Source of the DNA: Pirellulales bacterium
Lineage (GTDB): Bacteria; Planctomycetota; Planctomycetia; Pirellulales; UBA1268
Length of the DNA: 64,000 bases
Reading direction: 5' to 3'
Assembly (NCBI GenBank): GCA_017853835.1
Contig: JAFMIU010000005.1
Location: 33,072 to 97,071 of the forward strand
Shown here: positions 1 through 64,000 of the stretch, piece after piece
Position numbering within the stretch: the first letter of the stretch is position 1
Layout of the letters: every line of letters starts with the position of its first letter
The notes under the pieces: model-generated
The model's database searches: none
The model's input: only the letters and a program-made list of their open reading frames with translations
Told to the model about the DNA's origin: nothing
Program-made: the position numbers and the translations under genes

Positions 1-293
1 TCACATCGGACGGGTTCACCCGATCGCGGATCGGCGATCCGGAAGCCCTGGCCTGTGACCGTGCCGCCGGCGGCACGGAAGTGATCCCGGAGCAGGGTCC
101 GCTGCCGGGCCATGGCCGGTGATCCCGATGGCCGAGGTCCAAGGTTGCAGATCGCCTCGAGGTGCCGCATCGCCCGTTCCCCCGAAAACTCGTTCCGAGG
201 CTCGTCGGCGGTCACGGTGGGCACGATGCACGCGATGACAAGGGCCGCGGCGAGGACCGATGGCGACGAAAAGGAGGAAGGAACCATCAGCAT
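1..293 (-). CDS. M28-family peptidase / glutaminyl-cyclase-like protein, N-terminal part (runs off window edge)
   Basis: Not in ORF track. Manual translation from ATG at 293: MLMVPSSFSSPSVLAAALVIACIVPTVTADEPRNEFSGERAMRHLEAICNLGPRPSGSPAMARQR... Signal peptide followed by the FxGERAxxHLxxICxLGPRxxGS start typical of M28 peptidases. Confidence 0.7.
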   Translation of the reverse strand, partial: MLMVPSSFSSPSVLAAALVIACIVPTVTADEPRNEFSGERAMRHLEAICNLGPRPSGSPAMARQRTLLRDHFRAAGGTVTGQGFRIADPRSGEPVRC

Positions 294-502
294 GAAGGGC
301 CCGGCATCGAGGAATGATCCTGGAGTCTATCCCTCAGGGGAAGAAGTCTTCCACGTTCGTTTTCCGGTCCGTGGGGCGTGCGGTGTGGAATCGGTGCCCG
401 GCGGTCATGGGGCGTTTTTGTCGTGTGATGGTGAACGCCCTGCGAACCGCCTACACTCCGGCTCAGGGCGGCCGTCATCCGCTTCGCGTTTCAGGCTCTT
501 CC

Positions 503-2284
503 ATGCACGTTCTCGTCGAATGCCGTTGTCGATCGACGCGCTGCCCGCGTCGGCCCAACGGCGCATGGACGGTTGCCGTGATGCTGGCAGCGTTCATGGG
601 TGCCTTTGCCCACGTGCAGGGCGTCCGCGGTGGCGGTGGTCCGGAAAACGTCTTTGTGGTGGTCAATCCGGCGAGCGCCAACAGCCTTGCGGTCGCCAAT
701 GCGTTCGTGGCCACCCGCAACATTCCGCCGATCAACATTCTCATGCTGCCATGGCAGGACAGCGTGGAGAACACCACGATCGCCAGGTTTCGCAACGAGC
801 TGCTCATCCCGGTGGTCAACACGATCGACTCGCGGCGGCTGTCATCGCAGATCGACTGCGTGGCGTGGTCGAGCGATTTCCCCTGGCGGATCGACTTCAA
901 GGACGAGCTCCCTCCGGAGATCGCGTCGAAGGACACCTATCCGTCGGGATCGCTCACGGGCATGACCACGCTCTTGGCTGCCGTGCAGAGCGGAGTGCCG
1001 GCATGGCTCGATCCCGAGAGCAACGACTATTACCGGCCTCTCGATCGCGAGGGAGTGCCGATATCCACACAGGGATTCCGGAGCTGGTATGGCTGGGGCG
1101 ACGACGGTCAGCTCCTGGAGGCCGGCGGCACCCGCTACCTGCTTTCGGTGATGCTCGGCGTGACGTCTGGACGGGGCAACACTCCGCGCGAGGTCATTCG
1201 TGGCCTGGAAACGTCCGCCCGGGCCGATGGCAGCCGGCCAACGGGCACGATCTACTTCATGACCAACAGCGACGTGCGGACCACCACCCGAAGCAGTGTC
1301 TTCTCCGCGACGGTCAAGGCACTCGAACGGCTCGGGGTGAAGGCGCAGGTCATCGCCGGCGCCGTGCCGGGGGGCAAGCGAGATGTTGCCGGCCTCATGG
1401 CCGGCACGCCCGACTTCGACTGGAAGTCGAGCGGAAGCACCATCCTTCCCGGCGCCATCTGCGAAAACCTCACCAGTTTCGGGGGCATCTTCACGCCAAC
1501 GTCGTCGCAGACACCGCTTTCGGAGTTTCTGAGATATGGGGCGGCCGGCTCGAGCGGAACGGTGATCGAACCCTATTCCATTCCGGCCAAGTTTCCGCAT
1601 GCGGCCCTCCAGGTTCACTACGCCCGAGGTGCGAGCCTGGCGGAGGCGTTTTATCAGTCGATCCGAAGTCCCTATCAACTCGTGGTGGTTGGCGATCCTC
1701 TCTGTCAGCCGTGGGCGCGGATCCCAACGGTCGAAGTGGTGATCGCGAATGACGGTCGCGTCCTCGAGCCAGACACGGTGCTCCGCGGCACGGTTGAGTT
1801 TGAACCGCGTGCGACCGTGCCCGGGGGCATGGTGGATCGCTACGAACTGTTCATCGACGGGGTGCGGGTAAACGACTGCGGAGCGGGCGAGAAGCTGACG
1901 CTCGACACCACGAAACTCTCCGACGGCCACCACGACCTGCGCGTGGTCGGCATTGAAAACTCCTCCGTCGAGACGCAGGGGCGGGTGATCGTGCCGGTGT
2001 CGGTCGTCAATGGAAACCGAACGATCGAACTGGAGGTGGAGCCGATGCGAGTGAGTCGCCAGGAGAGCGTCCGGATCAGCGTTCGTGGCAGCGGCATCAA
2101 TGGCGCCGTGGTGTTTGCCACAGGCCGGGTTCTGGGAAGGACGACGGGACCGGAGTCGTCGATCGAGGTGCCCGCCGATCTGCTCGGCCTCGGCACCGTG
2201 ACCGTGCGGGCCCTCGGCCGCGGCGGCTCGACGCCGTCCGAGGGAGTGAACGCGGTCCCCGTGGTCGTGGACGTCACGGAGTGA
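503..2284 (+). CDS. TIGR03790-like secreted protein with C-terminal Ig-like domains
   Basis: ORF 314..2284; start uncertain (503 or 581). Motifs PENVFVVVN..S..VA, PGAICENLTSFGG, GTVIEPY, G.SLAEAFY...PYQLVVVGDPL. Confidence 0.7.
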   Translation: MHVLVECRCRSTRCPRRPNGAWTVAVMLAAFMGAFAHVQGVRGGGGPENVFVVVNPASANSLAVANAFVATRNIPPINILMLPWQDSVENTTIARFRNELLIPVVNTIDSRRLSSQIDCVAWSSDFPWRIDFKDELPPEIASKDTYPSGSLTGMTTLLAAVQSGVPAWLDPESNDYYRPLDREGVPISTQGFRSWYGWGDDGQLLEAGGTRYLLSVMLGVTSGRGNTPREVIRGLETSARADGSRPTGTIYFMTNSDVRTTTRSSVFSATVKALERLGVKAQVIAGAVPGGKRDVAGLMAGTPDFDWKSSGSTILPGAICENLTSFGGIFTPTSSQTPLSEFLRYGAAGSSGTVIEPYSIPAKFPHAALQVHYARGASLAEAFYQSIRSPYQLVVVGDPLCQPWARIPTVEVVIANDGRVLEPDTVLRGTVEFEPRATVPGGMVDRYELFIDGVRVNDCGAGEKLTLDTTKLSDGHHDLRVVGIENSSVETQGRVIVPVSVVNGNRTIELEVEPMRVSRQESVRISVRGSGINGAVVFATGRVLGRTTGPESSIEVPADLLGLGTVTVRALGRGGSTPSEGVNAVPVVVDVTE

Positions 2285-2338
2285 CGCGTTGACCTGGTGA
2301 CGGCCTGTGCGTGCGGTGTCGCCGGGCAGACGCTGGGT

Positions 2339-4045
2339 TCACCGCATCGATGTCGACGAAGGCAGTAGCGCCACGTCGGAGTGGTCCCGGGCGGGGGCTT
2401 GGCTTCCGGTGGCATGGCCGTGATGCGCCTCCGAAAGGTGGTCCACGAAATCGGCCCTGGCGTTCTTGAGGACGAAGACCTCACTCGAGGCATCGGCCGC
2501 ACCGTGGGGGCGGACGATGCAGATCACCTCGGCCTTGCCGCCATGGGCCCGCACATGGTCGATGAGGGCGGCTTCGCCGGCGGTCAGGCTGCCTGACGGG
2601 GCGGGCTGTGATGCACCGGGCGTGGAGGTGGGCGTGGGTGTGAGGGTTTGGGTGGTCGGCATCTCCATGCCGATCGGCTGGCCACGGTCGCTCGAGCTTC
2701 CGAGGGAGGCACCGTCGTCGGGCATGCCTACCGAGGCGGTGGGAACGGCATCGGCACGATCCCTGCGGTCGAAGGAGACCGCGGGCATGGCGGAGGGCAT
2801 GGCCGGCACGTGCGGGCCGGTGGCGATGTCGAGACCGTTGCTCGGATAGACGTTGCGATAGACGAAGGCCAGCCCGGCCTCCTCGAGTTGTTCATGGATC
2901 GAAGGGAGGGCGGCAAAGAGCCCTTCGTTGTCAGCTGGGTCAGCGGCATTGCACACCCCGATGAGCGTGCCATCCCCGGCAAACAACCCGCCACCCGAAC
3001 GGCCCTGCACCGGCTGCCCGGCGACCTGGAGGTTGGAAGGCCCGAGGTATTTGTCGACCGCGGTGACGCGGCTGTGATGGATGGTCGGGTCCTTGCCGCC
3101 GTTGCATCCCACCGTGACGACCGGCGATCCCACGGGCGTGGAACGATCGACACCACCCACGCGAACGGGATCGATGGTCGTTTCGGTGAAGATGCTCACG
3201 AGGGCGAGATCGCGCTTAAGGTCCCAGGAGATCACCTGCCCGGCGACACCGCGTGGGCCATGCGGACCAAACAGGTCAACCTCCACCGTCCCCTTGCCGT
3301 CGGAGTCGCGGAACACGTGGCCGCAGGTGAGGATGAGGGCCTCGCCTTGACGGCAGTCGATGACCGTGCCGGTTGCCCACGAAACCCCGGTGGAATCCTC
3401 GACCCGAAGCCGCGCCGTGGCGGAGAGGAGTTTGGATTCGAGGGCGGAGCGACCGGAAGCCGGCGACGAGGTGTCGACCGTGGTCGCAGCGGAGGCGGGC
3501 ATCACCCCAGTGGCAGTGGGGCTGGGAGGAATGGATGATCCCGTCGCTGGCATCGTTCGTGCCATCGGAGGCGGTTCGGTGGCGAGATGCCCGGGAGCCG
3601 GGTTCGCCGGCAACGGCACGCCGGCGATCGTCGGCTGTTCCGACTGGGGCGGCGCACTGGCGATGGGCGATGCGACACCGAGAGGACTCGCTGATTTGGC
3701 GAGAAGGGCTTCGAGTTCTGCACGGGTCGTGGCGCCGTTGATGCGGCCCACCTCGTGCCCCTTCACCAGGAGCACGTAGCACGGCACGCCGGTGACACCG
3801 AAGCGTCGGACGAGGTCGGCTTCCCGATCGACATCGACATGGCGCACCACCCACCCTGCCGCCGCAATGTCGCCGACGATGGGGGCCATCTGCTTGCAGG
3901 GGCCGCACCAGGAGGCGGCAAAGTCGAGCAGCACGACCTCGCCGGAGCGGGCAGCCGCGGCGGGGTCGGCCTTTGCCGGCGACGCGAGCACGACGATGGC
4001 GATGGCCGTGAGCCAGGTCGCGATCGAACGCGGACGATTCATCAT
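2339..4045 (-). CDS. Secreted thioredoxin domain + trypsin-like serine protease fusion
   Basis: Signal peptide (MMNRPRSIATWLTAIAIVVLASPAKA), WCGPC motif, Pro-rich linker, trypsin triad motifs LTCGH, DLAL, GRSGGG. Confidence 0.85.
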   Translation of the reverse strand: MMNRPRSIATWLTAIAIVVLASPAKADPAAAARSGEVVLLDFAASWCGPCKQMAPIVGDIAAAGWVVRHVDVDREADLVRRFGVTGVPCYVLLVKGHEVGRINGATTRAELEALLAKSASPLGVASPIASAPPQSEQPTIAGVPLPANPAPGHLATEPPPMARTMPATGSSIPPSPTATGVMPASAATTVDTSSPASGRSALESKLLSATARLRVEDSTGVSWATGTVIDCRQGEALILTCGHVFRDSDGKGTVEVDLFGPHGPRGVAGQVISWDLKRDLALVSIFTETTIDPVRVGGVDRSTPVGSPVVTVGCNGGKDPTIHHSRVTAVDKYLGPSNLQVAGQPVQGRSGGGLFAGDGTLIGVCNAADPADNEGLFAALPSIHEQLEEAGLAFVYRNVYPSNGLDIATGPHVPAMPSAMPAVSFDRRDRADAVPTASVGMPDDGASLGSSSDRGQPIGMEMPTTQTLTPTPTSTPGASQPAPSGSLTAGEAALIDHVRAHGGKAEVICIVRPHGAADASSEVFVLKNARADFVDHLSEAHHGHATGSQAPARDHSDVALLPSSTSMR

Positions 4046-4249
4046 GCACTCCACGCTATGGGGCCAGCGGGTCGACAGTCCCGCCCGCCCGAGGGCGGCT
4101 GGGGGGGCGGGATAGTGGCGGCGGCCGCTGGGAGCGACAAGGTCACTTTCAGGACCGGGTCCTTGCCCATTCGGCCGGCATTTCCTTGATTCCCCGCGTG
4201 TTCCTACAATCCGCCGGCCCAGACCCATCCCGCTTGGCACGATCTCCGC

Positions 4250-6334
4250 ATGCCTACCTCGCCCCGCCGCCGCATTCTCGTCACCTCAGCGCTGCCCTAC
4301 GCCAACGGGCATATCCATCTGGGGCACCTCGTCGAATACATCCAGACCGACATCTTCGTCCGGTTTCAAAAGCTCCGCGGCCACGAGTGCCTCTACCTGT
4401 GTGCCGACGACACCCATGGCACGGCGATCATGATCCGGGCGCGTGCCGAGGGGCGGTCGGAGCAGGAACTGATCGCGGAGATGCGAGCTGCCCATCTGGC
4501 CGATTTCAACGGCTTCCAGGTGGCATTCGACCACTACGGATCGACCGACAATCCGTCCAATCGGCGGCTTTGTGCGGAGGTGTGGGGAGCATTACGGTCG
4601 AAGGGCTTCGTGGTATCCCGTGACGTGCAGCAGCTGTACGACCCTGTGGCGGGAACCTTTCTGGCCGATCGCTTCGTGAAAGGCACATGCCCCCGGTGCC
4701 GCGCGGCTGATCAGTATGGCGACACCTGTGAGCAGTGTGGTGCCACCTATGCGCCGGCGGATGTGATCGATCCGGTCAGCACGCTTTCGGGCACGCGGCC
4801 TGACGTTCGGTCGGCCGAGCACCTCTTTGTGACGATCGAAGCCCTTCATGCGTTTCTTGCGGAATGGACGCAATCAAGCGGTGCCCTCGATCCCCGGATC
4901 GCCAACTATCTCGCCAGGCACTTCCTGGGCGAACCCTTGCGGGACTGGGACATCTCACGCCCCGCCCCGTACTTCGGCTTCGAGATTCCCGATGCACCGG
5001 GGCATTACTGGTATGTGTGGTTCGACGCGCCGATCGGCTACCTGGCGGCGACGGCCGAATGGTGCGAGGCGCACGGCCAGACGATCGATGCGTGGTGGCG
5101 CCGGGGCGGTGACACCCCGGCCGAAATCCACCACTTCATCGGCAAGGACATCGTCTATTTCCACACCCTCTTTTGGCCGGCCATGCTCGAGGCGGCGGGG
5201 CTCGCGCTTCCGACGAAGGTACGGGTGCACGGGTTTCTCACCGTCAATGGCGAGAAGATGTCGAAAAGCCGCGGCACGTTCGTGCTCGCCCGCACCTGGC
5301 TCGACCACGTCGATCCATCATCACTTCGCTACTACTACGCCTCGAAGATTTCCGGCGGCATCGACGACCTCGATCTGAATCTCGACGAGTTTCTGGCGAA
5401 GGTGAATGCCGATCTGGTCGGCAAGGTGGTGAATCTGGCAAGCCGAACCGCCCGCTGGCTCGAGGGGACCGGACTCGCCGAGGTCTATCCCGACGATGGC
5501 GGGCTCTTTGCGAAGGCAGCCGCCGAGGCCGACGAGATTGCCGCCGCGTACGAAGCGGGCGACTTCGCCCGGGCGATGCGCACGATCATGCTCGCCGCCG
5601 ACCGCGCCAACGCCTACGTGGATGCCGAACAGCCCTGGAAGCTCGCCAAGCAGGGGCCTGAGGTCGCAGGGCGGCTCCGCGACGTCGCGACCGTGGCCTT
5701 GAATCTGTTTCGGCAGATCACGGTGTATCTCGCACCGGTGCTGCCCACGCTCGCGGAGCAGGCCGGGGCCCTTGTCGGCGGGCCAATTCGTTCCTGGGAC
5801 GAGTCGCAATCGCCGCGTGCCGGACTGCCGGTCGCTCCGTTCGTGCCGATGATGAAGCGGATCGATCGCCAGCACATCGACGCTGTGGTGGCGGCATCCC
5901 AGCACGCCGCTCCCCAGGAACCAGCCCCAACAGGAGGAACCATGATGGATACGCCCACTCACGCCGATTCAGGCGAACCGCTCGCGGCCGAACCGCTCGC
6001 TCCGACGTGCACGATCGACGATTTTTCGAAGATCGATCTCCGCGTCGCCCGCATCGTGGCGGCCGAAGAGGTGCCGGAGGCCAAGAAGCTTCTGAAGCTG
6101 ACCGTGAGTCTTGGCGGGGATGCCACGCGGACCGTCTTCGCCGGCATCAAGGGCTTTCACGAGCCGGCGGCGCTGGTCGGCCGTGTGGTGGTGGTGGTGG
6201 CGAATCTCGCGCCGCGGCAGATGAAGTTTGGATTGAGCGAGGGCATGGTGGTGGCGGCGAGCGGCGCCGGCGCGTCGGGTGTCTACCTGCTGTCGCCCGA
6301 TTCCGGTGCCCTTCCGGGCATGCGGCTGCACTGA
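4250..6334 (+). CDS. metG: Methionyl-tRNA synthetase with C-terminal tRNA-binding (Trbp111-like) domain
   Basis: [13 protein letters not shown], CxxC zinc knuckles, KMSKS, C-terminal [10 protein letters not shown]...[15 protein letters not shown]. Confidence 0.98.
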
Positions 6335-6353
6335 GGTCGCGGCCGTCGGGAAG

Positions 6354-6375
6354 CCCCGGCCAATCCGGGGGGATT
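6354..6375 (+). terminator. GC hairpin after metG (possible terminator)
   Basis: CCCCGG-ccaat-CCGGGG followed by a weak T-run (ggattt). Confidence 0.35.
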
Positions 6376-6442
6376 TGTGGCCCGTCTCTGCGTAGAATGG
6401 GGGAGACACTCAGTGTGATTTCGCCCGAGGGAGACCAGCGCC

Positions 6443-6895
6443 ATGGCCAAGACGATCCTCTTTCCAACCGACTTTTCCACGGCGAGCGATGCAGCGCTCG
6501 AGCATGCTGCCGCACTCGCCGCGTCATCGGGTGCCTCGTTGCTGATCGTGCACGTTGAAGAGCCGCCGCTTGCCTACGGTGGCGGTGAGTTGTACTACGG
6601 CATTCCCGAGCCGGACTCTGAGCGGATTCTCAAAATGCTCGAGGATGTCCGGCCGAAGAACGCCGCGGTGCCCTTCACGCACCGTCTGACCATGGGTGAT
6701 CCGGCAGGCGAGATCGTGCGGCTCGCCGAGGAGGAGAAGGTCGACATGATCGTGCTCGGTACGCACGGCCGAACCGGCATGACACGGCTTCTGATGGGGA
6801 GCGTGGCGGAAGTGGTCGTCCGCCGCGCACCGTGCCCGGTGCTGGTCTATCGGGAGACCGATTCGCGGCTGTCGAAGGCCGGACATGCCGAGTGA
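6443..6895 (+). CDS. Universal stress protein (UspA family)
   Basis: ILFPTDFS, IVLGTHGRTG, MGSVAEVVVRRAPCPVLV; TAGAAT -10-like element near 6393. Confidence 0.95.
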   Translation: MAKTILFPTDFSTASDAALEHAAALAASSGASLLIVHVEEPPLAYGGGELYYGIPEPDSERILKMLEDVRPKNAAVPFTHRLTMGDPAGEIVRLAEEEKVDMIVLGTHGRTGMTRLLMGSVAEVVVRRAPCPVLVYRETDSRLSKAGHAE

Positions 6896-7862
6896 CGGGA
6901 CTCGTCCCCCGACGACGGTGCGTCCGATCCTGGAGCTCCGTGCGGGGCTGCGGCGTTCGATCCGAACCGTCTTTGACGCCCGCGGGTTCGTCGAAGTCGA
7001 CACCCCCGTCTTGTCGCGGGAGGTGTTGCCGGAAGCGCACATCGACCCGATCGCCGTGACCATGCCTGGTGCGGCGGGCGTCGCCTTCCTGCAGGCGAGC
7101 CCCGAGGCCCTGATGAAACGTCTCCTCGCGGGCAGCTCGGGGCCGATCTACCAGTTTGCCCAGTCGTTTCGGGCCGGCGAACGGGGGCGTCAGCACGACG
7201 TCGAGTTTTGCCTTCTCGAGTGGTACGAGCCGGGAACCACGCTCGCCGACGCCGTGATCCTGCTTGACGACCTCTGCGCCGCAGCGCTAGGAACCCGGGG
7301 CATGGATCAGGTCTCGTGCCGCGAGGCCTTTGCTCAAACAGCAGGCGTCGATCTCGAGCACGCCGATGCCGCGTCGCTCGAGGCAGTCGCGGAGCGGCTG
7401 GTCGGGCCACGTCCCGTGCCATCCCCTGGAGCAACCGCCGCCGACCGGTGGGATCGTGCGTTTGAGATGCTCCTTGCCGGGGTGGTGCAGCCCACGCTTG
7501 GCCACGGGAGGCCGACGATGCTCGTGCAGTGGCCGGCCTCGCAGGCGGCCTTCGCCCGTCTTGACCCAGAGACGCCGGCATGGGCCAGACGGTTCGAGCT
7601 GTTCGTGTCGGGCGTGGAGCTCGCCAACGGGTGGGAGGAGGAGACGAGCCGGGAGGTGCTCCTCCATCGCATCACCGTCGCCAATCGGATCCGTGCCGCC
7701 GACGGCCGGCCGACGCTTCCCCTTCCTGATCGGCTGATCGCCGCCCATGGCGACACCATGCCGGCCGGCGTGGGCGCGGCGCTCGGATTCGACCGGCTCG
7801 TCATGCTCGCCGCAGGGGCTGACACGATCGCCGCGGCCCGCTGTTTTCACGGCGAGTCGTGA
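6885..7862 (+). CDS. epmA: EF-P lysine aminoacylase (GenX/PoxA)
   Basis: Class II aaRS catalytic core without anticodon domain: GFVEVDTP, LQASPE..MKRLLA, FRAGERGRQH, RFELFVSGVELANG, GAALGFDRL. Confidence 0.9.
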   Translation: MPSDGTRPPTTVRPILELRAGLRRSIRTVFDARGFVEVDTPVLSREVLPEAHIDPIAVTMPGAAGVAFLQASPEALMKRLLAGSSGPIYQFAQSFRAGERGRQHDVEFCLLEWYEPGTTLADAVILLDDLCAAALGTRGMDQVSCREAFAQTAGVDLEHADAASLEAVAERLVGPRPVPSPGATAADRWDRAFEMLLAGVVQPTLGHGRPTMLVQWPASQAAFARLDPETPAWARRFELFVSGVELANGWEEETSREVLLHRITVANRIRAADGRPTLPLPDRLIAAHGDTMPAGVGAALGFDRLVMLAAGADTIAAARCFHGES

Positions 7863-7880
7863 AGGCGGCGTGTGACGTGG

Positions 7881-8558
7881 CTATCGCCGTACCGCCAGCG
7901 CCATGATGAGCCAACGCTCCACCGGGCCGGCGGTGCCGTCGACCTGGCGAGGAACGATCGCGAGGTCGAGCGATGCTTCCGATGCGCCGCATGGGCCGAG
8001 ATCGACCGCCACACGCCAGCCGCCATCGTCGGTACCGGCAGGTTCGGCCGACGTGATGATCGGCTGGCGGTCGCCGCACGCGAGCACGGCGGCGCACGCG
8101 TCCAGTTTGGCAAACCGTGCGAGCTTTTCGTCGGCGGGTTCTTCCGGCTCCTCGCCCGGTCCATCGTGACGCAACGGAAGGATGCCGCCCGAGCACATCG
8201 CCATCGCCTCGGCGGTGCGACCCTCCCGCATGGCGTCGATCCATGCAGAGGCTGCCGCGGCGGCGCGCCGGCCGAGGATCCAGCGGTCGACGACCAGGCT
8301 GGTCACGGCCTGGGCACCAAACCCGAGCGAGAGCGCCAGCCCCGCCAGTGCCAACAGCCTGCCGGCCTTCGTTCCGCCGGCGCGGGCGATGTCGGTGAGC
8401 GCCGTCATGGCAAGCGTGCCGCCGACGAGCGGCAGGGCCCAGGCGAAGCGGGTCACCAAGGCCAGGGACGACAAACCGCCGGCGATCAGCGCCGCCACGG
8501 CGAGCAGGCTCACCGGCCGGTAGTCGAGGCTGTCGTCGGTCGTTCGATCGTCGCTCAC
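7881..8558 (-). CDS. Membrane hypothetical protein (DUF4190-like N-terminus)
   Basis: YRPVSLLAVAAL...G..LA.AG transmembrane pattern; overlaps the upstream gene end. Confidence 0.65.
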   Translation of the reverse strand: MSDDRTTDDSLDYRPVSLLAVAALIAGGLSSLALVTRFAWALPLVGGTLAMTALTDIARAGGTKAGRLLALAGLALSLGFGAQAVTSLVVDRWILGRRAAAAASAWIDAMREGRTAEAMAMCSGGILPLRHDGPGEEPEEPADEKLARFAKLDACAAVLACGDRQPIITSAEPAGTDDGGWRVAVDLGPCGASEASLDLAIVPRQVDGTAGPVERWLIMALAVRR

Positions 8559-9142
8559 CGGTTCACGCGGAGTTCGGGCTGTGCCTCGAGAAGCGTTCGG
8601 CGGGTGGCATATCGGAGGATGAAGTCAGCGTCTTTGTCGAATACATGGTCGGGCTTCGCGAAGGGCCCCGACAGGGTCGACCCGCGGACCCACTGGAGCC
8701 ACCGACGATCCGGGGCGAGGCCGAAGAACATGCGTGCCTCCGGCGTCGCCTGCACCATGTCGCGAGGAATCGCGGCGGTGTGAAGGCTTGCGGCGGTGAA
8801 GCAGACGACGATCCAGGCCGTGGCGGCAGCGACCACCGGGCATCCGAACATTTCGACGGGCTTGCGAAACTTGACCTTGGTTCGGGAGACACGGTCGGCC
8901 ACCTCGCGCATCACCAGGAGGACGAGCGCGAAAAGACCCCACAGGGCGAGGCTGTCGAGGAGATAGTCGTAGGAGGGCATCCTCGGCTCGAGCAGCGCGA
9001 CCACCCACTCATACCACGCTGTGGCGAACGTGGCCGCGGCCAGCACGTTGAGAAACGCGATCGACGTGCTCCAGAGGCCCTCCCGCCAGAGGGCAAACGT
9101 CACCACCACGAAGAGCGCCAGGAGGAGGAGGCTGAGGATCAT
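8555..9142 (-). CDS. CvpA-like membrane protein
   Basis: Four hydrophobic helices, EGLW motif; ATGA coupling to the upstream ATPase gene. Confidence 0.65.
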   Translation of the reverse strand: MILSLLLLALFVVVTFALWREGLWSTSIAFLNVLAAATFATAWYEWVVALLEPRMPSYDYLLDSLALWGLFALVLLVMREVADRVSRTKVKFRKPVEMFGCPVVAAATAWIVVCFTAASLHTAAIPRDMVQATPEARMFFGLAPDRRWLQWVRGSTLSGPFAKPDHVFDKDADFILRYATRRTLLEAQPELRVNR

Positions 9143-10986
9143 GACGAGGCTCCTCGTTTGGCCGCGGCCGGCGGCACTGGCTGCTGGGAGGTGGTGCTGA
9201 ATGCCCGCTGCAGTTCCTCGAGCGACGTCAGCCCTTCCAGCACCAGGGCCATGCCCGCCTCACGCATCGGCTTCATGCCGTCTTGCACGGCAGCCTTTCG
9301 AAGGGTTGCGGCATCGGTGCCGGCGGCGAGCGCCTTTCGGACAGTCGCTCCGCTGGCCACTTCGAAGATCGCGGCCCGTCCGAGGTAGCCCGTTCCGCCG
9401 CAGAGCCGGCAGCCGTGCTCGGCAGCCTTTCGAAGATGGGGCAGCTGTTCGGGGGTCAGTTTGAGCCGGGCGAGCAACTCGGGAGGAGGAGGGTAGTCTT
9501 CCCGGCACCGGGCGCAGAGCTTGCGGACCATGCGCTGGGCGACCGACCCGATGAAGGTTTGCGCGAAGGCCTGTGCCGGCACGCCGCAGGCGACGATTCT
9601 CGCAACGGCGTCGATGGCGTCGTTGGCGGTGAGGCTCATGATCACAAGCTTGTCGTCGGCGGCCAGTTCGACGAGTTTGGCGACGAGGGTCTTGTCGCGG
9701 ATGTCGCGTGTGACGATCACGTTGGGGTAGGTGCGAAGGACCCCGTCGAGCGCCGCCAGCGGTGTGACCCCCGTTCGGGCATCGAAGGGAACGGCACGGA
9801 CGTTTTGAATCTCGCGTGGCGGCGTGGCGGCGTCTTCGAGCGAGATGAAGTCTCGAAGGTAGCGGTCGGCCGATTGAACGACCATGTCGAAGGTGGTGGT
9901 GAGGCCCGATCCGGGCGGCGACGACACCAGGATCACCCCCTTCTCCACCTTGGTGAGATCGACCGTTTTTTCAGCGATATCCGCCGGCATGCCGAGGTCG
10001 GCAAGTTTCTTGAAGATGGCCGCCGGTGGGTCGATCTTGATGACGACCTGCTCGCCGGACGGCTGCCGTCGGATGCTGAACCGGCAGTTGCGCGGCTTGC
10101 CGTCGACATGGATCTGAAACGGGGCGTTCTTGGCTTCGCGGGCGGGTGGCGGCATGCCGCAGATCGCCTTGAACACCGCCACCACCGCCTGCCCCACCTC
10201 GAGGCTTGATTTTGGTGCCTCCACCCACGCTCCCTTTTCGCGTCGACCGCGGGAAGGATTGTGGATCTTCGGCTTCTCCCACACGCCATCCACTTCGTGG
10301 CGCACGCCCATGCCGGCCGGCTCGATGTCGATCACGAGCGTGCCGGCCCGCGCCATCACGGCATCGAGCATGGTCTTGCGAGCCTCTTCGAAGCCTGGGA
10401 GTTTTGAGGCGGCTTCCAGTCGGGCCGTGTTCTCGGCGGAATCTTTTCCGCCCGTTGCGGCGAGCGAGACCTTGGGAATCAGATCGGTCTCGTCGAAACC
10501 GACATCAATCTCGATGCCGAGTGGGGCGAGCATGGCGGCCACGATCCGTCGGGCATGACCCGCGGTGAGGATCCGCTCGGAGGCCGGCAATGGCTTGTTG
10601 CGCACCACGGCATAGGCAACCGCGGGCCCCACCCAGCAGACCACCATCAGGGCCACGGCGCCCAGCGCCGACGGAATCCACCAGGCCAGGATCGCGGCCA
10701 GAAACGTCGGGATGCCGCAGATCATGCCCCAGAGGGCAGGCTTCTGGTGGTGCTTGGTGGCATCCCGTGAGATCCAGTCGACCGTGCTCATCCACGCCAG
10801 AAGGACCAGCCACCAGGCGAGGCCGCCCATCACGGAGAGGCCGCCACCGGTGCCGCGGCCGCCCCATCCGGGCGGAAAAAAAGTGGGCCAACCGGCGTCG
10901 TCGGCGTGGGCGATGGTCGCCATGCCGATGGTCACGGACCCCACGAGGAGTCGTTCGACGGTATGCAGCCTCGGCAACGGCATCAT
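9139..10986 (-). CDS. Membrane-anchored GspE/PilB-like ATPase with degenerate catalytic motifs
   Basis: N-terminal TM helices; R.EVDG, LADLGM, Walker A SPPGSGLTTT, AQRMVRKLCxxC...CxxC.GTGY.GR, EG.TSLEE. Confidence 0.85.
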   Translation of the reverse strand: MMPLPRLHTVERLLVGSVTIGMATIAHADDAGWPTFFPPGWGGRGTGGGLSVMGGLAWWLVLLAWMSTVDWISRDATKHHQKPALWGMICGIPTFLAAILAWWIPSALGAVALMVVCWVGPAVAYAVVRNKPLPASERILTAGHARRIVAAMLAPLGIEIDVGFDETDLIPKVSLAATGGKDSAENTARLEAASKLPGFEEARKTMLDAVMARAGTLVIDIEPAGMGVRHEVDGVWEKPKIHNPSRGRREKGAWVEAPKSSLEVGQAVVAVFKAICGMPPPAREAKNAPFQIHVDGKPRNCRFSIRRQPSGEQVVIKIDPPAAIFKKLADLGMPADIAEKTVDLTKVEKGVILVSSPPGSGLTTTFDMVVQSADRYLRDFISLEDAATPPREIQNVRAVPFDARTGVTPLAALDGVLRTYPNVIVTRDIRDKTLVAKLVELAADDKLVIMSLTANDAIDAVARIVACGVPAQAFAQTFIGSVAQRMVRKLCARCREDYPPPPELLARLKLTPEQLPHLRKAAEHGCRLCGGTGYLGRAAIFEVASGATVRKALAAGTDAATLRKAAVQDGMKPMREAGMALVLEGLTSLEELQRAFSTTSQQPVPPAAAKRGASS

Positions 10987-12137
10987 GTCACCCCGATGCC
11001 CTTCAGCGCCATCTCCAGCGCTTCGCGGTTGGGGGCGATCTCCATGGCATCGTTTCGGTCGATCAGCCCCTGGTCGATGAGGCTCTTGAGGCTCTGGGTG
11101 AAGTCCTGCATGCCGTCGCGGAAGGATTTGCGGATGTGGTCGGCGATCAGGTGATCCTGTTCCTCGAGCACGTATTTCTTGATGAGAACGTCGATGAACA
11201 TCACCTCGCAGATCGGCACGCGGCTGACGCCCGGCTTGATCGATTTCAGCAGCTTCTGGGCGATGATTCCCTTCATGTTGAACGCGATCGCACTCCGGAT
11301 CGACGCGTGCTCCTCCTGCGGGAACAGGTCGAGGATTCGGCCGATGGTGCTGGCGGCACTGGCGGCGTGGATCGTTCCAAACACGAGATGCCCCGTCTCG
11401 GCGGCATGGATGGCCGTTTTGAAGGTTTCGACGTCGCGGAGCTCGCCGACGAGGATGATGTCGGGATCCTCTCGCACCGCGTGCTTCATGCCGATTTCAA
11501 AGTTTTTGACATCGGCGCCGATTTCCCGCTGGTTGATCAGGCACTTGTCTTCGGTGAAGACGAACTCGATCGGATCCTCGAGCGTGAGGATGTGTTTGCG
11601 GTAGCGCTGGTTGATGTAGTTGAGCATCGACCCGATCGTCGTGCTCTTGCCGGATCCGGTGACGCCGGCCAGCAGCACCATGCCCTGATCGAGCACGCAG
11701 AGCCTCTCGATGCTCTCCGGGAGATAGAGCCCCTTGAAGTCGGGGATGGTGTTGTTGACGCGTCGGGCGACCAGGCCGAGGGAGCCCTGCTGGTAGAGCA
11801 GGTTCACGCGAAACCGCCAGCGGATGTCGTCGACGACGCAGGTGTGGGCGAAGTCGCAGCCGCCGTCGCGGTCGAGAATCATCTTCTGCCGATCGTCGAG
11901 CATCGCGAAGCAGAGCCGTTGCATCGCATCATCGTCGATCCGGTCGTACTTGAGCGGCTGGAGCGCGCCCTTGGTGCGAATGAAGGGCGGCTGGCCCACC
12001 TTGAGGTGAAGGTCGCTACCCTGGAGCCGCACGAGCGCGTCGAACAGTCGGTCGATCTCGAGTCGGCCGCGCTTCTTGAGGCCGCGGATCGGGGCGTTGG
12101 AAACGTCTGGCTCAGAGGAGGTGTCGGGGGTCGACAT
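10983..12137 (-). CDS. pilT: Type IV pilus twitching ATPase PilT/PilU family
   Basis: GSDLHLKVG, GVTGSGKSTT, LTLEDPIE, REDPDIILVGELRD, AETGHLVFGTIH. Confidence 0.9.
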   Translation of the reverse strand: MSTPDTSSEPDVSNAPIRGLKKRGRLEIDRLFDALVRLQGSDLHLKVGQPPFIRTKGALQPLKYDRIDDDAMQRLCFAMLDDRQKMILDRDGGCDFAHTCVVDDIRWRFRVNLLYQQGSLGLVARRVNNTIPDFKGLYLPESIERLCVLDQGMVLLAGVTGSGKSTTIGSMLNYINQRYRKHILTLEDPIEFVFTEDKCLINQREIGADVKNFEIGMKHAVREDPDIILVGELRDVETFKTAIHAAETGHLVFGTIHAASAASTIGRILDLFPQEEHASIRSAIAFNMKGIIAQKLLKSIKPGVSRVPICEVMFIDVLIKKYVLEEQDHLIADHIRKSFRDGMQDFTQSLKSLIDQGLIDRNDAMEIAPNREALEMALKGIGVT

Positions 12138-12152
12138 AAAAAGGCGGGAGGG

Positions 12153-12926
12153 TCAGCGGGCGGGGCGAACGGGGATGCCGCGGCGTTCAAAGAGGTCTTT
12201 GACTTGGCGGATCGTACACTGTCCGAAGTGGAAGATTCCAGCCGCCAGCACGGCATCCGCGCCTCCCCGCTCGACGGCGTCGGCAAGGTGCTCGGCCGCC
12301 CCGGCCCCGCCGCTGGCGACCACAGGGATGCCGACGGCTCGGCTCACGGCCGCGGTGATTTCCAGGTCGTAGCCCTCCCGCGTGCCGTCGCGGTCCATGC
12401 AGGTGAGCACGATTTCGCCTGCGCCGAGCCGTTCGACCTCGCGGGCCCAGGCCACCGCCTCGAGCCCCGTCGGCACGCGGCCTCCGTTGACGAACACCTC
12501 CCACACCTCGCGGCCGTCTTTCACCACACGCTTGGGGTCGATGTTGACGACCGTGGCGCAGCTTCCAAGTCGGTCGGCGACGGCCGTGACCAGATCGGGT
12601 GTGCGAACGGCCGCCGAGTTGATGCTCACTTTCTCGGCCCCCGCCTGCACGAGCCGGGCGGCGTCGTCGAGCGTGCGGATGCCACCCCCGACGGTAAACG
12701 GCATGAAGACTGTTTCGGAGACGCGTCGCACCACGTCCAGCATGATGCCCCGCCCTTCGTGACTCGCCGTGATGTCGAGAAACACGAGCTCGTCGGCGCC
12801 CTCCCGCTCATACCGCGCCGCCACCTCCACCGGATCGCCGGCATCGACGAGGTCGAGAAACTTCGTTCCCTTCACGACCCTGCCTTGATTGACGTCGAGG
12901 CAGGGAATGATTCGCTTCGCAAGCAC
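12153..12926 (-). CDS. hisF: Imidazole glycerol phosphate synthase cyclase subunit
   Basis: [36 protein letters not shown]. Confidence 0.98.
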
Positions 12927-12944
12927 GGCGGCATCACTCCCGGA

Positions 12945-13808
12945 TCAGGTGGGCTGCACGATCCGCCCCTCGTCGGGGCTCGAGGCCGTCGCATACAGTC
13001 GCCGCGGGATGCGGCCGGAGAGAAAGGCAAGCCTGCCGGCGACACAGGCCGCCTTCATGGCCACGGCCATGCGCACCGGGTCCTGTGCGTGCGCGATGGC
13101 GGTGTTGAGCAGCACGCCATCGGCGCCGAGTTCCATGGCGGCGGCCACGTCGCTGGCCGTGCCGACTCCGGCATCGACGATCACGGGATAGGCCGGATCG
13201 CCATCCTTGAGATACTCGAGACAAATCCGCAGGTTGTTGGGATTGAGGATCCCCTGCCCTGAGCCGATCGGGCTGCCGGCGGGCATCACGCTCGCCGCGC
13301 CGAGATCCTTGAGCCGCTTGGCGATCACGGGATCATCGCTGGTGTAGACGAGCACCGTGAAGCCCTCGCTCACCAGCTTTTCGGTGGCGGCAAGGGTGCC
13401 GACCGGATCGGGCAGCAGCGTCTTGGTGTCGCCGAGCACCTCCAGCTTCACCCATTCCGACGTGGCAGATCCCATGTCGCGCAGAAGTTCCCGGCCCAGA
13501 CGGGCAACCCGCACCGCGTCGTCGGCGGAGAAGCAGCCGGCCGTGTTGGGGAGCAGGGCGTATCGGGAGGCGTCGAGGTGATCGAGGATGTTCTCGCCAG
13601 CCGCGTTGAGAAGCCGCTCACGACGAACGGCAACCGTCACGCAGTCGGTGCCCGAGGCATCGAGCGACCTCGCCATGTCGGCGTAGGTCGCATACTTGCC
13701 GGTGCCGACCACGAGCCGGCTCGCGAGCGTGATGCCGCCAACCACCAGCGGACCTCCGCCCATGGCCGTTTCGTCGAGTCCTTCGGATGCATCAGCCGTC
13801 CTGCTCAT
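12945..13808 (-). CDS. thiG: Thiazole synthase
   Basis: [41 protein letters not shown]. Confidence 0.97.
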
Positions 13809-14036
13809 TCAGCCTCCACCGACAAACGTCACGATCTCAATTCGCTCACCTCCGGCAAGATGCCGGCTCGAGAGCGATGCACGCGACACCACCTCGCCAT
13901 CGACTTCCACCGCCACCGGACGCCCCGAAAAGCCAAGCATGGCCACGAGGCTTTCGAGGGTAACGCCAGCCGGCACGGGCCGGTGGCTTCCATTCACGGT
14001 CACCGATACGTCGGCATCCACGGAGTCGCGTTCCAC
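13809..14036 (-). CDS. thiS: Thiamine biosynthesis sulfur carrier
   Basis: VTVNG...VAVEVDG...IEIVTFVGGG C-terminal Gly-Gly; directly upstream of thiG; probable GTG start at 14036. Confidence 0.93.
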   Translation of the reverse strand: MERDSVDADVSVTVNGSHRPVPAGVTLESLVAMLGFSGRPVAVEVDGEVVSRASLSSRHLAGGERIEIVTFVGGG

Positions 14037-14037
14037 G

Positions 14038-14559
14038 CTACTGTCCTTTTCCGCCGCGCGGGTTGGCCTTGTCGAGCAGCACGAGTTCCGACACGCCTGC
14101 CGGGGCCGAACTGACCGGAATGCCGTAGGCAACGGTGACCCCGTTGGTGACATCCGTCACATAGAGCACCGACGGTGCCATTTGATTGCCCGCCGCCCCG
14201 GCGAACCTCGCCTGTCCCGGCACGAGGAGGAACTTCGGGTTTTTCACCTTGCCCGGCTTGAAGCCGAGATCTCTGAGGATGTTGGTCCGGTATCCACTGC
14301 CAAACTTCGAGGTCGACGGATTGAGGACACCGCCGGTCAGGTCACCTGTTTCGAAGTCGAGAATGAACAGGCCCTCTGCATCGTTCGTGACCGGGGCCGT
14401 GCAGACGGCGAACGTGTCGTGGGCAAGCGACGACATTGCCTGCACGGGTGGCACCGGCATGGACGATGGCCAGGAAGAGCCGACCCATCCGCCGACGACG
14501 GCCGCGAGCCCCACGAGGGCCGCCACCGGCAAGGGGCGAAGGGTGAGGGTGGATGGCAT
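14038..14559 (-). CDS. Conserved hypothetical exported protein
   Basis: N-terminal hydrophobic segment, then EGLFILDFETGDL...YRTNILRDLG; in series with thiS-thiG. Confidence 0.7.
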   Translation of the reverse strand: MPSTLTLRPLPVAALVGLAAVVGGWVGSSWPSSMPVPPVQAMSSLAHDTFAVCTAPVTNDAEGLFILDFETGDLTGGVLNPSTSKFGSGYRTNILRDLGFKPGKVKNPKFLLVPGQARFAGAAGNQMAPSVLYVTDVTNGVTVAYGIPVSSAPAGVSELVLLDKANPRGGKGQ

Positions 14560-14749
14560 GCGAAGGTCTCCAGGAAGCAGGGGAGGGGACGAGGCACACC
14601 GGACATGGCGGCCGGGCGAGGGTGCGGGGGTGCGGTTCGTGCCGGGGGGAGTCGGGAATCGTGAAGGGAAGGCAGTATAGTTGCTCTGGAACCAGCAGTT
14701 CCATCGGCCGCTCGTGGGCCGTTCAGATTGAACCGGAGCCTCATTCGCC

Positions 14750-16432
14750 ATGGCAGCCTCGCCAACAGCTTCCCGCCGAACCGGCACCAAACGGGCGGTG
14801 CTCATCGCCAGTGGAGACCTTCGCGAGGAGGCAAACCGGGTCTGCTGGCCGGCGCAGTTGGCGATGGAGAAGGCCCTCACATCGGCCTTTGCCCGTGCCG
14901 GCTGGACGCTCGAACGCGGCCATGCCGTGTCGCGAAGTCGCGGTCATGGGTTCATCGCGAGCTGCCGCGAGGGTCTCGATGTGTTTGCCGAAATCGATCC
15001 CGACGTGCCGCTCGTGGTGGCGGAGGCCGTGTGGCAGTATTCCAACCACGTGCTCCCTGGCCTGACGACGCATCGGGGCCCGATCCTCACGGCGGCGAAC
15101 TGGTCGGGCCAGTGGCCCGGTCTCGTGGGCATGCTCAACCTCAATGGGTCGTTGACGAAAGCCGGGGTGCCCTACTCGACGATCTGGGCCGACGATTTCG
15201 CGAGCCCGAGTTTCGAGCGGCACCTCAAGGCCTGGCTCGACACGCGATCGATTCATCACGACATGAGCCACGTCGTGCCGTTTGACAGGGTGCGTGTGCC
15301 ACGTGATCTCGCCAAGCGGGCTGACGTGATCGCCGAAGAGCTCCGCACGAAAAAGGCGCTGCTCGGGGTGTTCGACGAGGGCTGCATGGGCATGGAAAAC
15401 GCCATCATCCCCGACCGGCTCCTCCATGCGACCGGCGTCTTCAAAGAGCGGCTCAGCCAAAGCGCGCTCTACCACGAAACGATGCGGACGAGCGAGGCCG
15501 AAGCCCGCGACGTCTTCCGCTGGCTGGAAAAGGCAGGCATGCGGTTCCACTTCGGCCGCCACGAGGCCTCCGACCTGACGCGACAGCAGGTGCTGCTGCA
15601 GTGCCGCATGTACATCGCCGCCCTGCGGCTCGCGGATCGCTACGGGTGTGACTCGATCGGCATTCAATACCAGCAGGGACTCAAGGATCTTCTGCCCGCC
15701 AGCGACCTTGTCGAAGGCATGCTCAACGACTCGAAACGCCCGCCGGTCACGGCGGAGGGGTCGTCCCGGGTCCTCTTCAAGGGCCGTCCGCTCGTGCACT
15801 TCAACGAAGTGGACGAGTGTGCCGGCCTCGACGGCCTGCTCACCCAACGCGTGCACGAGGCGCTCGGCGAGCCAGTTGAAAACACGCTGCACGACATCCG
15901 ATGGGGCGACTGGGATCAGTCGCGGTCCACGGATCATTGGGTGTGGGTGTTTGAAATCTCGGGCGGTGCCCCACCGGCCCATTTCGTGAAGGGCTGGAAG
16001 GGTGCCGAAGGGTTTCGGCAGCCGGCGATGTACTTTCGTCTCGGCGGCAGCACGCTCGCCGGCATCAGCAAGCCAGGCGAGATCGTTTGGAGCCGCGTGT
16101 GGGTCGACGGCACCGGTTCCAAGGAAAAACTCTGCATGGATATCGGACGGGCCGCGGTGGTGGCGCTCCCGCCGGAGGAGACACGACGGCGGCTCGATGC
16201 AACCACCAAGGAATGGCCGATCATGCATGCCGTCACCTATGGCGTGTCGCGTGACCAGATGATGGCCCGTCACAAGGCCAATCATGTGCATGTGGCCTAT
16301 GCCCGCGATGCCGCCGGAGCCGATCGGGCGGCGGTCATGAAGGCCGCGGTGGCCCGAAGCCTTGGCATCGAGGTCTCCTTCTGCGGAACCCGAGGCCATG
16401 GTGCCACGTCGGCCGTCCGCTGGGATGCCTGA
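14750..16432 (+). CDS. L-fucose/L-arabinose isomerase-family sugar isomerase
   Basis: [53 protein letters not shown]; adjacent to a sugar kinase. Confidence 0.8.
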
Positions 16433-16550
16433 GGCATGCGGCCCGCCGTGTCACCGATCGGTTGAGGGGCGCTGGCAGGCGGGGCTTCCCTGTGGCGTCG
16501 GTGGCGGCGAGGATACCGGCGGCAGAACCCATTCCTCCGGAACGTGAATC

Positions 16551-18107
16551 ATGAAGACGCAGGGCTACCTCGGGATCGACATCGGCACGCAGGGTCTTTC
16601 GGTCATCTTTACGGATGACGCGATGCGGATTCTCGCGACGGGCGAGGGCGACTACGCGATGGTGCCAGGCCTCGCCACCGAGTGTCAGGAGCAGCTGCCG
16701 TCTGATTGGGAGCGGGCCCTGGCAGCGGCGATGCTCGGCATGCGGCAGCGGCTTGCGGCCGCCGGCGTGGAGCCGGAGGTGCGGAGCATCGGCATCTCGG
16801 GGCAGATGCACGGCGAAGTGCTCGTCGATTCCTCGGGGGTGCCGATCGGAGCGGCTCGGCTGTGGTGCGATGGTCGCAACGAAGCCGAGGGGCACGAACT
16901 CACCGAAGCCCTCGGCACGAAGGTCCCGAAGCGGATGACATCGGCTCGTTGGCTCTGGACGATTCGCAACCAGCCTGAGAAGGCGGCTCGAACGGTCCGC
17001 ATCACGACCCCCGCCGGCTGGATCGCGCACGTGCTCACGGGGGGCTTCACCCTCGGGATCGGTGACGCGGCCGGCATGTTTCCGATCGATCAGTCCACGC
17101 TCGATTACGACACCAAGCGGCTCGCCGACTTCGACGCGCTGGTGGCCCGCAGCTGCAAGGGGGCGACGATCCGTCCGCTTCGCGACCTGCTGCCGGAGGT
17201 GCGGCGAGCCGGCGACGATGGCGGCGTGCTCGACGCGCGGGGCGCCGCCCTGCTCGGGCTGCCGCAGGGTGTGCCCGTGGCCCCGGCGGAGGGAGACCAG
17301 CCCTCGGCGCTTGCGGGATCCCTCATCGCAGCGTCAGGCACGGTGTCGATGAGTTTTGGCACGAGTGTCGTGGCCAACTCGGTGGGGGATCGGGCCTTCA
17401 AGGGCGTCGATCGGGCCATCGACCACTTCTGCGCGCCCGACGGCAAGCCGATCAACATGGTCTGGCTGCGGAACGGCACCACCGCGATGAACACCGTCGT
17501 GGACATGTTCGGCAAGGCGCTTGGAGGCGACCGAGGCGACGCGTTTGCGACCATGATTCCGCATCTGCTGGCGGCGCCGGACGACTGTGGCGGCCTGCAG
17601 GCCCTGTCGTTCATGGAGGATGAGCCGGGGGCGGGCGTGTCGCATGGTGGCACGGCCATGGTGATCGGACTCAACGACCGCAACGCGACACCGGGCAACG
17701 TTGCCCGGGCGATGCTGCTGGCGACGATCTTCAATCTCCGCATGGGAAGTGAAGGGCTCGATGCCCAGGGGTTTCCCCGGAAGGAGATCGTGTTGTCGGG
17801 CGGGATCACGAAGACGCCCGAACTGGCGCAGCTCGTGGCCGATGCATTTCATGTGCCCGTGGTGATCCTCGCCGGGGCGACGGAAGGCACCGCCTGGGGA
17901 GCGGCTCTCATGGCGAAGTTCCGCGATGGAAAACTCGCCGGGAAGGGGGGTGACTGGCAGACGTTTCTCGCCGGCCATGCGGCCGACGGTGCTCGTCGAT
18001 TTGAGCCTCGGCCATCGGCATCAGCCACGTTTGATCGGATGTTCGCCCGCCACAAGAAACTCGTGGCCCTCCATGGTCAGCTCGACGCGGCCGTCAGGGT
18101 CGGCTGA
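16551..18107 (+). CDS. FGGY-family carbohydrate kinase (xylulokinase-like)
   Basis: LGIDIGTQG, ISGQMHG, LWCD.R, GDQ, SFGTS, LSGG. Confidence 0.85.
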   Translation: MKTQGYLGIDIGTQGLSVIFTDDAMRILATGEGDYAMVPGLATECQEQLPSDWERALAAAMLGMRQRLAAAGVEPEVRSIGISGQMHGEVLVDSSGVPIGAARLWCDGRNEAEGHELTEALGTKVPKRMTSARWLWTIRNQPEKAARTVRITTPAGWIAHVLTGGFTLGIGDAAGMFPIDQSTLDYDTKRLADFDALVARSCKGATIRPLRDLLPEVRRAGDDGGVLDARGAALLGLPQGVPVAPAEGDQPSALAGSLIAASGTVSMSFGTSVVANSVGDRAFKGVDRAIDHFCAPDGKPINMVWLRNGTTAMNTVVDMFGKALGGDRGDAFATMIPHLLAAPDDCGGLQALSFMEDEPGAGVSHGGTAMVIGLNDRNATPGNVARAMLLATIFNLRMGSEGLDAQGFPRKEIVLSGGITKTPELAQLVADAFHVPVVILAGATEGTAWGAALMAKFRDGKLAGKGGDWQTFLAGHAADGARRFEPRPSASATFDRMFARHKKLVALHGQLDAAVRVG

Positions 18108-18137
18108 GGCCGCCCGCCGACCTGCTACAACTCGGGG

Positions 18138-18938
18138 ATGCCGCCTCCACCATCCGTCGCCGCCTCTCTGACCTCCGCCGAGCGGAAGCCGCTTGCGGTG
18201 TGGCTCGCCGGCGTGATCGCCTTCGATGACTATCTGGTCATGGCGGAACGGCTGGCGGGCGAAGCGGCTCAGCCCAATGGTCGCCTGCCGACGTTGGTGC
18301 TGTGCGAACTCGCTCCCGTGATCACGATCGGCCGGGCCGGATCGCGGGCCGATGTGCGGCTCTCCGATGAAGATCTCCGAGCGAGGCGTCTTGCCGTGCG
18401 GTTCACCGGTCGCGGAGGCGGGGCCGTGTTGCACGGGCCGGGGCAGGTGGTGGTGGCGCTCTTTGCCAGGCTCGAGGATCTCGGTTTCGGCAGAGACGAC
18501 GTGGGCCGGTTCGTCGAACGCTTCCAACGGGGCGTTGCCGAAGCGATCGGTGCGGCGCGGTGTGGCAGCGGTTCTCTCGAGCCTGGCGTCCACGCGGTCT
18601 CCGGCCGATCCGGCATTGTGGCGGCCCTGGGGATGGCGATCCGTCGGGGTGTCGCCTGCCACGGGGCGTTCGTCAATGTCTGCCCTCCGCTCGACCTTTT
18701 CCCACGGATCGATACCATTCCCCGGAGGCTCCGCCCCGCCGGCACCGTGGGTCCCAGCACCATGGGATCGATTGAGGCCGACGTGCAGCGGCGTGTTCGA
18801 CTGCAGGATGTGCGCACCGCGCTCGTGCAGGGCATCGCCGACGCGATGGATGTTCCGAGGGTGCACATCAACGCGGGGTTTCCCATCCGCATCCCGTCCC
18901 CGCCGAATCAGCCGGAGGTTGCCAGAAGTGTCGGGTGA
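18138..18938 (+). CDS. lipB: LipB-like octanoyltransferase (catalytic residues appear absent)
   Basis: PVITIGR, RGGGAVLHGPGQ, HG..VNV; directly upstream of lipA. Confidence 0.7.
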   Translation: MPPPPSVAASLTSAERKPLAVWLAGVIAFDDYLVMAERLAGEAAQPNGRLPTLVLCELAPVITIGRAGSRADVRLSDEDLRARRLAVRFTGRGGGAVLHGPGQVVVALFARLEDLGFGRDDVGRFVERFQRGVAEAIGAARCGSGSLEPGVHAVSGRSGIVAALGMAIRRGVACHGAFVNVCPPLDLFPRIDTIPRRLRPAGTVGPSTMGSIEADVQRRVRLQDVRTALVQGIADAMDVPRVHINAGFPIRIPSPPNQPEVARSVG

Positions 18939-18942
18939 ATCC

Positions 18943-19860
18943 ATGCCGCAGGCGACGTCGACGCTCCTCCCAATTCTCGGTGAGGCTCCCGCGTCCGCAC
19001 CGCCATCCTCGCGACGCCTTCCGCCCTGGCTGCGGCAGAATCTCGGCGTTGGCGGAGGCCACGCCGAGACGGCCCACCTCATCGCGGAACTCAACCTCGA
19101 AACGGTCTGCTCGTCGGCGAAGTGCCCCAATCGGCTCGAGTGTTGGTCGCAGCGCACGGCCACCTTCATGATTCTGGGCAATGTCTGCACCCGTCCGTGC
19201 GGCTTCTGCTCGGTGCCCAAGGGCAAGACCGAACCGCTCGAGGGGGACGAGCCCGAGCGGGTCGCCGAGGCGGCAAGGCGGCTCGGCCTGAAGCATGTCG
19301 TCATCACCAGTGTCACCCGCGACGACCTGCCCGATGGCGGCGCGGAGCACTTTCGGCGCACGGTCGATGCCGTGCGGGCGGCCACAGGAGCGACGATCGA
19401 AGTGCTCGTTCCCGACTTCCTCGGGAAGGACGGGGCGCTCGAGCGGCTCATGGAGGCGCGGCCCGAGGTGTTCAACCACAACACCGAGACGGTGCCCCGG
19501 CTCTATCGCACCGTTCGCGGGCGGAAGAGCGTGTATGCGTGGACGCTGCAGCTTCTCTCCGATGCCAAGAGGGTGTTTCCCGAGGTGCGAACCAAAACCG
19601 GCCTGATGCTCGGTTTGGGAGAGACCCGCGACGAACTGCTCGACGTGTTTGCCGACCTCCGGGATCACGACGTCGATTTCCTCACGCTGGGTCAGTATCT
19701 CCAGCCATCGCTCGATTCGCTTCCCGTGGAGCGGTATCTCCCTCCGGAGGAGTTCGAGGAGCTGGGGTCGCTCGCCCGCAGCATGGGATTCCGTCAGGTG
19801 GCCAGCGGCCCGCTCGTGCGATCGAGCTACCACGCCCGCGACATGGCCGAAGCCGGATAA
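18943..19860 (+). CDS. lipA: Lipoyl synthase
   Basis: CSSAKCPNRLEC auxiliary cluster motif, CTRPCGFC radical-SAM motif, NHNTETV, VRSSYHA. Confidence 0.97.
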   Translation: MPQATSTLLPILGEAPASAPPSSRRLPPWLRQNLGVGGGHAETAHLIAELNLETVCSSAKCPNRLECWSQRTATFMILGNVCTRPCGFCSVPKGKTEPLEGDEPERVAEAARRLGLKHVVITSVTRDDLPDGGAEHFRRTVDAVRAATGATIEVLVPDFLGKDGALERLMEARPEVFNHNTETVPRLYRTVRGRKSVYAWTLQLLSDAKRVFPEVRTKTGLMLGLGETRDELLDVFADLRDHDVDFLTLGQYLQPSLDSLPVERYLPPEEFEELGSLARSMGFRQVASGPLVRSSYHARDMAEAG

Positions 19861-19887
19861 GCCGCTTCAGCAGACGGTCGCTTCGAT

Positions 19888-20982
<1,095 letters not shown>

Positions 20983-23332
20983 GATCCGCCGCCTCCAGCA
21001 CCCCGAGGATGTCGCCGGCGACGGTCCGTGACGAATCGTCCGCCAGATTGTACTGCCTGATCACCGCCTGCACGTGGTCGCATCGCAGGAGCATCCCATG
21101 GTGTTCCACGCTCGCCGAGAACGCGGCGAGGGCGGTCCGCCGCAGCGGATCCGGAAGGTCGTGACGATCGGCCTGGGTCATGAGGATGTCCTGGGCCGCC
21201 GGACTCGCGAGGGAGCCGAGCAGGGCGGTGGCGGGGGCGAAGAGTTCTGCCACATCAAGGGCGCGTTGTGCCGTGGCCACTGCCGGTCTGACGTCCCAGC
21301 CGCGCTTCGACAGCAGCGCGAGGAGGGTGAACGCTTCATGAGCTCGTGCCAGACGCTCCCGCCGAGCGGCCTCACGACTGGCGGGATCGATCGCCACGGG
21401 GCCGGCGGTTCTCGCCACCATGTCGGGAAACCTCGGCAGCATCGCGACGGCGCCGGTGGCATCGTCGATCATCGGTCGAAACATGCTGTCGAGCCGATCC
21501 ACGATCGCCACTCCCGGCATGCCTGCCGTCGCGTTCCTGAGTGAGGCGAGGAATCGTCCGTGCTCGTCGTCATCGAGCGGATCGACCACGACGAGCACCG
21601 GGGGCGTGCCACCGAGGCCCTGGTGACGGAGGAGCTGGGCGGTTTCGACGGCCGAAGGGGTGGAGAGGCGGGCTGCGACGACGACGAGCACCGTGTCGGC
21701 ATGGCCACGGGCGGCGAAGAGGGCCTCCCGGCCGTTCGTCGCGCGAATCGGCTCGTAGCCGAAGCGAGACACATCCGTGGCCAGCGTCTCGAGGACGAGC
21801 GCGTCGGGATGGGCCACCACGGCCCGCTCGGTGCCCGTCGCGGTGGCGGCGTGGAGCAGCGCCTCGAGCACACGGCTCGAACCGGCATACGGCGGGTCAC
21901 CGGCGGTGAGGGCCAGGGTGCGGGCGGCCGCAAACTGCACGCCGGCGTCCGGAGCGCCCAGCGCCCTCACAAGCGCCTTGCGAGTCGCGGGAACGAGTTC
22001 GAGGTCGGCGTCGGAACCCTGCGGCGGCGCAAGGGCCGCCGCCACGCCGGCCGCCGCTTCCAACATGCCCCGCGCGATCGCGTCGTCGAGCACGTCGGCT
22101 GCGACCGCGACGGAGAAGCCATTGGGACCTGTCAGCGGCTTTCGCAGCTCCTGGGGGGCGATCGCCGACGGGCTGCCAGCGGCGACGAGGAGCGCCTCCA
22201 TGCGAGCCAGCAGCACGAGACGCACGGCCGATGGGTCTCGAGGGTCGAGCGCTGCCAGGTCGCCGGCGAGGTGCATCGCCTCTCGGGCACGGGCGGCCCG
22301 CGGTGTCATGCGGGTGTGCACAAACCTCTTGGATGTCGCGTCCCACACGGCCCTTTCGACGACGCCTTCGAGGCTGCCGCCGAAGGCCACGGCGGCGGCC
22401 CCAGGGTCGCGAATCGGCTCGAGCGGGTGTTTGGCATCGGGCAGGCTCCGCGCCCGAAGCACCCGGTCGAGGCGGGCGGCCAACACGCCCATCGCGGTGT
22501 CTCGGGAGATGTCCGACGCGTAGCCATGACGTGCGAGGATGCGGCGGGCTGTTTCCGAGACCGCCTCAGGGGCATCGGCCGCGACCGCCGGCGCCAGGAG
22601 AAACACGGCAATGTCGCGAGAGCCGCTCAGATCGAGCGATTCCATGATGCCCGGCCACGCCTCGACCTCGGAGGATGCGAGCCAGTCGAGCAGGGGATCA
22701 CGGCAATCGCTCCCGATCAGCGTGATGATCTCGCGGGCACGTCGGCATCGAAGGGCGTCTTCAGGGCGGGTCGACGACACCAACGGAACGACTGCCGGAA
22801 GCGCATCGACGCCCGTGCGAGCGAGCTGGTCGGCCGCGGCAAGGCCTTCGGCCGTGGAGGGGCTGCCGAGGAGCGACGCCCACTCCTCCACCTGCTCAGG
22901 GGAGTGCCGCCGGGCCAGCGAGGCGGCTCGAATCGCCGCGACCAGTCGGCCTGCGTCGGGGTCGCGTGTCGCGAGCAGACGCTCGAGCGATCCAAGGCCG
23001 ACGGCATCGATCCCATCGCCAAGATCGGCCATCAGTGAGGGACGATCCGGACCCGCGTCGTCGAGCGACGTCACGACTTTCGCAAACCACTCGGCGGCCG
23101 CGGCACCGGCGTCGACGGAGGCGGCGCGGACGGCGGCATCGAGATACTCGGCGGGCGTCGTGCGCCAACTCGCCGACAGCGATTCCACCACGGACCGCTG
23201 CAGCGGGTCGAGTGGCGGGTCGACGATCGGATCGGCCGCACGGGCGGCACCGGCGACCGCGCAGGCAGCCAGAACCGGAATCAGAAGAGCGAACCGGAGC
23301 AGAGCAGGCATGGGCGACCGGCGACAGGGCGG

Positions 23333-24760
23333 TTACGGCGTGGCCGCAGCTCCCAGCCGCTGACGCCAGCCGGCAATCTGTTCGGCAACCCCTGCGGGGG
23401 CGGTCGAACCAAAGCTCGCCATCCGCGCAACTGCCCGAGAGGCGCCCAAGGCCCCACGGAGGGCGTCGTTCCATCCGGTGTATTCACCGGAGAACTCCTG
23501 ATCGGAAAGGTCTGCCAGGGCCACGCCACGGCTCATCGCCAGCCGCACGAGCCGGCCGACGATCTCGTGGGCCGTGCGCTGCGGGACTCCCTGCGCGATC
23601 AGCGCCTCCATGAGGCTCGTGGCATCGAGGTGCCCCTTCTCGATCGTGGCGGTGATCCGATCGCGATCAAACGAGGTGCCGGTCACGAGGGGAGCAGCCA
23701 CGCCGAGCGAGGCTTCGAGCGTGTCGATCGAATCGAAGAGCGTTTCCTTGTCTTCCTGGAGATCGCGGTTGTAGGCCGTGGGAAGTCCCTTCAGGAGCAC
23801 GAGCAACGCCTGCACGTTGCCGATCGTTCGGGCGCTTTTGCCGCGAACGAGTTCGAGGACGTCGGGGTTGATCTTCTGCGGCATGATCGAACTGCCGGTG
23901 CAGAAGCCTTCGGGAAGCTTGAGGAATCCAAACTCCTGCGTGCTGTAGATGATCCATTCCTCAGCCCATTGCGACAGGTGAACCATCGACAGGGCGATCA
24001 CGAAGGCAAGCTCGCAGGCGAAGTCGCGATCGCTCGCGCCGTCAAGACTGTTGGCCGCGACGGACGCGAAACCGAGCGATTCCCGCACGCGGTCGCGATC
24101 GATCGGAAGGCTCGATCCGGCGAGAGCCCCGGAGCCGAGCGGCAGCACGTTGGTGCGCCGCCGGCAGTCGGCGAGGCGGTCGCGATCGCGGCCGAACTTC
24201 TCGCACCAGGCGAGGAGCTGATGGGCGGCGAGCACCGGCTGGGCCCGACGCAGGTGGGTGTACGCGGGGATCACGAGATCCTGCTCGCGCTCGGCAAATC
24301 CGAGAAACGCCCGCTGAAGATCGGCGAGTCCCTGATCGAGCCGATCGATCGCGCGGCGGCAGAAGAGCCTCAGGTCGGTGGCCACCTGATCATTCCGGCT
24401 GCGGGCCGTGTGGATCTTGCGGCCCGTGTCGCCGAGCCGTGCCGTGAGGGCTGACTCGATGTGGAGGTGGATGTCCTCCTTCGACACGGTGTATTCAAAG
24501 CGACCGGCATGGATCTCGCCACGAATCTCCTCGAGCACCTGGGCGATGGTGTCGGCCTCCTGCACGCTCACCAGGCCGCACTGCGCCAGCATGCGGGCGT
24601 GGGCGATCGATCCGTCGATGTCGTCATCGGCGAGACGACGATCGTAGGAGATGCTTTCCGAAAACAGTTCGACCCGCTTGTCGGTCGGTTCGCGAAACAC
24701 CCCGCCCCAGGCTTTTTGGTGCTGAGCGGGTGACGGAGACTGGTTTTCGGCACTGGACAC
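23333..24760 (-). CDS. argH: Argininosuccinate lyase
   Basis: WGGVF, HTARSRNDQVATD, YTHL, TGSSIMPQKINPD, YNRDLQEDK. Confidence 0.98.
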   Translation of the reverse strand: MSSAENQSPSPAQHQKAWGGVFREPTDKRVELFSESISYDRRLADDDIDGSIAHARMLAQCGLVSVQEADTIAQVLEEIRGEIHAGRFEYTVSKEDIHLHIESALTARLGDTGRKIHTARSRNDQVATDLRLFCRRAIDRLDQGLADLQRAFLGFAEREQDLVIPAYTHLRRAQPVLAAHQLLAWCEKFGRDRDRLADCRRRTNVLPLGSGALAGSSLPIDRDRVRESLGFASVAANSLDGASDRDFACELAFVIALSMVHLSQWAEEWIIYSTQEFGFLKLPEGFCTGSSIMPQKINPDVLELVRGKSARTIGNVQALLVLLKGLPTAYNRDLQEDKETLFDSIDTLEASLGVAAPLVTGTSFDRDRITATIEKGHLDATSLMEALIAQGVPQRTAHEIVGRLVRLAMSRGVALADLSDQEFSGEYTGWNDALRGALGASRAVARMASFGSTAPAGVAEQIAGWRQRLGAAATP

Positions 24761-24857
24761 GGCAAACGCTCCTTGCAGGGTTCGTGATGGAAAACCTTAC
24801 CCTCTGTGCCCGCCGACATGAAACGCGGGTCGGGTTCTCCCCGCTACACTTCACCTC

Positions 24858-26966
24858 ATGATCACTCCCGAGGAGTTTCTGGCGCCCGGCGGGCGGCTCG
24901 CCGCGCGGCTGGCCGGATGGGAGTCGCGTCCCCAGCAACTGGAGATGGCGGCCCTCGTGTCGGAGGCGATTGCCGCTCGTCGGCACGCGATCGTGGAGGC
25001 CGGCACCGGCGTCGGCAAAAGCCTGGCCTATCTCGTGCCCGCGGTGCTGGCGGCCACGGCCGATCAGGCCGACCTGCCGCTCATGCCCGTCGAGCCCGAC
25101 TGGGACGACGCCACCGGGGAAGCCGGGTCGGTCGTGCGGCCGAGACGGGTGGTGATCTCCACCCACACCATCGCGCTGCAGGAGCAGCTCGTCACCAAGG
25201 ACATTCCCCTCGTCGCCGCCGTGATGCCGAGGGAGTTTTCCGCGGTGCTCGTGAAGGGACGGGGCAACTACGTGAGTCTGAGGCGGCTCGAACTGGCCGT
25301 GGAGCGGTCGGGCACCCTCTTTCCCGATGGCGCAGAGCGGGCCGAGCTGCTCTCGCTCGTTCCCTGGGCGAGGCAAACGGCCGACGGATCGCTCGCCGAT
25401 CTTCCCTCGATGCCGAGCGAGAGTGTGTGGGACGAAGTGGCCAGCGATTCCGGCAACTGCATGGGTCGCGCCTGTCCACACAACCAGCGATGTCACTATT
25501 ACGCGGCCCGGCGGCGCATGGCCCACGCCCAGGTGCTCATCGTCAATCACGCGCTCTATTTCGCCGATGTTGCGGTGCGGCGGTCGGGGGCCAGCCTCCT
25601 TCCTCCCCACGACATCGTGATCTTCGACGAAGCCCACACCGTCGAGGCCGTGGCCAGCGAGCATCTTGGCATCGGTGTGTCGAGCGGGGGCATCGAGCGG
25701 GTGCTGTCGAAACTCCACAGCGAGCGCACGCATCGCGGGCTGCTGGTGCACTACCGGCTGCATGACCTCGAGATCGACGTGCGTCGGGCCCGGCGTGCAG
25801 CCGAGGCGTTTTTTGGAGAGGTGCGGGAGGCGGTGGCCGAGCGCGGAGAGCCGCCGTGGCGGATCGCCAGGCCGGGGCTCGTGCGCAACTCGCTTGGAGA
25901 ACCGCTGCAGTCGCTCTCCCGAAAACTCCGCGCCGCCGCGGGCGGCATCGCCAACCCTGCCGAGCGTCTCGATTTCACGTCCCTCGCCGAACGGCTCGAC
26001 GCGCACGCCTCGGCCGTGGAAACCTGGCTCGGTCAGAAGGAACCCGGAAGCGTCTGGTGGGTCGAATCCCAGCGATCCAGGCGAGGCCGCGAGCGGGTGA
26101 CGCTGGCGAGTGCGCCGGTGGACGTCGGCGACACGCTGCGACGGGAGCTCTTCGGGCGCATCGGAACGGTCGTGTTGGCGAGCGCCACCCTCGCGGTGCG
26201 CTCGGCGCGGCCGCGGAGCGACGACGAGGAATGGACGGGCGAGTCGGAGGGCCGTGATCGGCCAACGGGAGAGTTCGCCTTTCTGAGGGGCCGCCTCGGC
26301 ATTCCGGACAGCGCGCTGGAACGTCGGCTGGGAAGCCCATTCGACTATCCGAAGCAGGCCAGGCTCGTGCTCATCGATCGCCTGCCGGATCCCTCCAGTG
26401 GTACGGCGTACGACGACGCCGTTGCCAGGATGATCCGACGGTATGTGGCCCGAAGCCATGGACGGGCGATGGTGCTGTTTACGAGCCACGCGGCCCTGTC
26501 GAAAGCCTCGGCTGATCTGGCGGGGTGGTGTGCGCGGCGAAATTACCGGCTCGTGAGCCAGGCCGACAATCTGCCGCGATCCCGGATGCTGGAGATGTTT
26601 CGGGAGGGCCCGGCGAGCGTGCTGCTCGGAACCGACGGTTTCTGGCAGGGCATCGACCTGCCTGGCGACTGCCTTGTGACGGTGATCATCACGAAGCTCC
26701 CGTTTGCGGTGCCCGACCGGCCCCTCGTGGCGGCACGGATCGAGGCGATCAAGCAGGCGGGGGGCAACGCCTTTGCCGACTATCAGCTGCCCGAAGCGGT
26801 GCTGAAGCTCAAGCAGGGTTTCGGACGGCTGATTCGAACGCACACCGACCATGGCACGGTGGTGATTCTCGATCCGAGAATGCTCACGAAGCCCTATGGG
26901 CGGGTCTTTCTCGAAAGCCTGCCGCCGGCTGCGGTGTCGATCGAGCCGTTTGTCGACGACGAGTGA
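24858..26966 (+). CDS. DinG/YoaA-family ATP-dependent DNA helicase
   Basis: SRPQQ Q-motif, [35 protein letters not shown]. Confidence 0.93.
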
Positions 26967-26999
26967 TCGTTCGACGTTCGGGAGTGGCGTGGCATTCGC

Positions 27000-27689
27000 T
27001 CACGCGGAACGAAGTTCCAGTTCGGCCCATGTGGTGGGGTCGGAGTCCCATGGATACTCCGGGGGCGCGAAGCACGGGACCTTGCCGAGCCGGCGGTCGA
27101 CCATCGCCACGAAGAAGCCCAGTCGTGGCATCTCCACGGGATCCCAGCCGTGGAGTGCGGCGGCGCGTATGAAGGCATTGATCATCCAGCCGTCAGGCGT
27201 CGATGTGGCGTCGATCGAGATGGCCCCTGCGGGCAGTTCGGACGGCGTCTCGCTCGTGCGAGGAATCGTCGCGGCGACGGCAACCGGCTTGTCGGCGAGT
27301 CGGCCGCCACCCGTCGGGAGCAACGCGAGTCGATGGCAATAGCGACCGGCTCGGTGACTGTCGCCGGTGGGACGGGTGGCGATCCACAGGTGGAGGCCGT
27401 CGCTGTCCTCAGGCCGGGTGGGGTGGCACCATCGCGCTCCGGGCACCTGTCGGGCCACCGACCGGAGTGCCAGCCCTTCGGGATTCCACGCTGTCCACAG
27501 ATCGACGACATCGGGCACCCCTGCCACGTCCGCGAACGACGGAATGCGGCAGGTGTCGTCGAGGTCCCACGACGAAGGGGGCCACAGCCGTTCCCGGCGC
27601 GGCGCGACGAGACGGATGCGAAACAGGGCGGCGGGATTGACGAGCGGGCTCATGGCGATCGGGCAGGTGGGATTCTGCGGGTGAGGCAA
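27000..27689 (-). CDS. Conserved hypothetical protein (DOMON/CBM9-like beta-sandwich)
   Basis: AWNPEGL, DGLHLWIATR..HRAGRYCH, DPTTWAELEL; start may be at 27653. Confidence 0.65.
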   Translation of the reverse strand: MPHPQNPTCPIAMSPLVNPAALFRIRLVAPRRERLWPPSSWDLDDTCRIPSFADVAGVPDVVDLWTAWNPEGLALRSVARQVPGARWCHPTRPEDSDGLHLWIATRPTGDSHRAGRYCHRLALLPTGGGRLADKPVAVAATIPRTSETPSELPAGAISIDATSTPDGWMINAFIRAAALHGWDPVEMPRLGFFVAMVDRRLGKVPCFAPPEYPWDSDPTTWAELELRSA

Positions 27690-27769
27690 GGCCGAAGGGC
27701 GCGCCTTTGTGGCCTATAGTACCAGTGGCGGGAGATTCGCCCCCCCGCCTGCATTCGTTGGTCGATCCC

Positions 27770-29248
27770 ATGCGCATCCTCGAAATCGCCAGTGAGGCTG
27801 TTCCCTTCGCCAAGACCGGCGGGCTCGCGGATGTTGCCGGCGCCCTGCCGGAGGCCCTTGCCGGTCTCGGCCACGAGGTGGCGGTCGTTCTGCCGGGGTA
27901 TGCCGCGGCCCTCTCCCAGGGGTTGCCGATCGAGCCGACCGGAATCGAGTTTGACGTGCCGATCGGCACCCGTACGCGACCGGCGAGGATTCTTCGGTGC
28001 CACCGCGAGGGCATGCGGGCTGACGTCTACCTGATCGCCAACGGCGAGTTGTTCGATCGCCCGTCGCTCTACGGAGGCGCCCACGATTATCCAGACAACG
28101 CCGAGCGGTTCATCTTCTTTTCCCGCGCGGCGATGGAACTCGCCTGCCGACTGGGCGGAGGATGGGACATTCTCCATTGCCACGACTGGCAGGCTGGGCT
28201 GGTGCCGGCCTATCGCAAGGTGCTCTATGCCGACCGCAACGAACTCGGCGTCGCCCGGACGGTGATGACGATTCACAACATGGCGTATCAGGGACTGTTC
28301 TGGCACTGGGACATGCTGCTGACGGGTATCGACTGGCGGCACTTCACCTGGCAGGAGATGGAGTTTTACGGAAAGCTGAGCCTCCTGAAGACGGGCCTGG
28401 TGTTTGCGGATGCGATCAGCACGGTCAGCCCGACCTACGCCCGTGAGATTCGTACGTCGGGAGGATGCGGACTGGAAGGATTGCTGGCGGCGAGGAGCGA
28501 CGTCCTGACGGGTATCGTGAACGGCATCGACACGACGATCTGGGATCCGTCGGCCGACCCGACCTTGCCACGGGCTTTTGGCATCGCCGATGTCGAGCAC
28601 GGCAAAGAGGCCGCCCGTGCGGCACTGGCCGCCAGGCTGGGACGACCGGCTCCCGATGCGCGGCCACTCGTCGCCTTCATCGGAAGGCTCGTGCAGCAGA
28701 AGGGCGTCGAACTGGTGATCGAGCTCCTGGCTCGTTCTGCCGGGAACGGGCGAGCCCATTTCGTGGTGCTGGGCACGGGCAGCGAGGACTACGAAGGCGA
28801 ACTTCGGCGGCTTGCCGAGGTCTACCCCGGCACGGTCGACGTGGTGATTGGATTCGATGAAGGGCTCTCTCATCTCGTTCAAGCGGCAGCCGACATCACG
28901 CTCGTGCCAAGCCAGTTCGAGCCCTGTGGCCTGACCCAGCTCTACGCCCAGCGATACGGTTCGATTCCGGTGGTGCGATCGACCGGAGGGCTGGTCGATA
29001 CCGTGATCGACGCCACCCCCGAAGCGATTCGCGACGGCGCCGCGACGGGCTTCGTGTTTGGTCGGTTCGACACGAACGACCTCGAGCAGGCGTTGGAGCG
29101 GGCACTCGCCGCCCATGCTGACGGCCCGCTCTGGCGTTCCCTGGTGGCGAATGCCATGCGTCGTGATTGGTCGTGGCGGGCGAGTGGCCGCGACTATGCG
29201 AGGCTCTTCGAGCAAACCCTCGCGCGGCCCGCGGTGACCGTTGGCTAG
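27770..29248 (+). CDS. glgA: Glycogen synthase
   Basis: PFAKTGGLADV, HCHDWQ, TIHNMAYQG, QKG, PSQFEPCGLTQL, TGGL.DT. Confidence 0.97.
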   Translation: MRILEIASEAVPFAKTGGLADVAGALPEALAGLGHEVAVVLPGYAAALSQGLPIEPTGIEFDVPIGTRTRPARILRCHREGMRADVYLIANGELFDRPSLYGGAHDYPDNAERFIFFSRAAMELACRLGGGWDILHCHDWQAGLVPAYRKVLYADRNELGVARTVMTIHNMAYQGLFWHWDMLLTGIDWRHFTWQEMEFYGKLSLLKTGLVFADAISTVSPTYAREIRTSGGCGLEGLLAARSDVLTGIVNGIDTTIWDPSADPTLPRAFGIADVEHGKEAARAALAARLGRPAPDARPLVAFIGRLVQQKGVELVIELLARSAGNGRAHFVVLGTGSEDYEGELRRLAEVYPGTVDVVIGFDEGLSHLVQAAADITLVPSQFEPCGLTQLYAQRYGSIPVVRSTGGLVDTVIDATPEAIRDGAATGFVFGRFDTNDLEQALERALAAHADGPLWRSLVANAMRRDWSWRASGRDYARLFEQTLARPAVTVG

Positions 29249-29406
29249 AGCGCGTCTGAGATACGTGTATCGCCGGCTCGGGGGCGGCAAAAGTCTCGTC
29301 GCCGGGGCGAGGATACGCCCAAGGCTCCTCGAGCGTTCGCCGACCCCCTCGCCTACCCGCTCAGGATTATCAACTCGTCGCTACACGTAGCGGAGATGCG
29401 CTCTAG
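29245..29406. mobile_element. Putative MITE (162 bp) with imperfect terminal inverted repeats and CTAG at both ends
   Basis: Left end CTAGAGCGCGTCTGAGATACGTGTA vs reverse complement of right end CTAGAGCGCATCTCCGCTACGTGTA (21/25 identical). The left CTAG contains the glgA TAG stop. Confidence 0.7.
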
Positions 29407-29576
29407 CGAGGCTCCAGCGCATGCCGATCGCCATCGTGGCCGTGATGGAGGCCCCGGGGGCATGGGCAACCTGCAGCGACCCTGACGCCGGCGGTTGACC
29501 GGGTGTCGTCAGGCATGCCGTTGTGACCGATACAAACGTCATGATGCGATCGCTCTGTGACAAGGTGCCGTGCCCC

Positions 29577-29960
29577 ATGAATCTCATCCGAATGGTCGTC
29601 GTCGGGATGGTATGTGGGCTGGTGGTCGCAGGGAATGCGATGAGCGACGTGCGGGCAGGGGAGGCGTGCAGGCACTGCCGTCACTGCAAGCGCACCGCGG
29701 CGGGCGATGAGATGCCCTACGGCGACATGGGGTGCGGCCCTCGATTCTGCGGGCCGGAGCGCGACTCGTGGTGCAAGCCCGACCCATGCGACTGCTGCGG
29801 TCGGTGGAGGGGATGCGACGGGGCGCCGGCGCTTCCCGAGAAGTTCGCCCCGTGGCAGCTGCCGCCGGGCCGTGGGTTCGTGCCACCGTCGGCGGTCGGT
29901 TATGTGCCGCCGTGCACATCCTGCGAGTCGTGCGGTCCGAGATTCTTCGGCTGCCGCTGA
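29577..29960 (+). CDS. Small secreted cysteine-rich protein
   Basis: Signal peptide MNLIRMVVVGMVCGLVVAGNA; 15 Cys; CGPRF occurs twice. Confidence 0.7.
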   Translation: MNLIRMVVVGMVCGLVVAGNAMSDVRAGEACRHCRHCKRTAAGDEMPYGDMGCGPRFCGPERDSWCKPDPCDCCGRWRGCDGAPALPEKFAPWQLPPGRGFVPPSAVGYVPPCTSCESCGPRFFGCR

Positions 29961-31135
29961 CGCTCGGCGATGAGCGAGGCGGCGAAGGTGATCGTGTCGT
30001 CACGATCCCGGCACGCCTGGCGGAGGAGTTCCCACTCGCCTGACAGGGCGGCGAGGTCGATGAGCGACGGCATCGCGGCCGACGCCTGCAGCGGGCTTGG
30101 CAGTGCGGCGGCATCACGGGGCCGCGACACGGCAGCATGGAGAGCCTCGGCATGCCTGCCGAGTCGGGCCAACAGCAGCACAAGCACATCGTGGGGCAGG
30201 GGACCGTCGCTGGGGTCGGCCGTGGCCGCGCTCGACCGAAAGAATCGCACGGCCTGATCGACATCGATCCCGCACTGGCTGCCGAAAAAGAGCCGCGATG
30301 CCTCCCCCACATCGACGAAGGGGGGCTCGCCTGGGTAGGCGAGATCGGCCGGCAGGCGGGTGGCGTAGACCGACAACTCCCATGCTTTGCGCACGGTTGC
30401 CGGGTCCGTGCAGATCCGGGCGAGCCGCAGCACCGACTGCAGGTGGGAGACGTCGACGTGCGGCCCGATCGACAGGTCAGCCATCGCGTCGATCAACGAC
30501 GGCGACATGGAGGCCCCGAGCCCGGCGCGGTCCCGATCGCGCCGGAGTCCGGCGAGCACGTCGTCGTGGAGGTGGGCCACCAGTTCCGAGGCCGCGGCAT
30601 GCTGCCGTGCCGCCGGAAGCCTCGATACCGCCTGCTCGAAGGCCGTGATCGCCGCACACGTGCCCTGGGTGGCGATCATGATCCGGATCCCGAGTGCGGG
30701 ATCGACGCCCTCCCAGAGAGCAACGCCGAGAATCTCCTCGAGGGTGTGTTCGGCAGAGTCGGCCACTGGGAGCGACTCGAGGAGCGGGGTGGCCAGATGG
30801 CGGAGCCGCTCGGCCACATCGACAGGATCGGCGGCGGCGCGGAGGTACATCCATGCCGCCGCGACCGTGCCCTCTGTCAGCAGCGGCCACCCCACCTCCC
30901 GGCAGGCGGCGAGGCTTCGCTCATCGAAGGCGTCGCGAACGGCTGGGGGAACATCACCCGGACTTCCGACGGGCGAGAGTCCACAATCGACCCGTGCCTG
31001 GACGATCCGCGCATCGAAGACGGCATGCCAGCGTCGCTGTGCGGTGAGCGACTCGATCAGGGCGTCGAACATCGCCCCTGAGCCGGACACTTCGTCGATG
31101 CGACGCAAGGACTCGAAGAGGTCGTTTGAGGTCAT
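29900..31135 (-). CDS. Conserved hypothetical alpha-helical protein
   Basis: 411-aa ORF coupled to the upstream methyltransferase; AAWMYLRA, GTCAAIT, HVDVSHLQSVLR, YPGEPPF. Confidence 0.75.
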   Translation of the reverse strand: MTSNDLFESLRRIDEVSGSGAMFDALIESLTAQRRWHAVFDARIVQARVDCGLSPVGSPGDVPPAVRDAFDERSLAACREVGWPLLTEGTVAAAWMYLRAAADPVDVAERLRHLATPLLESLPVADSAEHTLEEILGVALWEGVDPALGIRIMIATQGTCAAITAFEQAVSRLPAARQHAAASELVAHLHDDVLAGLRRDRDRAGLGASMSPSLIDAMADLSIGPHVDVSHLQSVLRLARICTDPATVRKAWELSVYATRLPADLAYPGEPPFVDVGEASRLFFGSQCGIDVDQAVRFFRSSAATADPSDGPLPHDVLVLLLARLGRHAEALHAAVSRPRDAAALPSPLQASAAMPSLIDLAALSGEWELLRQACRDRDDTITFAASLIAERQRQPKNLGPHDSQDVHGGT

Positions 31136-31980
31136 GGCGTCGTCGATTCCTGACGAACCGACTCATAGGCAAGAATGGCCGTCGTCACCGAAAGGTTGAG
31201 GCTGTCGGCGATGCCTCGCATGGGAAGGCGAATCGTTTCGAGCGCGAGCGTTCCGGCGGCCGCGGCGGCCTGCCAGGACTCGGACACGCCATGGGCCTCG
31301 CTGCCCAGGAGGATCGCCACCGATCCCAGCAGATTCGACTCGTGCCACATCCGCGATCCCTCGGGGGTCGCGGCGACGACGCGTCGGCCCTGCTGGCGAC
31401 ACCAGTCGATCACGTCGGTGGTGGAGGCGGTGCCCAAGCGGACGGCGAAGACGGTGCCGAGACTCGCGCGGATGACCGCCGGGTTGGCGACATCGGTGCG
31501 GCCGTCGCAGATGATCACGCCTCCGAGGCCCGCGGCGTCGACCGTGCGCAGGATGGCCCCGAGGTTGCCAGGCTTCTCGACCCCCTCGATGAGCAGCACG
31601 GGGCGATCGGCTGGAAACGTCACGGCGGCGAGTGGCATGGGGCGAAATCGCACGACCCCAACGATGCCTTCGTTGCGGGTGCCGAAGGCGACACGGTCGA
31701 ACGCCCGTTCCGAGACGAATGCGATGCGAGTGCCGGCGGCACCGAGCCGCTCCGCCCAGTCGCCAAGCTGCTCAGGAGCATCGGATCGTGTGTCATGGAG
31801 CCGTCGCTCATCGATAAACGCCTCGACGATCGGAATTCCGGCGGCGGCGGCACGAGCGAGTTCTCGGCGGCCGTCGACGAGCGTGAGGCCGCTTGCGCGA
31901 CGGGCGTCGGCATCGCGTAGCGAGGCCGCCTGCTTGATCCGCGGGTTGGAGGGGCTGGTGATCGTTTCGGAAGGAGTCAT
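31132..31980 (-). CDS. TrmH/SpoU-family RNA methyltransferase
   Basis: ITSPSNPRIK, EKPGNLGAILRT, LGSEAHG, PMRGIADSLNLS. Confidence 0.93.
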   Translation of the reverse strand: MTPSETITSPSNPRIKQAASLRDADARRASGLTLVDGRRELARAAAAGIPIVEAFIDERRLHDTRSDAPEQLGDWAERLGAAGTRIAFVSERAFDRVAFGTRNEGIVGVVRFRPMPLAAVTFPADRPVLLIEGVEKPGNLGAILRTVDAAGLGGVIICDGRTDVANPAVIRASLGTVFAVRLGTASTTDVIDWCRQQGRRVVAATPEGSRMWHESNLLGSVAILLGSEAHGVSESWQAAAAAGTLALETIRLPMRGIADSLNLSVTTAILAYESVRQESTTP

Positions 31981-32879
31981 GGTGCGGGAGCGGCGCGGGC
32001 AAAGGCGCCGAGCGAGAGCCTTCGGCCGGAGGCATCGAGGCAGTCGAGCGTGCCGGAGGTGACAGGAGGTTCGAGCGCGACCCCGGCGGCGTCGAGTGAC
32101 GCCTTCAGTGTGTCCCGGAGGCGTGCGGGATGCCAGCCGGGCGAGTGGCACGAGAGCAGAAGCGGTCCCATGTTCGTCGGGTCGAGGATGGAGGCGATGT
32201 CGGCCAGGAGGGGGACCAGATCGCGGTCGATGGAAAACGCCTGTCCTTTGGGGCCATGGCCCCATGACGGGGGATCGAGCACGACGCCGGAGAATCGTCG
32301 TCCTCGTCGCCGGCATCGTTGGACGAAGGTGGCGGCGTCTTCACAGATCCATGAGACGGGAAGATGATCCATCAGTGATGTCGCTGCGTTGCGTCGTGCC
32401 ATCGCGATCGCCTGCCGTGATGCATCGACGTGGACCACCTGGGCACCGGCCGTGGCGGCCGCGAGGCTTGCCGCCCCCGAATGGCCAAAGAGTGACAACA
32501 CGGTCATGTCGGGTCGCGCGGCTTCCGCAAGCCAACGCCACTGTTCAATCTGTTCGATGAACACGCCGATCTGACCGGACGGTGCCGGGCGTGCCTCGAG
32601 AATGAGCGTGGCCCTGGGAAGAGGCACCTCGACCGGCCACGACTCCGGCACCCCGTCGGCCAGGGTCCAATGCCCTCCGCGATCCGATGGGCTGCCATGG
32701 AAAACGGCGGCCGTCTCACGCCACGTGGCGTCGGCTCGCCGTCGGTCCCGCGACTGCGGGAGTGGCCGGTCGACGAGCATGCCGCCGAGGAGTTCGAGCC
32801 GTCGGCCCGCACCTCGGGCATCCACGCCAAAATCGACGAGGCCAGGATCGCGGAACTTTGTGGGTGGTGGAGCGTTCAT
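31977..32879 (-). CDS. Class I SAM-dependent methyltransferase (RlmI/RlmK-like)
   Basis: GVFIEQ, LSLFGHSGAAS, VHVDAS, VVLDPPSWG. Confidence 0.85.
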   Translation of the reverse strand: MNAPPPTKFRDPGLVDFGVDARGAGRRLELLGGMLVDRPLPQSRDRRRADATWRETAAVFHGSPSDRGGHWTLADGVPESWPVEVPLPRATLILEARPAPSGQIGVFIEQIEQWRWLAEAARPDMTVLSLFGHSGAASLAAATAGAQVVHVDASRQAIAMARRNAATSLMDHLPVSWICEDAATFVQRCRRRGRRFSGVVLDPPSWGHGPKGQAFSIDRDLVPLLADIASILDPTNMGPLLLSCHSPGWHPARLRDTLKASLDAAGVALEPPVTSGTLDCLDASGRRLSLGAFARAAPAP

Positions 32880-32965
32880 ATCCAGTGACAGAATAGTCGT
32901 TTCGGAGACGCCCTTTGGCCAGTCTCCATGCCAGTTCGCTCCCCTCCCTCCAGGAGTCTTCTCTC

Positions 32966-33625
32966 ATGTCGTGCTCACGTTCCCCATTTCTCGCCGCCTG
33001 TCTGGCGGTGTGCGTGGTGTCGATGGCGTCGGTGGCCAGCCGTCCCGTGGCGGCGGATCAGATCGCACCGACCGTGTTTCAGCAGGCGATTCGCTCGTGG
33101 ATGAGCATCGTGTCGCTCGTCGCGGAGGATCGTGGCGACCGTGGTGACCGTGGTAACCGTGCCGAACGCGGCGAACGGCCGTCCGATGGGCCGCGCAGGC
33201 CGGGGCGTGGGCCCGGTTTTTCCCGTCCGCAGGAGCCCCAGCGGCCGTCCATGCGATCCGATCCCATGAGCCGGATGAACGACGTGATCGCGCGGCTCGA
33301 ACGGATCGAACGGAAACTTGATGCGGCCCCGAGGGCCATGGCCATGGCGGGGTCGATGCACCGCGAAGGATCGTCCGATCCAAACCGTGGGCCCGCCATG
33401 CGGGGCGGCTTGATGTGGATGAGTGATCGCCCCGATATGCCGCCGGAAATGCGTGAGCAGATGCGACGCATGATGGCCCAGGGCCGCCAGCAGGCCGAGG
33501 CCGGTGGCGAGCGGGCGGATCAGGTTCGTGACGTCCTTCAGGCGGCCCGTAAGCGGTTTGCCGAGATGGAAGCACGGATCAAGAAACTCGAGGCGGAGAT
33601 CGAACGGCTGAAGGCCGATCGGTGA
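32966..33625 (+). CDS. Exported low-complexity/coiled-coil hypothetical protein
   Basis: CAGGAG RBS, signal peptide, DRG repeats, Met-rich region, C-terminal coiled coil. Confidence 0.65.
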   Translation: MSCSRSPFLAACLAVCVVSMASVASRPVAADQIAPTVFQQAIRSWMSIVSLVAEDRGDRGDRGNRAERGERPSDGPRRPGRGPGFSRPQEPQRPSMRSDPMSRMNDVIARLERIERKLDAAPRAMAMAGSMHREGSSDPNRGPAMRGGLMWMSDRPDMPPEMREQMRRMMAQGRQQAEAGGERADQVRDVLQAARKRFAEMEARIKKLEAEIERLKADR

Positions 33626-33676
33626 GTCTCGTGTCCGTACCATGCGGGCGACCACGGTCGCCCGCATGGTCGCGGC

Positions 33677-35986
33677 TCATTTCGTGCGTCGCTTCGCAGG
33701 GGGCTTGGCCGAAGGCTTCTTGCCACTCCGTCGTGCGGCGACAGGCTTGGCGGCACGCGCCGCCTTGGGCGACGAGGCCTTGGCCGCCGCCCCCCGCCGG
33801 GCTCGTTTGGTGGTTGTGGAATCCTCGACGGTCGATTCGTCGGCATCCCCCTCCACCGTCCGAATGCCCTTCGATCGCTTGGCGTGTGCGGCGGACTTCT
33901 GCTTCGTTTCGCCGCTCGTCGGCATCGCCTGCGGCACGATGATGCAGTTGTCGCCGAGTTCGAGTTCCTCCTCATCCTGAATCGGACGCCCGCGATCGTC
34001 GAGCTTCACGTCGGCTTCGGCTGTCTTCTTCTTGGCGACGGCGAGCAGCTGCTCGTAGAGCTTCCCTCGATCCACGCCGTTGATCTGAGCCACCGCCGTG
34101 GCGACCTCACCGAGGTAGCGGAGGAAGATGCTTCGGCGTTGCCCCTCCTGCGCCACGCGGAGACGTCGGCGCAGATACATGCCGAGTTTGCGTCCGACCG
34201 CCTGCAGGGCGAGGCGAATCTCCTTCTGGATCTCGGGATAGGATGCGATCGCCTCCTTCGACTCGCTCGTGAAGGGCACCCACACGCTCGCGACGTGCAC
34301 CATGGCGGTGACCGGGCCGCTGGGGAGTCCACCCCGCGACTGCGAGAGGCCATACGACCGCCAGTTGGTCGAGGTGATCGTCTGCGTCACGGCGCATGCC
34401 GCCGGTTGAAACTGAAGCGGCACGCGGTTGGCATACCGCAGGACCGACATGCTCGATCCCTCGTCGACACTCACATCCTGCATCGCCGCATAGAGCGCGT
34501 CGAGCTGCTGCTTCTTGAGCTTGGACGGACTCTGGCGGGGGGCCAGTTGGGCTTCAGCGATGATCTTGTCGGCCGATTCGCTTCCCATGCCGGTGAACGT
34601 GGTGGATAGGAACTGCCGAAGGCTTCGCGAGTCGCTCTCGGCGGCGAGTTCGCCGAGGCCTTCGCGGCTGATCTTCTGGGCGGCGACGCCGCCACCATAG
34701 GCCAGGGCGGCTTCGATGACGAACGGATTGCCCCGATAGACGGATGGCGGACGGGTGGCCGCGGTGAAGAACTCGCCGGGAACCACCTGACGCAGGCCTG
34801 CCAGAAGCCGCTGTTCGCCAATGGGGACGATGCAGTCGGTTGCCGGAGGGGGAATTTTGCTGTCTTGAATCGCCTTGAAGAGCGCGTCGGCCTCGCCGCG
34901 ACCGAGCTTGCCGGCGGTCACCCGGGTCGAGAGCTTGGCGGCATCGCAGATCTTCTTGGCCGTTCCATGCGACACCCGCGAGAACGACTGCGTCAGAAAC
35001 TGCGCGAGGGTGATCTTGGGATATTCCTGCAGCATCGTCACCAGCCTGCCGAGCTCGACGCCATAGGGATGGGGCTTGATCTCCTTGGGTTCAGGGGGCA
35101 GGTCGTCAGTGGATCGTTCGAGGATTCGCTCCGGGCCGTCGGGTCCCTGAAAATGAATTCGGGCATGCGGGTTGGCGATCGCCGTCTGCTCGAGATATTC
35201 CTCCACGCTGCCTCGGCCCCGTTGGAACTTCGCCTCCATCTCGATCGTGACACGGGTGCCGTGGTTGATCGGCTCGCCAAGGTCGTTGTCGGCGACCCAC
35301 TCGATGGAGTGTTTCTTCATCAGCTCGGCACCGCCCTTGCCGGCGGGGATGTCAACCCCTTCTCCCTTGCCGTTGAGGATTTCCGGCTGGTTGGTCTTGG
35401 TGTCGATGCGGAGTTCGTAATAGTGGGCAGGATGCTTGGCGTCGATCTTGGAGATGATCTTGACCGGCTTGCCGGTGGTGAGCACTCCATACATGCCGGC
35501 GGCTGAAATGCCGATGCCCTGCTGGCCTCGGCTCATGCGAAGACGATGAAACTTCGATCCGTAGAGGAGCTTGCCGAAGATGAGGGGGATCTGCTTTCGA
35601 ACGATGCCCGGTCCGTTGTCCTGAACCCCCATGCGGTAGCGGGTGCCGGCGTCACCCACCTGTTCGATGTGGACCCAGATCTCGGGAAGGATGCCGGCCT
35701 CCTCGCAGGCATCGAGGGAGTTGTCGACCGCCTCCTTCACACTCGTCAGCAGGGCCTTGCGGGGGGAATCGAAGCCGAGGAGATGGCGGTTTTTGGCAAA
35801 AAACTCGCTCACGGAGATGTCCCGCTGGCCGGCGGCGAGCGACTGGGCCGTCGCCCTCCGCTTGGCCGGGGCCTTGGGAGCGGCGACATGGCCGTTCGAC
35901 TCATGGGCGCCGTCCACGTCGGGTACCGCCGATTCGGGAGGCGTGGAGCGAGTCTTGGGAGCCGGTCGTTTTGCAGTCTTCGCCAT
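33677..35986 (-). CDS. top6B: DNA topoisomerase VI subunit B
   Basis: ISVSEFFAKN, KEAVDNSLDA, DNGPGI, LYGSKFH, SRGQQGIGISAA, KPHPYG, RYANRVPL, VPFTSESKEAIA. Confidence 0.93.
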   Translation of the reverse strand: MAKTAKRPAPKTRSTPPESAVPDVDGAHESNGHVAAPKAPAKRRATAQSLAAGQRDISVSEFFAKNRHLLGFDSPRKALLTSVKEAVDNSLDACEEAGILPEIWVHIEQVGDAGTRYRMGVQDNGPGIVRKQIPLIFGKLLYGSKFHRLRMSRGQQGIGISAAGMYGVLTTGKPVKIISKIDAKHPAHYYELRIDTKTNQPEILNGKGEGVDIPAGKGGAELMKKHSIEWVADNDLGEPINHGTRVTIEMEAKFQRGRGSVEEYLEQTAIANPHARIHFQGPDGPERILERSTDDLPPEPKEIKPHPYGVELGRLVTMLQEYPKITLAQFLTQSFSRVSHGTAKKICDAAKLSTRVTAGKLGRGEADALFKAIQDSKIPPPATDCIVPIGEQRLLAGLRQVVPGEFFTAATRPPSVYRGNPFVIEAALAYGGGVAAQKISREGLGELAAESDSRSLRQFLSTTFTGMGSESADKIIAEAQLAPRQSPSKLKKQQLDALYAAMQDVSVDEGSSMSVLRYANRVPLQFQPAACAVTQTITSTNWRSYGLSQSRGGLPSGPVTAMVHVASVWVPFTSESKEAIASYPEIQKEIRLALQAVGRKLGMYLRRRLRVAQEGQRRSIFLRYLGEVATAVAQINGVDRGKLYEQLLAVAKKKTAEADVKLDDRGRPIQDEEELELGDNCIIVPQAMPTSGETKQKSAAHAKRSKGIRTVEGDADESTVEDSTTTKRARRGAAAKASSPKAARAAKPVAARRSGKKPSAKPPAKRRTK

Positions 35987-36223
35987 GGGTGTGTCCGTGG
36001 GTGTTTCCACTGAGACTGTGACCCCGGGCGGCAGGCTTGGCAAGTGGGGCGGACTTTGCGGGTTGTGAGGCCGTCGGCCGGGGCTGCCGGTGGAAGGTTT
36101 TCCCGTCAGGGGGAACAGGCATACGCGGCATGCGCGGAGTGATGGGCAGGACAGGTTCCTGTCGAAGTTTTCGGTGCCGGGCGGAGCCCGGTGTCGGTTG
36201 GCTTTGACCAGGAGGGTCTTGTG

Positions 36224-36565
36224 ATGCCACGCGTTCGAACGACGTGCCTGCTCCTCGCGATGCTCGGGGTCGGGGTTCTCGCCTCGACGGCCGCCGTGGC
36301 GATCCCGATCGACGGAGGCGTGGAAGGTCCCACGCCCGACGTCTTCTACAACTTCTACGTGCCGCCGGTTCCGGCCGGGGCAGCCCCCGGGCTGGGAGCC
36401 CAGCTCTACGTGTCGCCGAGGCCAGTGCCGCCGCGCGTGGGTCACACGTGGATCACCTATCCGCCCTTCATGCCTCACGAGTTTCTCTACAAGCATCGTC
36501 GTCGCTACATCCGTCCTGCCGGTGTCACGGGGATGCGAACCGACGTGCGGGCCTATTGGTACTGA
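36224..36565 (+). CDS. Small secreted hypothetical protein
   Basis: AGGAGG RBS; signal peptide; FYNFYV...AQLYVSPRPVP..VGHTWITYPPFMPHEFLYKH. Confidence 0.75.
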   Translation: MPRVRTTCLLLAMLGVGVLASTAAVAIPIDGGVEGPTPDVFYNFYVPPVPAGAAPGLGAQLYVSPRPVPPRVGHTWITYPPFMPHEFLYKHRRRYIRPAGVTGMRTDVRAYWY

Positions 36566-37170
36566 TGTCTCGGAGTCACGCCATCATGGAACGACGTCGC
36601 GTTTTCCCGTTTCTGGTCTTCGGCCTCGTGGCGTCAACGGCGGCCATGGGCTGCTTCGTCAACGCCGGTGACCACTCTGGCCGCGCGTCGAGCTGCGCTG
36701 GAGGCGTGTGCGCCGCCGGACCGTGTGGGTCGGGTCACTGTGGTTCGTGCGGGCATCGCGGCTGCGGAAACGGGTGTGGAGCTTGCGGTGCCCAGTGTGG
36801 TCGCGGTGCCCAGTGCTGCCCGCACTGCTGCGGGCATGGTTGCGGCCATTGCGGTCCGGGCGCGTGCAAATACGACACGTGGGAGAAGCGGTACTTCCTC
36901 CGCAGCCGCGGCAAGAGCTGGCACAGCACCTGGTACGATCCGGCCGAGGGCCGTCCCATCGCCCTCGTCGTTCCCCCCACGGCCGAGTTCATGACGCAGT
37001 ATTCGTGGGGCGTGCCAAGTTCACGCGTGGCTCCGATCTATCACCAGTTTCGTCGGCCCTATCCCGGCGCGGGTGCCGTGTCGGGTAGCGGCGGTGGATT
37101 CCTCCCCACCCCCAATCAGCCAAGCGACACCGTGCAGTTCGGCGTCAACGCCGTCCGCGGCCCCTGGTGA
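36565..37170 (+). CDS. Secreted Cys/Gly-rich hypothetical protein
   Basis: TGATG overlap with the previous gene; hydrophobic leader, 17 Cys in CGxCG-type repeats, C-terminal PIALVVPP...WGV...QFGVNAVRGPW. Confidence 0.75.
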   Translation: MSRSHAIMERRRVFPFLVFGLVASTAAMGCFVNAGDHSGRASSCAGGVCAAGPCGSGHCGSCGHRGCGNGCGACGAQCGRGAQCCPHCCGHGCGHCGPGACKYDTWEKRYFLRSRGKSWHSTWYDPAEGRPIALVVPPTAEFMTQYSWGVPSSRVAPIYHQFRRPYPGAGAVSGSGGGFLPTPNQPSDTVQFGVNAVRGPW

Positions 37171-37197
37171 CCTTCGGGACCGTGTGATCGCGTCTCG

Positions 37198-38253
37198 TCA
37201 CCGCGACTCGTCGAGTCGGGCCCGTGCGAGCGTGGCCCACGGGCTTTCCGGAGCGAGGTCGAGAAATCGCTGCAGGTGGTGGTCGGCATCGGCCGCCTGG
37301 CCGATCTCGCGGAGCACTCCGGCGATGTGCCAATGGGCGTCGGCATAGCCAGGCTCCTGCCGAAGCACGCCCTGCAGCGCGGCCAGGGCGAGTTCGTGCT
37401 CGCCCAGTTCCGCAAGCACACACCCGAGGCTGTCCCTGGCCTGGAGGTGGTCGGGGTCGAGTTCGATGACGGCATAGTACCGCTCCCGTGCCGCCGTCAG
37501 GTCACCGGCGCGGTAGAGGAGCTCGGCCAGCATGAACATCACCCGGGGCGAGGGGCCCTGGGCCTGAAGCACCGCCCGGAGCGCTTCGGCGGCTTCGGAG
37601 AACTCTCCGGCCGCCTCCAGGTCGTCGGCCAGATCGAGGATTTCGGCGGCATCCGATCCGGGTGGCGGAAGGCTCGTGTCCTCGGAAAGGGAAGATCGTG
37701 CGGATGTCGAAAGGGATGGCGCGAGTTCCACCGTGGCGGGCATGTCGTTGTCGTTGTCGGTCGACAGCGCGGCGGCGTAGAAGCCCAGCTGGAGCTGTCG
37801 CCCGGCAGCCAGCATGCGCCCCCCGTCATCGAGGCTGAGTCGTCGGCCGTCGATGCGAACCCGTGCCGCTGCCTCCGCAGCAGCCCGGCCGCCTTCAGGC
37901 ACCAGCGCGCCGAGTTTGGCGTCGATGTCCCGCAGCGAGAATCCTCGGCCGAGGAGTCGAGCGAGATGGCGGGCGGCGACGAGCTGGGGAAAGTCAAACC
38001 ACTCCACCGATCCGGCCGTACGAGCAGGTTCCAAGAGTCCGCCTCGGGTCCAGTGCCGGATCGCCGCGGGGGGAACGTCGAGCACCGCAGCCATCAGTGC
38101 CGAGGAATAGAGTCGGCAGACGCCCGGGTGATCGGCCGGATCGTCGTCGGACCAGAGCGGCCGCTCACCTCGTCGGACGCTGCGCGACGGGCGGCCCGCC
38201 CCGGGCGCCTGCCCGGGGGCGTGTGACTGGTCGTCCGTGACCTCCGGAGGCAT
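37198..38253 (-). CDS. MerR-type HTH + TPR repeat protein
   Basis: AAVLDVPPAAIRHWTRGGLLEP MerR-like HTH; C-terminal TPRs (LAELLYRAGD, LGCVLAELGE, YADAHWH). Confidence 0.8.
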   Translation of the reverse strand: MPPEVTDDQSHAPGQAPGAGRPSRSVRRGERPLWSDDDPADHPGVCRLYSSALMAAVLDVPPAAIRHWTRGGLLEPARTAGSVEWFDFPQLVAARHLARLLGRGFSLRDIDAKLGALVPEGGRAAAEAAARVRIDGRRLSLDDGGRMLAAGRQLQLGFYAAALSTDNDNDMPATVELAPSLSTSARSSLSEDTSLPPPGSDAAEILDLADDLEAAGEFSEAAEALRAVLQAQGPSPRVMFMLAELLYRAGDLTAARERYYAVIELDPDHLQARDSLGCVLAELGEHELALAALQGVLRQEPGYADAHWHIAGVLREIGQAADADHHLQRFLDLAPESPWATLARARLDESR

Positions 38254-38358
38254 GCGCGAACCCTGTAAGGATCGCGGGAATGTACCCCGACCCAGGGTCG
38301 CTGCCAATCGGCACGGTCCCGGCACCGAGTGCGGGGGCAGGCGGGAGCGAGAGCCCTC

Positions 38359-39534
38359 TCAGGGATCGTTCCGCTCGGGGCCGAGAAGGCGTGACACGTC
38401 GAGGGCGTCGATGGTTTCAATCGCCTTTCCGGCGATTCCCTGGAGGTCGCCGTACATGCCGGCGGTCGCGGACAGCACCGACTGGATCTGCATTTCCCGC
38501 CGAGCCCAGAGCTTCGTCATCGTGGCCCGCTCTTTGGTGAGATCCGACTGCATTTCCTCGAACTTCTCGATGATCGCGGTGACCCGCTGACGAAAGCGGG
38601 GGCCCGTCAGGTAGTGGTAGACCATCTCCATCTTCGATTGCTGTCCTTCACCTGCCTGACGCGCCAGGGAAAGCTCCAGCAGGGTGTGCCGAAGGGCGAC
38701 GGCGAGGGGGAGGAACGTGCGGGTGCTGGTCACCCACACCCCATCGACATGGCCGAAGGTTTCGATCCCCTTTGGCAAGGCCTGCGTGACGATGACGGCA
38801 AGATCGGCCTTGGCTGCCCGCTGATCGTCGCGGAGTTTCACGAGCCAGCCATCGCTCCAGTTTTTCGTGCGCTTCGATTCCCAGAGGATGGTGCCACACA
38901 CGGCACCCTCGCCGCGTGCCACCACATGCACCACATCGCCACCAAACTCCCCCTTGGCCACGGGCGTGAAGACATCGGTCGGGAACGACTGCTTGAGCAT
39001 GGCCTCGAGTTCGAGCTCGAGGACCTCCCCCTGGAGTTGCTGGGATCCCTGCTCGGCCCGACGCTTCAGGTCCTCGATTTGCCGTTGCATCGCGGAGATG
39101 GTCTGTTCCTTCTCCGACATCTTCATGCGAAGGCCCTCCTCCGCATCCTTGCGGGCTTGTTCACGGGCACTGGCGAGGGATTCCTGCACCCGCTTCTCGA
39201 CGGAAAGGTCGAGTTCCCGCTTGGCGTCGTCGAGTTCCCGCTGCTTTCGGATCGCGTCGGCCTGTGCCTTCTGCGCTTCGGCCAGTTTGGCATCGCGATC
39301 CTTGAGCACCGCGTTGAGATCGGCAAGATCCTTGGCCTTCTGCTCCATCTCCGCGGAAAGGGCGAGCCGCGCCTTTCTCGACTCCGCCGCCGCGATATCG
39401 GTGCGCTCCTTTTGAAGCTGTGCCTCGTATTGGGCGCGGGTGGCCTCCACCAGCGGCGCGGCAAGCGACTCGGTGAGCCGGATGTCAGCCTTGCAGTGGG
39501 GGCAGGTGATCGTGGGTTCGGTGCGAGTGCTCAT
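38359..39534 (-). CDS. DUF2130-family protein (CxxC, coiled coil, PD-(D/E)xK-like domain)
   Basis: ITCPHC..I.LTESL, long coiled coil, GSQQLQGEVLELELE, GGDVV, WESKRTKNWSDGW. Confidence 0.85.
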   Translation of the reverse strand: MSTRTEPTITCPHCKADIRLTESLAAPLVEATRAQYEAQLQKERTDIAAAESRKARLALSAEMEQKAKDLADLNAVLKDRDAKLAEAQKAQADAIRKQRELDDAKRELDLSVEKRVQESLASAREQARKDAEEGLRMKMSEKEQTISAMQRQIEDLKRRAEQGSQQLQGEVLELELEAMLKQSFPTDVFTPVAKGEFGGDVVHVVARGEGAVCGTILWESKRTKNWSDGWLVKLRDDQRAAKADLAVIVTQALPKGIETFGHVDGVWVTSTRTFLPLAVALRHTLLELSLARQAGEGQQSKMEMVYHYLTGPRFRQRVTAIIEKFEEMQSDLTKERATMTKLWARREMQIQSVLSATAGMYGDLQGIAGKAIETIDALDVSRLLGPERNDP

Positions 39535-42500
39535 GGCGACGATTTCGGAGAAGGAGCCGGAGTGGATGATGGGCCGGGGGAAGGGTCTTGCGGGGCGACG
39601 AGTCGCCAGCATTCGGCATAGAGTTCGACCTGGGGTCGATAATGTGCGTCGAGCATCGCCTCGCTGCCGCTGGCGACGGAGTCTGTTTTCCAGTCGACGA
39701 CAGTCCATGATCCATCGACCGGATCGGCAAAGACGAGATCGATGACGCCGCGGATCACGGTGGGAAGCGGCTGCTCGGCAGCCGTGACGGATCGAACCGA
39801 CACGGGCAGATCTTCGCCACGAACCTGCAGGGAGAACGGAACCTCGACGAAGCGGGCGCCGCTGGCGAGGGCGCGTGCCCACAGGTCGCTGGCAAGCACG
39901 TCGCGGACGGTGGTGATGGCGCGATCAAGATGGGCCTCTGAAATCTCTTCACCGGACAGGGCCGTCGCGGCTGCGGCGGCGACGTCGAAGGCGGCACCTC
40001 GGCTCGCAAGCTCCAGGATGCGATGAATGGCCCGCCCCCAGGCCTCGCCGAGGCCGTCGCCGGTGAAACGAATCGCCTCGGCGGGCTCGGTGAGCAGGTC
40101 GCGAGGCGAGATGCGGGCAAAAGTCGGCTCGTGAATCGACGCCACACGGCTCGAAAGACGTCCGGCAGGGGAGGCCGGGTGCGGCGCGGCAACCGGCGCC
40201 GACGCCGCTGGGGAGCCGCTGGCCGCCGTCGGCAGATCGGGCACGGACGCAAGCCCGCCGACAAAGCGTTCCCATGCTCCCTCGCCCACGAACGATTCGG
40301 GTCGGCTCTTCGTGGCGGGGTGGTGCCTTTCAAAAAGTGACACCACGAGGCAGGTTCCTGGACGGGTCGCGGCGACGTAGTCGAGACGGATCTGCTCAGC
40401 CGCCTCGAAGGCTCGCTCAGCCCGCGCGTGGGTCTCCCAGTCGTCCGCGGCCGCGATGATGCTGGAGGACCATCCGGCCGACGTGGTCACGGCCAGATAA
40501 CCGACCGTCTGGTCGTGCAGTCGATTGATGCGAAGAAAGGGGCCGGATTCGACATCGTCGCTCACCCGACGCTTCTGGTAATCGACGAGAAAGACCACCG
40601 GGGCCTCGAGGCCCTTCGCCTTGTGGAGATTCATGATCCGAATGCGGTCGTTCGACGGAACGTCGATCGTGAGCGGATCGAACTCCGCACGAGCCTCATC
40701 GCCGACCATGTCGTCGAGGAGGTCGAGGCAGTCGTGCACCGATACCACGTCCATCCGGTCGGATCGAAGCTGCTCGAGAAACTTCAGGATCAGGCCGGCG
40801 ACGGCGCGACCGCGTGGCCCTGCTTCGCCGTTGGCGAGTGACGCCAGGAGGAAGAGACCTGCGTCGTCGACGATCCGTTCCACCGTGGCGGCGATCGGCA
40901 GATTGCGGAGCCAGGTCCGCCATCGGGCAAAGGCGTTTCGGGCGCCGGTGAGCCTCGCACGTAGCGGCTCGGGGAGAGAGGCCGGAACGTCGATCACTCC
41001 CGTAAAGCGGCCCCCCGCCGCGTGATACTCGTAGAGGTCCGCGTCGCTGAAGCCAAACACCGCGCCACGGAGCAGCGCGAGGATCGCGACGGGATCGTCC
41101 GGATCGGCAACGGCGGCGAGGCACGTTCGGAGGTCACGGAGCGGCTCAGCCTGATCGGTGCCGAGCGTGCCCGTGACATCGACGGGCAATCCTGCCGCGT
41201 GGAGGGCTGCGGCATAGAGCCCAAGGTGTTTTCGCTCGCGAGCCACGAGCATGAAGTCGCCGGGACGGCAGGCCGTGGTGATACCCTTCGCGATCTCGTC
41301 GGGTGTGCGTGGCACCGCCATGCCGGTGTCGATGGCGTGGCGGATGAAGGAGGCGATGGCGTGGCCTTCCGCCTCGGCCCAGTGATCGCCCGCCGAGCCG
41401 TTCCGCACGAAGCGGAGGGCGCGAACGCCGGTGAGCCATTGCCGCTCCTGTCCTGACGGCGGGGCTTCCCGCCGGCCGGAGGTGCTCGGCGTAAATGAGG
41501 GCGATTCGGCCGTCGTGGAGGGAGGAAACTGGTCACCAAACACGTCGTTGGTCCAGGTCACGAGGTCGTGGCGACTCCGGAAGTTGGTCGTGAGGGCGAG
41601 CACCGTTCCATGCTGTTCGATGGTGTTCCGCACGGTGTTGTAGGTGACGATGTCCGCACGCCGGAAGCGATACAGGGACTGCTTGGGATCACCCACCACG
41701 AAGAGCGAGCCGGGCACCGGCTGGCAGTGTCGCCAGTTGGTCTGCGTTGGATCGGTGGCCGTGAGCAGGAGGAGCATTTCGGCCTGGATGGGATCGGTGT
41801 CTTGAAACTCATCGACGAGAATATGGGTGTAGCGGGCACGAAAGCTCCGACGCACCTCCGGATGCGTGGCGAGGAGCTTCGCCGAGGTGCCGAGGAGATC
41901 CTGGAAGGAGAGCACGCCTCGGGAGGCGCGGAGACGATCGTAGGTGGCGAGGGCGGCCCTCAGGGCCGCGATGGCGGCAGGGTAGCGATGGGCCCGCCAT
42001 TGCCAGAGGGCCGGCAGCGCAACGGAATCGCGGAGTCGTGTCCACGCATCGTTCCAATGCCGTGCACGCTCCTTGCCGGAGAGCGCCGGCTCCGCCGGGG
42101 TGCCTTCGGTGCCCTGCCAGTATGACTGGACCGCCTTCGGCGAACGGTCGAGTTCCTTGACGAGATCCATGACCGCAACGATCGATGACGTGTCGCAGCG
42201 GCGGGCCAGGCGGGCAAACTGCTCGAGTGCGTTCATGAGCGGATCGGAGCCACGATCGGCCGGCGGAGAAAACGTCTCGGCCTCGATGGCGGTGACAAAT
42301 GCCTCGATGGGGCCGAGAAGAGCCGCGATGTCGGGGGCAGGCGTCGCACTGACCGGCCACGATTCCACGTCGCCGTAGGTGGCGAAGCGGTCGATGAAGA
42401 GGTCGGACAGGTCGCCGAGTCGCAGGCCCACCGACTGGAGGTCGGCGAGCAGGTGGGGATGGTCGGTCGGCGCCATCGTCACGAACGCACGCCATGCCTG

Positions 42501-45500
42501 CCGGCGGAGGAGGCGGTCGGCGGTCTCGTCGAGTTCGCGAAAGCCAGGGTCGATGCCAGCTTCCAGCGGCCGCTCGCGGAGCAGGCGGCCGGCGAAGGAA
42601 TGAATCGTTCCGATCACCATCGAATCGACCCGGTCACGAGCGGCGGTGAACCGGTCGCGTTCGATTGGATCGGTCGTTTCAACGGCGAGTCGCTGCAGTT
42701 TCTCACGGAATCGTCGACGGAGTTCACTCGCCGCCTTTTTCGTGAACGTCACCGCGACAATGCCTTCCGGAGCGGCAGTGCCCGTGCGAACGAGCGCCAG
42801 CATGCGATCGACCATGCAGGTGGTTTTGCCTGTGCCAGCCGCTGCTTCAACGAGGAACGTGGTGCCCAGGTCGGCGCGGATGCGCTGGCGAACATGCTCG
42901 TCCGGAGGGAGCGCAGGCACCGCCGGATGCGGCGTGAGATCGAAGGGGGCGTCGTGAGGAAGGCGTCGTTCCAGAAGCCGGCGGGGAGAGGGTTGGCGGC
43001 GAAGCGTGGCAAACAGGTTTTGAAGATCTGCCGAAGCCGCCAGCTTCCGGGCGGCCTCGCGGGCGACGGTGCGTGGGTCGCCGCAGATCGTGGCGAAATC
43101 ACAGAAGCCACAGTCGGCGGTCGAGTCGGTTGGCAGGAAGGCGCCGTGGCGGGTGATGTCGGCAAGCTGACGAACGAGCGTCGTGCACTGGTCGAGCTGG
43201 GCGGTCGTCCATTCCAGACGCCGCCCCTTGCCGGCGCGGGTCGGAAAGAAATACCCAAACCGCTCGACATCGCCACCCGCGAGCTCGCCGTCGGCCGATT
43301 GGAGGCGGGCCCGCAGCATGACGACGTAGAGGCCGTGCTGCAGCCGTCGGCCTCCCTGAAACGGATCGTCCTCGGCCATCGACGGAAAGCCGTAGCCGCT
43401 GCCGCTTTTGTAGTCCCAGAGGGTGTATGACGGGGAGCCTTCGGCATCCCGGACGTCGATGCGATCGATGCGGCCTCGAAGACGGATCGTTTTCCCGTCG
43501 GTGAGTTCGACAGACACCGGCTGTCGGCAGTCGAACGGCGTTCCTTCGGCCGAAGGCTCCAGTCCGATCGCCGCCTCGAGGGCCATGGGGCGTCGGCCCG
43601 TCTCACGGCACGACCGCTCCTCATCGTGCAGGAAGGTGTGCATCGTGAGCCGGAGTTCCTCGCGACGCGCATCAAAGGCGAGGGCCGTGAGCGGGGGATG
43701 CCGTTGGCTGCTCGCCTCGAGCTCCTCGTCGAGAATCTCGTAGAGCTCCTCGAGATGCTGCTCGACGTGTGGAAGCTCACCACGATCGATCAGCCCCCGC
43801 ATGAACCGCTCGAGCACCGTGTGCATGAGGCTGCCGGCATCGAGCGGCGTGAGCCATTCGCCGGTGTCGTCGTCCGCCGGGGAGAGCGGTTCGATCTCCA
43901 GGCCGTAGCGAAAAAAGAAGCGACGAGGGCATGCGCCGATCGTTTCGAGACTGTGGGGCGAAGCCGCACGGCCGTCGGCGACACGCGGGTCGAGATCCTC
44001 GCCGGCCGCGGGCACATGGCCATCGTGAGGCGTGAAGGCATCCGATGCGCGGGCAGCCACGGCAACCTGACCATGCGTCAGATGGTCGCGATGGGCGCCG
44101 AGGGCCGCGCGGACGTCGGAGGCCGTGGCGAGCGGACCGAGCGTGGCCAGCCACCATTGGGATTCATCGAGCGCCAAGGAAGCATCGGTCGGGACGAGCG
44201 TTTCGGGGGGAGGGAGGGCCGCGAGGAGATCGTCGGTGGTTGCGAACGGCCTGCCCGTGGCGCGGGCATGGAGCGCCACGAGGGCCGGCGACGGAAACAC
44301 CTCGGAATCGTCGCCGGTGTCGCGGCAGGTGAAGCCGACCCACACCTCGCCTCGAACGCGGGCGAGGAGTCGGTGCCACAGGTCGAGCGCACGGGCCGCG
44401 GCATCACGAGCCACGGAAAGGGGGGCATCGGGGGTCGTGGCATTGATCATGCCGCGATCTCCGTCGGTGAGCACCGGATCCGTGACGCCCCCTCCGGGAA
44501 ACCGATTCTCGTCGAGGCCAAGCACGAAGGTGTATGGACGTCCGGAGTGGCCTCCTGCCGGAAGACCGCAGACATGCAGGCACCCTGGGCGTGGGCCGGC
44601 ACCGAGGACGACGAGTTCGGCGGGAAGCTGCTCCAACCAGTCGAGCATGTCGTCGGCCGTGGCGGTGGTCGACGTTCCGCCCCAGTGCAGCATGGCATCG
44701 AGTTCGTCGAGGAGTTTGCGTCGGGCGTTGCCATCAAACTCGCTGTCGCGAGCCGCCAGGAGGTCGATGAATCGCCTGGCGCCCGTGAGCACATCCTCGG
44801 CCGTTGGGTGCGGTCCTCCCTCGCACTCACTGAGCGTCGTGGCGAGGGTGGCGAGGCAGGAGAGCCGCTGGGAGATTCGAGCCTTGCGATCAGCGAGCTG
44901 CTCATCCGTAAGGAGGTCTGCCGGCATGGCGCCATCGTCGTCATCACGGCGACGGGCGAACGCCTCCGGAGGCAGGCCCGCGGTTCGCGCTGCGGCGGCG
45001 CCGAGCATCGCGGTGGTGCGTTCGAGGCCGCGGCCGATTATCACCCCGCGAAGCTCGCGGATGAGCGACGACGCCTGGGGAGGATCGCTCACGAGTTCGC
45101 TGAGGTCGAGCACGCCGTCTCGAAGCATGCGTTCGAGGCCCAGCTGGGGATGGCCTTCGCGACGCCATGCCAGCCAGTCGGCGAGGGCTCGACCAGGCTT
45201 GGAATCGGCCAGGGGCAAACCTTCGGCAAACGTCACCGGAAGGTGTCCGGGGCCGTCGACCGACGACGGGGGCGACGGAAGGGCTGCGACGATCTCGCGG
45301 ATGAGTGATGGATAGGTCGAGTCGTCGGTGTGAACGACCTCGATCTCATCGAGCCGAAGGCCACGCGCGAGGCAGGTACGAAGCACATGCCGCACTTCAT
45401 TCGCTTCGCCCGAGGCGCGAAAGATGGTGCACGGGGAGGGAGGGGCCTCATCGTGGGCTGGCGGATCGGTGGGCAGGCGACGGACGAGCACTCCCGGTGC

Positions 45501-46274
45501 CGACGAGAGCGCATCGAGAAGGCGTCGCTGGAGCTTGGGCAGGTCGAGGTCGTCGGGCACGAGAAGCCGCCGGATATCGGGCGGCACGGTTCCTTCCATG
45601 ACCCGCTTGATCGCCAGCTTCAGCTGGCTGGCCTGATCGACCAGCCGCATCGACTGCAGCGTCGCGTCGTAGCGGTCGAGGAGAAGTCCGAGGTCGTGGG
45701 CCTTGTCGGATCGACGAAGGCCCCGGGTGACATCCTCGGCCGTGATGTCGGCGAGGCGGAGCGATTCGAGGCTCGCGAGGATGCGATCTGCCAGACGATG
45801 GAGTGGTACCGAGGTGTCGATGAACGACCGGAGTTCGTTCTGGCTCTCCGCGAGCGCCCGTTCCACTGCGACCAGTTTGGCTCGAGGAGGAGCGAGCCGG
45901 GTGTTGTGACGCGCGAGGTCATCGGCGACGAGGTCGAACGCGAGAGCCGAGAGAGTCGTGACCCGCACGTTGACAGGACGGTGGCCGAGCCGCGCGAGCG
46001 TTTCAAGCCACGCGTTGCCCACACGGCGCGAGGGTGCCACGAGCCAGATGCCTGGGGAAGCCTGGCCGGCGACGGGGGCACCAGGCTCGCGGTGCAGCTC
46101 GTCGAGCGCCGCCGCGATGGAGGCGATGAGCGTGTTGGGCGTCGGGGGCGTGCGGCCCGGTATCCCCTGGGCGCAGGGAGCCAGACGGGAGCGGTCGGGC
46201 ACACGAACCTCGATCGCGTGCCAGGCGATCGGCGCAGCAGAGGCCGCAGCGGTGGTCTTCCGTGACGGGGGCAT
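39531..46274 (-). CDS. Single-chain AddB-AddA (helicase-nuclease) fusion, 2247 aa
   Basis: AddB-like half with CPRRFF...RGRIDRID...DYKSG...CGFCDFATIC. AddA-like half with AAAGTGKTT, TFT, VDEFQDTD, VGDPKQSLYRFR, NFRS, HKAKGLE, YVAATR and nuclease RGVIDLV...DWKTD...QVELY. Confidence 0.9.
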   Translation of the reverse strand: MPPSRKTTAAASAAPIAWHAIEVRVPDRSRLAPCAQGIPGRTPPTPNTLIASIAAALDELHREPGAPVAGQASPGIWLVAPSRRVGNAWLETLARLGHRPVNVRVTTLSALAFDLVADDLARHNTRLAPPRAKLVAVERALAESQNELRSFIDTSVPLHRLADRILASLESLRLADITAEDVTRGLRRSDKAHDLGLLLDRYDATLQSMRLVDQASQLKLAIKRVMEGTVPPDIRRLLVPDDLDLPKLQRRLLDALSSAPGVLVRRLPTDPPAHDEAPPSPCTIFRASGEANEVRHVLRTCLARGLRLDEIEVVHTDDSTYPSLIREIVAALPSPPSSVDGPGHLPVTFAEGLPLADSKPGRALADWLAWRREGHPQLGLERMLRDGVLDLSELVSDPPQASSLIRELRGVIIGRGLERTTAMLGAAAARTAGLPPEAFARRRDDDDGAMPADLLTDEQLADRKARISQRLSCLATLATTLSECEGGPHPTAEDVLTGARRFIDLLAARDSEFDGNARRKLLDELDAMLHWGGTSTTATADDMLDWLEQLPAELVVLGAGPRPGCLHVCGLPAGGHSGRPYTFVLGLDENRFPGGGVTDPVLTDGDRGMINATTPDAPLSVARDAAARALDLWHRLLARVRGEVWVGFTCRDTGDDSEVFPSPALVALHARATGRPFATTDDLLAALPPPETLVPTDASLALDESQWWLATLGPLATASDVRAALGAHRDHLTHGQVAVAARASDAFTPHDGHVPAAGEDLDPRVADGRAASPHSLETIGACPRRFFFRYGLEIEPLSPADDDTGEWLTPLDAGSLMHTVLERFMRGLIDRGELPHVEQHLEELYEILDEELEASSQRHPPLTALAFDARREELRLTMHTFLHDEERSCRETGRRPMALEAAIGLEPSAEGTPFDCRQPVSVELTDGKTIRLRGRIDRIDVRDAEGSPSYTLWDYKSGSGYGFPSMAEDDPFQGGRRLQHGLYVVMLRARLQSADGELAGGDVERFGYFFPTRAGKGRRLEWTTAQLDQCTTLVRQLADITRHGAFLPTDSTADCGFCDFATICGDPRTVAREAARKLAASADLQNLFATLRRQPSPRRLLERRLPHDAPFDLTPHPAVPALPPDEHVRQRIRADLGTTFLVEAAAGTGKTTCMVDRMLALVRTGTAAPEGIVAVTFTKKAASELRRRFREKLQRLAVETTDPIERDRFTAARDRVDSMVIGTIHSFAGRLLRERPLEAGIDPGFRELDETADRLLRRQAWRAFVTMAPTDHPHLLADLQSVGLRLGDLSDLFIDRFATYGDVESWPVSATPAPDIAALLGPIEAFVTAIEAETFSPPADRGSDPLMNALEQFARLARRCDTSSIVAVMDLVKELDRSPKAVQSYWQGTEGTPAEPALSGKERARHWNDAWTRLRDSVALPALWQWRAHRYPAAIAALRAALATYDRLRASRGVLSFQDLLGTSAKLLATHPEVRRSFRARYTHILVDEFQDTDPIQAEMLLLLTATDPTQTNWRHCQPVPGSLFVVGDPKQSLYRFRRADIVTYNTVRNTIEQHGTVLALTTNFRSRHDLVTWTNDVFGDQFPPSTTAESPSFTPSTSGRREAPPSGQERQWLTGVRALRFVRNGSAGDHWAEAEGHAIASFIRHAIDTGMAVPRTPDEIAKGITTACRPGDFMLVARERKHLGLYAAALHAAGLPVDVTGTLGTDQAEPLRDLRTCLAAVADPDDPVAILALLRGAVFGFSDADLYEYHAAGGRFTGVIDVPASLPEPLRARLTGARNAFARWRTWLRNLPIAATVERIVDDAGLFLLASLANGEAGPRGRAVAGLILKFLEQLRSDRMDVVSVHDCLDLLDDMVGDEARAEFDPLTIDVPSNDRIRIMNLHKAKGLEAPVVFLVDYQKRRVSDDVESGPFLRINRLHDQTVGYLAVTTSAGWSSSIIAAADDWETHARAERAFEAAEQIRLDYVAATRPGTCLVVSLFERHHPATKSRPESFVGEGAWERFVGGLASVPDLPTAASGSPAASAPVAAPHPASPAGRLSSRVASIHEPTFARISPRDLLTEPAEAIRFTGDGLGEAWGRAIHRILELASRGAAFDVAAAAATALSGEEISEAHLDRAITTVRDVLASDLWARALASGARFVEVPFSLQVRGEDLPVSVRSVTAAEQPLPTVIRGVIDLVFADPVDGSWTVVDWKTDSVASGSEAMLDAHYRPQVELYAECWRLVAPQDPSPGPSSTPAPSPKSSP

Positions 46275-46300
46275 GAACGCCTATTGTGTTCAGGCGTTCA
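46274..46300. promoter_or_regulatory. Perfect 9-bp inverted repeat overlapping the addBA start (candidate operator)
   Basis: TGAACGCCT-attgtgttc-AGGCGTTCA; first base is part of the start codon. Confidence 0.5.
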
Positions 46301-46354
46301 GTTTCGAAAAGGGGGGCGGCTGGCGGGCGGGAAAACCGGCCGTTGCCGACAGGG

Positions 46355-48055
46355 TCAGGTCGTGTGGTCGTCCGACAGGATCGGACGCATCAGAAGGCCG
46401 GTCGACGAAGTTTTCGCAGACGGCATGTCTCGCACGTCGTGCGCGGGAGGGGCCGGTTCCACCACGGGGCCGGCGGCGGGAGCCAGGGTCGGGGTGTCTT
46501 CCTTCGGCACGATGGCGGAGGGCGTGTCGGCGGGTTCGGGGATCGCCTTCAGCGACGCTCCGGCAGGGCTCTCGATCACCGGCTTGTCCGCCTGCCGAGG
46601 CTCGGCGGTTGACGGTGCGACATGACCGAGGCTCGAGGCGGTCCAGCCTTCGGTGGCGACGGCGGCTGCGTCGGCGGGCTTGTCGCTATAGGTTTTGATC
46701 GGGCCTGACGAGGCGGGTGATTCCGGGCGGGCTGCCGATGCCGCCGGCGCGGGAACCTGTTCGATGGAGGGTGCCGTCGACAGGGTCGGGGCTGCCGATG
46801 TCGTGGCAGGAGCGGTCGACACAGGGTTGCCACAGGGGTCGAGGGCCACCTTGGTGACAACCGTGCGAGGCATTCGCACCGTGTAGGAATAGGGGGTCTT
46901 CTTTTCGACGACCCGTGGAACCTGCATGGTGCGTTCTTCGGTGACGTACTTCATCACCTGAACCTGCACCGGCTCAACCTTCTCCTCGGTGACCATTTTG
47001 CAGACCTGCACGGCAACCTGCTGCACCTGTTCCTCCGGCACCATCTTGCAGACCTGCACCGGAACCTTGTTGTCAACACGTTCGACGACCTTGCGCACGG
47101 TCTGCACGGGCACCTGTCGAACGGCCGTTTCCGCGACCATCTTCATCGACTGCACCGGCACCTGCGTCACGACCTGCTCGTCGACGTAGCGGACAGTCTG
47201 CACGGGCACCTTCTGGGTGACCACGCGGTTGACATAGGTCGTTTCCGGCACCTGCACGGGCGTGGCGGTTGGCTGGTAGACGCGATTCACCTGGTTCACC
47301 ACGGTGCCCGGCGTCATCACCCACTGGTAGCCGCCTCGCTGCCAGACCGCGAGGCCGGTGGCCGGATCGATCACCCATCCTCCGGGAGCCCAGCCGAGAG
47401 CCGTCGCCCCGGGCGTCACGACCGGCGTGACGGTGTCGACGGCCTGGCTCCCGATCGAATATGCGGTGCGCATCTGGGTGACCGGTTCGCTGACGGTGTA
47501 AGCCTGCTCCCGCTCACTCGTTTCGTAGACGGGCTTCCGGACCGTTTGCACCTGCTGCTGCATCACGGTTTCGTACACGGGCTTCATCACTGTGTATTGC
47601 TCTTCACGAGTCGCCGTTTCGACCACGTCGCGGGTCACGTCGTAGCTGCGGTCTTCGATCACGGTCTCGTAGACCGGCTTCATCACGGTGGTCCGCTCTT
47701 CACGGGTCTGGGTTTCCCACACCGGCTTCTGCACGGTGTAGCGGCGCTCCTGCGTCTGCGTTTCCCAGACCGGCTTCTGCACGGTGTAGGTCTTCGTGTC
47801 GTAGACCGTTTCGTAGGAGACCCGTTCCGCCGTCACGACGCGTTCGTCGTAGACCGTTTGGTAGTCGAGGCGGTAGGTCTGGGTGGGCATCGCCGGGGCG
47901 GCCGGCGCGACGACGGCCCCACCACCACAGCCACATTCGGCGGAGGCGGTCTGGATCGCCGGCGACTGCGGTGCCATCACCAGCACGGCCGCGAAGAACG
48001 CATGGAGACGTTGAACAAAAGTCGAACGGGGGTCACGGCCGCCAGACGTTGTCAT
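46355..48055 (-). CDS. YTV-repeat secreted/envelope protein
   Basis: CAGGAG RBS, signal peptide, CGC, repeated YTVxKPV(W/Y)ET units, V/Q-rich repeats, Pro/Ala-rich tail. Confidence 0.85.
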   Translation of the reverse strand: MTTSGGRDPRSTFVQRLHAFFAAVLVMAPQSPAIQTASAECGCGGGAVVAPAAPAMPTQTYRLDYQTVYDERVVTAERVSYETVYDTKTYTVQKPVWETQTQERRYTVQKPVWETQTREERTTVMKPVYETVIEDRSYDVTRDVVETATREEQYTVMKPVYETVMQQQVQTVRKPVYETSEREQAYTVSEPVTQMRTAYSIGSQAVDTVTPVVTPGATALGWAPGGWVIDPATGLAVWQRGGYQWVMTPGTVVNQVNRVYQPTATPVQVPETTYVNRVVTQKVPVQTVRYVDEQVVTQVPVQSMKMVAETAVRQVPVQTVRKVVERVDNKVPVQVCKMVPEEQVQQVAVQVCKMVTEEKVEPVQVQVMKYVTEERTMQVPRVVEKKTPYSYTVRMPRTVVTKVALDPCGNPVSTAPATTSAAPTLSTAPSIEQVPAPAASAARPESPASSGPIKTYSDKPADAAAVATEGWTASSLGHVAPSTAEPRQADKPVIESPAGASLKAIPEPADTPSAIVPKEDTPTLAPAAGPVVEPAPPAHDVRDMPSAKTSSTGLLMRPILSDDHTT

Positions 48056-48253
48056 GGGTTCACTCCTGAAGAAGACCCTTCGAGACTAATCAGGAGTACG
48101 CGGCTCACAAGCCGCTCGGCCCACGAAACATGAGGTTTTTTTCCGAAAAAAACGGGGAATGGCGGCATGGCCGGCGCAATCGTCCTATTTTCCGGCCGGG
48201 ACGGCCCTGACCGGGGGCCCTGGGGAAGCCGCGGAAAACGGGAGCTTTCCCGG

Positions 48254-48748
48254 TCAGACCAGCTTCTCGACAAGCCTTCGGCTGTGGAGATCGAGGCCGG
48301 CAATGCTCAGGATTCGATACCGCATCCCGAAGGTGTCCGTGATGAACACGCTGCCGTCCGGCTGCCGGGCGATGTCGTCGGTGTGGGCGACTCGAAATCG
48401 ATGCGGACCGCGGTCGGTGATCACGCTCCATTCCGTCGGTTCAGCGACCGAGACAGACTCGATGCGTTCGATGACGGGAAGAAACTCCCGAACCGAGAGC
48501 TCCCGTTCGAGGAGCGTGCGAAGCGACGAGGGCTGCGTGGCGAGCGATTGCACCCAGGCCAGTTCGCCCCCATCGGCGGCGATAATCGCCACAGGACCGG
48601 AGGGCGCGGTTACCGGGAACGCCCGCAACACGTCGACATCGATGTGTTCGCGACCATGGGCATCGACAAAGTCGAGACGGCCGTGTCCATCCCGAATCAA
48701 CCTCCAGCCCTCGGGCGAGTCGCCGCTCGTCGTCGTGTCATTTGGCAT
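48254..48748 (-). CDS. DUF1854-family protein (cyanophycin-locus associated)
   Basis: V..LRAFPVTAP...ELAWV...LERELSVREFLPVIERI...W.V.TDRG...ITD.FG.RY.I..L..LD..SRRL. Confidence 0.85.
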   Translation of the reverse strand: MPNDTTTSGDSPEGWRLIRDGHGRLDFVDAHGREHIDVDVLRAFPVTAPSGPVAIIAADGGELAWVQSLATQPSSLRTLLERELSVREFLPVIERIESVSVAEPTEWSVITDRGPHRFRVAHTDDIARQPDGSVFITDTFGMRYRILSIAGLDLHSRRLVEKLV

Positions 48749-48775
48749 GGGTGGTTGATTCCGGAAACGTGGTGA

Positions 48776-51082
48776 TCAGACGCCGCTGGCGGCTTCCTCG
48801 TCCGCCTTCATCTGTGCATGGTAGAGGCGTGCGTACATCCCGTCGGCGGCGAGGAGTTCGTCGTGCGTGCCGATTTCGACAATCCGTCCGGCGTCGAGGA
48901 CCACGAGGCGATTGGCTCGCCGAAGGGTCGAGAGGCGGTGCGCGATCGCGATCGTCGTGCGGCCGGCAACGAGCCGGTCGATGGCAGCCTGGATGACGGC
49001 TTCCGTCTCGGCGTCCACGCTCGACGTGGCCTCGTCGAGGATCAGGATTCTCGGATCGACGAGCAGGGCTCTGGCGATGGAGAGTCGTTGGCGTTCGCCA
49101 CCGGAGAGGCCACCGCCTCGTTCGCCGACTCGGGAGTCGTAGGCCAGCGGCTGGGAGAGGATGAAGTCGTGGGCTCCGGCCGCCCGAGCGGCCTGGACGA
49201 CCGACGCCTGCGGGGCATCGGGCCGTCCATAGGCGATGTTGTCGGCGATCGTGCCGAAGAACAGAAACGGCTCCTGCAGCACGCAGCCAAGATGCCGGCG
49301 ATAGTCGGCGATGTCGATGTCGCGGAGATCGACACCATCGACCCGGATGGAGCCGCTGGACGGGTCGTAGAACCGGCAGACGAGGTTTGCCAGCGTCGAC
49401 TTCCCCGACCCGCTCGTGCCCACCAGGCCGATCATCTCGCCCGGTTCGATCACGAGATCGATACCGTGAAGCACTTCCCGTGCACCGTATCGGAAATGGA
49501 CGCCGGAGATCTCGATTCGGCCCTCGACCCTACCGAGTTGAACGGGGCGAGGTGATTCAGCGACCGTCGGCTTGCAGTCGAGAATCTCGAAGATGCGCTG
49601 CGCGCTGGCGGCGGCCCGCTGCGTGGCAGGCACCATGCGGATCATCGACTCCACGCGGCCGTAGAACCGGGCGATGTACGCCAGAAAGGCTGTCAGTCCA
49701 CCAACCGTCACGCTCCCGGAAAAAACGAGCCACGCCCCGCACGCCCAGACGACGAGCAGCCCGACCTCACTGAACAGGCTCACGAGCGGCCCGGTAAACG
49801 ACCACACCACATTGACGCGATCGTTGGCGTCGAGGACGCGATCGTTGGCCGATGCGAATCGCTCGACTTCACGGCGTTCCTGCGCGAAGGCCTTCACCAC
49901 GCGAATGCCCGGAATGGTGTCGGCCAGCACGCTCGTCATGTCGCTCCAGGCCACCGCGGCACGGGCGAATCCGCGGCGAAGCCGCTCGCGAACGGCGTAG
50001 ATGAGCCAGACCACGAACGGAAATGGCACGAGCGTGAGGATCGCGAGAAGGGGGTTGAGCCAGACGAGCACTGTCGCCGTCAAGGCCAGGAGCATCACGT
50101 TCGACGAAAACTCGATGAGGTTCACCGACAGGAAGATGTTGATCTTGTCGGTATCGCTGCCGACGCGGGCCATCAGGTCGCCGGTGCGTTTCCCCTGGAA
50201 AAAGTCGAGCGAGAGGGTCTGCATGTGGGCGTAGGTTTTCGTCCGTAGCCCGGCGGCGATTCGTTCGCTCACCCAGGCCAGCGTCCAGGTTTGTGCCCAC
50301 GACAACAGCCAGGCGGCGACCGCCGCGGCCAGCAGGCCGCCGAGATACCACCACACCGTCGCAAACGGGATGTCGGTGCCGTTCTGTCTCGGGATCAAGA
50401 CCCGATCGACCAGTGGCATGGTGAGGTAGGGGGGAACCAGCGCCGCCGTCGTGCTCGCGAGTGACAGCATGCACCCGAAGATCGCCATGGCGGCATGCGG
50501 GCGAGCAAAGGTGATGAGCCGTGCCAGGGCCCGCCAGGATGCCGTTCCACCACCAGGGTCGTCGTCGAGCCCGCGGGCTGCCACCGCTGGTGGCGTTTCG
50601 GATTCAGTGGCCTCGGCGCTGCCGCGGGAGGCCATGTTCGTCGTCGTCGAGGTCGATTCCGAAAGGCCATCAGGTCCGGCGACCCTGGCGTCGAATGCGT
50701 CTTCAAGCGCATGGATGGCGGCGGCTCGCGCCGGGGTGAACAGCCATCGCGCCACGATGCGTTCACCATCAAAGAGTTCGACCCGTCCCACGGCCGAACG
50801 CAGCTGCACATCCAGGCGTGTCGTCGCGCCGATCGGCCATGAGTGCGGGCCGGACGTGGTCGACGAGGTGCCTGGGGAGGCCGCATGGGCCGGCTCGTCG
50901 GCGATCACGCGTTTGGTGGTGAGGACGATCCAGCCATCCCGAAACTGGAGACGGCCATCGAGATCACATCGAGCCACGGCCAAGACCGTCTCGCTCGGGC
51001 CCAAGGCGATGCCATGCGTCCAGGGCAGGCCCAGCGAGGTTGCGGGCGGGATGGGACTCGTGAGTGGCCGACGGGTGGGCAT
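48776..51082 (-). CDS. ABC exporter (TMD+NBD) with extra N-terminal domain, cyanophycin-locus type
   Basis: N-terminal DLDGRLQFRDGWIVLT domain, TMD, GTSGSGKST, LSGGERQR, ILDEATS, IAHRLST. Confidence 0.9.
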   Translation of the reverse strand: MPTRRPLTSPIPPATSLGLPWTHGIALGPSETVLAVARCDLDGRLQFRDGWIVLTTKRVIADEPAHAASPGTSSTTSGPHSWPIGATTRLDVQLRSAVGRVELFDGERIVARWLFTPARAAAIHALEDAFDARVAGPDGLSESTSTTTNMASRGSAEATESETPPAVAARGLDDDPGGGTASWRALARLITFARPHAAMAIFGCMLSLASTTAALVPPYLTMPLVDRVLIPRQNGTDIPFATVWWYLGGLLAAAVAAWLLSWAQTWTLAWVSERIAAGLRTKTYAHMQTLSLDFFQGKRTGDLMARVGSDTDKINIFLSVNLIEFSSNVMLLALTATVLVWLNPLLAILTLVPFPFVVWLIYAVRERLRRGFARAAVAWSDMTSVLADTIPGIRVVKAFAQERREVERFASANDRVLDANDRVNVVWSFTGPLVSLFSEVGLLVVWACGAWLVFSGSVTVGGLTAFLAYIARFYGRVESMIRMVPATQRAAASAQRIFEILDCKPTVAESPRPVQLGRVEGRIEISGVHFRYGAREVLHGIDLVIEPGEMIGLVGTSGSGKSTLANLVCRFYDPSSGSIRVDGVDLRDIDIADYRRHLGCVLQEPFLFFGTIADNIAYGRPDAPQASVVQAARAAGAHDFILSQPLAYDSRVGERGGGLSGGERQRLSIARALLVDPRILILDEATSSVDAETEAVIQAAIDRLVAGRTTIAIAHRLSTLRRANRLVVLDAGRIVEIGTHDELLAADGMYARLYHAQMKADEEAASGV

Positions 51083-51470
51083 GGTGGCGAATGGGCTCGT
51101 CGGCAGAGGGTTGGAAGGAAAAGCCGGGAAAAACGCTTATTTGGTGGATCGACGATGGCGTGAACCAGAGAGACAAAACCCGCCGACAGAAACTTGCGTG
51201 GCCTTCCTGACCTACCTAAATTGTTGGCTTGCTTCCGTGCAAAACCTTTTTTGAAAAACTCGGCCTGCCCGCGAAATCCCTGAGAGACCACACGCTCTCA
51301 ACGTGTCTGCGAGCCAGCCTCAAGACTGTAGTTTTTTCCCACCTGCCTGCCGTGATTGGCCATTTTTGCCAAGCCCCTCGGCACCTTCATTCGTGATTCA
51401 CGCCTCGGGAATGCGATCTGACTCGGTATTTCAGCATGCTCTGGCCCTTCGGGGCGAGCAATGCCTGGAT

Positions 51471-51486
51471 TGGCACGGCACGTGCT
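51471..51486 (+). promoter_or_regulatory. Sigma54 (-24/-12) promoter candidate for cphA
   Basis: TGGCACGGCACGTGCT has TGGCACG and GG-N10-GC, in an AT-richer intergenic region, pointing at cphA. Confidence 0.6.
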
Positions 51487-52062
51487 GTCTTTCTTTTCGG
51501 TTGGTCGACGTTTTTCATCCAGGGGTCGGAAGCGTAAACTGTGACGTACGATCTGCGAAGTTGGTTGCCCACGGTGACAACCTTTCTTTTCAGAGAGGTG
51601 CGATCGGTGCGGCAGTCGCCGAACGGTCGCACGGCCTTCAACATGGTGCCGCAAGGAACGGGTATCGCAAGCGATCGCACGACTATGTGGCGTGCGGCGT
51701 TACCATCCGGCCTCGCGGTGAGGGAACTACATCGTCCCATGGCCACTTCGGCCGCTTGGTTGGTCGTTGGTTCGTATCTTCCGTCGTCGAGCCCGTTCGC
51801 GAAGACAGCCTTCGTCGAGGGCGCCTCTCCCGCGGCCCCGAAGGGCGAGCCGCCGCCCTGATCTGCCGACTCGACGGGTTCGTGCGGATGTCCGCTCCTT
51901 CTGCGGACGGCATGGCCCGGGCGACGCGCCCGAGCCGTTGCGTTGTGAATCGTGCGATCCCCGTTCCAGCGACATCCGCCGGAGTGTCCGGTGGCTGGAC
52001 GGGATGCACACCATCAGGCCCGCGCACGCGTCTGCGCACGGCTTAGGGACATCAGCCTTTCC

Positions 52063-55000
52063 ATGGAGATTCTTTCGGTCAAGGTGCTTCGCGGGCCCAA
52101 CCAGTGGGCGTCGTTTCCCTGTCTCGAGGCGTGGGTCGACCTCGGGCGGCTCGAAGACTTTCCCTCGAACACGCTGCCCGGCTTCAACGACCGGGTGATG
52201 ACGTGGCTTCCGACGATGATCGAGCATCGCTGCTCGACCGGCGAGCGCGGCGGCTTCTTCGAGCGGCTTCGGTCGGGCACCTGGATGGGACACGTTCTGG
52301 AGCACGTCACGCTCGAACTCCAGACCCTTGCCGGCACGCCGGTTGGCTACGGCCGCGCCCGGGAAGCCAAGACACGCGGCGTCTACAAGGTGGTGATCGA
52401 ATACAAGGAGGAGAAGTTCGCGATCGAGTGCCTGCATGCGGCCCATCGGCTGGTGATGGCGGCGATCAACGACACGCCCTTCAACGTCCCCGCCGAAGTG
52501 AAGCGTTTGCGGCAGGTGCTGCTGGACGTGCAGCTCGGCCCCAGCACGCGATCGATCGTGGAGGCGGCGACGGCGCGGGGCATACCCTCGCAGCGGCTGA
52601 CCTCGGGATCGCTCGTGCGGCTTGGCCAGGGTGCCAAGCAGCGACGAATCCTGGCCGCGGAAACCGATCGTACCGGAGCCGTCGCCGAGACCATCGCGCA
52701 GGACAAGGAGCTCACACGGACGCTTTTGGCGGAGTCGGGTGTGCCTGTTCCCGAGGGCCGGCCCGTGACCGATGCCGCCGATGCCTGGGCGGTGGCGGAG
52801 GAGATCGCCGGTCCTGTGGTGGTCAAGCCGCGATACGGCAATCAGGGACGCGGCGTTTCCGTGAATCTGGTGACGCGAGAGGAAGTGGAGCGGGCGTGGA
52901 TTCTTGCCAACGAGCAGGACTCATCCGTTGTCGTCGAGCGATTTGTCACGGGTGGCGACTATCGCCTCCTCGTCGTCGGTGGCCGGATGGTGGCTGCCGC
53001 CCGCCGTCATCCACCCACGGTGGTCGGCGATGGACACGCGACGATCCGCCAGCTCGTCGATCGGATCAATGAGGATCCGCGGCGGTGCGGTGATCATGCC
53101 ACGTCGTTGAGCCCCATGGTCATCGACGAGGTGGCCGTGGCGGTCCTCCGCGAGCAGGGGCTGACCGAGCAGAGTGTGCCGGAAGCCGGTCGGACGTGCA
53201 TGCTGCGGCGGAATGCCAACCTCAGCACCGGCGGGTCGGCCGAGGACGTCACCGACATCGTCCATCCCGACGTGGCCGCGCGGGCGATCGACGCGGCAAA
53301 AATCGTCGGGCTCGACGTGGCCGGCATCGACATGGTGATGGAAGACATCACGAAGTCGCTCGAAGTGCAACGCGGGGTCGTGATCGAGGTGAACGCCGCT
53401 CCCGGCCTGCGAATGCACCTGGAGCCGACCGAGGGAACGCCGCGCAACGTCGGCGCCGCGATCGTCGATTCACTCTTTGGCCCTGGTGAAGATGGCCGAA
53501 TCCCCACGGCAGCAGTGTCGGGCACCAATGGCAAAACCACGGTGGTGCGGCTTTTGTCGCATCTTGCCCATTCGGGTGGTGCGACCGTCGGCATGACCTG
53601 CACCGAAGGGGTGTGGATCGGGGGTCGGCTCATCGACTCCGGTGACTGCAGCGGCCCGAAGAGCGCCCGTCGGGTGCTTGCCAATCCGGCGGTGACGACC
53701 GCGGTGTTCGAGGCGGCCCGGGGAGGCATTCTGCGGGAAGGGTGCGGGTTCGACTGTTGCGATGTGGCCGTGGTGACCAACATTGCCTCGGGCGATCATC
53801 TCGGCATCGCGGAAATCGACACCCCGGAGCAGATCGCCTGGGTGAAGGGGGCGATCGTGGCAGCCGTCCGGCCCAGCGGATCTGCGGTGCTCAATGCATC
53901 CGATCCGCTCGTTGTCGGCATGAAGAAATGGTGCAAGGGGCAGGTGGTGTACTTCGCCCTCGATCCGGCAAACCCGGTGCTCGTTGAGCACCTCGCCCAG
54001 GGCGGACTCGCCGCCACGGTGCGCGACGGATGGATCGTGCTGTGCGACGGGCCTCGCGAGACGCGACTCGCCCACCTCGATCGGGTGCCGCTGGTCCATC
54101 GCGGCCTGGTCGACTTCCAGGTGGAAAACGTGCTCGCAGGGGCGGCGGCCGCCTGGCGACTTGGCGTGCCGCTGGAGCTCGTGCGGCTCGGGCTCGAGAG
54201 TTTTTCGAGCGGCACGGGCGGTTCGCCAGGCCGCTTCAATCTGCTCGATCTCGACGGAGCATCGATCGTGGTCGACTACGGCCACAACGTGCCGTCGCTG
54301 GAACGGATCTGCGGATCGCTCGCAAAGTTTCCGCACCCGCGTCGCACGGCCGTCTACTCGGCGGCCGGTGATCGGCGCGACGAAGACCTGATCGCCCAGG
54401 GTCGCCTGCTTGCCGCTGCCTTCGACCGTGTGGTGCTCTACGAAGACGCCTACATTCGCGGCCGGCAGCCGGGCGACATCACCAGGCTCATCACCCAGGG
54501 GATTCGCGAGGGGATGTCGGTCGACAAGCCCGTGATCATCGAGGCGGGCGGCGACTGGGCGGCGTCGGCGGCTGCGGTGCTCGACGGCGTTGGCAAGGGT
54601 GACCTTGTGCTTCTTCAGGCCGACTCGATCGAGCAGACCATGCCGTGGCTCGCGGAACGGTATGGCAGTCGCCTCAAGGACGCGGTGTATGAACAGTTTG
54701 CCGACGTGATCGCGGCCCGTGCGTCCGACGCGATGCCGACGTCGGATGAGCCTGTGGAGGTGAGGGCCGGTCGTCGCGGGCCGGAGGTGGTGGCCACCCG
54801 TGCCATCGCCGCCGGAGAGACGGTCTTGAAGACCTGGGGACAGAAGACGACCCAGCGATCGCGGCACACCATCCAGGTCGACCGCCAGACGCACCTCGTG
54901 CCCGATGGCATGGCCGTGCTCCTGAGCCATTCCTGCAGTCCGACGTGCGGCGTCGTGATCCGATCAGGCGTGACCCAGATCGAAGTCAGGGCCCTCCGTC

Positions 55001-55218
55001 CGATCGCCGCCGGTGAGGAGATCACCGTCGATTACGAGACCTTCGAGGAGGACGTGGCACACTTTGGAGGCCCATGTCGCTGCGGCGCGGCCTCATGCCG
55101 CGGCCGGATCGTCGGCTACCGGCATCTTCCCAATGACGTGAAGGCGAGGTATGGCGAATACATCGCCGAATACCTGCGGATTCTCGACTCGGAGATCAGC
55201 CTCCCTGCGGGCGTGTGA
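52063..55218 (+). CDS. cphA: Cyanophycin synthetase fused to C-terminal SET/post-SET domain
   Basis: LRGPNQW, HRC-x19-HVLEH, LGPST, ATP-grasp (VVVKP..GNQGRGV, NANLSTGG, EVNAAPGLRMH), Mur-like GTNGKTT, DYGHN. SET region from ~54748: IAAGE, SHSCSP, EEITVDY, CRCGAASCRG. Confidence 0.95.
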   Translation: MEILSVKVLRGPNQWASFPCLEAWVDLGRLEDFPSNTLPGFNDRVMTWLPTMIEHRCSTGERGGFFERLRSGTWMGHVLEHVTLELQTLAGTPVGYGRAREAKTRGVYKVVIEYKEEKFAIECLHAAHRLVMAAINDTPFNVPAEVKRLRQVLLDVQLGPSTRSIVEAATARGIPSQRLTSGSLVRLGQGAKQRRILAAETDRTGAVAETIAQDKELTRTLLAESGVPVPEGRPVTDAADAWAVAEEIAGPVVVKPRYGNQGRGVSVNLVTREEVERAWILANEQDSSVVVERFVTGGDYRLLVVGGRMVAAARRHPPTVVGDGHATIRQLVDRINEDPRRCGDHATSLSPMVIDEVAVAVLREQGLTEQSVPEAGRTCMLRRNANLSTGGSAEDVTDIVHPDVAARAIDAAKIVGLDVAGIDMVMEDITKSLEVQRGVVIEVNAAPGLRMHLEPTEGTPRNVGAAIVDSLFGPGEDGRIPTAAVSGTNGKTTVVRLLSHLAHSGGATVGMTCTEGVWIGGRLIDSGDCSGPKSARRVLANPAVTTAVFEAARGGILREGCGFDCCDVAVVTNIASGDHLGIAEIDTPEQIAWVKGAIVAAVRPSGSAVLNASDPLVVGMKKWCKGQVVYFALDPANPVLVEHLAQGGLAATVRDGWIVLCDGPRETRLAHLDRVPLVHRGLVDFQVENVLAGAAAAWRLGVPLELVRLGLESFSSGTGGSPGRFNLLDLDGASIVVDYGHNVPSLERICGSLAKFPHPRRTAVYSAAGDRRDEDLIAQGRLLAAAFDRVVLYEDAYIRGRQPGDITRLITQGIREGMSVDKPVIIEAGGDWAASAAAVLDGVGKGDLVLLQADSIEQTMPWLAERYGSRLKDAVYEQFADVIAARASDAMPTSDEPVEVRAGRRGPEVVATRAIAAGETVLKTWGQKTTQRSRHTIQVDRQTHLVPDGMAVLLSHSCSPTCGVVIRSGVTQIEVRALRPIAAGEEITVDYETFEEDVAHFGGPCRCGAASCRGRIVGYRHLPNDVKARYGEYIAEYLRILDSEISLPAGV

Positions 55219-55224
55219 CGCCCT

Positions 55225-56292
55225 CTATTTGAGGCCGGCGCGGCGGTCGAGCGCTCCGCGAACCCCGAGCTGCTCGGGATGCCTCGCGATCTTGTCGGTA
55301 AACACCCGCACGTCATCGACGATCGGGCGGAGTTCCTTCGTGAGTTTGTTGACGTTGGCCGCGGCCTGGGCGAGGTCGTTGTACACCTGGGGGTCACGGA
55401 CCAGCTTGCCGAGCGTGCCCTGGGATTCGTTCAGGGCCTTCGTGAAGGCGGCCGCCTGCTGAAGCGTCTCGTCGAGCCGGCCGATCGTGCGATCGATCGA
55501 TGCCACCATCCCCTCGCCACGCTCCCCGAGCGGGCGGGTGAGGCCCTCGAGGTTGCGGAGGTTGCGGTCGGCGGTGTCGACGGTTTCACCGATGCCTTGC
55601 ACCGTCGTGCGGAGGTCGGCGATGACGTCGGGCAGTGAGTTGAGCGTTGATTTCAGGCTCTCGCGCGCCCGTGGATCACCCATCACATCGTTGATGTTGG
55701 CCATGGCCAGGCTGAACGCGTCGAGGGCGGCTTCCGTCTTGTTGACCATCTTCCCAAACCGATCGTCGTCGCCGAGGAGCATCCGGTCGAGGTTGTCGGA
55801 AAGTTTCTTGACCGACTCACTGGCTTCCGCGAGCGACTGCATCGCGCCGCCGAGTTTTGGCTCGAGGGTCGCGAACACCTCGAAGGGATCTCGTGAGACG
55901 GCCCCTACGAGCACCTCGTCCTTGGCCACGCGTTGTCGCGGAGGCCGAATCGTGCCCGGCACGAGCTGGATCTCGGCATCACCCAGGAGCGTGGTGGCGA
56001 TCCTCGGCTGCTCATCGTGGTAGATCGGCACGTAGGAGTCGATTTCGGCCTCGACGCTCACGCCCCCCTTCTCGTCGAGTTCGACGCTGGAGACACGGCC
56101 CACGAGGATGCCGTTCTTGCGAACCGGGGTTCCGTCGGCGACACCCCTGGCATCGGAAAAGCTCATCTTCAAGGGATAGGTCGCCTGCACCAACGACGGC
56201 AGGTCCCCAAACAGCACGATCAGGATGCCGGTGATGATGGCTGTCGCCAGCACCACGACCCCAACGCGAAACTGCATCACCCGATCGTTCAT
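55225..56292 (-). CDS. mlaD: MCE/MlaD-family substrate-binding protein
   Basis: N-terminal TM, F.DARGV..GTPVRKNGI.VGRV, LLGD, helical tail with GTLGKL. Confidence 0.88.
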   Translation of the reverse strand: MNDRVMQFRVGVVVLATAIITGILIVLFGDLPSLVQATYPLKMSFSDARGVADGTPVRKNGILVGRVSSVELDEKGGVSVEAEIDSYVPIYHDEQPRIATTLLGDAEIQLVPGTIRPPRQRVAKDEVLVGAVSRDPFEVFATLEPKLGGAMQSLAEASESVKKLSDNLDRMLLGDDDRFGKMVNKTEAALDAFSLAMANINDVMGDPRARESLKSTLNSLPDVIADLRTTVQGIGETVDTADRNLRNLEGLTRPLGERGEGMVASIDRTIGRLDETLQQAAAFTKALNESQGTLGKLVRDPQVYNDLAQAAANVNKLTKELRPIVDDVRVFTDKIARHPEQLGVRGALDRRAGLK

Positions 56293-57245
56293 TCGTCCTC
56301 CTCCGTCGATGGCTCGGCCTCGGAGGCGCGGCTTGCCTCATCACGCTGGCCGGCTTCACGGGCCTGTTCTTCACGGAGTTCCATCAGCCGGGCTCCGGCC
56401 CGGCCTTCGACAAACTGACGAATCCTCGGATCGTTCGAGCGGTCGAGTTCATCGGGCGTGCCGTCGAACACCACCTGGGGCTCACCGGACTGCAGGCGAA
56501 ACAGCGGGTAGAGCATGATCACCCGATCGGCCACCTTCCGCGCGGTGTTCATGTCGTGGGTCACCACGACACTCGTGGTATGGGGCCTCCGGCTTACCGT
56601 CAGAATGAGCTCGTTGATCACATCGCTCATGATGGGATCGAGGCCGGTGGTCGGTTCGTCATAGAGCACCAGGTGCGGATCGAGGGCGAGGGCCCGTGCG
56701 AGTCCTGCCCGCTTTCGCATGCCGCCCGAGATCTGCACCGGTTTTTTCTCGAGCACGCTCCGTGGCAGTCCCACCTCATCCACGAGGGATTCAACGATGC
56801 CGTTGATGTCGGGCTCCGCGAGCCGCGTGTGTTCCCGGAGCGGAAACGCGATGTTGTCACGGATCGAGAGGCTGTCGAAGAGGGCGGCACCCTGGAAGAC
56901 GAAGCCGTAGCGTGTGCGGGTGTGGGCCAGAGCCCGGTCGGAGAGGGTCGCGAGCGATTGCCCCTCGAACCGCACGAACCCCGAGGTCGGACGGATGAGC
57001 CCGATCATGGTCTTCAGCAGCACGGTCTTCCCGCATCCGCTCTCGCCGAGCACGACGAGGGTTTGCCCGGGATCGAGGTCGATGGAGATGTCTCGGAGCA
57101 CGTGCTGGCTGCCGAACTGCACGCCAAGACGGTCCACCTGGAGCAGCGGCCCCGCTGCGTCGTCGTGGTGTCGGGAGGATGCGGTGGCAACGGCGGGCAT
57201 GGTGCTAGAGAAGGCGGCGCGGCCCCTCCGGACGGAAGAAGTCAT
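56289..57245 (-). CDS. mlaF: MlaF-type ABC ATP-binding protein
   Basis: GESGCGKT, FQGAALFDSL, ISGGMRKRAGLARAL, YDEPTTGLDP; start may be 57200. Confidence 0.9.
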   Translation of the reverse strand: MTSSVRRGRAAFSSTMPAVATASSRHHDDAAGPLLQVDRLGVQFGSQHVLRDISIDLDPGQTLVVLGESGCGKTVLLKTMIGLIRPTSGFVRFEGQSLATLSDRALAHTRTRYGFVFQGAALFDSLSIRDNIAFPLREHTRLAEPDINGIVESLVDEVGLPRSVLEKKPVQISGGMRKRAGLARALALDPHLVLYDEPTTGLDPIMSDVINELILTVSRRPHTTSVVVTHDMNTARKVADRVIMLYPLFRLQSGEPQVVFDGTPDELDRSNDPRIRQFVEGRAGARLMELREEQAREAGQRDEASRASEAEPSTEEDE

Positions 57246-58077
57246 GGACGTTGTTGAGCCAGATCCCGAGGAACAGGTCGAGGATCAGGATCAGCACGAA
57301 CGAGTGGACGAAGGCATTGGTCGCTGCCCGGCCGACGCCTTCGGCGCCGGGTTGGCAGTGGAAGCCATGATGGCAACTCACCAACGCGATCGCAGCCCCG
57401 AAGAACAGGCTCTTGAAGATCCCCAGGAGGAAGTCGAACGCGTCGACATACTCGCGGGAGTTGGCCCAGTAGTGGTGGTAGTCGATGCCGAGCAGCACAT
57501 GCGAATAAAAGTAGCCCCCGAGGACGCCCATGAAGTCGGCCATCACCGTGAGCGATGGAATCAGCACGAGGCACCCGAGAAACCGTGGCACGACGAGGTA
57601 GTAGATCGGATTGGCTCCCATGCTCTCGAGCGCGTCGATCTGCTCGGTCACACGCATCGTCCCGAGTTCCGCTGCCATCGCGCTGCCGACGCGTCCGGCG
57701 AGCATCGTGGCTGCGAGCACGGGGCCGAGCTCACGCACGAGCGAGAGATTGATGACGGAACCGAGCCTGGTTTGAAGGCCGAGTGCCTTGAACTGGGCGT
57801 AGCTTTGAACCGCAAGCACCATCCCGATGAAGAGGCCGGTGAGCGCGACCACCGGCAACGACATCACGCCGATCCGGTAAAAGTTGGGAATGATCACGTC
57901 ACGGCGCTGCCGGCGGGTCAGCAGCCAGCCGAAGGTCTGGAGCGTGAAGATGGCGACGTCACCCACTCCCGCCACCCATGCCATGGCCGCGGCCCCGAGG
58001 TTGGCCACCTGGCTGGCCATCCAGCCGGCGATCCCCCCAGGATGGGTGGAGTCGGGGGCGGTGGAGGCGGTGCTCAT
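57205..58077 (-). CDS. mlaE: MlaE-type ABC permease
   Basis: RELGPVL, AGRVGSAMAAELGTMRVTEQIDAL, GAEGVGRAAT. Confidence 0.92.
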   Translation of the reverse strand: MSTASTAPDSTHPGGIAGWMASQVANLGAAAMAWVAGVGDVAIFTLQTFGWLLTRRQRRDVIIPNFYRIGVMSLPVVALTGLFIGMVLAVQSYAQFKALGLQTRLGSVINLSLVRELGPVLAATMLAGRVGSAMAAELGTMRVTEQIDALESMGANPIYYLVVPRFLGCLVLIPSLTVMADFMGVLGGYFYSHVLLGIDYHHYWANSREYVDAFDFLLGIFKSLFFGAAIALVSCHHGFHCQPGAEGVGRAATNAFVHSFVLILILDLFLGIWLNNVHDFFRPEGPRRLL

Positions 58078-58272
58078 GGCGTATTCCCGGGAAAGGGCGC
58101 GGAAGACCCTGCGGGTTGTATCGGCCGTGCGGAATGGGATGCATGAGTGGATGGAGGGGAGATCGCTGAACCACCGGCATCGGTGCGGCGTATTCGAGGG
58201 TATCGTTGCTTGGTCTCCGAAAGTTCCCTGGTTGCCAGGATTGCCGCTTTTCGCAGGGCGGCAGGGTGTGTC

Positions 58273-59130
58273 ATGCAGATCGCCGTTCTTGGGATGCATC
58301 GCTCCGGCACCTCGGCCATCGCAAGGCTCTTGAACCTTGCGGGATGCGGCTTTGGTCCCTCGTCGTCGGCGATGGCCGCCCACGCGGACAATCCGCTCGG
58401 GTTCTGGGAACGGCAGGATGTCTGCGACCTCCACGAGTGGGTGCTCGCGGAAGGAGGCGCCGCCTGGGATCGGCCGCTGGCGTTCGAGGCCGATGGTCTG
58501 TCGCCGGCGGTCCACGACGAGTTCGTCGCTCGAGCCGAGGCGATCATCGACTCCTTTCCGACCGGTCGGCCATGGTTCGTCAAAGACCCCAGGCTGTGCG
58601 TGCTTTTGCCCCTCTGGCGACCGCTGCTGCGAGAGCCCGTGTGCGTTCACATCATTCGCCACCCGCTGGAAGTGGCGGCGAGTCTTGCCGTCCGAAACGG
58701 CATCCCCATCGGCGTCGGGCTCGCGCTCTGGGAGCTCCACGTCGTGCGGGCTCGCCGCGCCGCCTTCGATCTCAACTGGGTGGGCGTGCGGCACCGGGAT
58801 CTACTCGTCGATCCTGTGACGACCTTGGCCGATACGGTGACAGCACTTCGATCATTCGGCGTTTCCGGGCTCCATATGCCGAGCGAAAGGGAGATCACCG
58901 ATTTCATCACCAGTGACCTTCACCACCATCACTGGGATCGCCCCGATCTGGCGGATTGGACCGATTGTCCGCAGGTGCGGCTCTTCGAGGCGATCGACGC
59001 CGACTTTCCGGATGCCGACGCCATCCCCGACGTCATGTCACTCGACAGCGTGGCGACCCTCGCAAGGATCGAGACCATCGCTCGCAGCGGCTGCGGAGTG
59101 GCCGAGTCGCCGTGGTTCGCGCCCGCCTGA
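58273..59130 (+). CDS. Sulfotransferase family protein
   Basis: VLGMHRSGTS 5'-PSB loop, NPLGFWE, KDPR, RHPLEVAASL. Confidence 0.85.
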   Translation: MQIAVLGMHRSGTSAIARLLNLAGCGFGPSSSAMAAHADNPLGFWERQDVCDLHEWVLAEGGAAWDRPLAFEADGLSPAVHDEFVARAEAIIDSFPTGRPWFVKDPRLCVLLPLWRPLLREPVCVHIIRHPLEVAASLAVRNGIPIGVGLALWELHVVRARRAAFDLNWVGVRHRDLLVDPVTTLADTVTALRSFGVSGLHMPSEREITDFITSDLHHHHWDRPDLADWTDCPQVRLFEAIDADFPDADAIPDVMSLDSVATLARIETIARSGCGVAESPWFAPA

Positions 59131-59172
59131 CGGGGCGGCCGGGCGAGGCACCCCGGTGCAGGAACCACCCCT

Positions 59173-59190
59173 GCTCCCGCAAACGGGAGT
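59173..59190. terminator. Hairpin between convergent sulfotransferase and clpC genes
   Basis: GCTCCCG-caaa-CGGGAGT; no clear U-tract. Confidence 0.3.
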
Positions 59191-59243
59191 GGAGCGTGTG
59201 AACCACCTGCTCACCCCGCGCTCGTATTCCGACACCCGTCGAC

Positions 59244-61787
59244 TCAGGCCGTCGGTGCATCGCCCTCGGCAGGCGTCGCAGCCACGGGCTCGGCCGTCAC
59301 GATGCCCTTGAACGAGAGCTGCTTCTTCCCGGCAACCTCGATGCAGTCGACCTGGATCGTGTCCTTGCCCTCGAACTCACCCTTGAGAAGCTCCTCGCTG
59401 ACGGGGTCCTCGATGAAGTTCTCGAGGGCGCGGCGCAGCGGTCGGGCGCCGAAGTCGGTGTCGGAGCCCTTGCGGATGAGGAACTTCTTGGCCTCGTCGG
59501 TGAGTTCCAGCTTGAGCCCACGCTCACTCAGCCGTTCACGAACCTTCGAGAGTTCGATGTCGATGACCTTCTTGAGGTCATCGACGGTGAGGTGATGGAA
59601 CACGATGACATCGTCGAGACGATTGAGGAACTCAGGCCGGAAGACCTTCTCGATCCGCTCGTTGACGCGGCCCTTCATGCCCTCGTAGCTGGCATCGTCG
59701 TCGGGCTTCTGGAAGCCAAATGCCGACTCATTCTTGATCGCCTCGGCTCCCGCGTTGGTGGTCATGATGATGATGGTGTTGCGGAAGTCGACGTTGCGGC
59801 CGAACGAGTCGGTGAGGCGTCCTTCCTCCATCACCTGGAGAAGCATGTTGAACACGTCGGGATGCGCCTTTTCGATCTCGTCGAGCAGGACGACGGCGTA
59901 GGGGCGACGACGGATTTTCTCCGTGAGCTGCCCCCCCTCCTCGAAGCCGACATAGCCCGGCGGCGCGCCGATGAGGCGGCTGACGTTGTGCTTCTCCATG
60001 TATTCGCTCATGTCGATCTGAATGAGCGCATCGGCGTCGCCGAACATGAACTCGGCCAACGCCTTCGCGAGCAGCGTCTTGCCGACGCCGGTCGGCCCGG
60101 CGAACACAAACGAGCCGATCGGCCGCTTGGGGTCCTTGAGGCCAGAACGGCTGCGACGCACCGCCTTCGAGACGCTCTTGATGGCGGCATCCTGGCCGAT
60201 CACCTTGCGATGGAGTTCGTTCTCCATGCCCATGAGCCGCTGCTGGTCTTCGGACGACATGCGGGTGAGTGGAATGCCTGTCATCTTCGAGACGACTTCC
60301 GCCACCACCTCATCGTCGACCACGCCATCGGCCTCGCGGCTCTTGTCGCGCCAGTCGCGGGTCATCGACTGCTTCTTCTTCTTGAGCTTGTCGGCCTGGT
60401 CGCGGAGGGCGGCCGCCTTCTCGAAATCCTGGTTGGCGACCGCTTCTTCCTTTTCCTTGTTGAGCCGATCGACTTCCTCGTCGATCTCCTTGAGGTCTGG
60501 CGGCTTGGTCATGGCCTTGAGCCGTACGCGGGCCCCCGCTTCGTCGATCACATCGATCGCCTTGTCGGGGAGGCAGCGGCCCGTGATGTAGCGGCTGGAG
60601 AGGTCGACGGCGGCCTCGAGGGCGGCATCGGAGATGCTCACGCGATGGTGGCTCTCGTAGCGGTCACGGAGGCCCTTGAGAATCTCCACGGCCTCATCCT
60701 TCGTCGCCGGCTCGATCATGATGATCTGGAAGCGACGGTCGAGGGCCGAGTCTTTCTCGATGTACTTTCGATACTCATCGAGCGTGGTGGCGCCGATGCA
60801 CTGAATTTCTCCGCGGGCGAGTGCCGGCTTGAGCACATTGGAGGCATCGATCGCCCCTTCGGCGCCACCGGCTCCCACGAGGGTGTGAAGTTCGTCGATG
60901 AACAGGATCGTGTTTTTGGCGCGACGCACCTCGTTCATCACGGCCTTGATGCGTTCCTCGAACTGCCCGCGGTATTTCGTGCCGGCAACCATCATCGCGA
61001 GGTCGAGCACCACGATCCGGCGGTCCGCCAGCAGCTCGGGAACATTGCCGTCAACGACCCGCTGGGCAAACCCTTCCACGATCGCCGTCTTCCCGACACC
61101 CGCTTCACCGAGCAGCACCGGGTTGTTCTTGGTGCGGCGGCAGAGAATCTGAATCGCCCGTTCGATTTCCTTCTCGCGGCCGATGACCGGGTCGAGTTTG
61201 CCCTGGCGGGCGAGCTCGGTGAGATCGCGTCCGAAGCTGTCGAGGGCTGGGGTCTTGCTCTTGCCCCCCTTCGGAGTCGGCTCGCCACCGCCGCCACCAC
61301 CAGCCGGCTGGCGGCCTCCCATCCCGGCTCGTTCGCCCCCTTCCTCCATGCCATGCCCGAGGAGGTTGAGCACCTCTTCGCGGACATCCTCGAGCTTGAG
61401 GCCAAGGTTCATGAGCACCTGGGCGGCGACCCCTTCCTGCTCTCGCAGGAGTCCCAGGAGGATGTGTTCGGTGCCGACGTAGTTGTGGTTGAGGTTGCGG
61501 GCCTCCTCCATCGAATACTCGATGACCTTCTTGGCCCTCGGGGTCTGCGGCAGCTTCCCCATGGTGACCATGTCGGGGCCGCTCTGGACGAGCTTCTCGA
61601 CTTCCATGCGAATTTTTCGCAGGTCGATGTCGAGGTTTTTCAGGACGTTGGCTGCGACGCCGCTCCCTTCCTTGATCAGGCCGAGGAGAACGTGTTCCGT
61701 GCCGATGTACTCGTGGTTGAACCGCTGGGCCTCTTGATTGGCCAGCTGCATCACCTTGCGGGCACGATCCGTGAAACGCTCGTACAT
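59244..61787 (-). CDS. clpC: ATP-dependent Clp protease ATP-binding subunit ClpC
   Basis: MYERFTDRARKV Clp-N repeats, GEAGVGKT, UVR linker (QDFEKAAALRD), GPTGVGKT, FGARPLRR. Confidence 0.97.
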   Translation of the reverse strand: MYERFTDRARKVMQLANQEAQRFNHEYIGTEHVLLGLIKEGSGVAANVLKNLDIDLRKIRMEVEKLVQSGPDMVTMGKLPQTPRAKKVIEYSMEEARNLNHNYVGTEHILLGLLREQEGVAAQVLMNLGLKLEDVREEVLNLLGHGMEEGGERAGMGGRQPAGGGGGGEPTPKGGKSKTPALDSFGRDLTELARQGKLDPVIGREKEIERAIQILCRRTKNNPVLLGEAGVGKTAIVEGFAQRVVDGNVPELLADRRIVVLDLAMMVAGTKYRGQFEERIKAVMNEVRRAKNTILFIDELHTLVGAGGAEGAIDASNVLKPALARGEIQCIGATTLDEYRKYIEKDSALDRRFQIIMIEPATKDEAVEILKGLRDRYESHHRVSISDAALEAAVDLSSRYITGRCLPDKAIDVIDEAGARVRLKAMTKPPDLKEIDEEVDRLNKEKEEAVANQDFEKAAALRDQADKLKKKKQSMTRDWRDKSREADGVVDDEVVAEVVSKMTGIPLTRMSSEDQQRLMGMENELHRKVIGQDAAIKSVSKAVRRSRSGLKDPKRPIGSFVFAGPTGVGKTLLAKALAEFMFGDADALIQIDMSEYMEKHNVSRLIGAPPGYVGFEEGGQLTEKIRRRPYAVVLLDEIEKAHPDVFNMLLQVMEEGRLTDSFGRNVDFRNTIIIMTTNAGAEAIKNESAFGFQKPDDDASYEGMKGRVNERIEKVFRPEFLNRLDDVIVFHHLTVDDLKKVIDIELSKVRERLSERGLKLELTDEAKKFLIRKGSDTDFGARPLRRALENFIEDPVSEELLKGEFEGKDTIQVDCIEVAGKKQLSFKGIVTAEPVAATPAEGDAPTA

Positions 61788-61979
61788 GGGAAAATCCTAT
61801 GGTGCTGCGGTCCGAGGGACGGTGCCGATCGCGAAGCGTGCCAAATCGGCAGTCGCCGCCCCTGTAGAGCATGGCGATGCAAACCTTACGCCAAACCCAT
61901 CACAGGATTCTAGGACGATCGATCAGGAAAATCTGTCCGGTGACGTCCGGCCGCGGGGAAACGGCTTTTTTTAACCGAT

Positions 61980-62564
61980 TCAGGCCGCGGATCGGCGGGA
62001 CGCGGCGTCGGGAGAACCCCCGTGGGCCTGAACGATGACGGGATCCTCATCATGGGACATCCGGTCCAGTTCCTGGGCGATCGCCCGTCGCCAGATCGCC
62101 CCTGAGTCGCTGCGGGCCAGTTTGTCGAAGGCGCGTCGGGCGTCCTCGTCACGTCCGGTGCGTCGCAGCAGGGTGCCGTAGAGCAGCTGGGCCTCGCCAT
62201 CGGTCGGAGCGAGATCGAGAAGCGTTGTGAGGATCGATTCCGCCTGCAGCCAATCACGGGCGAGATAGGCCGCTCGGGCCTTGGTAAAGAGCGTGTCGGC
62301 TTCACGGACACGACCAACCGGCACCGGCGGTGGAAAAGCCGCCGTCGCCGACACGACGGCGATCAACCAGATCGCCATGACGGCTGTCCACAGACCAATC
62401 ACGAGCGGGAGTTCGACGAGCCGAGGCCAGATCCAGGTGGTGACGATCGCCACGTCCACCGACACGGCGAAGGCCAGGGCCAGCACGAGGCCCGACAGAC
62501 TTCCCCGGAGCCAGAGCCAAGGAAGGCCGGGCCAGGCGAGCGTCAGGTAGCGAAAAACACCCAT
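61980..62564 (-). CDS. Membrane protein with C-terminal TPR
   Basis: WPGLPWLWLRG, TM helices, YLARDWLQAE...DGEAQLLYGTLLRRTGR. Confidence 0.75.
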   Translation of the reverse strand: MGVFRYLTLAWPGLPWLWLRGSLSGLVLALAFAVSVDVAIVTTWIWPRLVELPLVIGLWTAVMAIWLIAVVSATAAFPPPVPVGRVREADTLFTKARAAYLARDWLQAESILTTLLDLAPTDGEAQLLYGTLLRRTGRDEDARRAFDKLARSDSGAIWRRAIAQELDRMSHDEDPVIVQAHGGSPDAASRRSAA

Positions 62565-62655
62565 GGGGCGATCCGGGCGGCTGGGGGGGCGGGAGTGTAC
62601 GGACGGGGCGGCGGTTCTCCAAGGCGAACGCCGGCGCGGTACAACGGTTGGTCCT

Positions 62656-63774
62656 ATGACACGAGATGATTCGGGCGAAGCGGGAGGACGGCGGGAGATC
62701 GCGGGCATCTGGAGGGCCCTCGATGCGTCCGCGAACCGGGCGGCGGAGGCTCTCCGGGTGCTGGAGGACATGCTTCGCTTCGGGCTCGACGACGCCCATC
62801 TCTCCTGGATTGCCAAGAATCTCAGGCACGACCTCGCCACCGCGCTGGCGCGCCATGGGCTCGCGCAGCGGATTGCCGCCCGGGATGTGCCCGGGGATGT
62901 GGGGGCGGGCGTGGCCGCTTCGGCAGGACTCTCCCGCCATGGTGTGGGCGATGTCCTTGCTGCCAATGCGGCGAGGGCGGCACAGGCCCTCCGGAGTCTC
63001 GAGGAGTCGTCGGCCGTCGTTGCCCCCGCCGCGTCGACGGTGTTTGAATCGATTCGCTACCGGCTCTACGCGCTCGAGCGATCCGCTGCGACGGCTGGGG
63101 CGAGTGCCGCACGGCTCGAACACATCTCCCTGTGCGTGCTCGTGGATGGCGGTGCCGATGGGCCATCTTTCACGACGCTCATGGAATCGCTCGTCGACGC
63201 GGGAGTGCGGATGGTGCAGCTGCGGGACAAGTCGCTGCCCGTGCCGGTGCTCGTGGAACGAGTTCGAACGGCCTTGACGATCGCCCGGCGGCACGAGGGC
63301 GAGGCTCGGCCCATCGTGCTCGTCAACGATCGGGTGGACGTGGCCGCGGCCCTGTCGGCCGATGGAGTCCATGTCGGTGCCGATGACATGCCGGTGCCGC
63401 TGGCACGGCGTGTCGTGGGACCGGGTGTGCTGGTGGGTCGAACGGCACACCGCCTCGCCGAGGCGCGGGCGGCGGTGCTTGACGGCGCCGACTACCTCGG
63501 TGTCGGCCCGTGCTTTCCCTCGTCAACGAAGGCGTTTGCAACGCATGCGCCGCCGGAGTTCATCCAAACCGTCTGCGGCGAAACGACACTGCCGACCTTT
63601 GCGATCGGCGGGATCACCGTGGATCGAATCGGCGAACTGGCGGCGTTGGGGGTGCGACGGGTGGCGGTGGCGTCGGCCGTGACCCGCGCCGCCGATCCAG
63701 GCCGCGCCGCGCGTCAGCTCATCGACACGATCGACCGTCTCATGGTGTCTCGGGCGACGGCGTCCCATCCGTGA
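62656..63774 (+). CDS. thiE: Thiamine-phosphate synthase, long form with N-terminal ThiD2-like domain
   Basis: RALDASANRAAEALRVLED N-terminal domain; VQLRDK, VNDRVDVA, GVHVG.DD, DYLGVGP.F.S.TK, AIGGIT. Confidence 0.92.
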   Translation: MTRDDSGEAGGRREIAGIWRALDASANRAAEALRVLEDMLRFGLDDAHLSWIAKNLRHDLATALARHGLAQRIAARDVPGDVGAGVAASAGLSRHGVGDVLAANAARAAQALRSLEESSAVVAPAASTVFESIRYRLYALERSAATAGASAARLEHISLCVLVDGGADGPSFTTLMESLVDAGVRMVQLRDKSLPVPVLVERVRTALTIARRHEGEARPIVLVNDRVDVAAALSADGVHVGADDMPVPLARRVVGPGVLVGRTAHRLAEARAAVLDGADYLGVGPCFPSSTKAFATHAPPEFIQTVCGETTLPTFAIGGITVDRIGELAALGVRRVAVASAVTRAADPGRAARQLIDTIDRLMVSRATASHP

Positions 63775-64000
63775 CCCGGCCTGCCGACTCTTTGAGCAGG
63801 GCGAGGATCGCCGCGGCCATGTCGGCTTCGTCGCTCGATCGGTACCCGGTCCAGACGCGTCGCACTCGTGCATCGGGCCCGATGAGGTAGGTGGTGGGAA
63901 ATGCCTCGAGCGCATAGGCCTCGGTGAAGATCACCGTGCCAACGGCATCCCCGAACCCCCAGGCCTCGAGGGGCATCTGTCGGCTGGCGAGATACTCCCG
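63740..64000 (-). CDS. TlpA/thioredoxin-like protein, C-terminal part (starts beyond window)
   Basis: YALEAFPTTYLIGPDARVRRVWTGY is a typical TlpA C-terminal cis-Pro/strand motif. Confidence 0.7.
   Translation of the reverse strand, partial: REYLASRQMPLEAWGFGDAVGTVIFTEAYALEAFPTTYLIGPDARVRRVWTGYRSSDEADMAAAILALLKESAGRVTDGTPSPETP

Follow-up and report, generated by a model that had tools for sequence, protein, structure and literature searches.

A SET-domain cyanophycin synthetase opposite an ABC transporter and DUF1854: a candidate production and export unit in a freshwater planctomycete

A cyanophycin synthetase with a SET methyltransferase domain at its C terminus is encoded opposite an ABC exporter and its DUF1854 partner in a 64,000-nucleotide stretch of planctomycete DNA (here termed the window). 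These three genes may constitute a self-contained, nitrogen-regulated unit that makes a modified poly- or oligo-amino acid resembling cyanophycin and exports it instead of storing it, a reading of the sequence that we give about an even chance (roughly 0.5). To our knowledge, cyanophycin is regarded as an unmodified internal nitrogen store. According to specialists writing in 2023, no process for cyanophycin export is known (PMC9974463); if true, the proposal would provide the first export route for cyanophycin and also its first tailoring. The CphA-SET fusion was not found in the literature and is new, whereas the module of CphA, ABC transporter, and DUF1854 is already known (NF052233/NF052234), as is the export reading for ABC/DUF1854, which was put forward by Price et al. 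(bioRxiv 10.1101/072470).

The three-gene module and its conservation

The host is a freshwater planctomycete with a genome of 3.9 Mb in 183 contigs (93.6% complete). The first-pass annotation of this DNA had described three genes here, and Pfam, NCBIfam, and TIGR matches at each open reading frame (ORF) confirmed both their identities and their positions. The DUF1854 gene (48254-48748) and the ABC exporter gene (48776-51082) both lie on the minus strand, divergent from CphA-SET on the plus strand. The cphA-SET ORF had been called mechanically from a GTG at 51952; judging by the family profiles and by all relatives, which begin at ATG 52063 (MEILSVKVLRGPNQW), the latter is the true start, and the predicted gene occupies 52063-55218 (+). 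With this start, the spacer between the divergent genes (51083-52062) is exactly 980 bp long, in agreement with the shared control region of about that length that had been claimed. Horizontal acquisition had also been suggested, but no sign of recent transfer was seen, as the G+C content is ordinary and the module is flanked by the same genes in metagenome relatives; an ancient inter-phylum transfer is possible.

Twenty-one orthologous loci were found in all, six of which were cut off inside cphA, and 15 were counted. In all 15 of these window-type loci with enough upstream DNA, the ABC and DUF1854 genes were kept divergent from CphA-SET, and the DUF1854 orthologue adjoined the ABC gene in 15/15. 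The first-pass annotation had let its proposal stand or fall with such co-conservation, which was found here and extends to other SET-bearing architectures. In two loci (L094 and L097), exactly the three genes are inverted en bloc between unchanged flanks, YTV and MlaD, and the flanking MlaD/E/F genes stay in place. Other arrangements were CphA'-SET followed by CphA (L113), a CphA'-SET-CphA fusion (L115), and CphA'-SET opposite ABC-DUF1854 and a G-only ligase (L118 and L119). In the CphA tree, a single split (SH-aLRT 100) separated 24 ABC-linked rows from 23 others, and the 10 SET-bearing rows clustered together (SH-aLRT 86); a 121-row FastTree agreed with this grouping. The only member of the ABC-linked clade without an adjoining exporter (L025) has a DUF1854 gene (164 bits) elsewhere in its genome.

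The synthetase and its SET domain

CphA-SET passed the TIGR02068 model for cyanophycin synthetase (1050.1 bits; cut-off, 850) and NF010623 (1183.5 bits; cut-off, 877), and one polypeptide would hold four active sites: N, G, M, and SET. The N domain (52063-52530, +) has a cryptic endo-cyanophycinase motif, Cx19HxxEH (C57, H77, E80, and H81), which was described for CphA in PMC9262961, aligns with C59/H79/E82/H83 of SuCphA1, and is invariant in 32 CphA-SET proteins; this zinc peptidase would trim chains to primers or short pieces. The G domain (52531-53499, +), delimited by RimK and ATP-grasp Pfam matches and bearing the P-loop GNQGRG, would lengthen the poly-aspartate backbone. Its aspartate-binding residues are kept (R301, N386, and R450, corresponding to Te R309, N394, and R458), and His267, which is critical in Te/SuCphA1, is Gln261 in the window CphA. 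Gln occurs at this position in 22/26 betaproteobacterial CphA proteins versus 8/64 other CphA proteins and prevails within the ABC-linked clade. The Mur-ligase-like M domain (53500-54648, +; Mur_ligase_M and Mur_ligase_C matches) would add a basic amino acid to every aspartate side chain; its predicted catalytic residues, D578 and H579, correspond to D585/H586 of SuCphA1 and are invariant in the CphA-SET family.

A variable linker of ~35 residues connects the M domain to the SET domain and its post-SET zinc cluster (54748-55185, +), which matched PF00856 at 40 to 45.6 bits (cut-off, 22.4). The SET motifs read SHSCSPTC, EITVDY, and CRCGAASCRG; the family consensus of the first is NHSCEPNC, and in the window, Ser and Thr replace the two Asn residues of NHSCxPN. 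H956, C958, Y991, the Pro of the HSCxP motif, and the three post-SET cysteines (CxCx4C) are invariant in 32 proteins. With the profile match, the motifs, the catalytic Tyr, and the post-SET cluster all present, the domain belongs to the SET family, and from these residues it looks catalytically active. The best solved match was BurB (9L4T; E = 9.7e-19; 70.9 bits versus 59.3 for MLL1), a Met S-methyltransferase that acts on free methionine and holds its substrate by main-chain atoms (PMC12542666). Since BurB binds its substrate in this way, its specificity is not transferable to the window SET domain, which we do not file as a BurB-type methionine S-methyltransferase on a likeness in sequence (E = 9.7e-19).

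The SET domain would use S-adenosylmethionine to methylate a side-chain residue just before or after ligation. The likeliest target would be a terminal amine, that of a residue of the lysine or ornithine type, although several acceptors besides such an amine on the polymer are possible, since in BurB the methyl group goes to the sulfur of a free amino acid. The tailoring methyltransferase named in the first-pass annotation is a reasonable reading of a SET domain that lies behind an intact M domain with its own motifs intact, but the domain could equally make a building block, because the nearest relative with a solved structure methylates an amino acid in its free form. It might instead act as a protein methyltransferase, a regulatory switch on a lysine of CphA, the exporter, DUF1854, or another protein, and leave the polymer unmodified. 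Nearly all characterized SET domains are protein-lysine methyltransferases, MLL, ASH1L, NSD, and SETD2 ranked next after BurB among the PDB matches, and relatives are annotated "protein-lysine N-methyltransferase" in their sources. However, the closest solved relative works on a free amino acid, and the enzymes to which sister SET domains are fused act on free amino acids of the Lys/Orn/Arg type: among 20 long proteins picked from the best 150 of 14022 profile matches, the fusion partners included Orn/DAP/Arg decarboxylase (2), Lys/Orn N-monooxygenase (1), D-Ala-D-Ala-ligase-like ATP-grasp (2), M29 peptidase (1), and SDR (1), with SET domains 35 to 39% identical to that of the window over 130 to 153 residues. 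Moreover, the M-domain Asp-His pair was intact in 13/13 SET-bearing rows, including 4 with a degenerate G-domain P-loop. That SET tracks a live M domain, including cases in which the G domain is degenerate, fits an activity at the side-chain step better than general regulation, and protein methylation appears quite improbable.

Exporter, breakdown genes, and the fate of the product

The ABC half-transporter (768 amino acids; ABC_membrane and ABC_tran matches) comprises an N-terminal PH-like head (about residues 25 to 135; a bPH_3 match at an E value of only 0.11), an acidic low-complexity linker, a six-helix exporter domain (201 to 475), and an ATPase domain. A CPxC..CPxC zinc ribbon is present in most relatives; the linker takes its place in the window clade. 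The protein scored 1037.2 bits (cut-off, 880) against NF052233, "cyanophycin metabolism-associated ABC transporter," versus 454 bits for the runner-up, MsbA, and this score, together with a gene divergent from cphA, places it in that family. DUF1854, a predicted cytoplasmic partner of 164 amino acids whose gene begins 27 nt downstream of the ABC gene, matched PF08909 in the Pfam scan at 109.9 bits (cut-off, 26.8; E = 1.1e-31). Its NF052234 score of 142.8 bits falls just below the cut-off of 150, which was reached by 0/57 DUF1854 matches in the phylum, and this model therefore looks tuned to proteobacteria. Fusions of ABC and DUF1854 exist, and Price et al. (bioRxiv 10.1101/072470) described the genes for DUF1854, the ABC protein, and CphA/CphA' as cofit in two betaproteobacteria. 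Complex prediction of DUF1854 with the ABC head scored 0.58 versus 0.02 for the best control (partner pLDDT of at least 83; runs sharing at least 75% of contacts). The mark applied is passed by 116/157 solved complexes and 2/215 mismatches, and passes at or below 0.60 include 18/157 solved complexes and both passing mismatches; the prediction lends weak support to docking of DUF1854 on the head. With DUF1854 docked there, the half-transporter would carry the product over the cytoplasmic membrane, and because it would do so, the product would belong to the envelope or periplasm and would not form a storage granule.

Family matches assign the exporter to the MsbA/HlyB type; this assignment and the lack of a periplasmic or outer-membrane partner in the locus were counted against the polymer-export reading. 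Of the membrane-fusion and outer-membrane partners that stand beside the ABC protein in a type I secretion or polymer-export machine, none was found when the annotated ORFs of the locus and of the whole window were considered. The compound pumped out might be short and soluble, a methylated isopeptide oligomer or something dipeptide-like, for example, an osmolyte, signal, or metal binder, an option raised in the first-pass annotation: exporters of this type usually move lipids, small molecules, and peptides, the N-domain peptidase is able to cut chains (PMC9262961), and the BurB-like SET subfamily belongs to small-molecule pathways. Such a product seems unlikely, however, as every part of the processive CphA machine is retained and no chain-length limit is visible in the sequence. 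Furthermore, a light-scattering polymer from the Cupriavidus CphA/CphA' pair was relayed by Price et al. (bioRxiv 10.1101/072470).

The first-pass annotation had noted the lack of cphB, isoaspartyl dipeptidase, and a second cphA in the window, which Pfam scans of the 37 window ORFs bore out, and had proposed a genome search for cphB. This search revealed no TIGR02069 cyanophycinase, Peptidase_S51, Asparaginase_2, or AstE_AspA catalytic domain in the genome, which has one cphA only; matches to isoaspartyl dipeptidase TIGR01975 reached only 20 to 23 bits, the chance level. At 93.6% genome completeness, these genes are not proven absent. A cphB-like gene was present in 31/32 sampled phylum genomes with full-length CphA, the lone exception being the host, whose missing cyanophycinase is real and unusual. 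Across the 401 genomes sampled in the phylum, a cphB-like gene occurred in 4/57 DUF1854-positive versus 94/344 other genomes (overlaps between the cphB, DUF1854, and CphA sets were counted by hand). Two genomes of the same class (G156 and G396) carry the DUF1854/CphA set together with a cphB-like gene, and thus the module does not exclude degradation.

The possibility of an ordinary intracellular nitrogen store was considered in this light. The SET mark could then, for example, keep the polymer soluble or shield it from foreign cyanophycinases, and ABC/DUF1854 could handle other cargo, such as efflux of fragments or dipeptides made by the N domain. CphA scores as a full cyanophycin synthetase equivalog with all aspartate-binding residues kept, its candidate sigma-54 promoter (below) fits control by nitrogen status, the same two genomes pair the module with a cphB-like gene, and some turnover would be possible without cphB because the N-domain motif is intact. 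Yet no dipeptide-use enzyme was found in the genome, so that a store would not be usable by known routes; cphB is rare in DUF1854-positive genomes of the phylum, and the exporter remains with the synthetase across an inversion and three architectures. A storage role is improbable, and production for export remains the preferred reading. Against the preferred reading stand the Gln at the critical P-loop position of the G domain, the Ser and Thr in the first SET motif, the NF052234 score of DUF1854 just short of its cut-off, the departure of the window's leader peptide from the family motif (below), and the finding, relayed by Price et al. (bioRxiv 10.1101/072470), that no cyanophycin was made by the Cupriavidus CphA/CphA' pair.

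The leader region and comparison with known systems

Upstream of cphA-SET, a sigma-54-type -24/-12 element (TGGCACGGCACGTGCT; 51471-51486, +) follows the pattern GGCAC-N5-xTGC, which was present in 14/15 orthologous spacers compared to 0.6 matches per 15 spacers in shuffles. It lies 262 to 274 nt upstream of a leader ORF (313 nt in two loci), and rpoN was found in the host genome; this element is the probable cphA-SET promoter. A conserved stem-loop follows (51648-51719, +), with 29 pairs predicted by RNAalifold from 12 sequences, 7 of them with compensatory change. The leader ORF of 40 codons (51739-51861, +; MATSAAWLVV...SPAAPKGEPPP-stop) is conserved in 15/15 loci and spans a conserved CCATGGCC to a conserved TGA. 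Its lengths vary (38 to 48 amino acids; 110 and 112 in two loci) while it stays open in 15/15 loci, and the frame is therefore kept despite indels; variable sites per codon position number 4/3/8. The common C terminus is SPAAPDC(Q/W/R)PP(P)-stop, with KGE in place of DC(Q/W/R) in the window. The stretch from the leader ORF to the start of cphA contains a folded RNA (51910-52041, +) of 37 pairs, 15 of which changed on both sides, versus 7.8 +/- 1.7 in shuffles (0/500 as high) and 5 to 9 in slid controls; it matched no Rfam family at an E value of ≤1. Transcription would start at the sigma-54 promoter, a long leader would follow, and the Pro-Pro-stop peptide and folded RNA would gate cphA-SET expression. 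Such control, by sigma-54 promoter, stalling-type peptide, and folded RNA, would be a rare case in Planctomycetota.

In its fullest form, the proposal is of a new biopolymer in freshwater planctomycetes: poly-aspartate with methylated lysine- or ornithine-type side residues (or sulfonium residues, if SET is BurB-like), methylated by a synthetase-borne domain, exported to the envelope by ABC/DUF1854, and switched by sigma-54 and an amino-acid-sensing stalling peptide. We put this forward as a tentative and rather doubtful possibility. With no known breakdown enzyme found, CphA-SET and its exporter, which are always kept together, offer a small test system, with all three genes on a single 7-kb piece, which bears on whether ABC/DUF1854 exports polymer and whether cyanophycin is tailored in nature; soluble poly-amino acids carrying methyl groups would also be of interest to makers of cyanophycin as a material.

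TnaC of the tna operon and SpeFL of speF are leader peptides that sense metabolites and stall at termination. The window leader resembles these in layout, with a short upstream ORF that ends in a conserved C-terminal motif and proline-stop, ~200 nt ahead of the regulated gene, and folded RNA between; it differs in its sigma-54-type promoter, and the analysis identified neither a Rho nor a terminator element. BurB of Burkholderia thailandensis (PDB 9L4T/9L4V) shares with the window SET domain the HSC motif, catalytic Tyr, CxCx4C cluster, and C-terminal tail (profile positions 9 to 132 of 146), but identity is modest, and BurB is an enzyme of 172 residues that stands alone and whose S-methylation of free methionine serves DMSP and malleicyprol-type chemistry (PMC12542666). 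Cyanobacterial CphA1 (SuCphA1, PDB 7LG5; TeCphA1, PDB 7WAC) matches the window protein in N-G-M over its full length (E = 1e-208 to 1e-211), with Cx19HxxEH, the M-domain Asp-His, and the aspartate-binding residues conserved; it falls in a separate clade at ~41 to 43% identity, with His267 in the P-loop where the window has Gln, and only the window has a C-terminal SET domain and an exporter, rather than cphB, as neighbor.

The closest known system is the cphA-cphA'-ABC-DUF1854 cluster of Acidovorax sp. 3H11 as well as Cupriavidus basilensis 4G11 (Price et al., bioRxiv 10.1101/072470); the pairing of exporter and DUF1854 with tandem cphA genes in betaproteobacteria, stated in the first-pass annotation, proved correct when loci were compared. 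The two systems share the ABC family (51 to 55% identity over about 730 residues), the DUF1854 partner (36 to 39%), the CphA clade (45 to 50%; split at SH-aLRT 100), the divergent gene order, and the usual absence of cyanophycinase. Unlike the betaproteobacterial cluster, the window has an exporter head without a zinc ribbon, a putative sigma-54 promoter, leader peptide, and RNA region ahead of cphA, and a SET domain, which was present in 0/17 betaproteobacterial loci. In the betaproteobacterial pair, the N motif is kept in CphA' (15/16), and CphA has the Gln-type G-domain P-loop (22/26) and a live M domain (23/26); where that cluster has two synthetase genes, the window has one, which merges features split between the pair.

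Gene content and conservation of the cphA-SET module

The three genes placed in the module by the first-pass annotation were all recovered at their positions: a DUF1854 gene at 48254 to 48748 on the minus strand (PF08909, 1.1e-31), an ABC half-transporter gene at 48776 to 51082 on the minus strand (ABC_membrane plus ABC_tran), and, on the plus strand in the frame ending at 55218, a complete cyanophycin synthetase (CphA) with a C-terminal SET domain. Of the NCBIfam models, the ABC protein passed NF052233 "cyanophycin metabolism-associated ABC transporter" (1037 bits; cutoff, 880), and the DUF1854 protein fell just below NF052234 "cyanophycin metabolism-associated DUF1854 family protein" (142.8 bits; cutoff, 150). 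Because the synthetase profile matches only from residue 38 of the mechanical open reading frame (ORF) onward and the relatives all start MEI(L/x)S(V/L)KVLRGPNQW, the start of cphA-SET was assigned to the ATG at 52063, from which the previously proposed divergent spacer of 980 bp follows. YTV-repeat and DUF1559-type genes were among the neighbors, and these, along with the source names recorded for homologues, assign the organism to Planctomycetota. At 39531 to 46274 (minus strand), a single 2,247-residue protein carries two PD-(D/E)XK nuclease stretches and a UvrD helicase, resembling a fused AddAB.

When the C-terminal 172 residues of the synthetase were compared with a collection of 5.8 billion proteins, 74 proteins were returned, 73 of which carried the SET family on a full-length or partial CphA and, where named, belonged to Planctomycetia, Pirellulales, or Planctomycetota. 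No planctomycete CphA-SET locus was among the matches listed from genome contigs, and the neighborhood comparison was built on metagenome contigs, by a SET-alignment scan (at least 80 loci), tblastn, and ORF maps. Among the at least 80 metagenome loci listed, 21 were of the window type. The suspected co-conservation of the exporter (68 to 82% identity) and DUF1854 (55 to 73%) with CphA-SET held in 15/15 window-type loci reaching upstream, where both genes were present and divergent; in the other 6, the contig ends inside or just before cphA. Moreover, in two loci (L094 and L097), exactly DUF1854-ABC-cphA-SET was inverted relative to the window between the same flanks (YTV and MlaD), and therefore the three genes travel as a block and the flanks lie outside the module.

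Nine further loci encoded a shorter SET-bearing paralogue (954 to 986 residues) in which the N-domain motif was intact, the P-loop of the G domain (ATP-grasp, backbone) was decayed, and the M domain (Mur-ligase-like, side chain) was intact. This paralogue precedes a second CphA opposite ABC-DUF1854 in L113; in L118 and L119, it faces ABC, DUF1854, and a G-only ligase of 673 residues; in L117, ABC alone is visible, at the contig end. In L115 (7589 to 12505), one uninterrupted reading frame of ≥1,639 residues encodes CphA'-SET-CphA, CphA' being the second, shorter synthetase, with SET between the two synthetase units and DUF1854 adjacent; no ABC match was found within the available 7.5 kb upstream. 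The contigs of the other four (L114, L116, L120, and L122) were too short to show neighbors. Across both SET-bearing types, SET lay on the chain with the live M-domain residue pair in 13/13 rows. The SET part appeared as a separate 153-codon ORF in L109 to L112 and L122 (2190 to 2253), all from one metagenome, with an in-frame stop after the M domain in L122; either a split gene or a sequencing artifact may account for this.

The exporter was present in 17 of the at least 80 CphA loci listed from genomes, together with DUF1854 in 16 of them and on a contig ending before DUF1854 in the other. These loci came from Burkholderiales-type betaproteobacteria or from one "Gammaproteobacteria bacterium" record, in agreement with the statement in the first-pass annotation that the exporter and DUF1854 accompany tandem cphA genes in betaproteobacteria, and none carried SET. 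The other 63 loci listed had neither exporter nor DUF1854.

In a FastTree phylogeny of 121 rows, every exporter-linked protein fell within one 57-row group with a support of 100. An IQ-TREE analysis of 47 rows (LG+G4, short search, SH-aLRT only; near-duplicates, fragments, and L115 left out) set 24 rows of the exporter clade apart from 23 others with a value of 100, and the 10 rows bearing SET grouped together at 86. A single clade member (L025) had full flanks yet no exporter close by, and its genome contains a DUF1854 gene (164 bits) at a distance of about 700 kb. Horizontal acquisition of the module had also been suggested. Recent transfer was rejected, as the G+C content over 48 to 56 kb (0.63 to 0.67) is similar to that of the rest of the window (about 0.67) and synteny is kept in the relatives. 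Since the module is patchily distributed within the phylum and its nearest outside relatives, among the matches listed, are from Burkholderiales, an old transfer between lineages, in either direction, is plausible.

Control region upstream of cphA-SET

The spacer stays long (825 to 1,247 bp) in 14 orthologous loci, whose cphA-proximal 420 nt are 66 to 80% identical to those of the window. A sigma-54-type -24/-12 element (TGGCACGGCACGTGCT, 51471 to 51486) lies at a fixed distance from a leader ORF, and its pattern was found in 14 of 15 spacers versus 0.6 matches per 15 shuffled spacers. The genome contains rpoN, and a scan of the spacer for sigma-70 promoters returned 0 sites. A "terminator-like" match at 51471 to 51487 was rejected as a terminator, being the sigma-54 element itself.

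Downstream of this element is a stem-loop at about 51648 to 51719 (29 pairs, 7 compensatory), followed by the leader ORF at 51739 to 51861. In 15/15 loci, this ORF has a common ATG and a common TGA with the frame kept between them, despite lengths of 38, 40, 41, 42, 45, 46, 48, 110, and 112 codons. Its peptide begins MA(T/L)(S/T)AG and ends SPAAPDC(Q/W/R)PP(P)-stop (PKGEPPP in the window copy). In an alignment of 13 ends, the first, second, and third codon positions had 4, 3, and 8 variable sites, respectively. This proline-stop ending, by analogy, recalls termination-stalling leader peptides. The spacers of 11 loci that were betaproteobacterial or of other architectures were also searched and yielded no leader ORF ending in Pro. 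Between the leader and cphA, a folded RNA at 51910 to 52041 has 37 pairs, 15 of them changed on both sides, compared to 7.8 ± 1.7 in shuffles (0/500 reached 15) and 5 to 9 in slid controls. An Rfam search of 46000 to 56500 at an E value of ≤1 returned nothing relevant.

DNA nearly identical to 50900 to 53400 was found in metagenome runs from groundwater (X4), freshwater (X6), and landfill (X8); 20 runs from 13 studies were listed for this segment, two of which are possible sources of the window DNA. One metatranscriptome run (X20) yielded a 151-nt contig identical to 52257 to 52407 and a partial second contig, which are insufficient as proof of transcription, and no RNA contig from that run lay over the leader.

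A 325-residue class II tRNA-synthetase-like protein encoded elsewhere in the window (6885 to 7862, plus strand) has the same size as EpmA, the EF-P lysyl-transferase. EF-P relieves polyproline stalls, and the leader peptide of cphA ends in PPP. About 30 kb from the sigma-54-type promoter, the gene for a receiver-less sigma-54 activator (Sigma54_activat plus HTH_8) is located two genes away from that for argininosuccinate lyase (19888 to 20982 and 23333 to 24760, both minus strand).

Active sites of the synthetase and affinities of the SET domain

The synthetase was aligned to the solved enzymes TeCphA1 (7WAC; 4.5e-211) and SuCphA1 (7LG5; 7.4e-208). By this alignment, the N-domain endo-cyanophycinase motif Cx19HxxEH, described in the available text of PMC9262961, is kept (C57, H77, E80, and H81, equivalent to C59, H79, E82, and H83 of SuCphA1), as is the M-domain Asp-His pair (D578 and H579, equivalent to D585 and H586). 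Also kept are the G-domain residues R301, N386, and R450, equivalent to R309, N394, and R458 of TeCphA1, which grip aspartate and the intermediate according to the portion of PMC9427784 consulted. The sole difference among the compared sites was in the G-domain P-loop, where His267, critical in both studied enzymes, is replaced by Gln261. A table of catalytic residues in 121 CphA-like ORFs placed Gln at this site in 9/9 window-type proteins, 22/26 long betaproteobacterial CphA proteins, 2/2 G-only ligases, and 8/64 other CphA proteins. Among members of the exporter-linked clade, a Gln P-loop is the norm.

The M domain is joined to SET (residues 896 to 1041) by a variable linker some 35 residues long. 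SET has the motifs SHSCSPTC (family consensus, NHSCEPNC), EITVDY, and post-SET CRCGAASCRG; across an alignment of 32 proteins, the His, Cys, Pro, and Tyr of these motifs and the three cysteines do not vary. With a profile of 13 domains, the best solved relative was BurB (PDB 9L4T; E value, 9.7e-19; 70.9 bits), aligned over almost the entire domain, and histone methyltransferases ranked after it (MLL1, 59.3 bits). As described in the accessible part of PMC12542666, BurB S-methylates free methionine and holds its substrate via main-chain contacts.

An exhaustive SET profile search gave 14,022 matches at an E value of ≤0.001, 61 of them at ≤1e-30. Among the best 150 of the 14,022, 20 proteins clearly longer than a lone SET were picked by hand and nonrandomly. 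They comprised two Orn/DAP/Arg-decarboxylase-SET, one Lys/Orn N-monooxygenase-SET, two D-Ala-D-Ala-ligase-like ATP-grasp-SET, one M29 peptidase-SET, one SDR-SET, and two CphA'-SET proteins, six multi-SET repeat proteins, and five with no other recognized domain. Over 130 to 153 residues, the identity of the window SET was 39% with the decarboxylase-linked domain, 37% with the monooxygenase-linked one, and 35% with the ligase-linked one, and it shares with them the tail GY(K/R)xLP...Y...IA.YL. Within this hand-picked sample of partners, the SET subfamily appears to be paired with enzymes acting on basic amino acids in free form, and a small molecule or side chain would therefore be favored over a protein as the methyl acceptor.

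Among the 401 sampled genomes of the phylum, the SET fusion was found only in the window's own, with three weakly matching long frames elsewhere (G145, G297, and G382). The window's genome has a free-standing second SET gene (G000:C94:2816-3193), whose 213-residue frame is 37% identical to the fused domain. Four proteins from the profile search (P0196, P0197, P0198, and P0199; 960 to 1,479 residues) consist of 5 to 9 tandem copies of this SET subtype with no further recognized domain.

Exporter, breakdown genes, and relation to known systems

The ABC protein consists of an N-terminal cytoplasmic head (approximately residues 25 to 135), an acidic linker, an exporter membrane domain, and a complete ATPase. 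The head matched bPH_3 at an E value of 0.11 only, and the CPxC..CPxC ribbon that follows it in betaproteobacteria, L113, and L118/L119 is absent throughout the window clade. For DUF1854, no solved relative was found, and its Atlas look-alikes were DUF1854 proteins only. The phylum does, however, contain ABC-DUF1854 fusions, in frames of 940 to 1,005 residues and in a 963-residue Atlas cluster. Head residues 20 to 140 (19-row alignment) and DUF1854 (24 rows) were submitted to complex prediction along with three controls. The score was 0.58 (runs of 0.58, 0.60, and 0.57) versus 0.02 for the best control, with a partner pLDDT of ≥83 and at least 75% of contacts agreeing between runs. The score mark was passed by 116/157 solved complexes and 2/215 mismatches, and 18 of the 157 and both passing mismatches scored ≤0.60; the prediction was graded as weak support. 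With the fusions and published cofitness taken as a prior, the score gives mild support to a model in which DUF1854 would dock on the ABC head.

The earlier observation that the window lacks cphB and isoaspartyl dipeptidase could be extended to the genome assembly (3.9 Mb, 183 contigs, 93.6% complete), in which profile searches found no match to cyanophycinase, Peptidase_S51, Asparaginase_2, or the catalytic domain of AstE_AspA, the family of CphZ, and chance-level matches only to isoaspartyl dipeptidase. Of the 401 phylum genomes, 57 had DUF1854, 98 had a cphB-like gene (E value of ≤1e-10), and 32 had a full-length CphA over the cutoff. By hand-counted overlaps among genomes that, being related, are not independent, cphB occurred in 4/57 DUF1854 genomes versus 94/344 others and in 31/32 CphA genomes, the lone exception being that of the window. 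The usual locus in the phylum (G286, G094, G294, and about 25 others) has cphB and cphA in one operon with an M-only gene (about 590 residues) after them and lacks DUF1854. Three genomes of the same order (99% complete) had none of DUF1854, a cphB-like gene, or full-length CphA.

Together, the SET fusion, the one-gene synthetase, and the missing breakdown genes lead to the prediction, open to testing, that the product is methylated and exported; we put the probability that the chain from genes to this chemistry holds at about one-half. The module of CphA, ABC, and DUF1854 is already known. In the text available to us, Price et al. (bioRxiv 10.1101/072470) put DUF1854 forward as a subunit of a transporter for the export of an amino acid polymer made by cphA/cphA', and Sharon et al. 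(2023), in the excerpt consulted, stated that cyanophycin has no known process of export (PMC9974463). As judged from titles and the starts of abstracts, no publication on a cyanophycin synthetase fused to a SET or methyltransferase domain was found. What appears to be new here, from the gene content, is a built-in BurB-like methyltransferase and a one-gene synthetase, with no breakdown gene found. In betaproteobacterial loci (L011 to L031, L078, and L082), the N motif is mostly absent from the long CphA, in which the Gln P-loop is combined with a live M pair (23/26). The short CphA' keeps the N motif (15/16) and a His P-loop (14/16), but its M pair is live in only 2/16. These residues indicate that the betaproteobacterial pair probably divides catalytic labor between two chains, whereas the window protein has all live parts on one.
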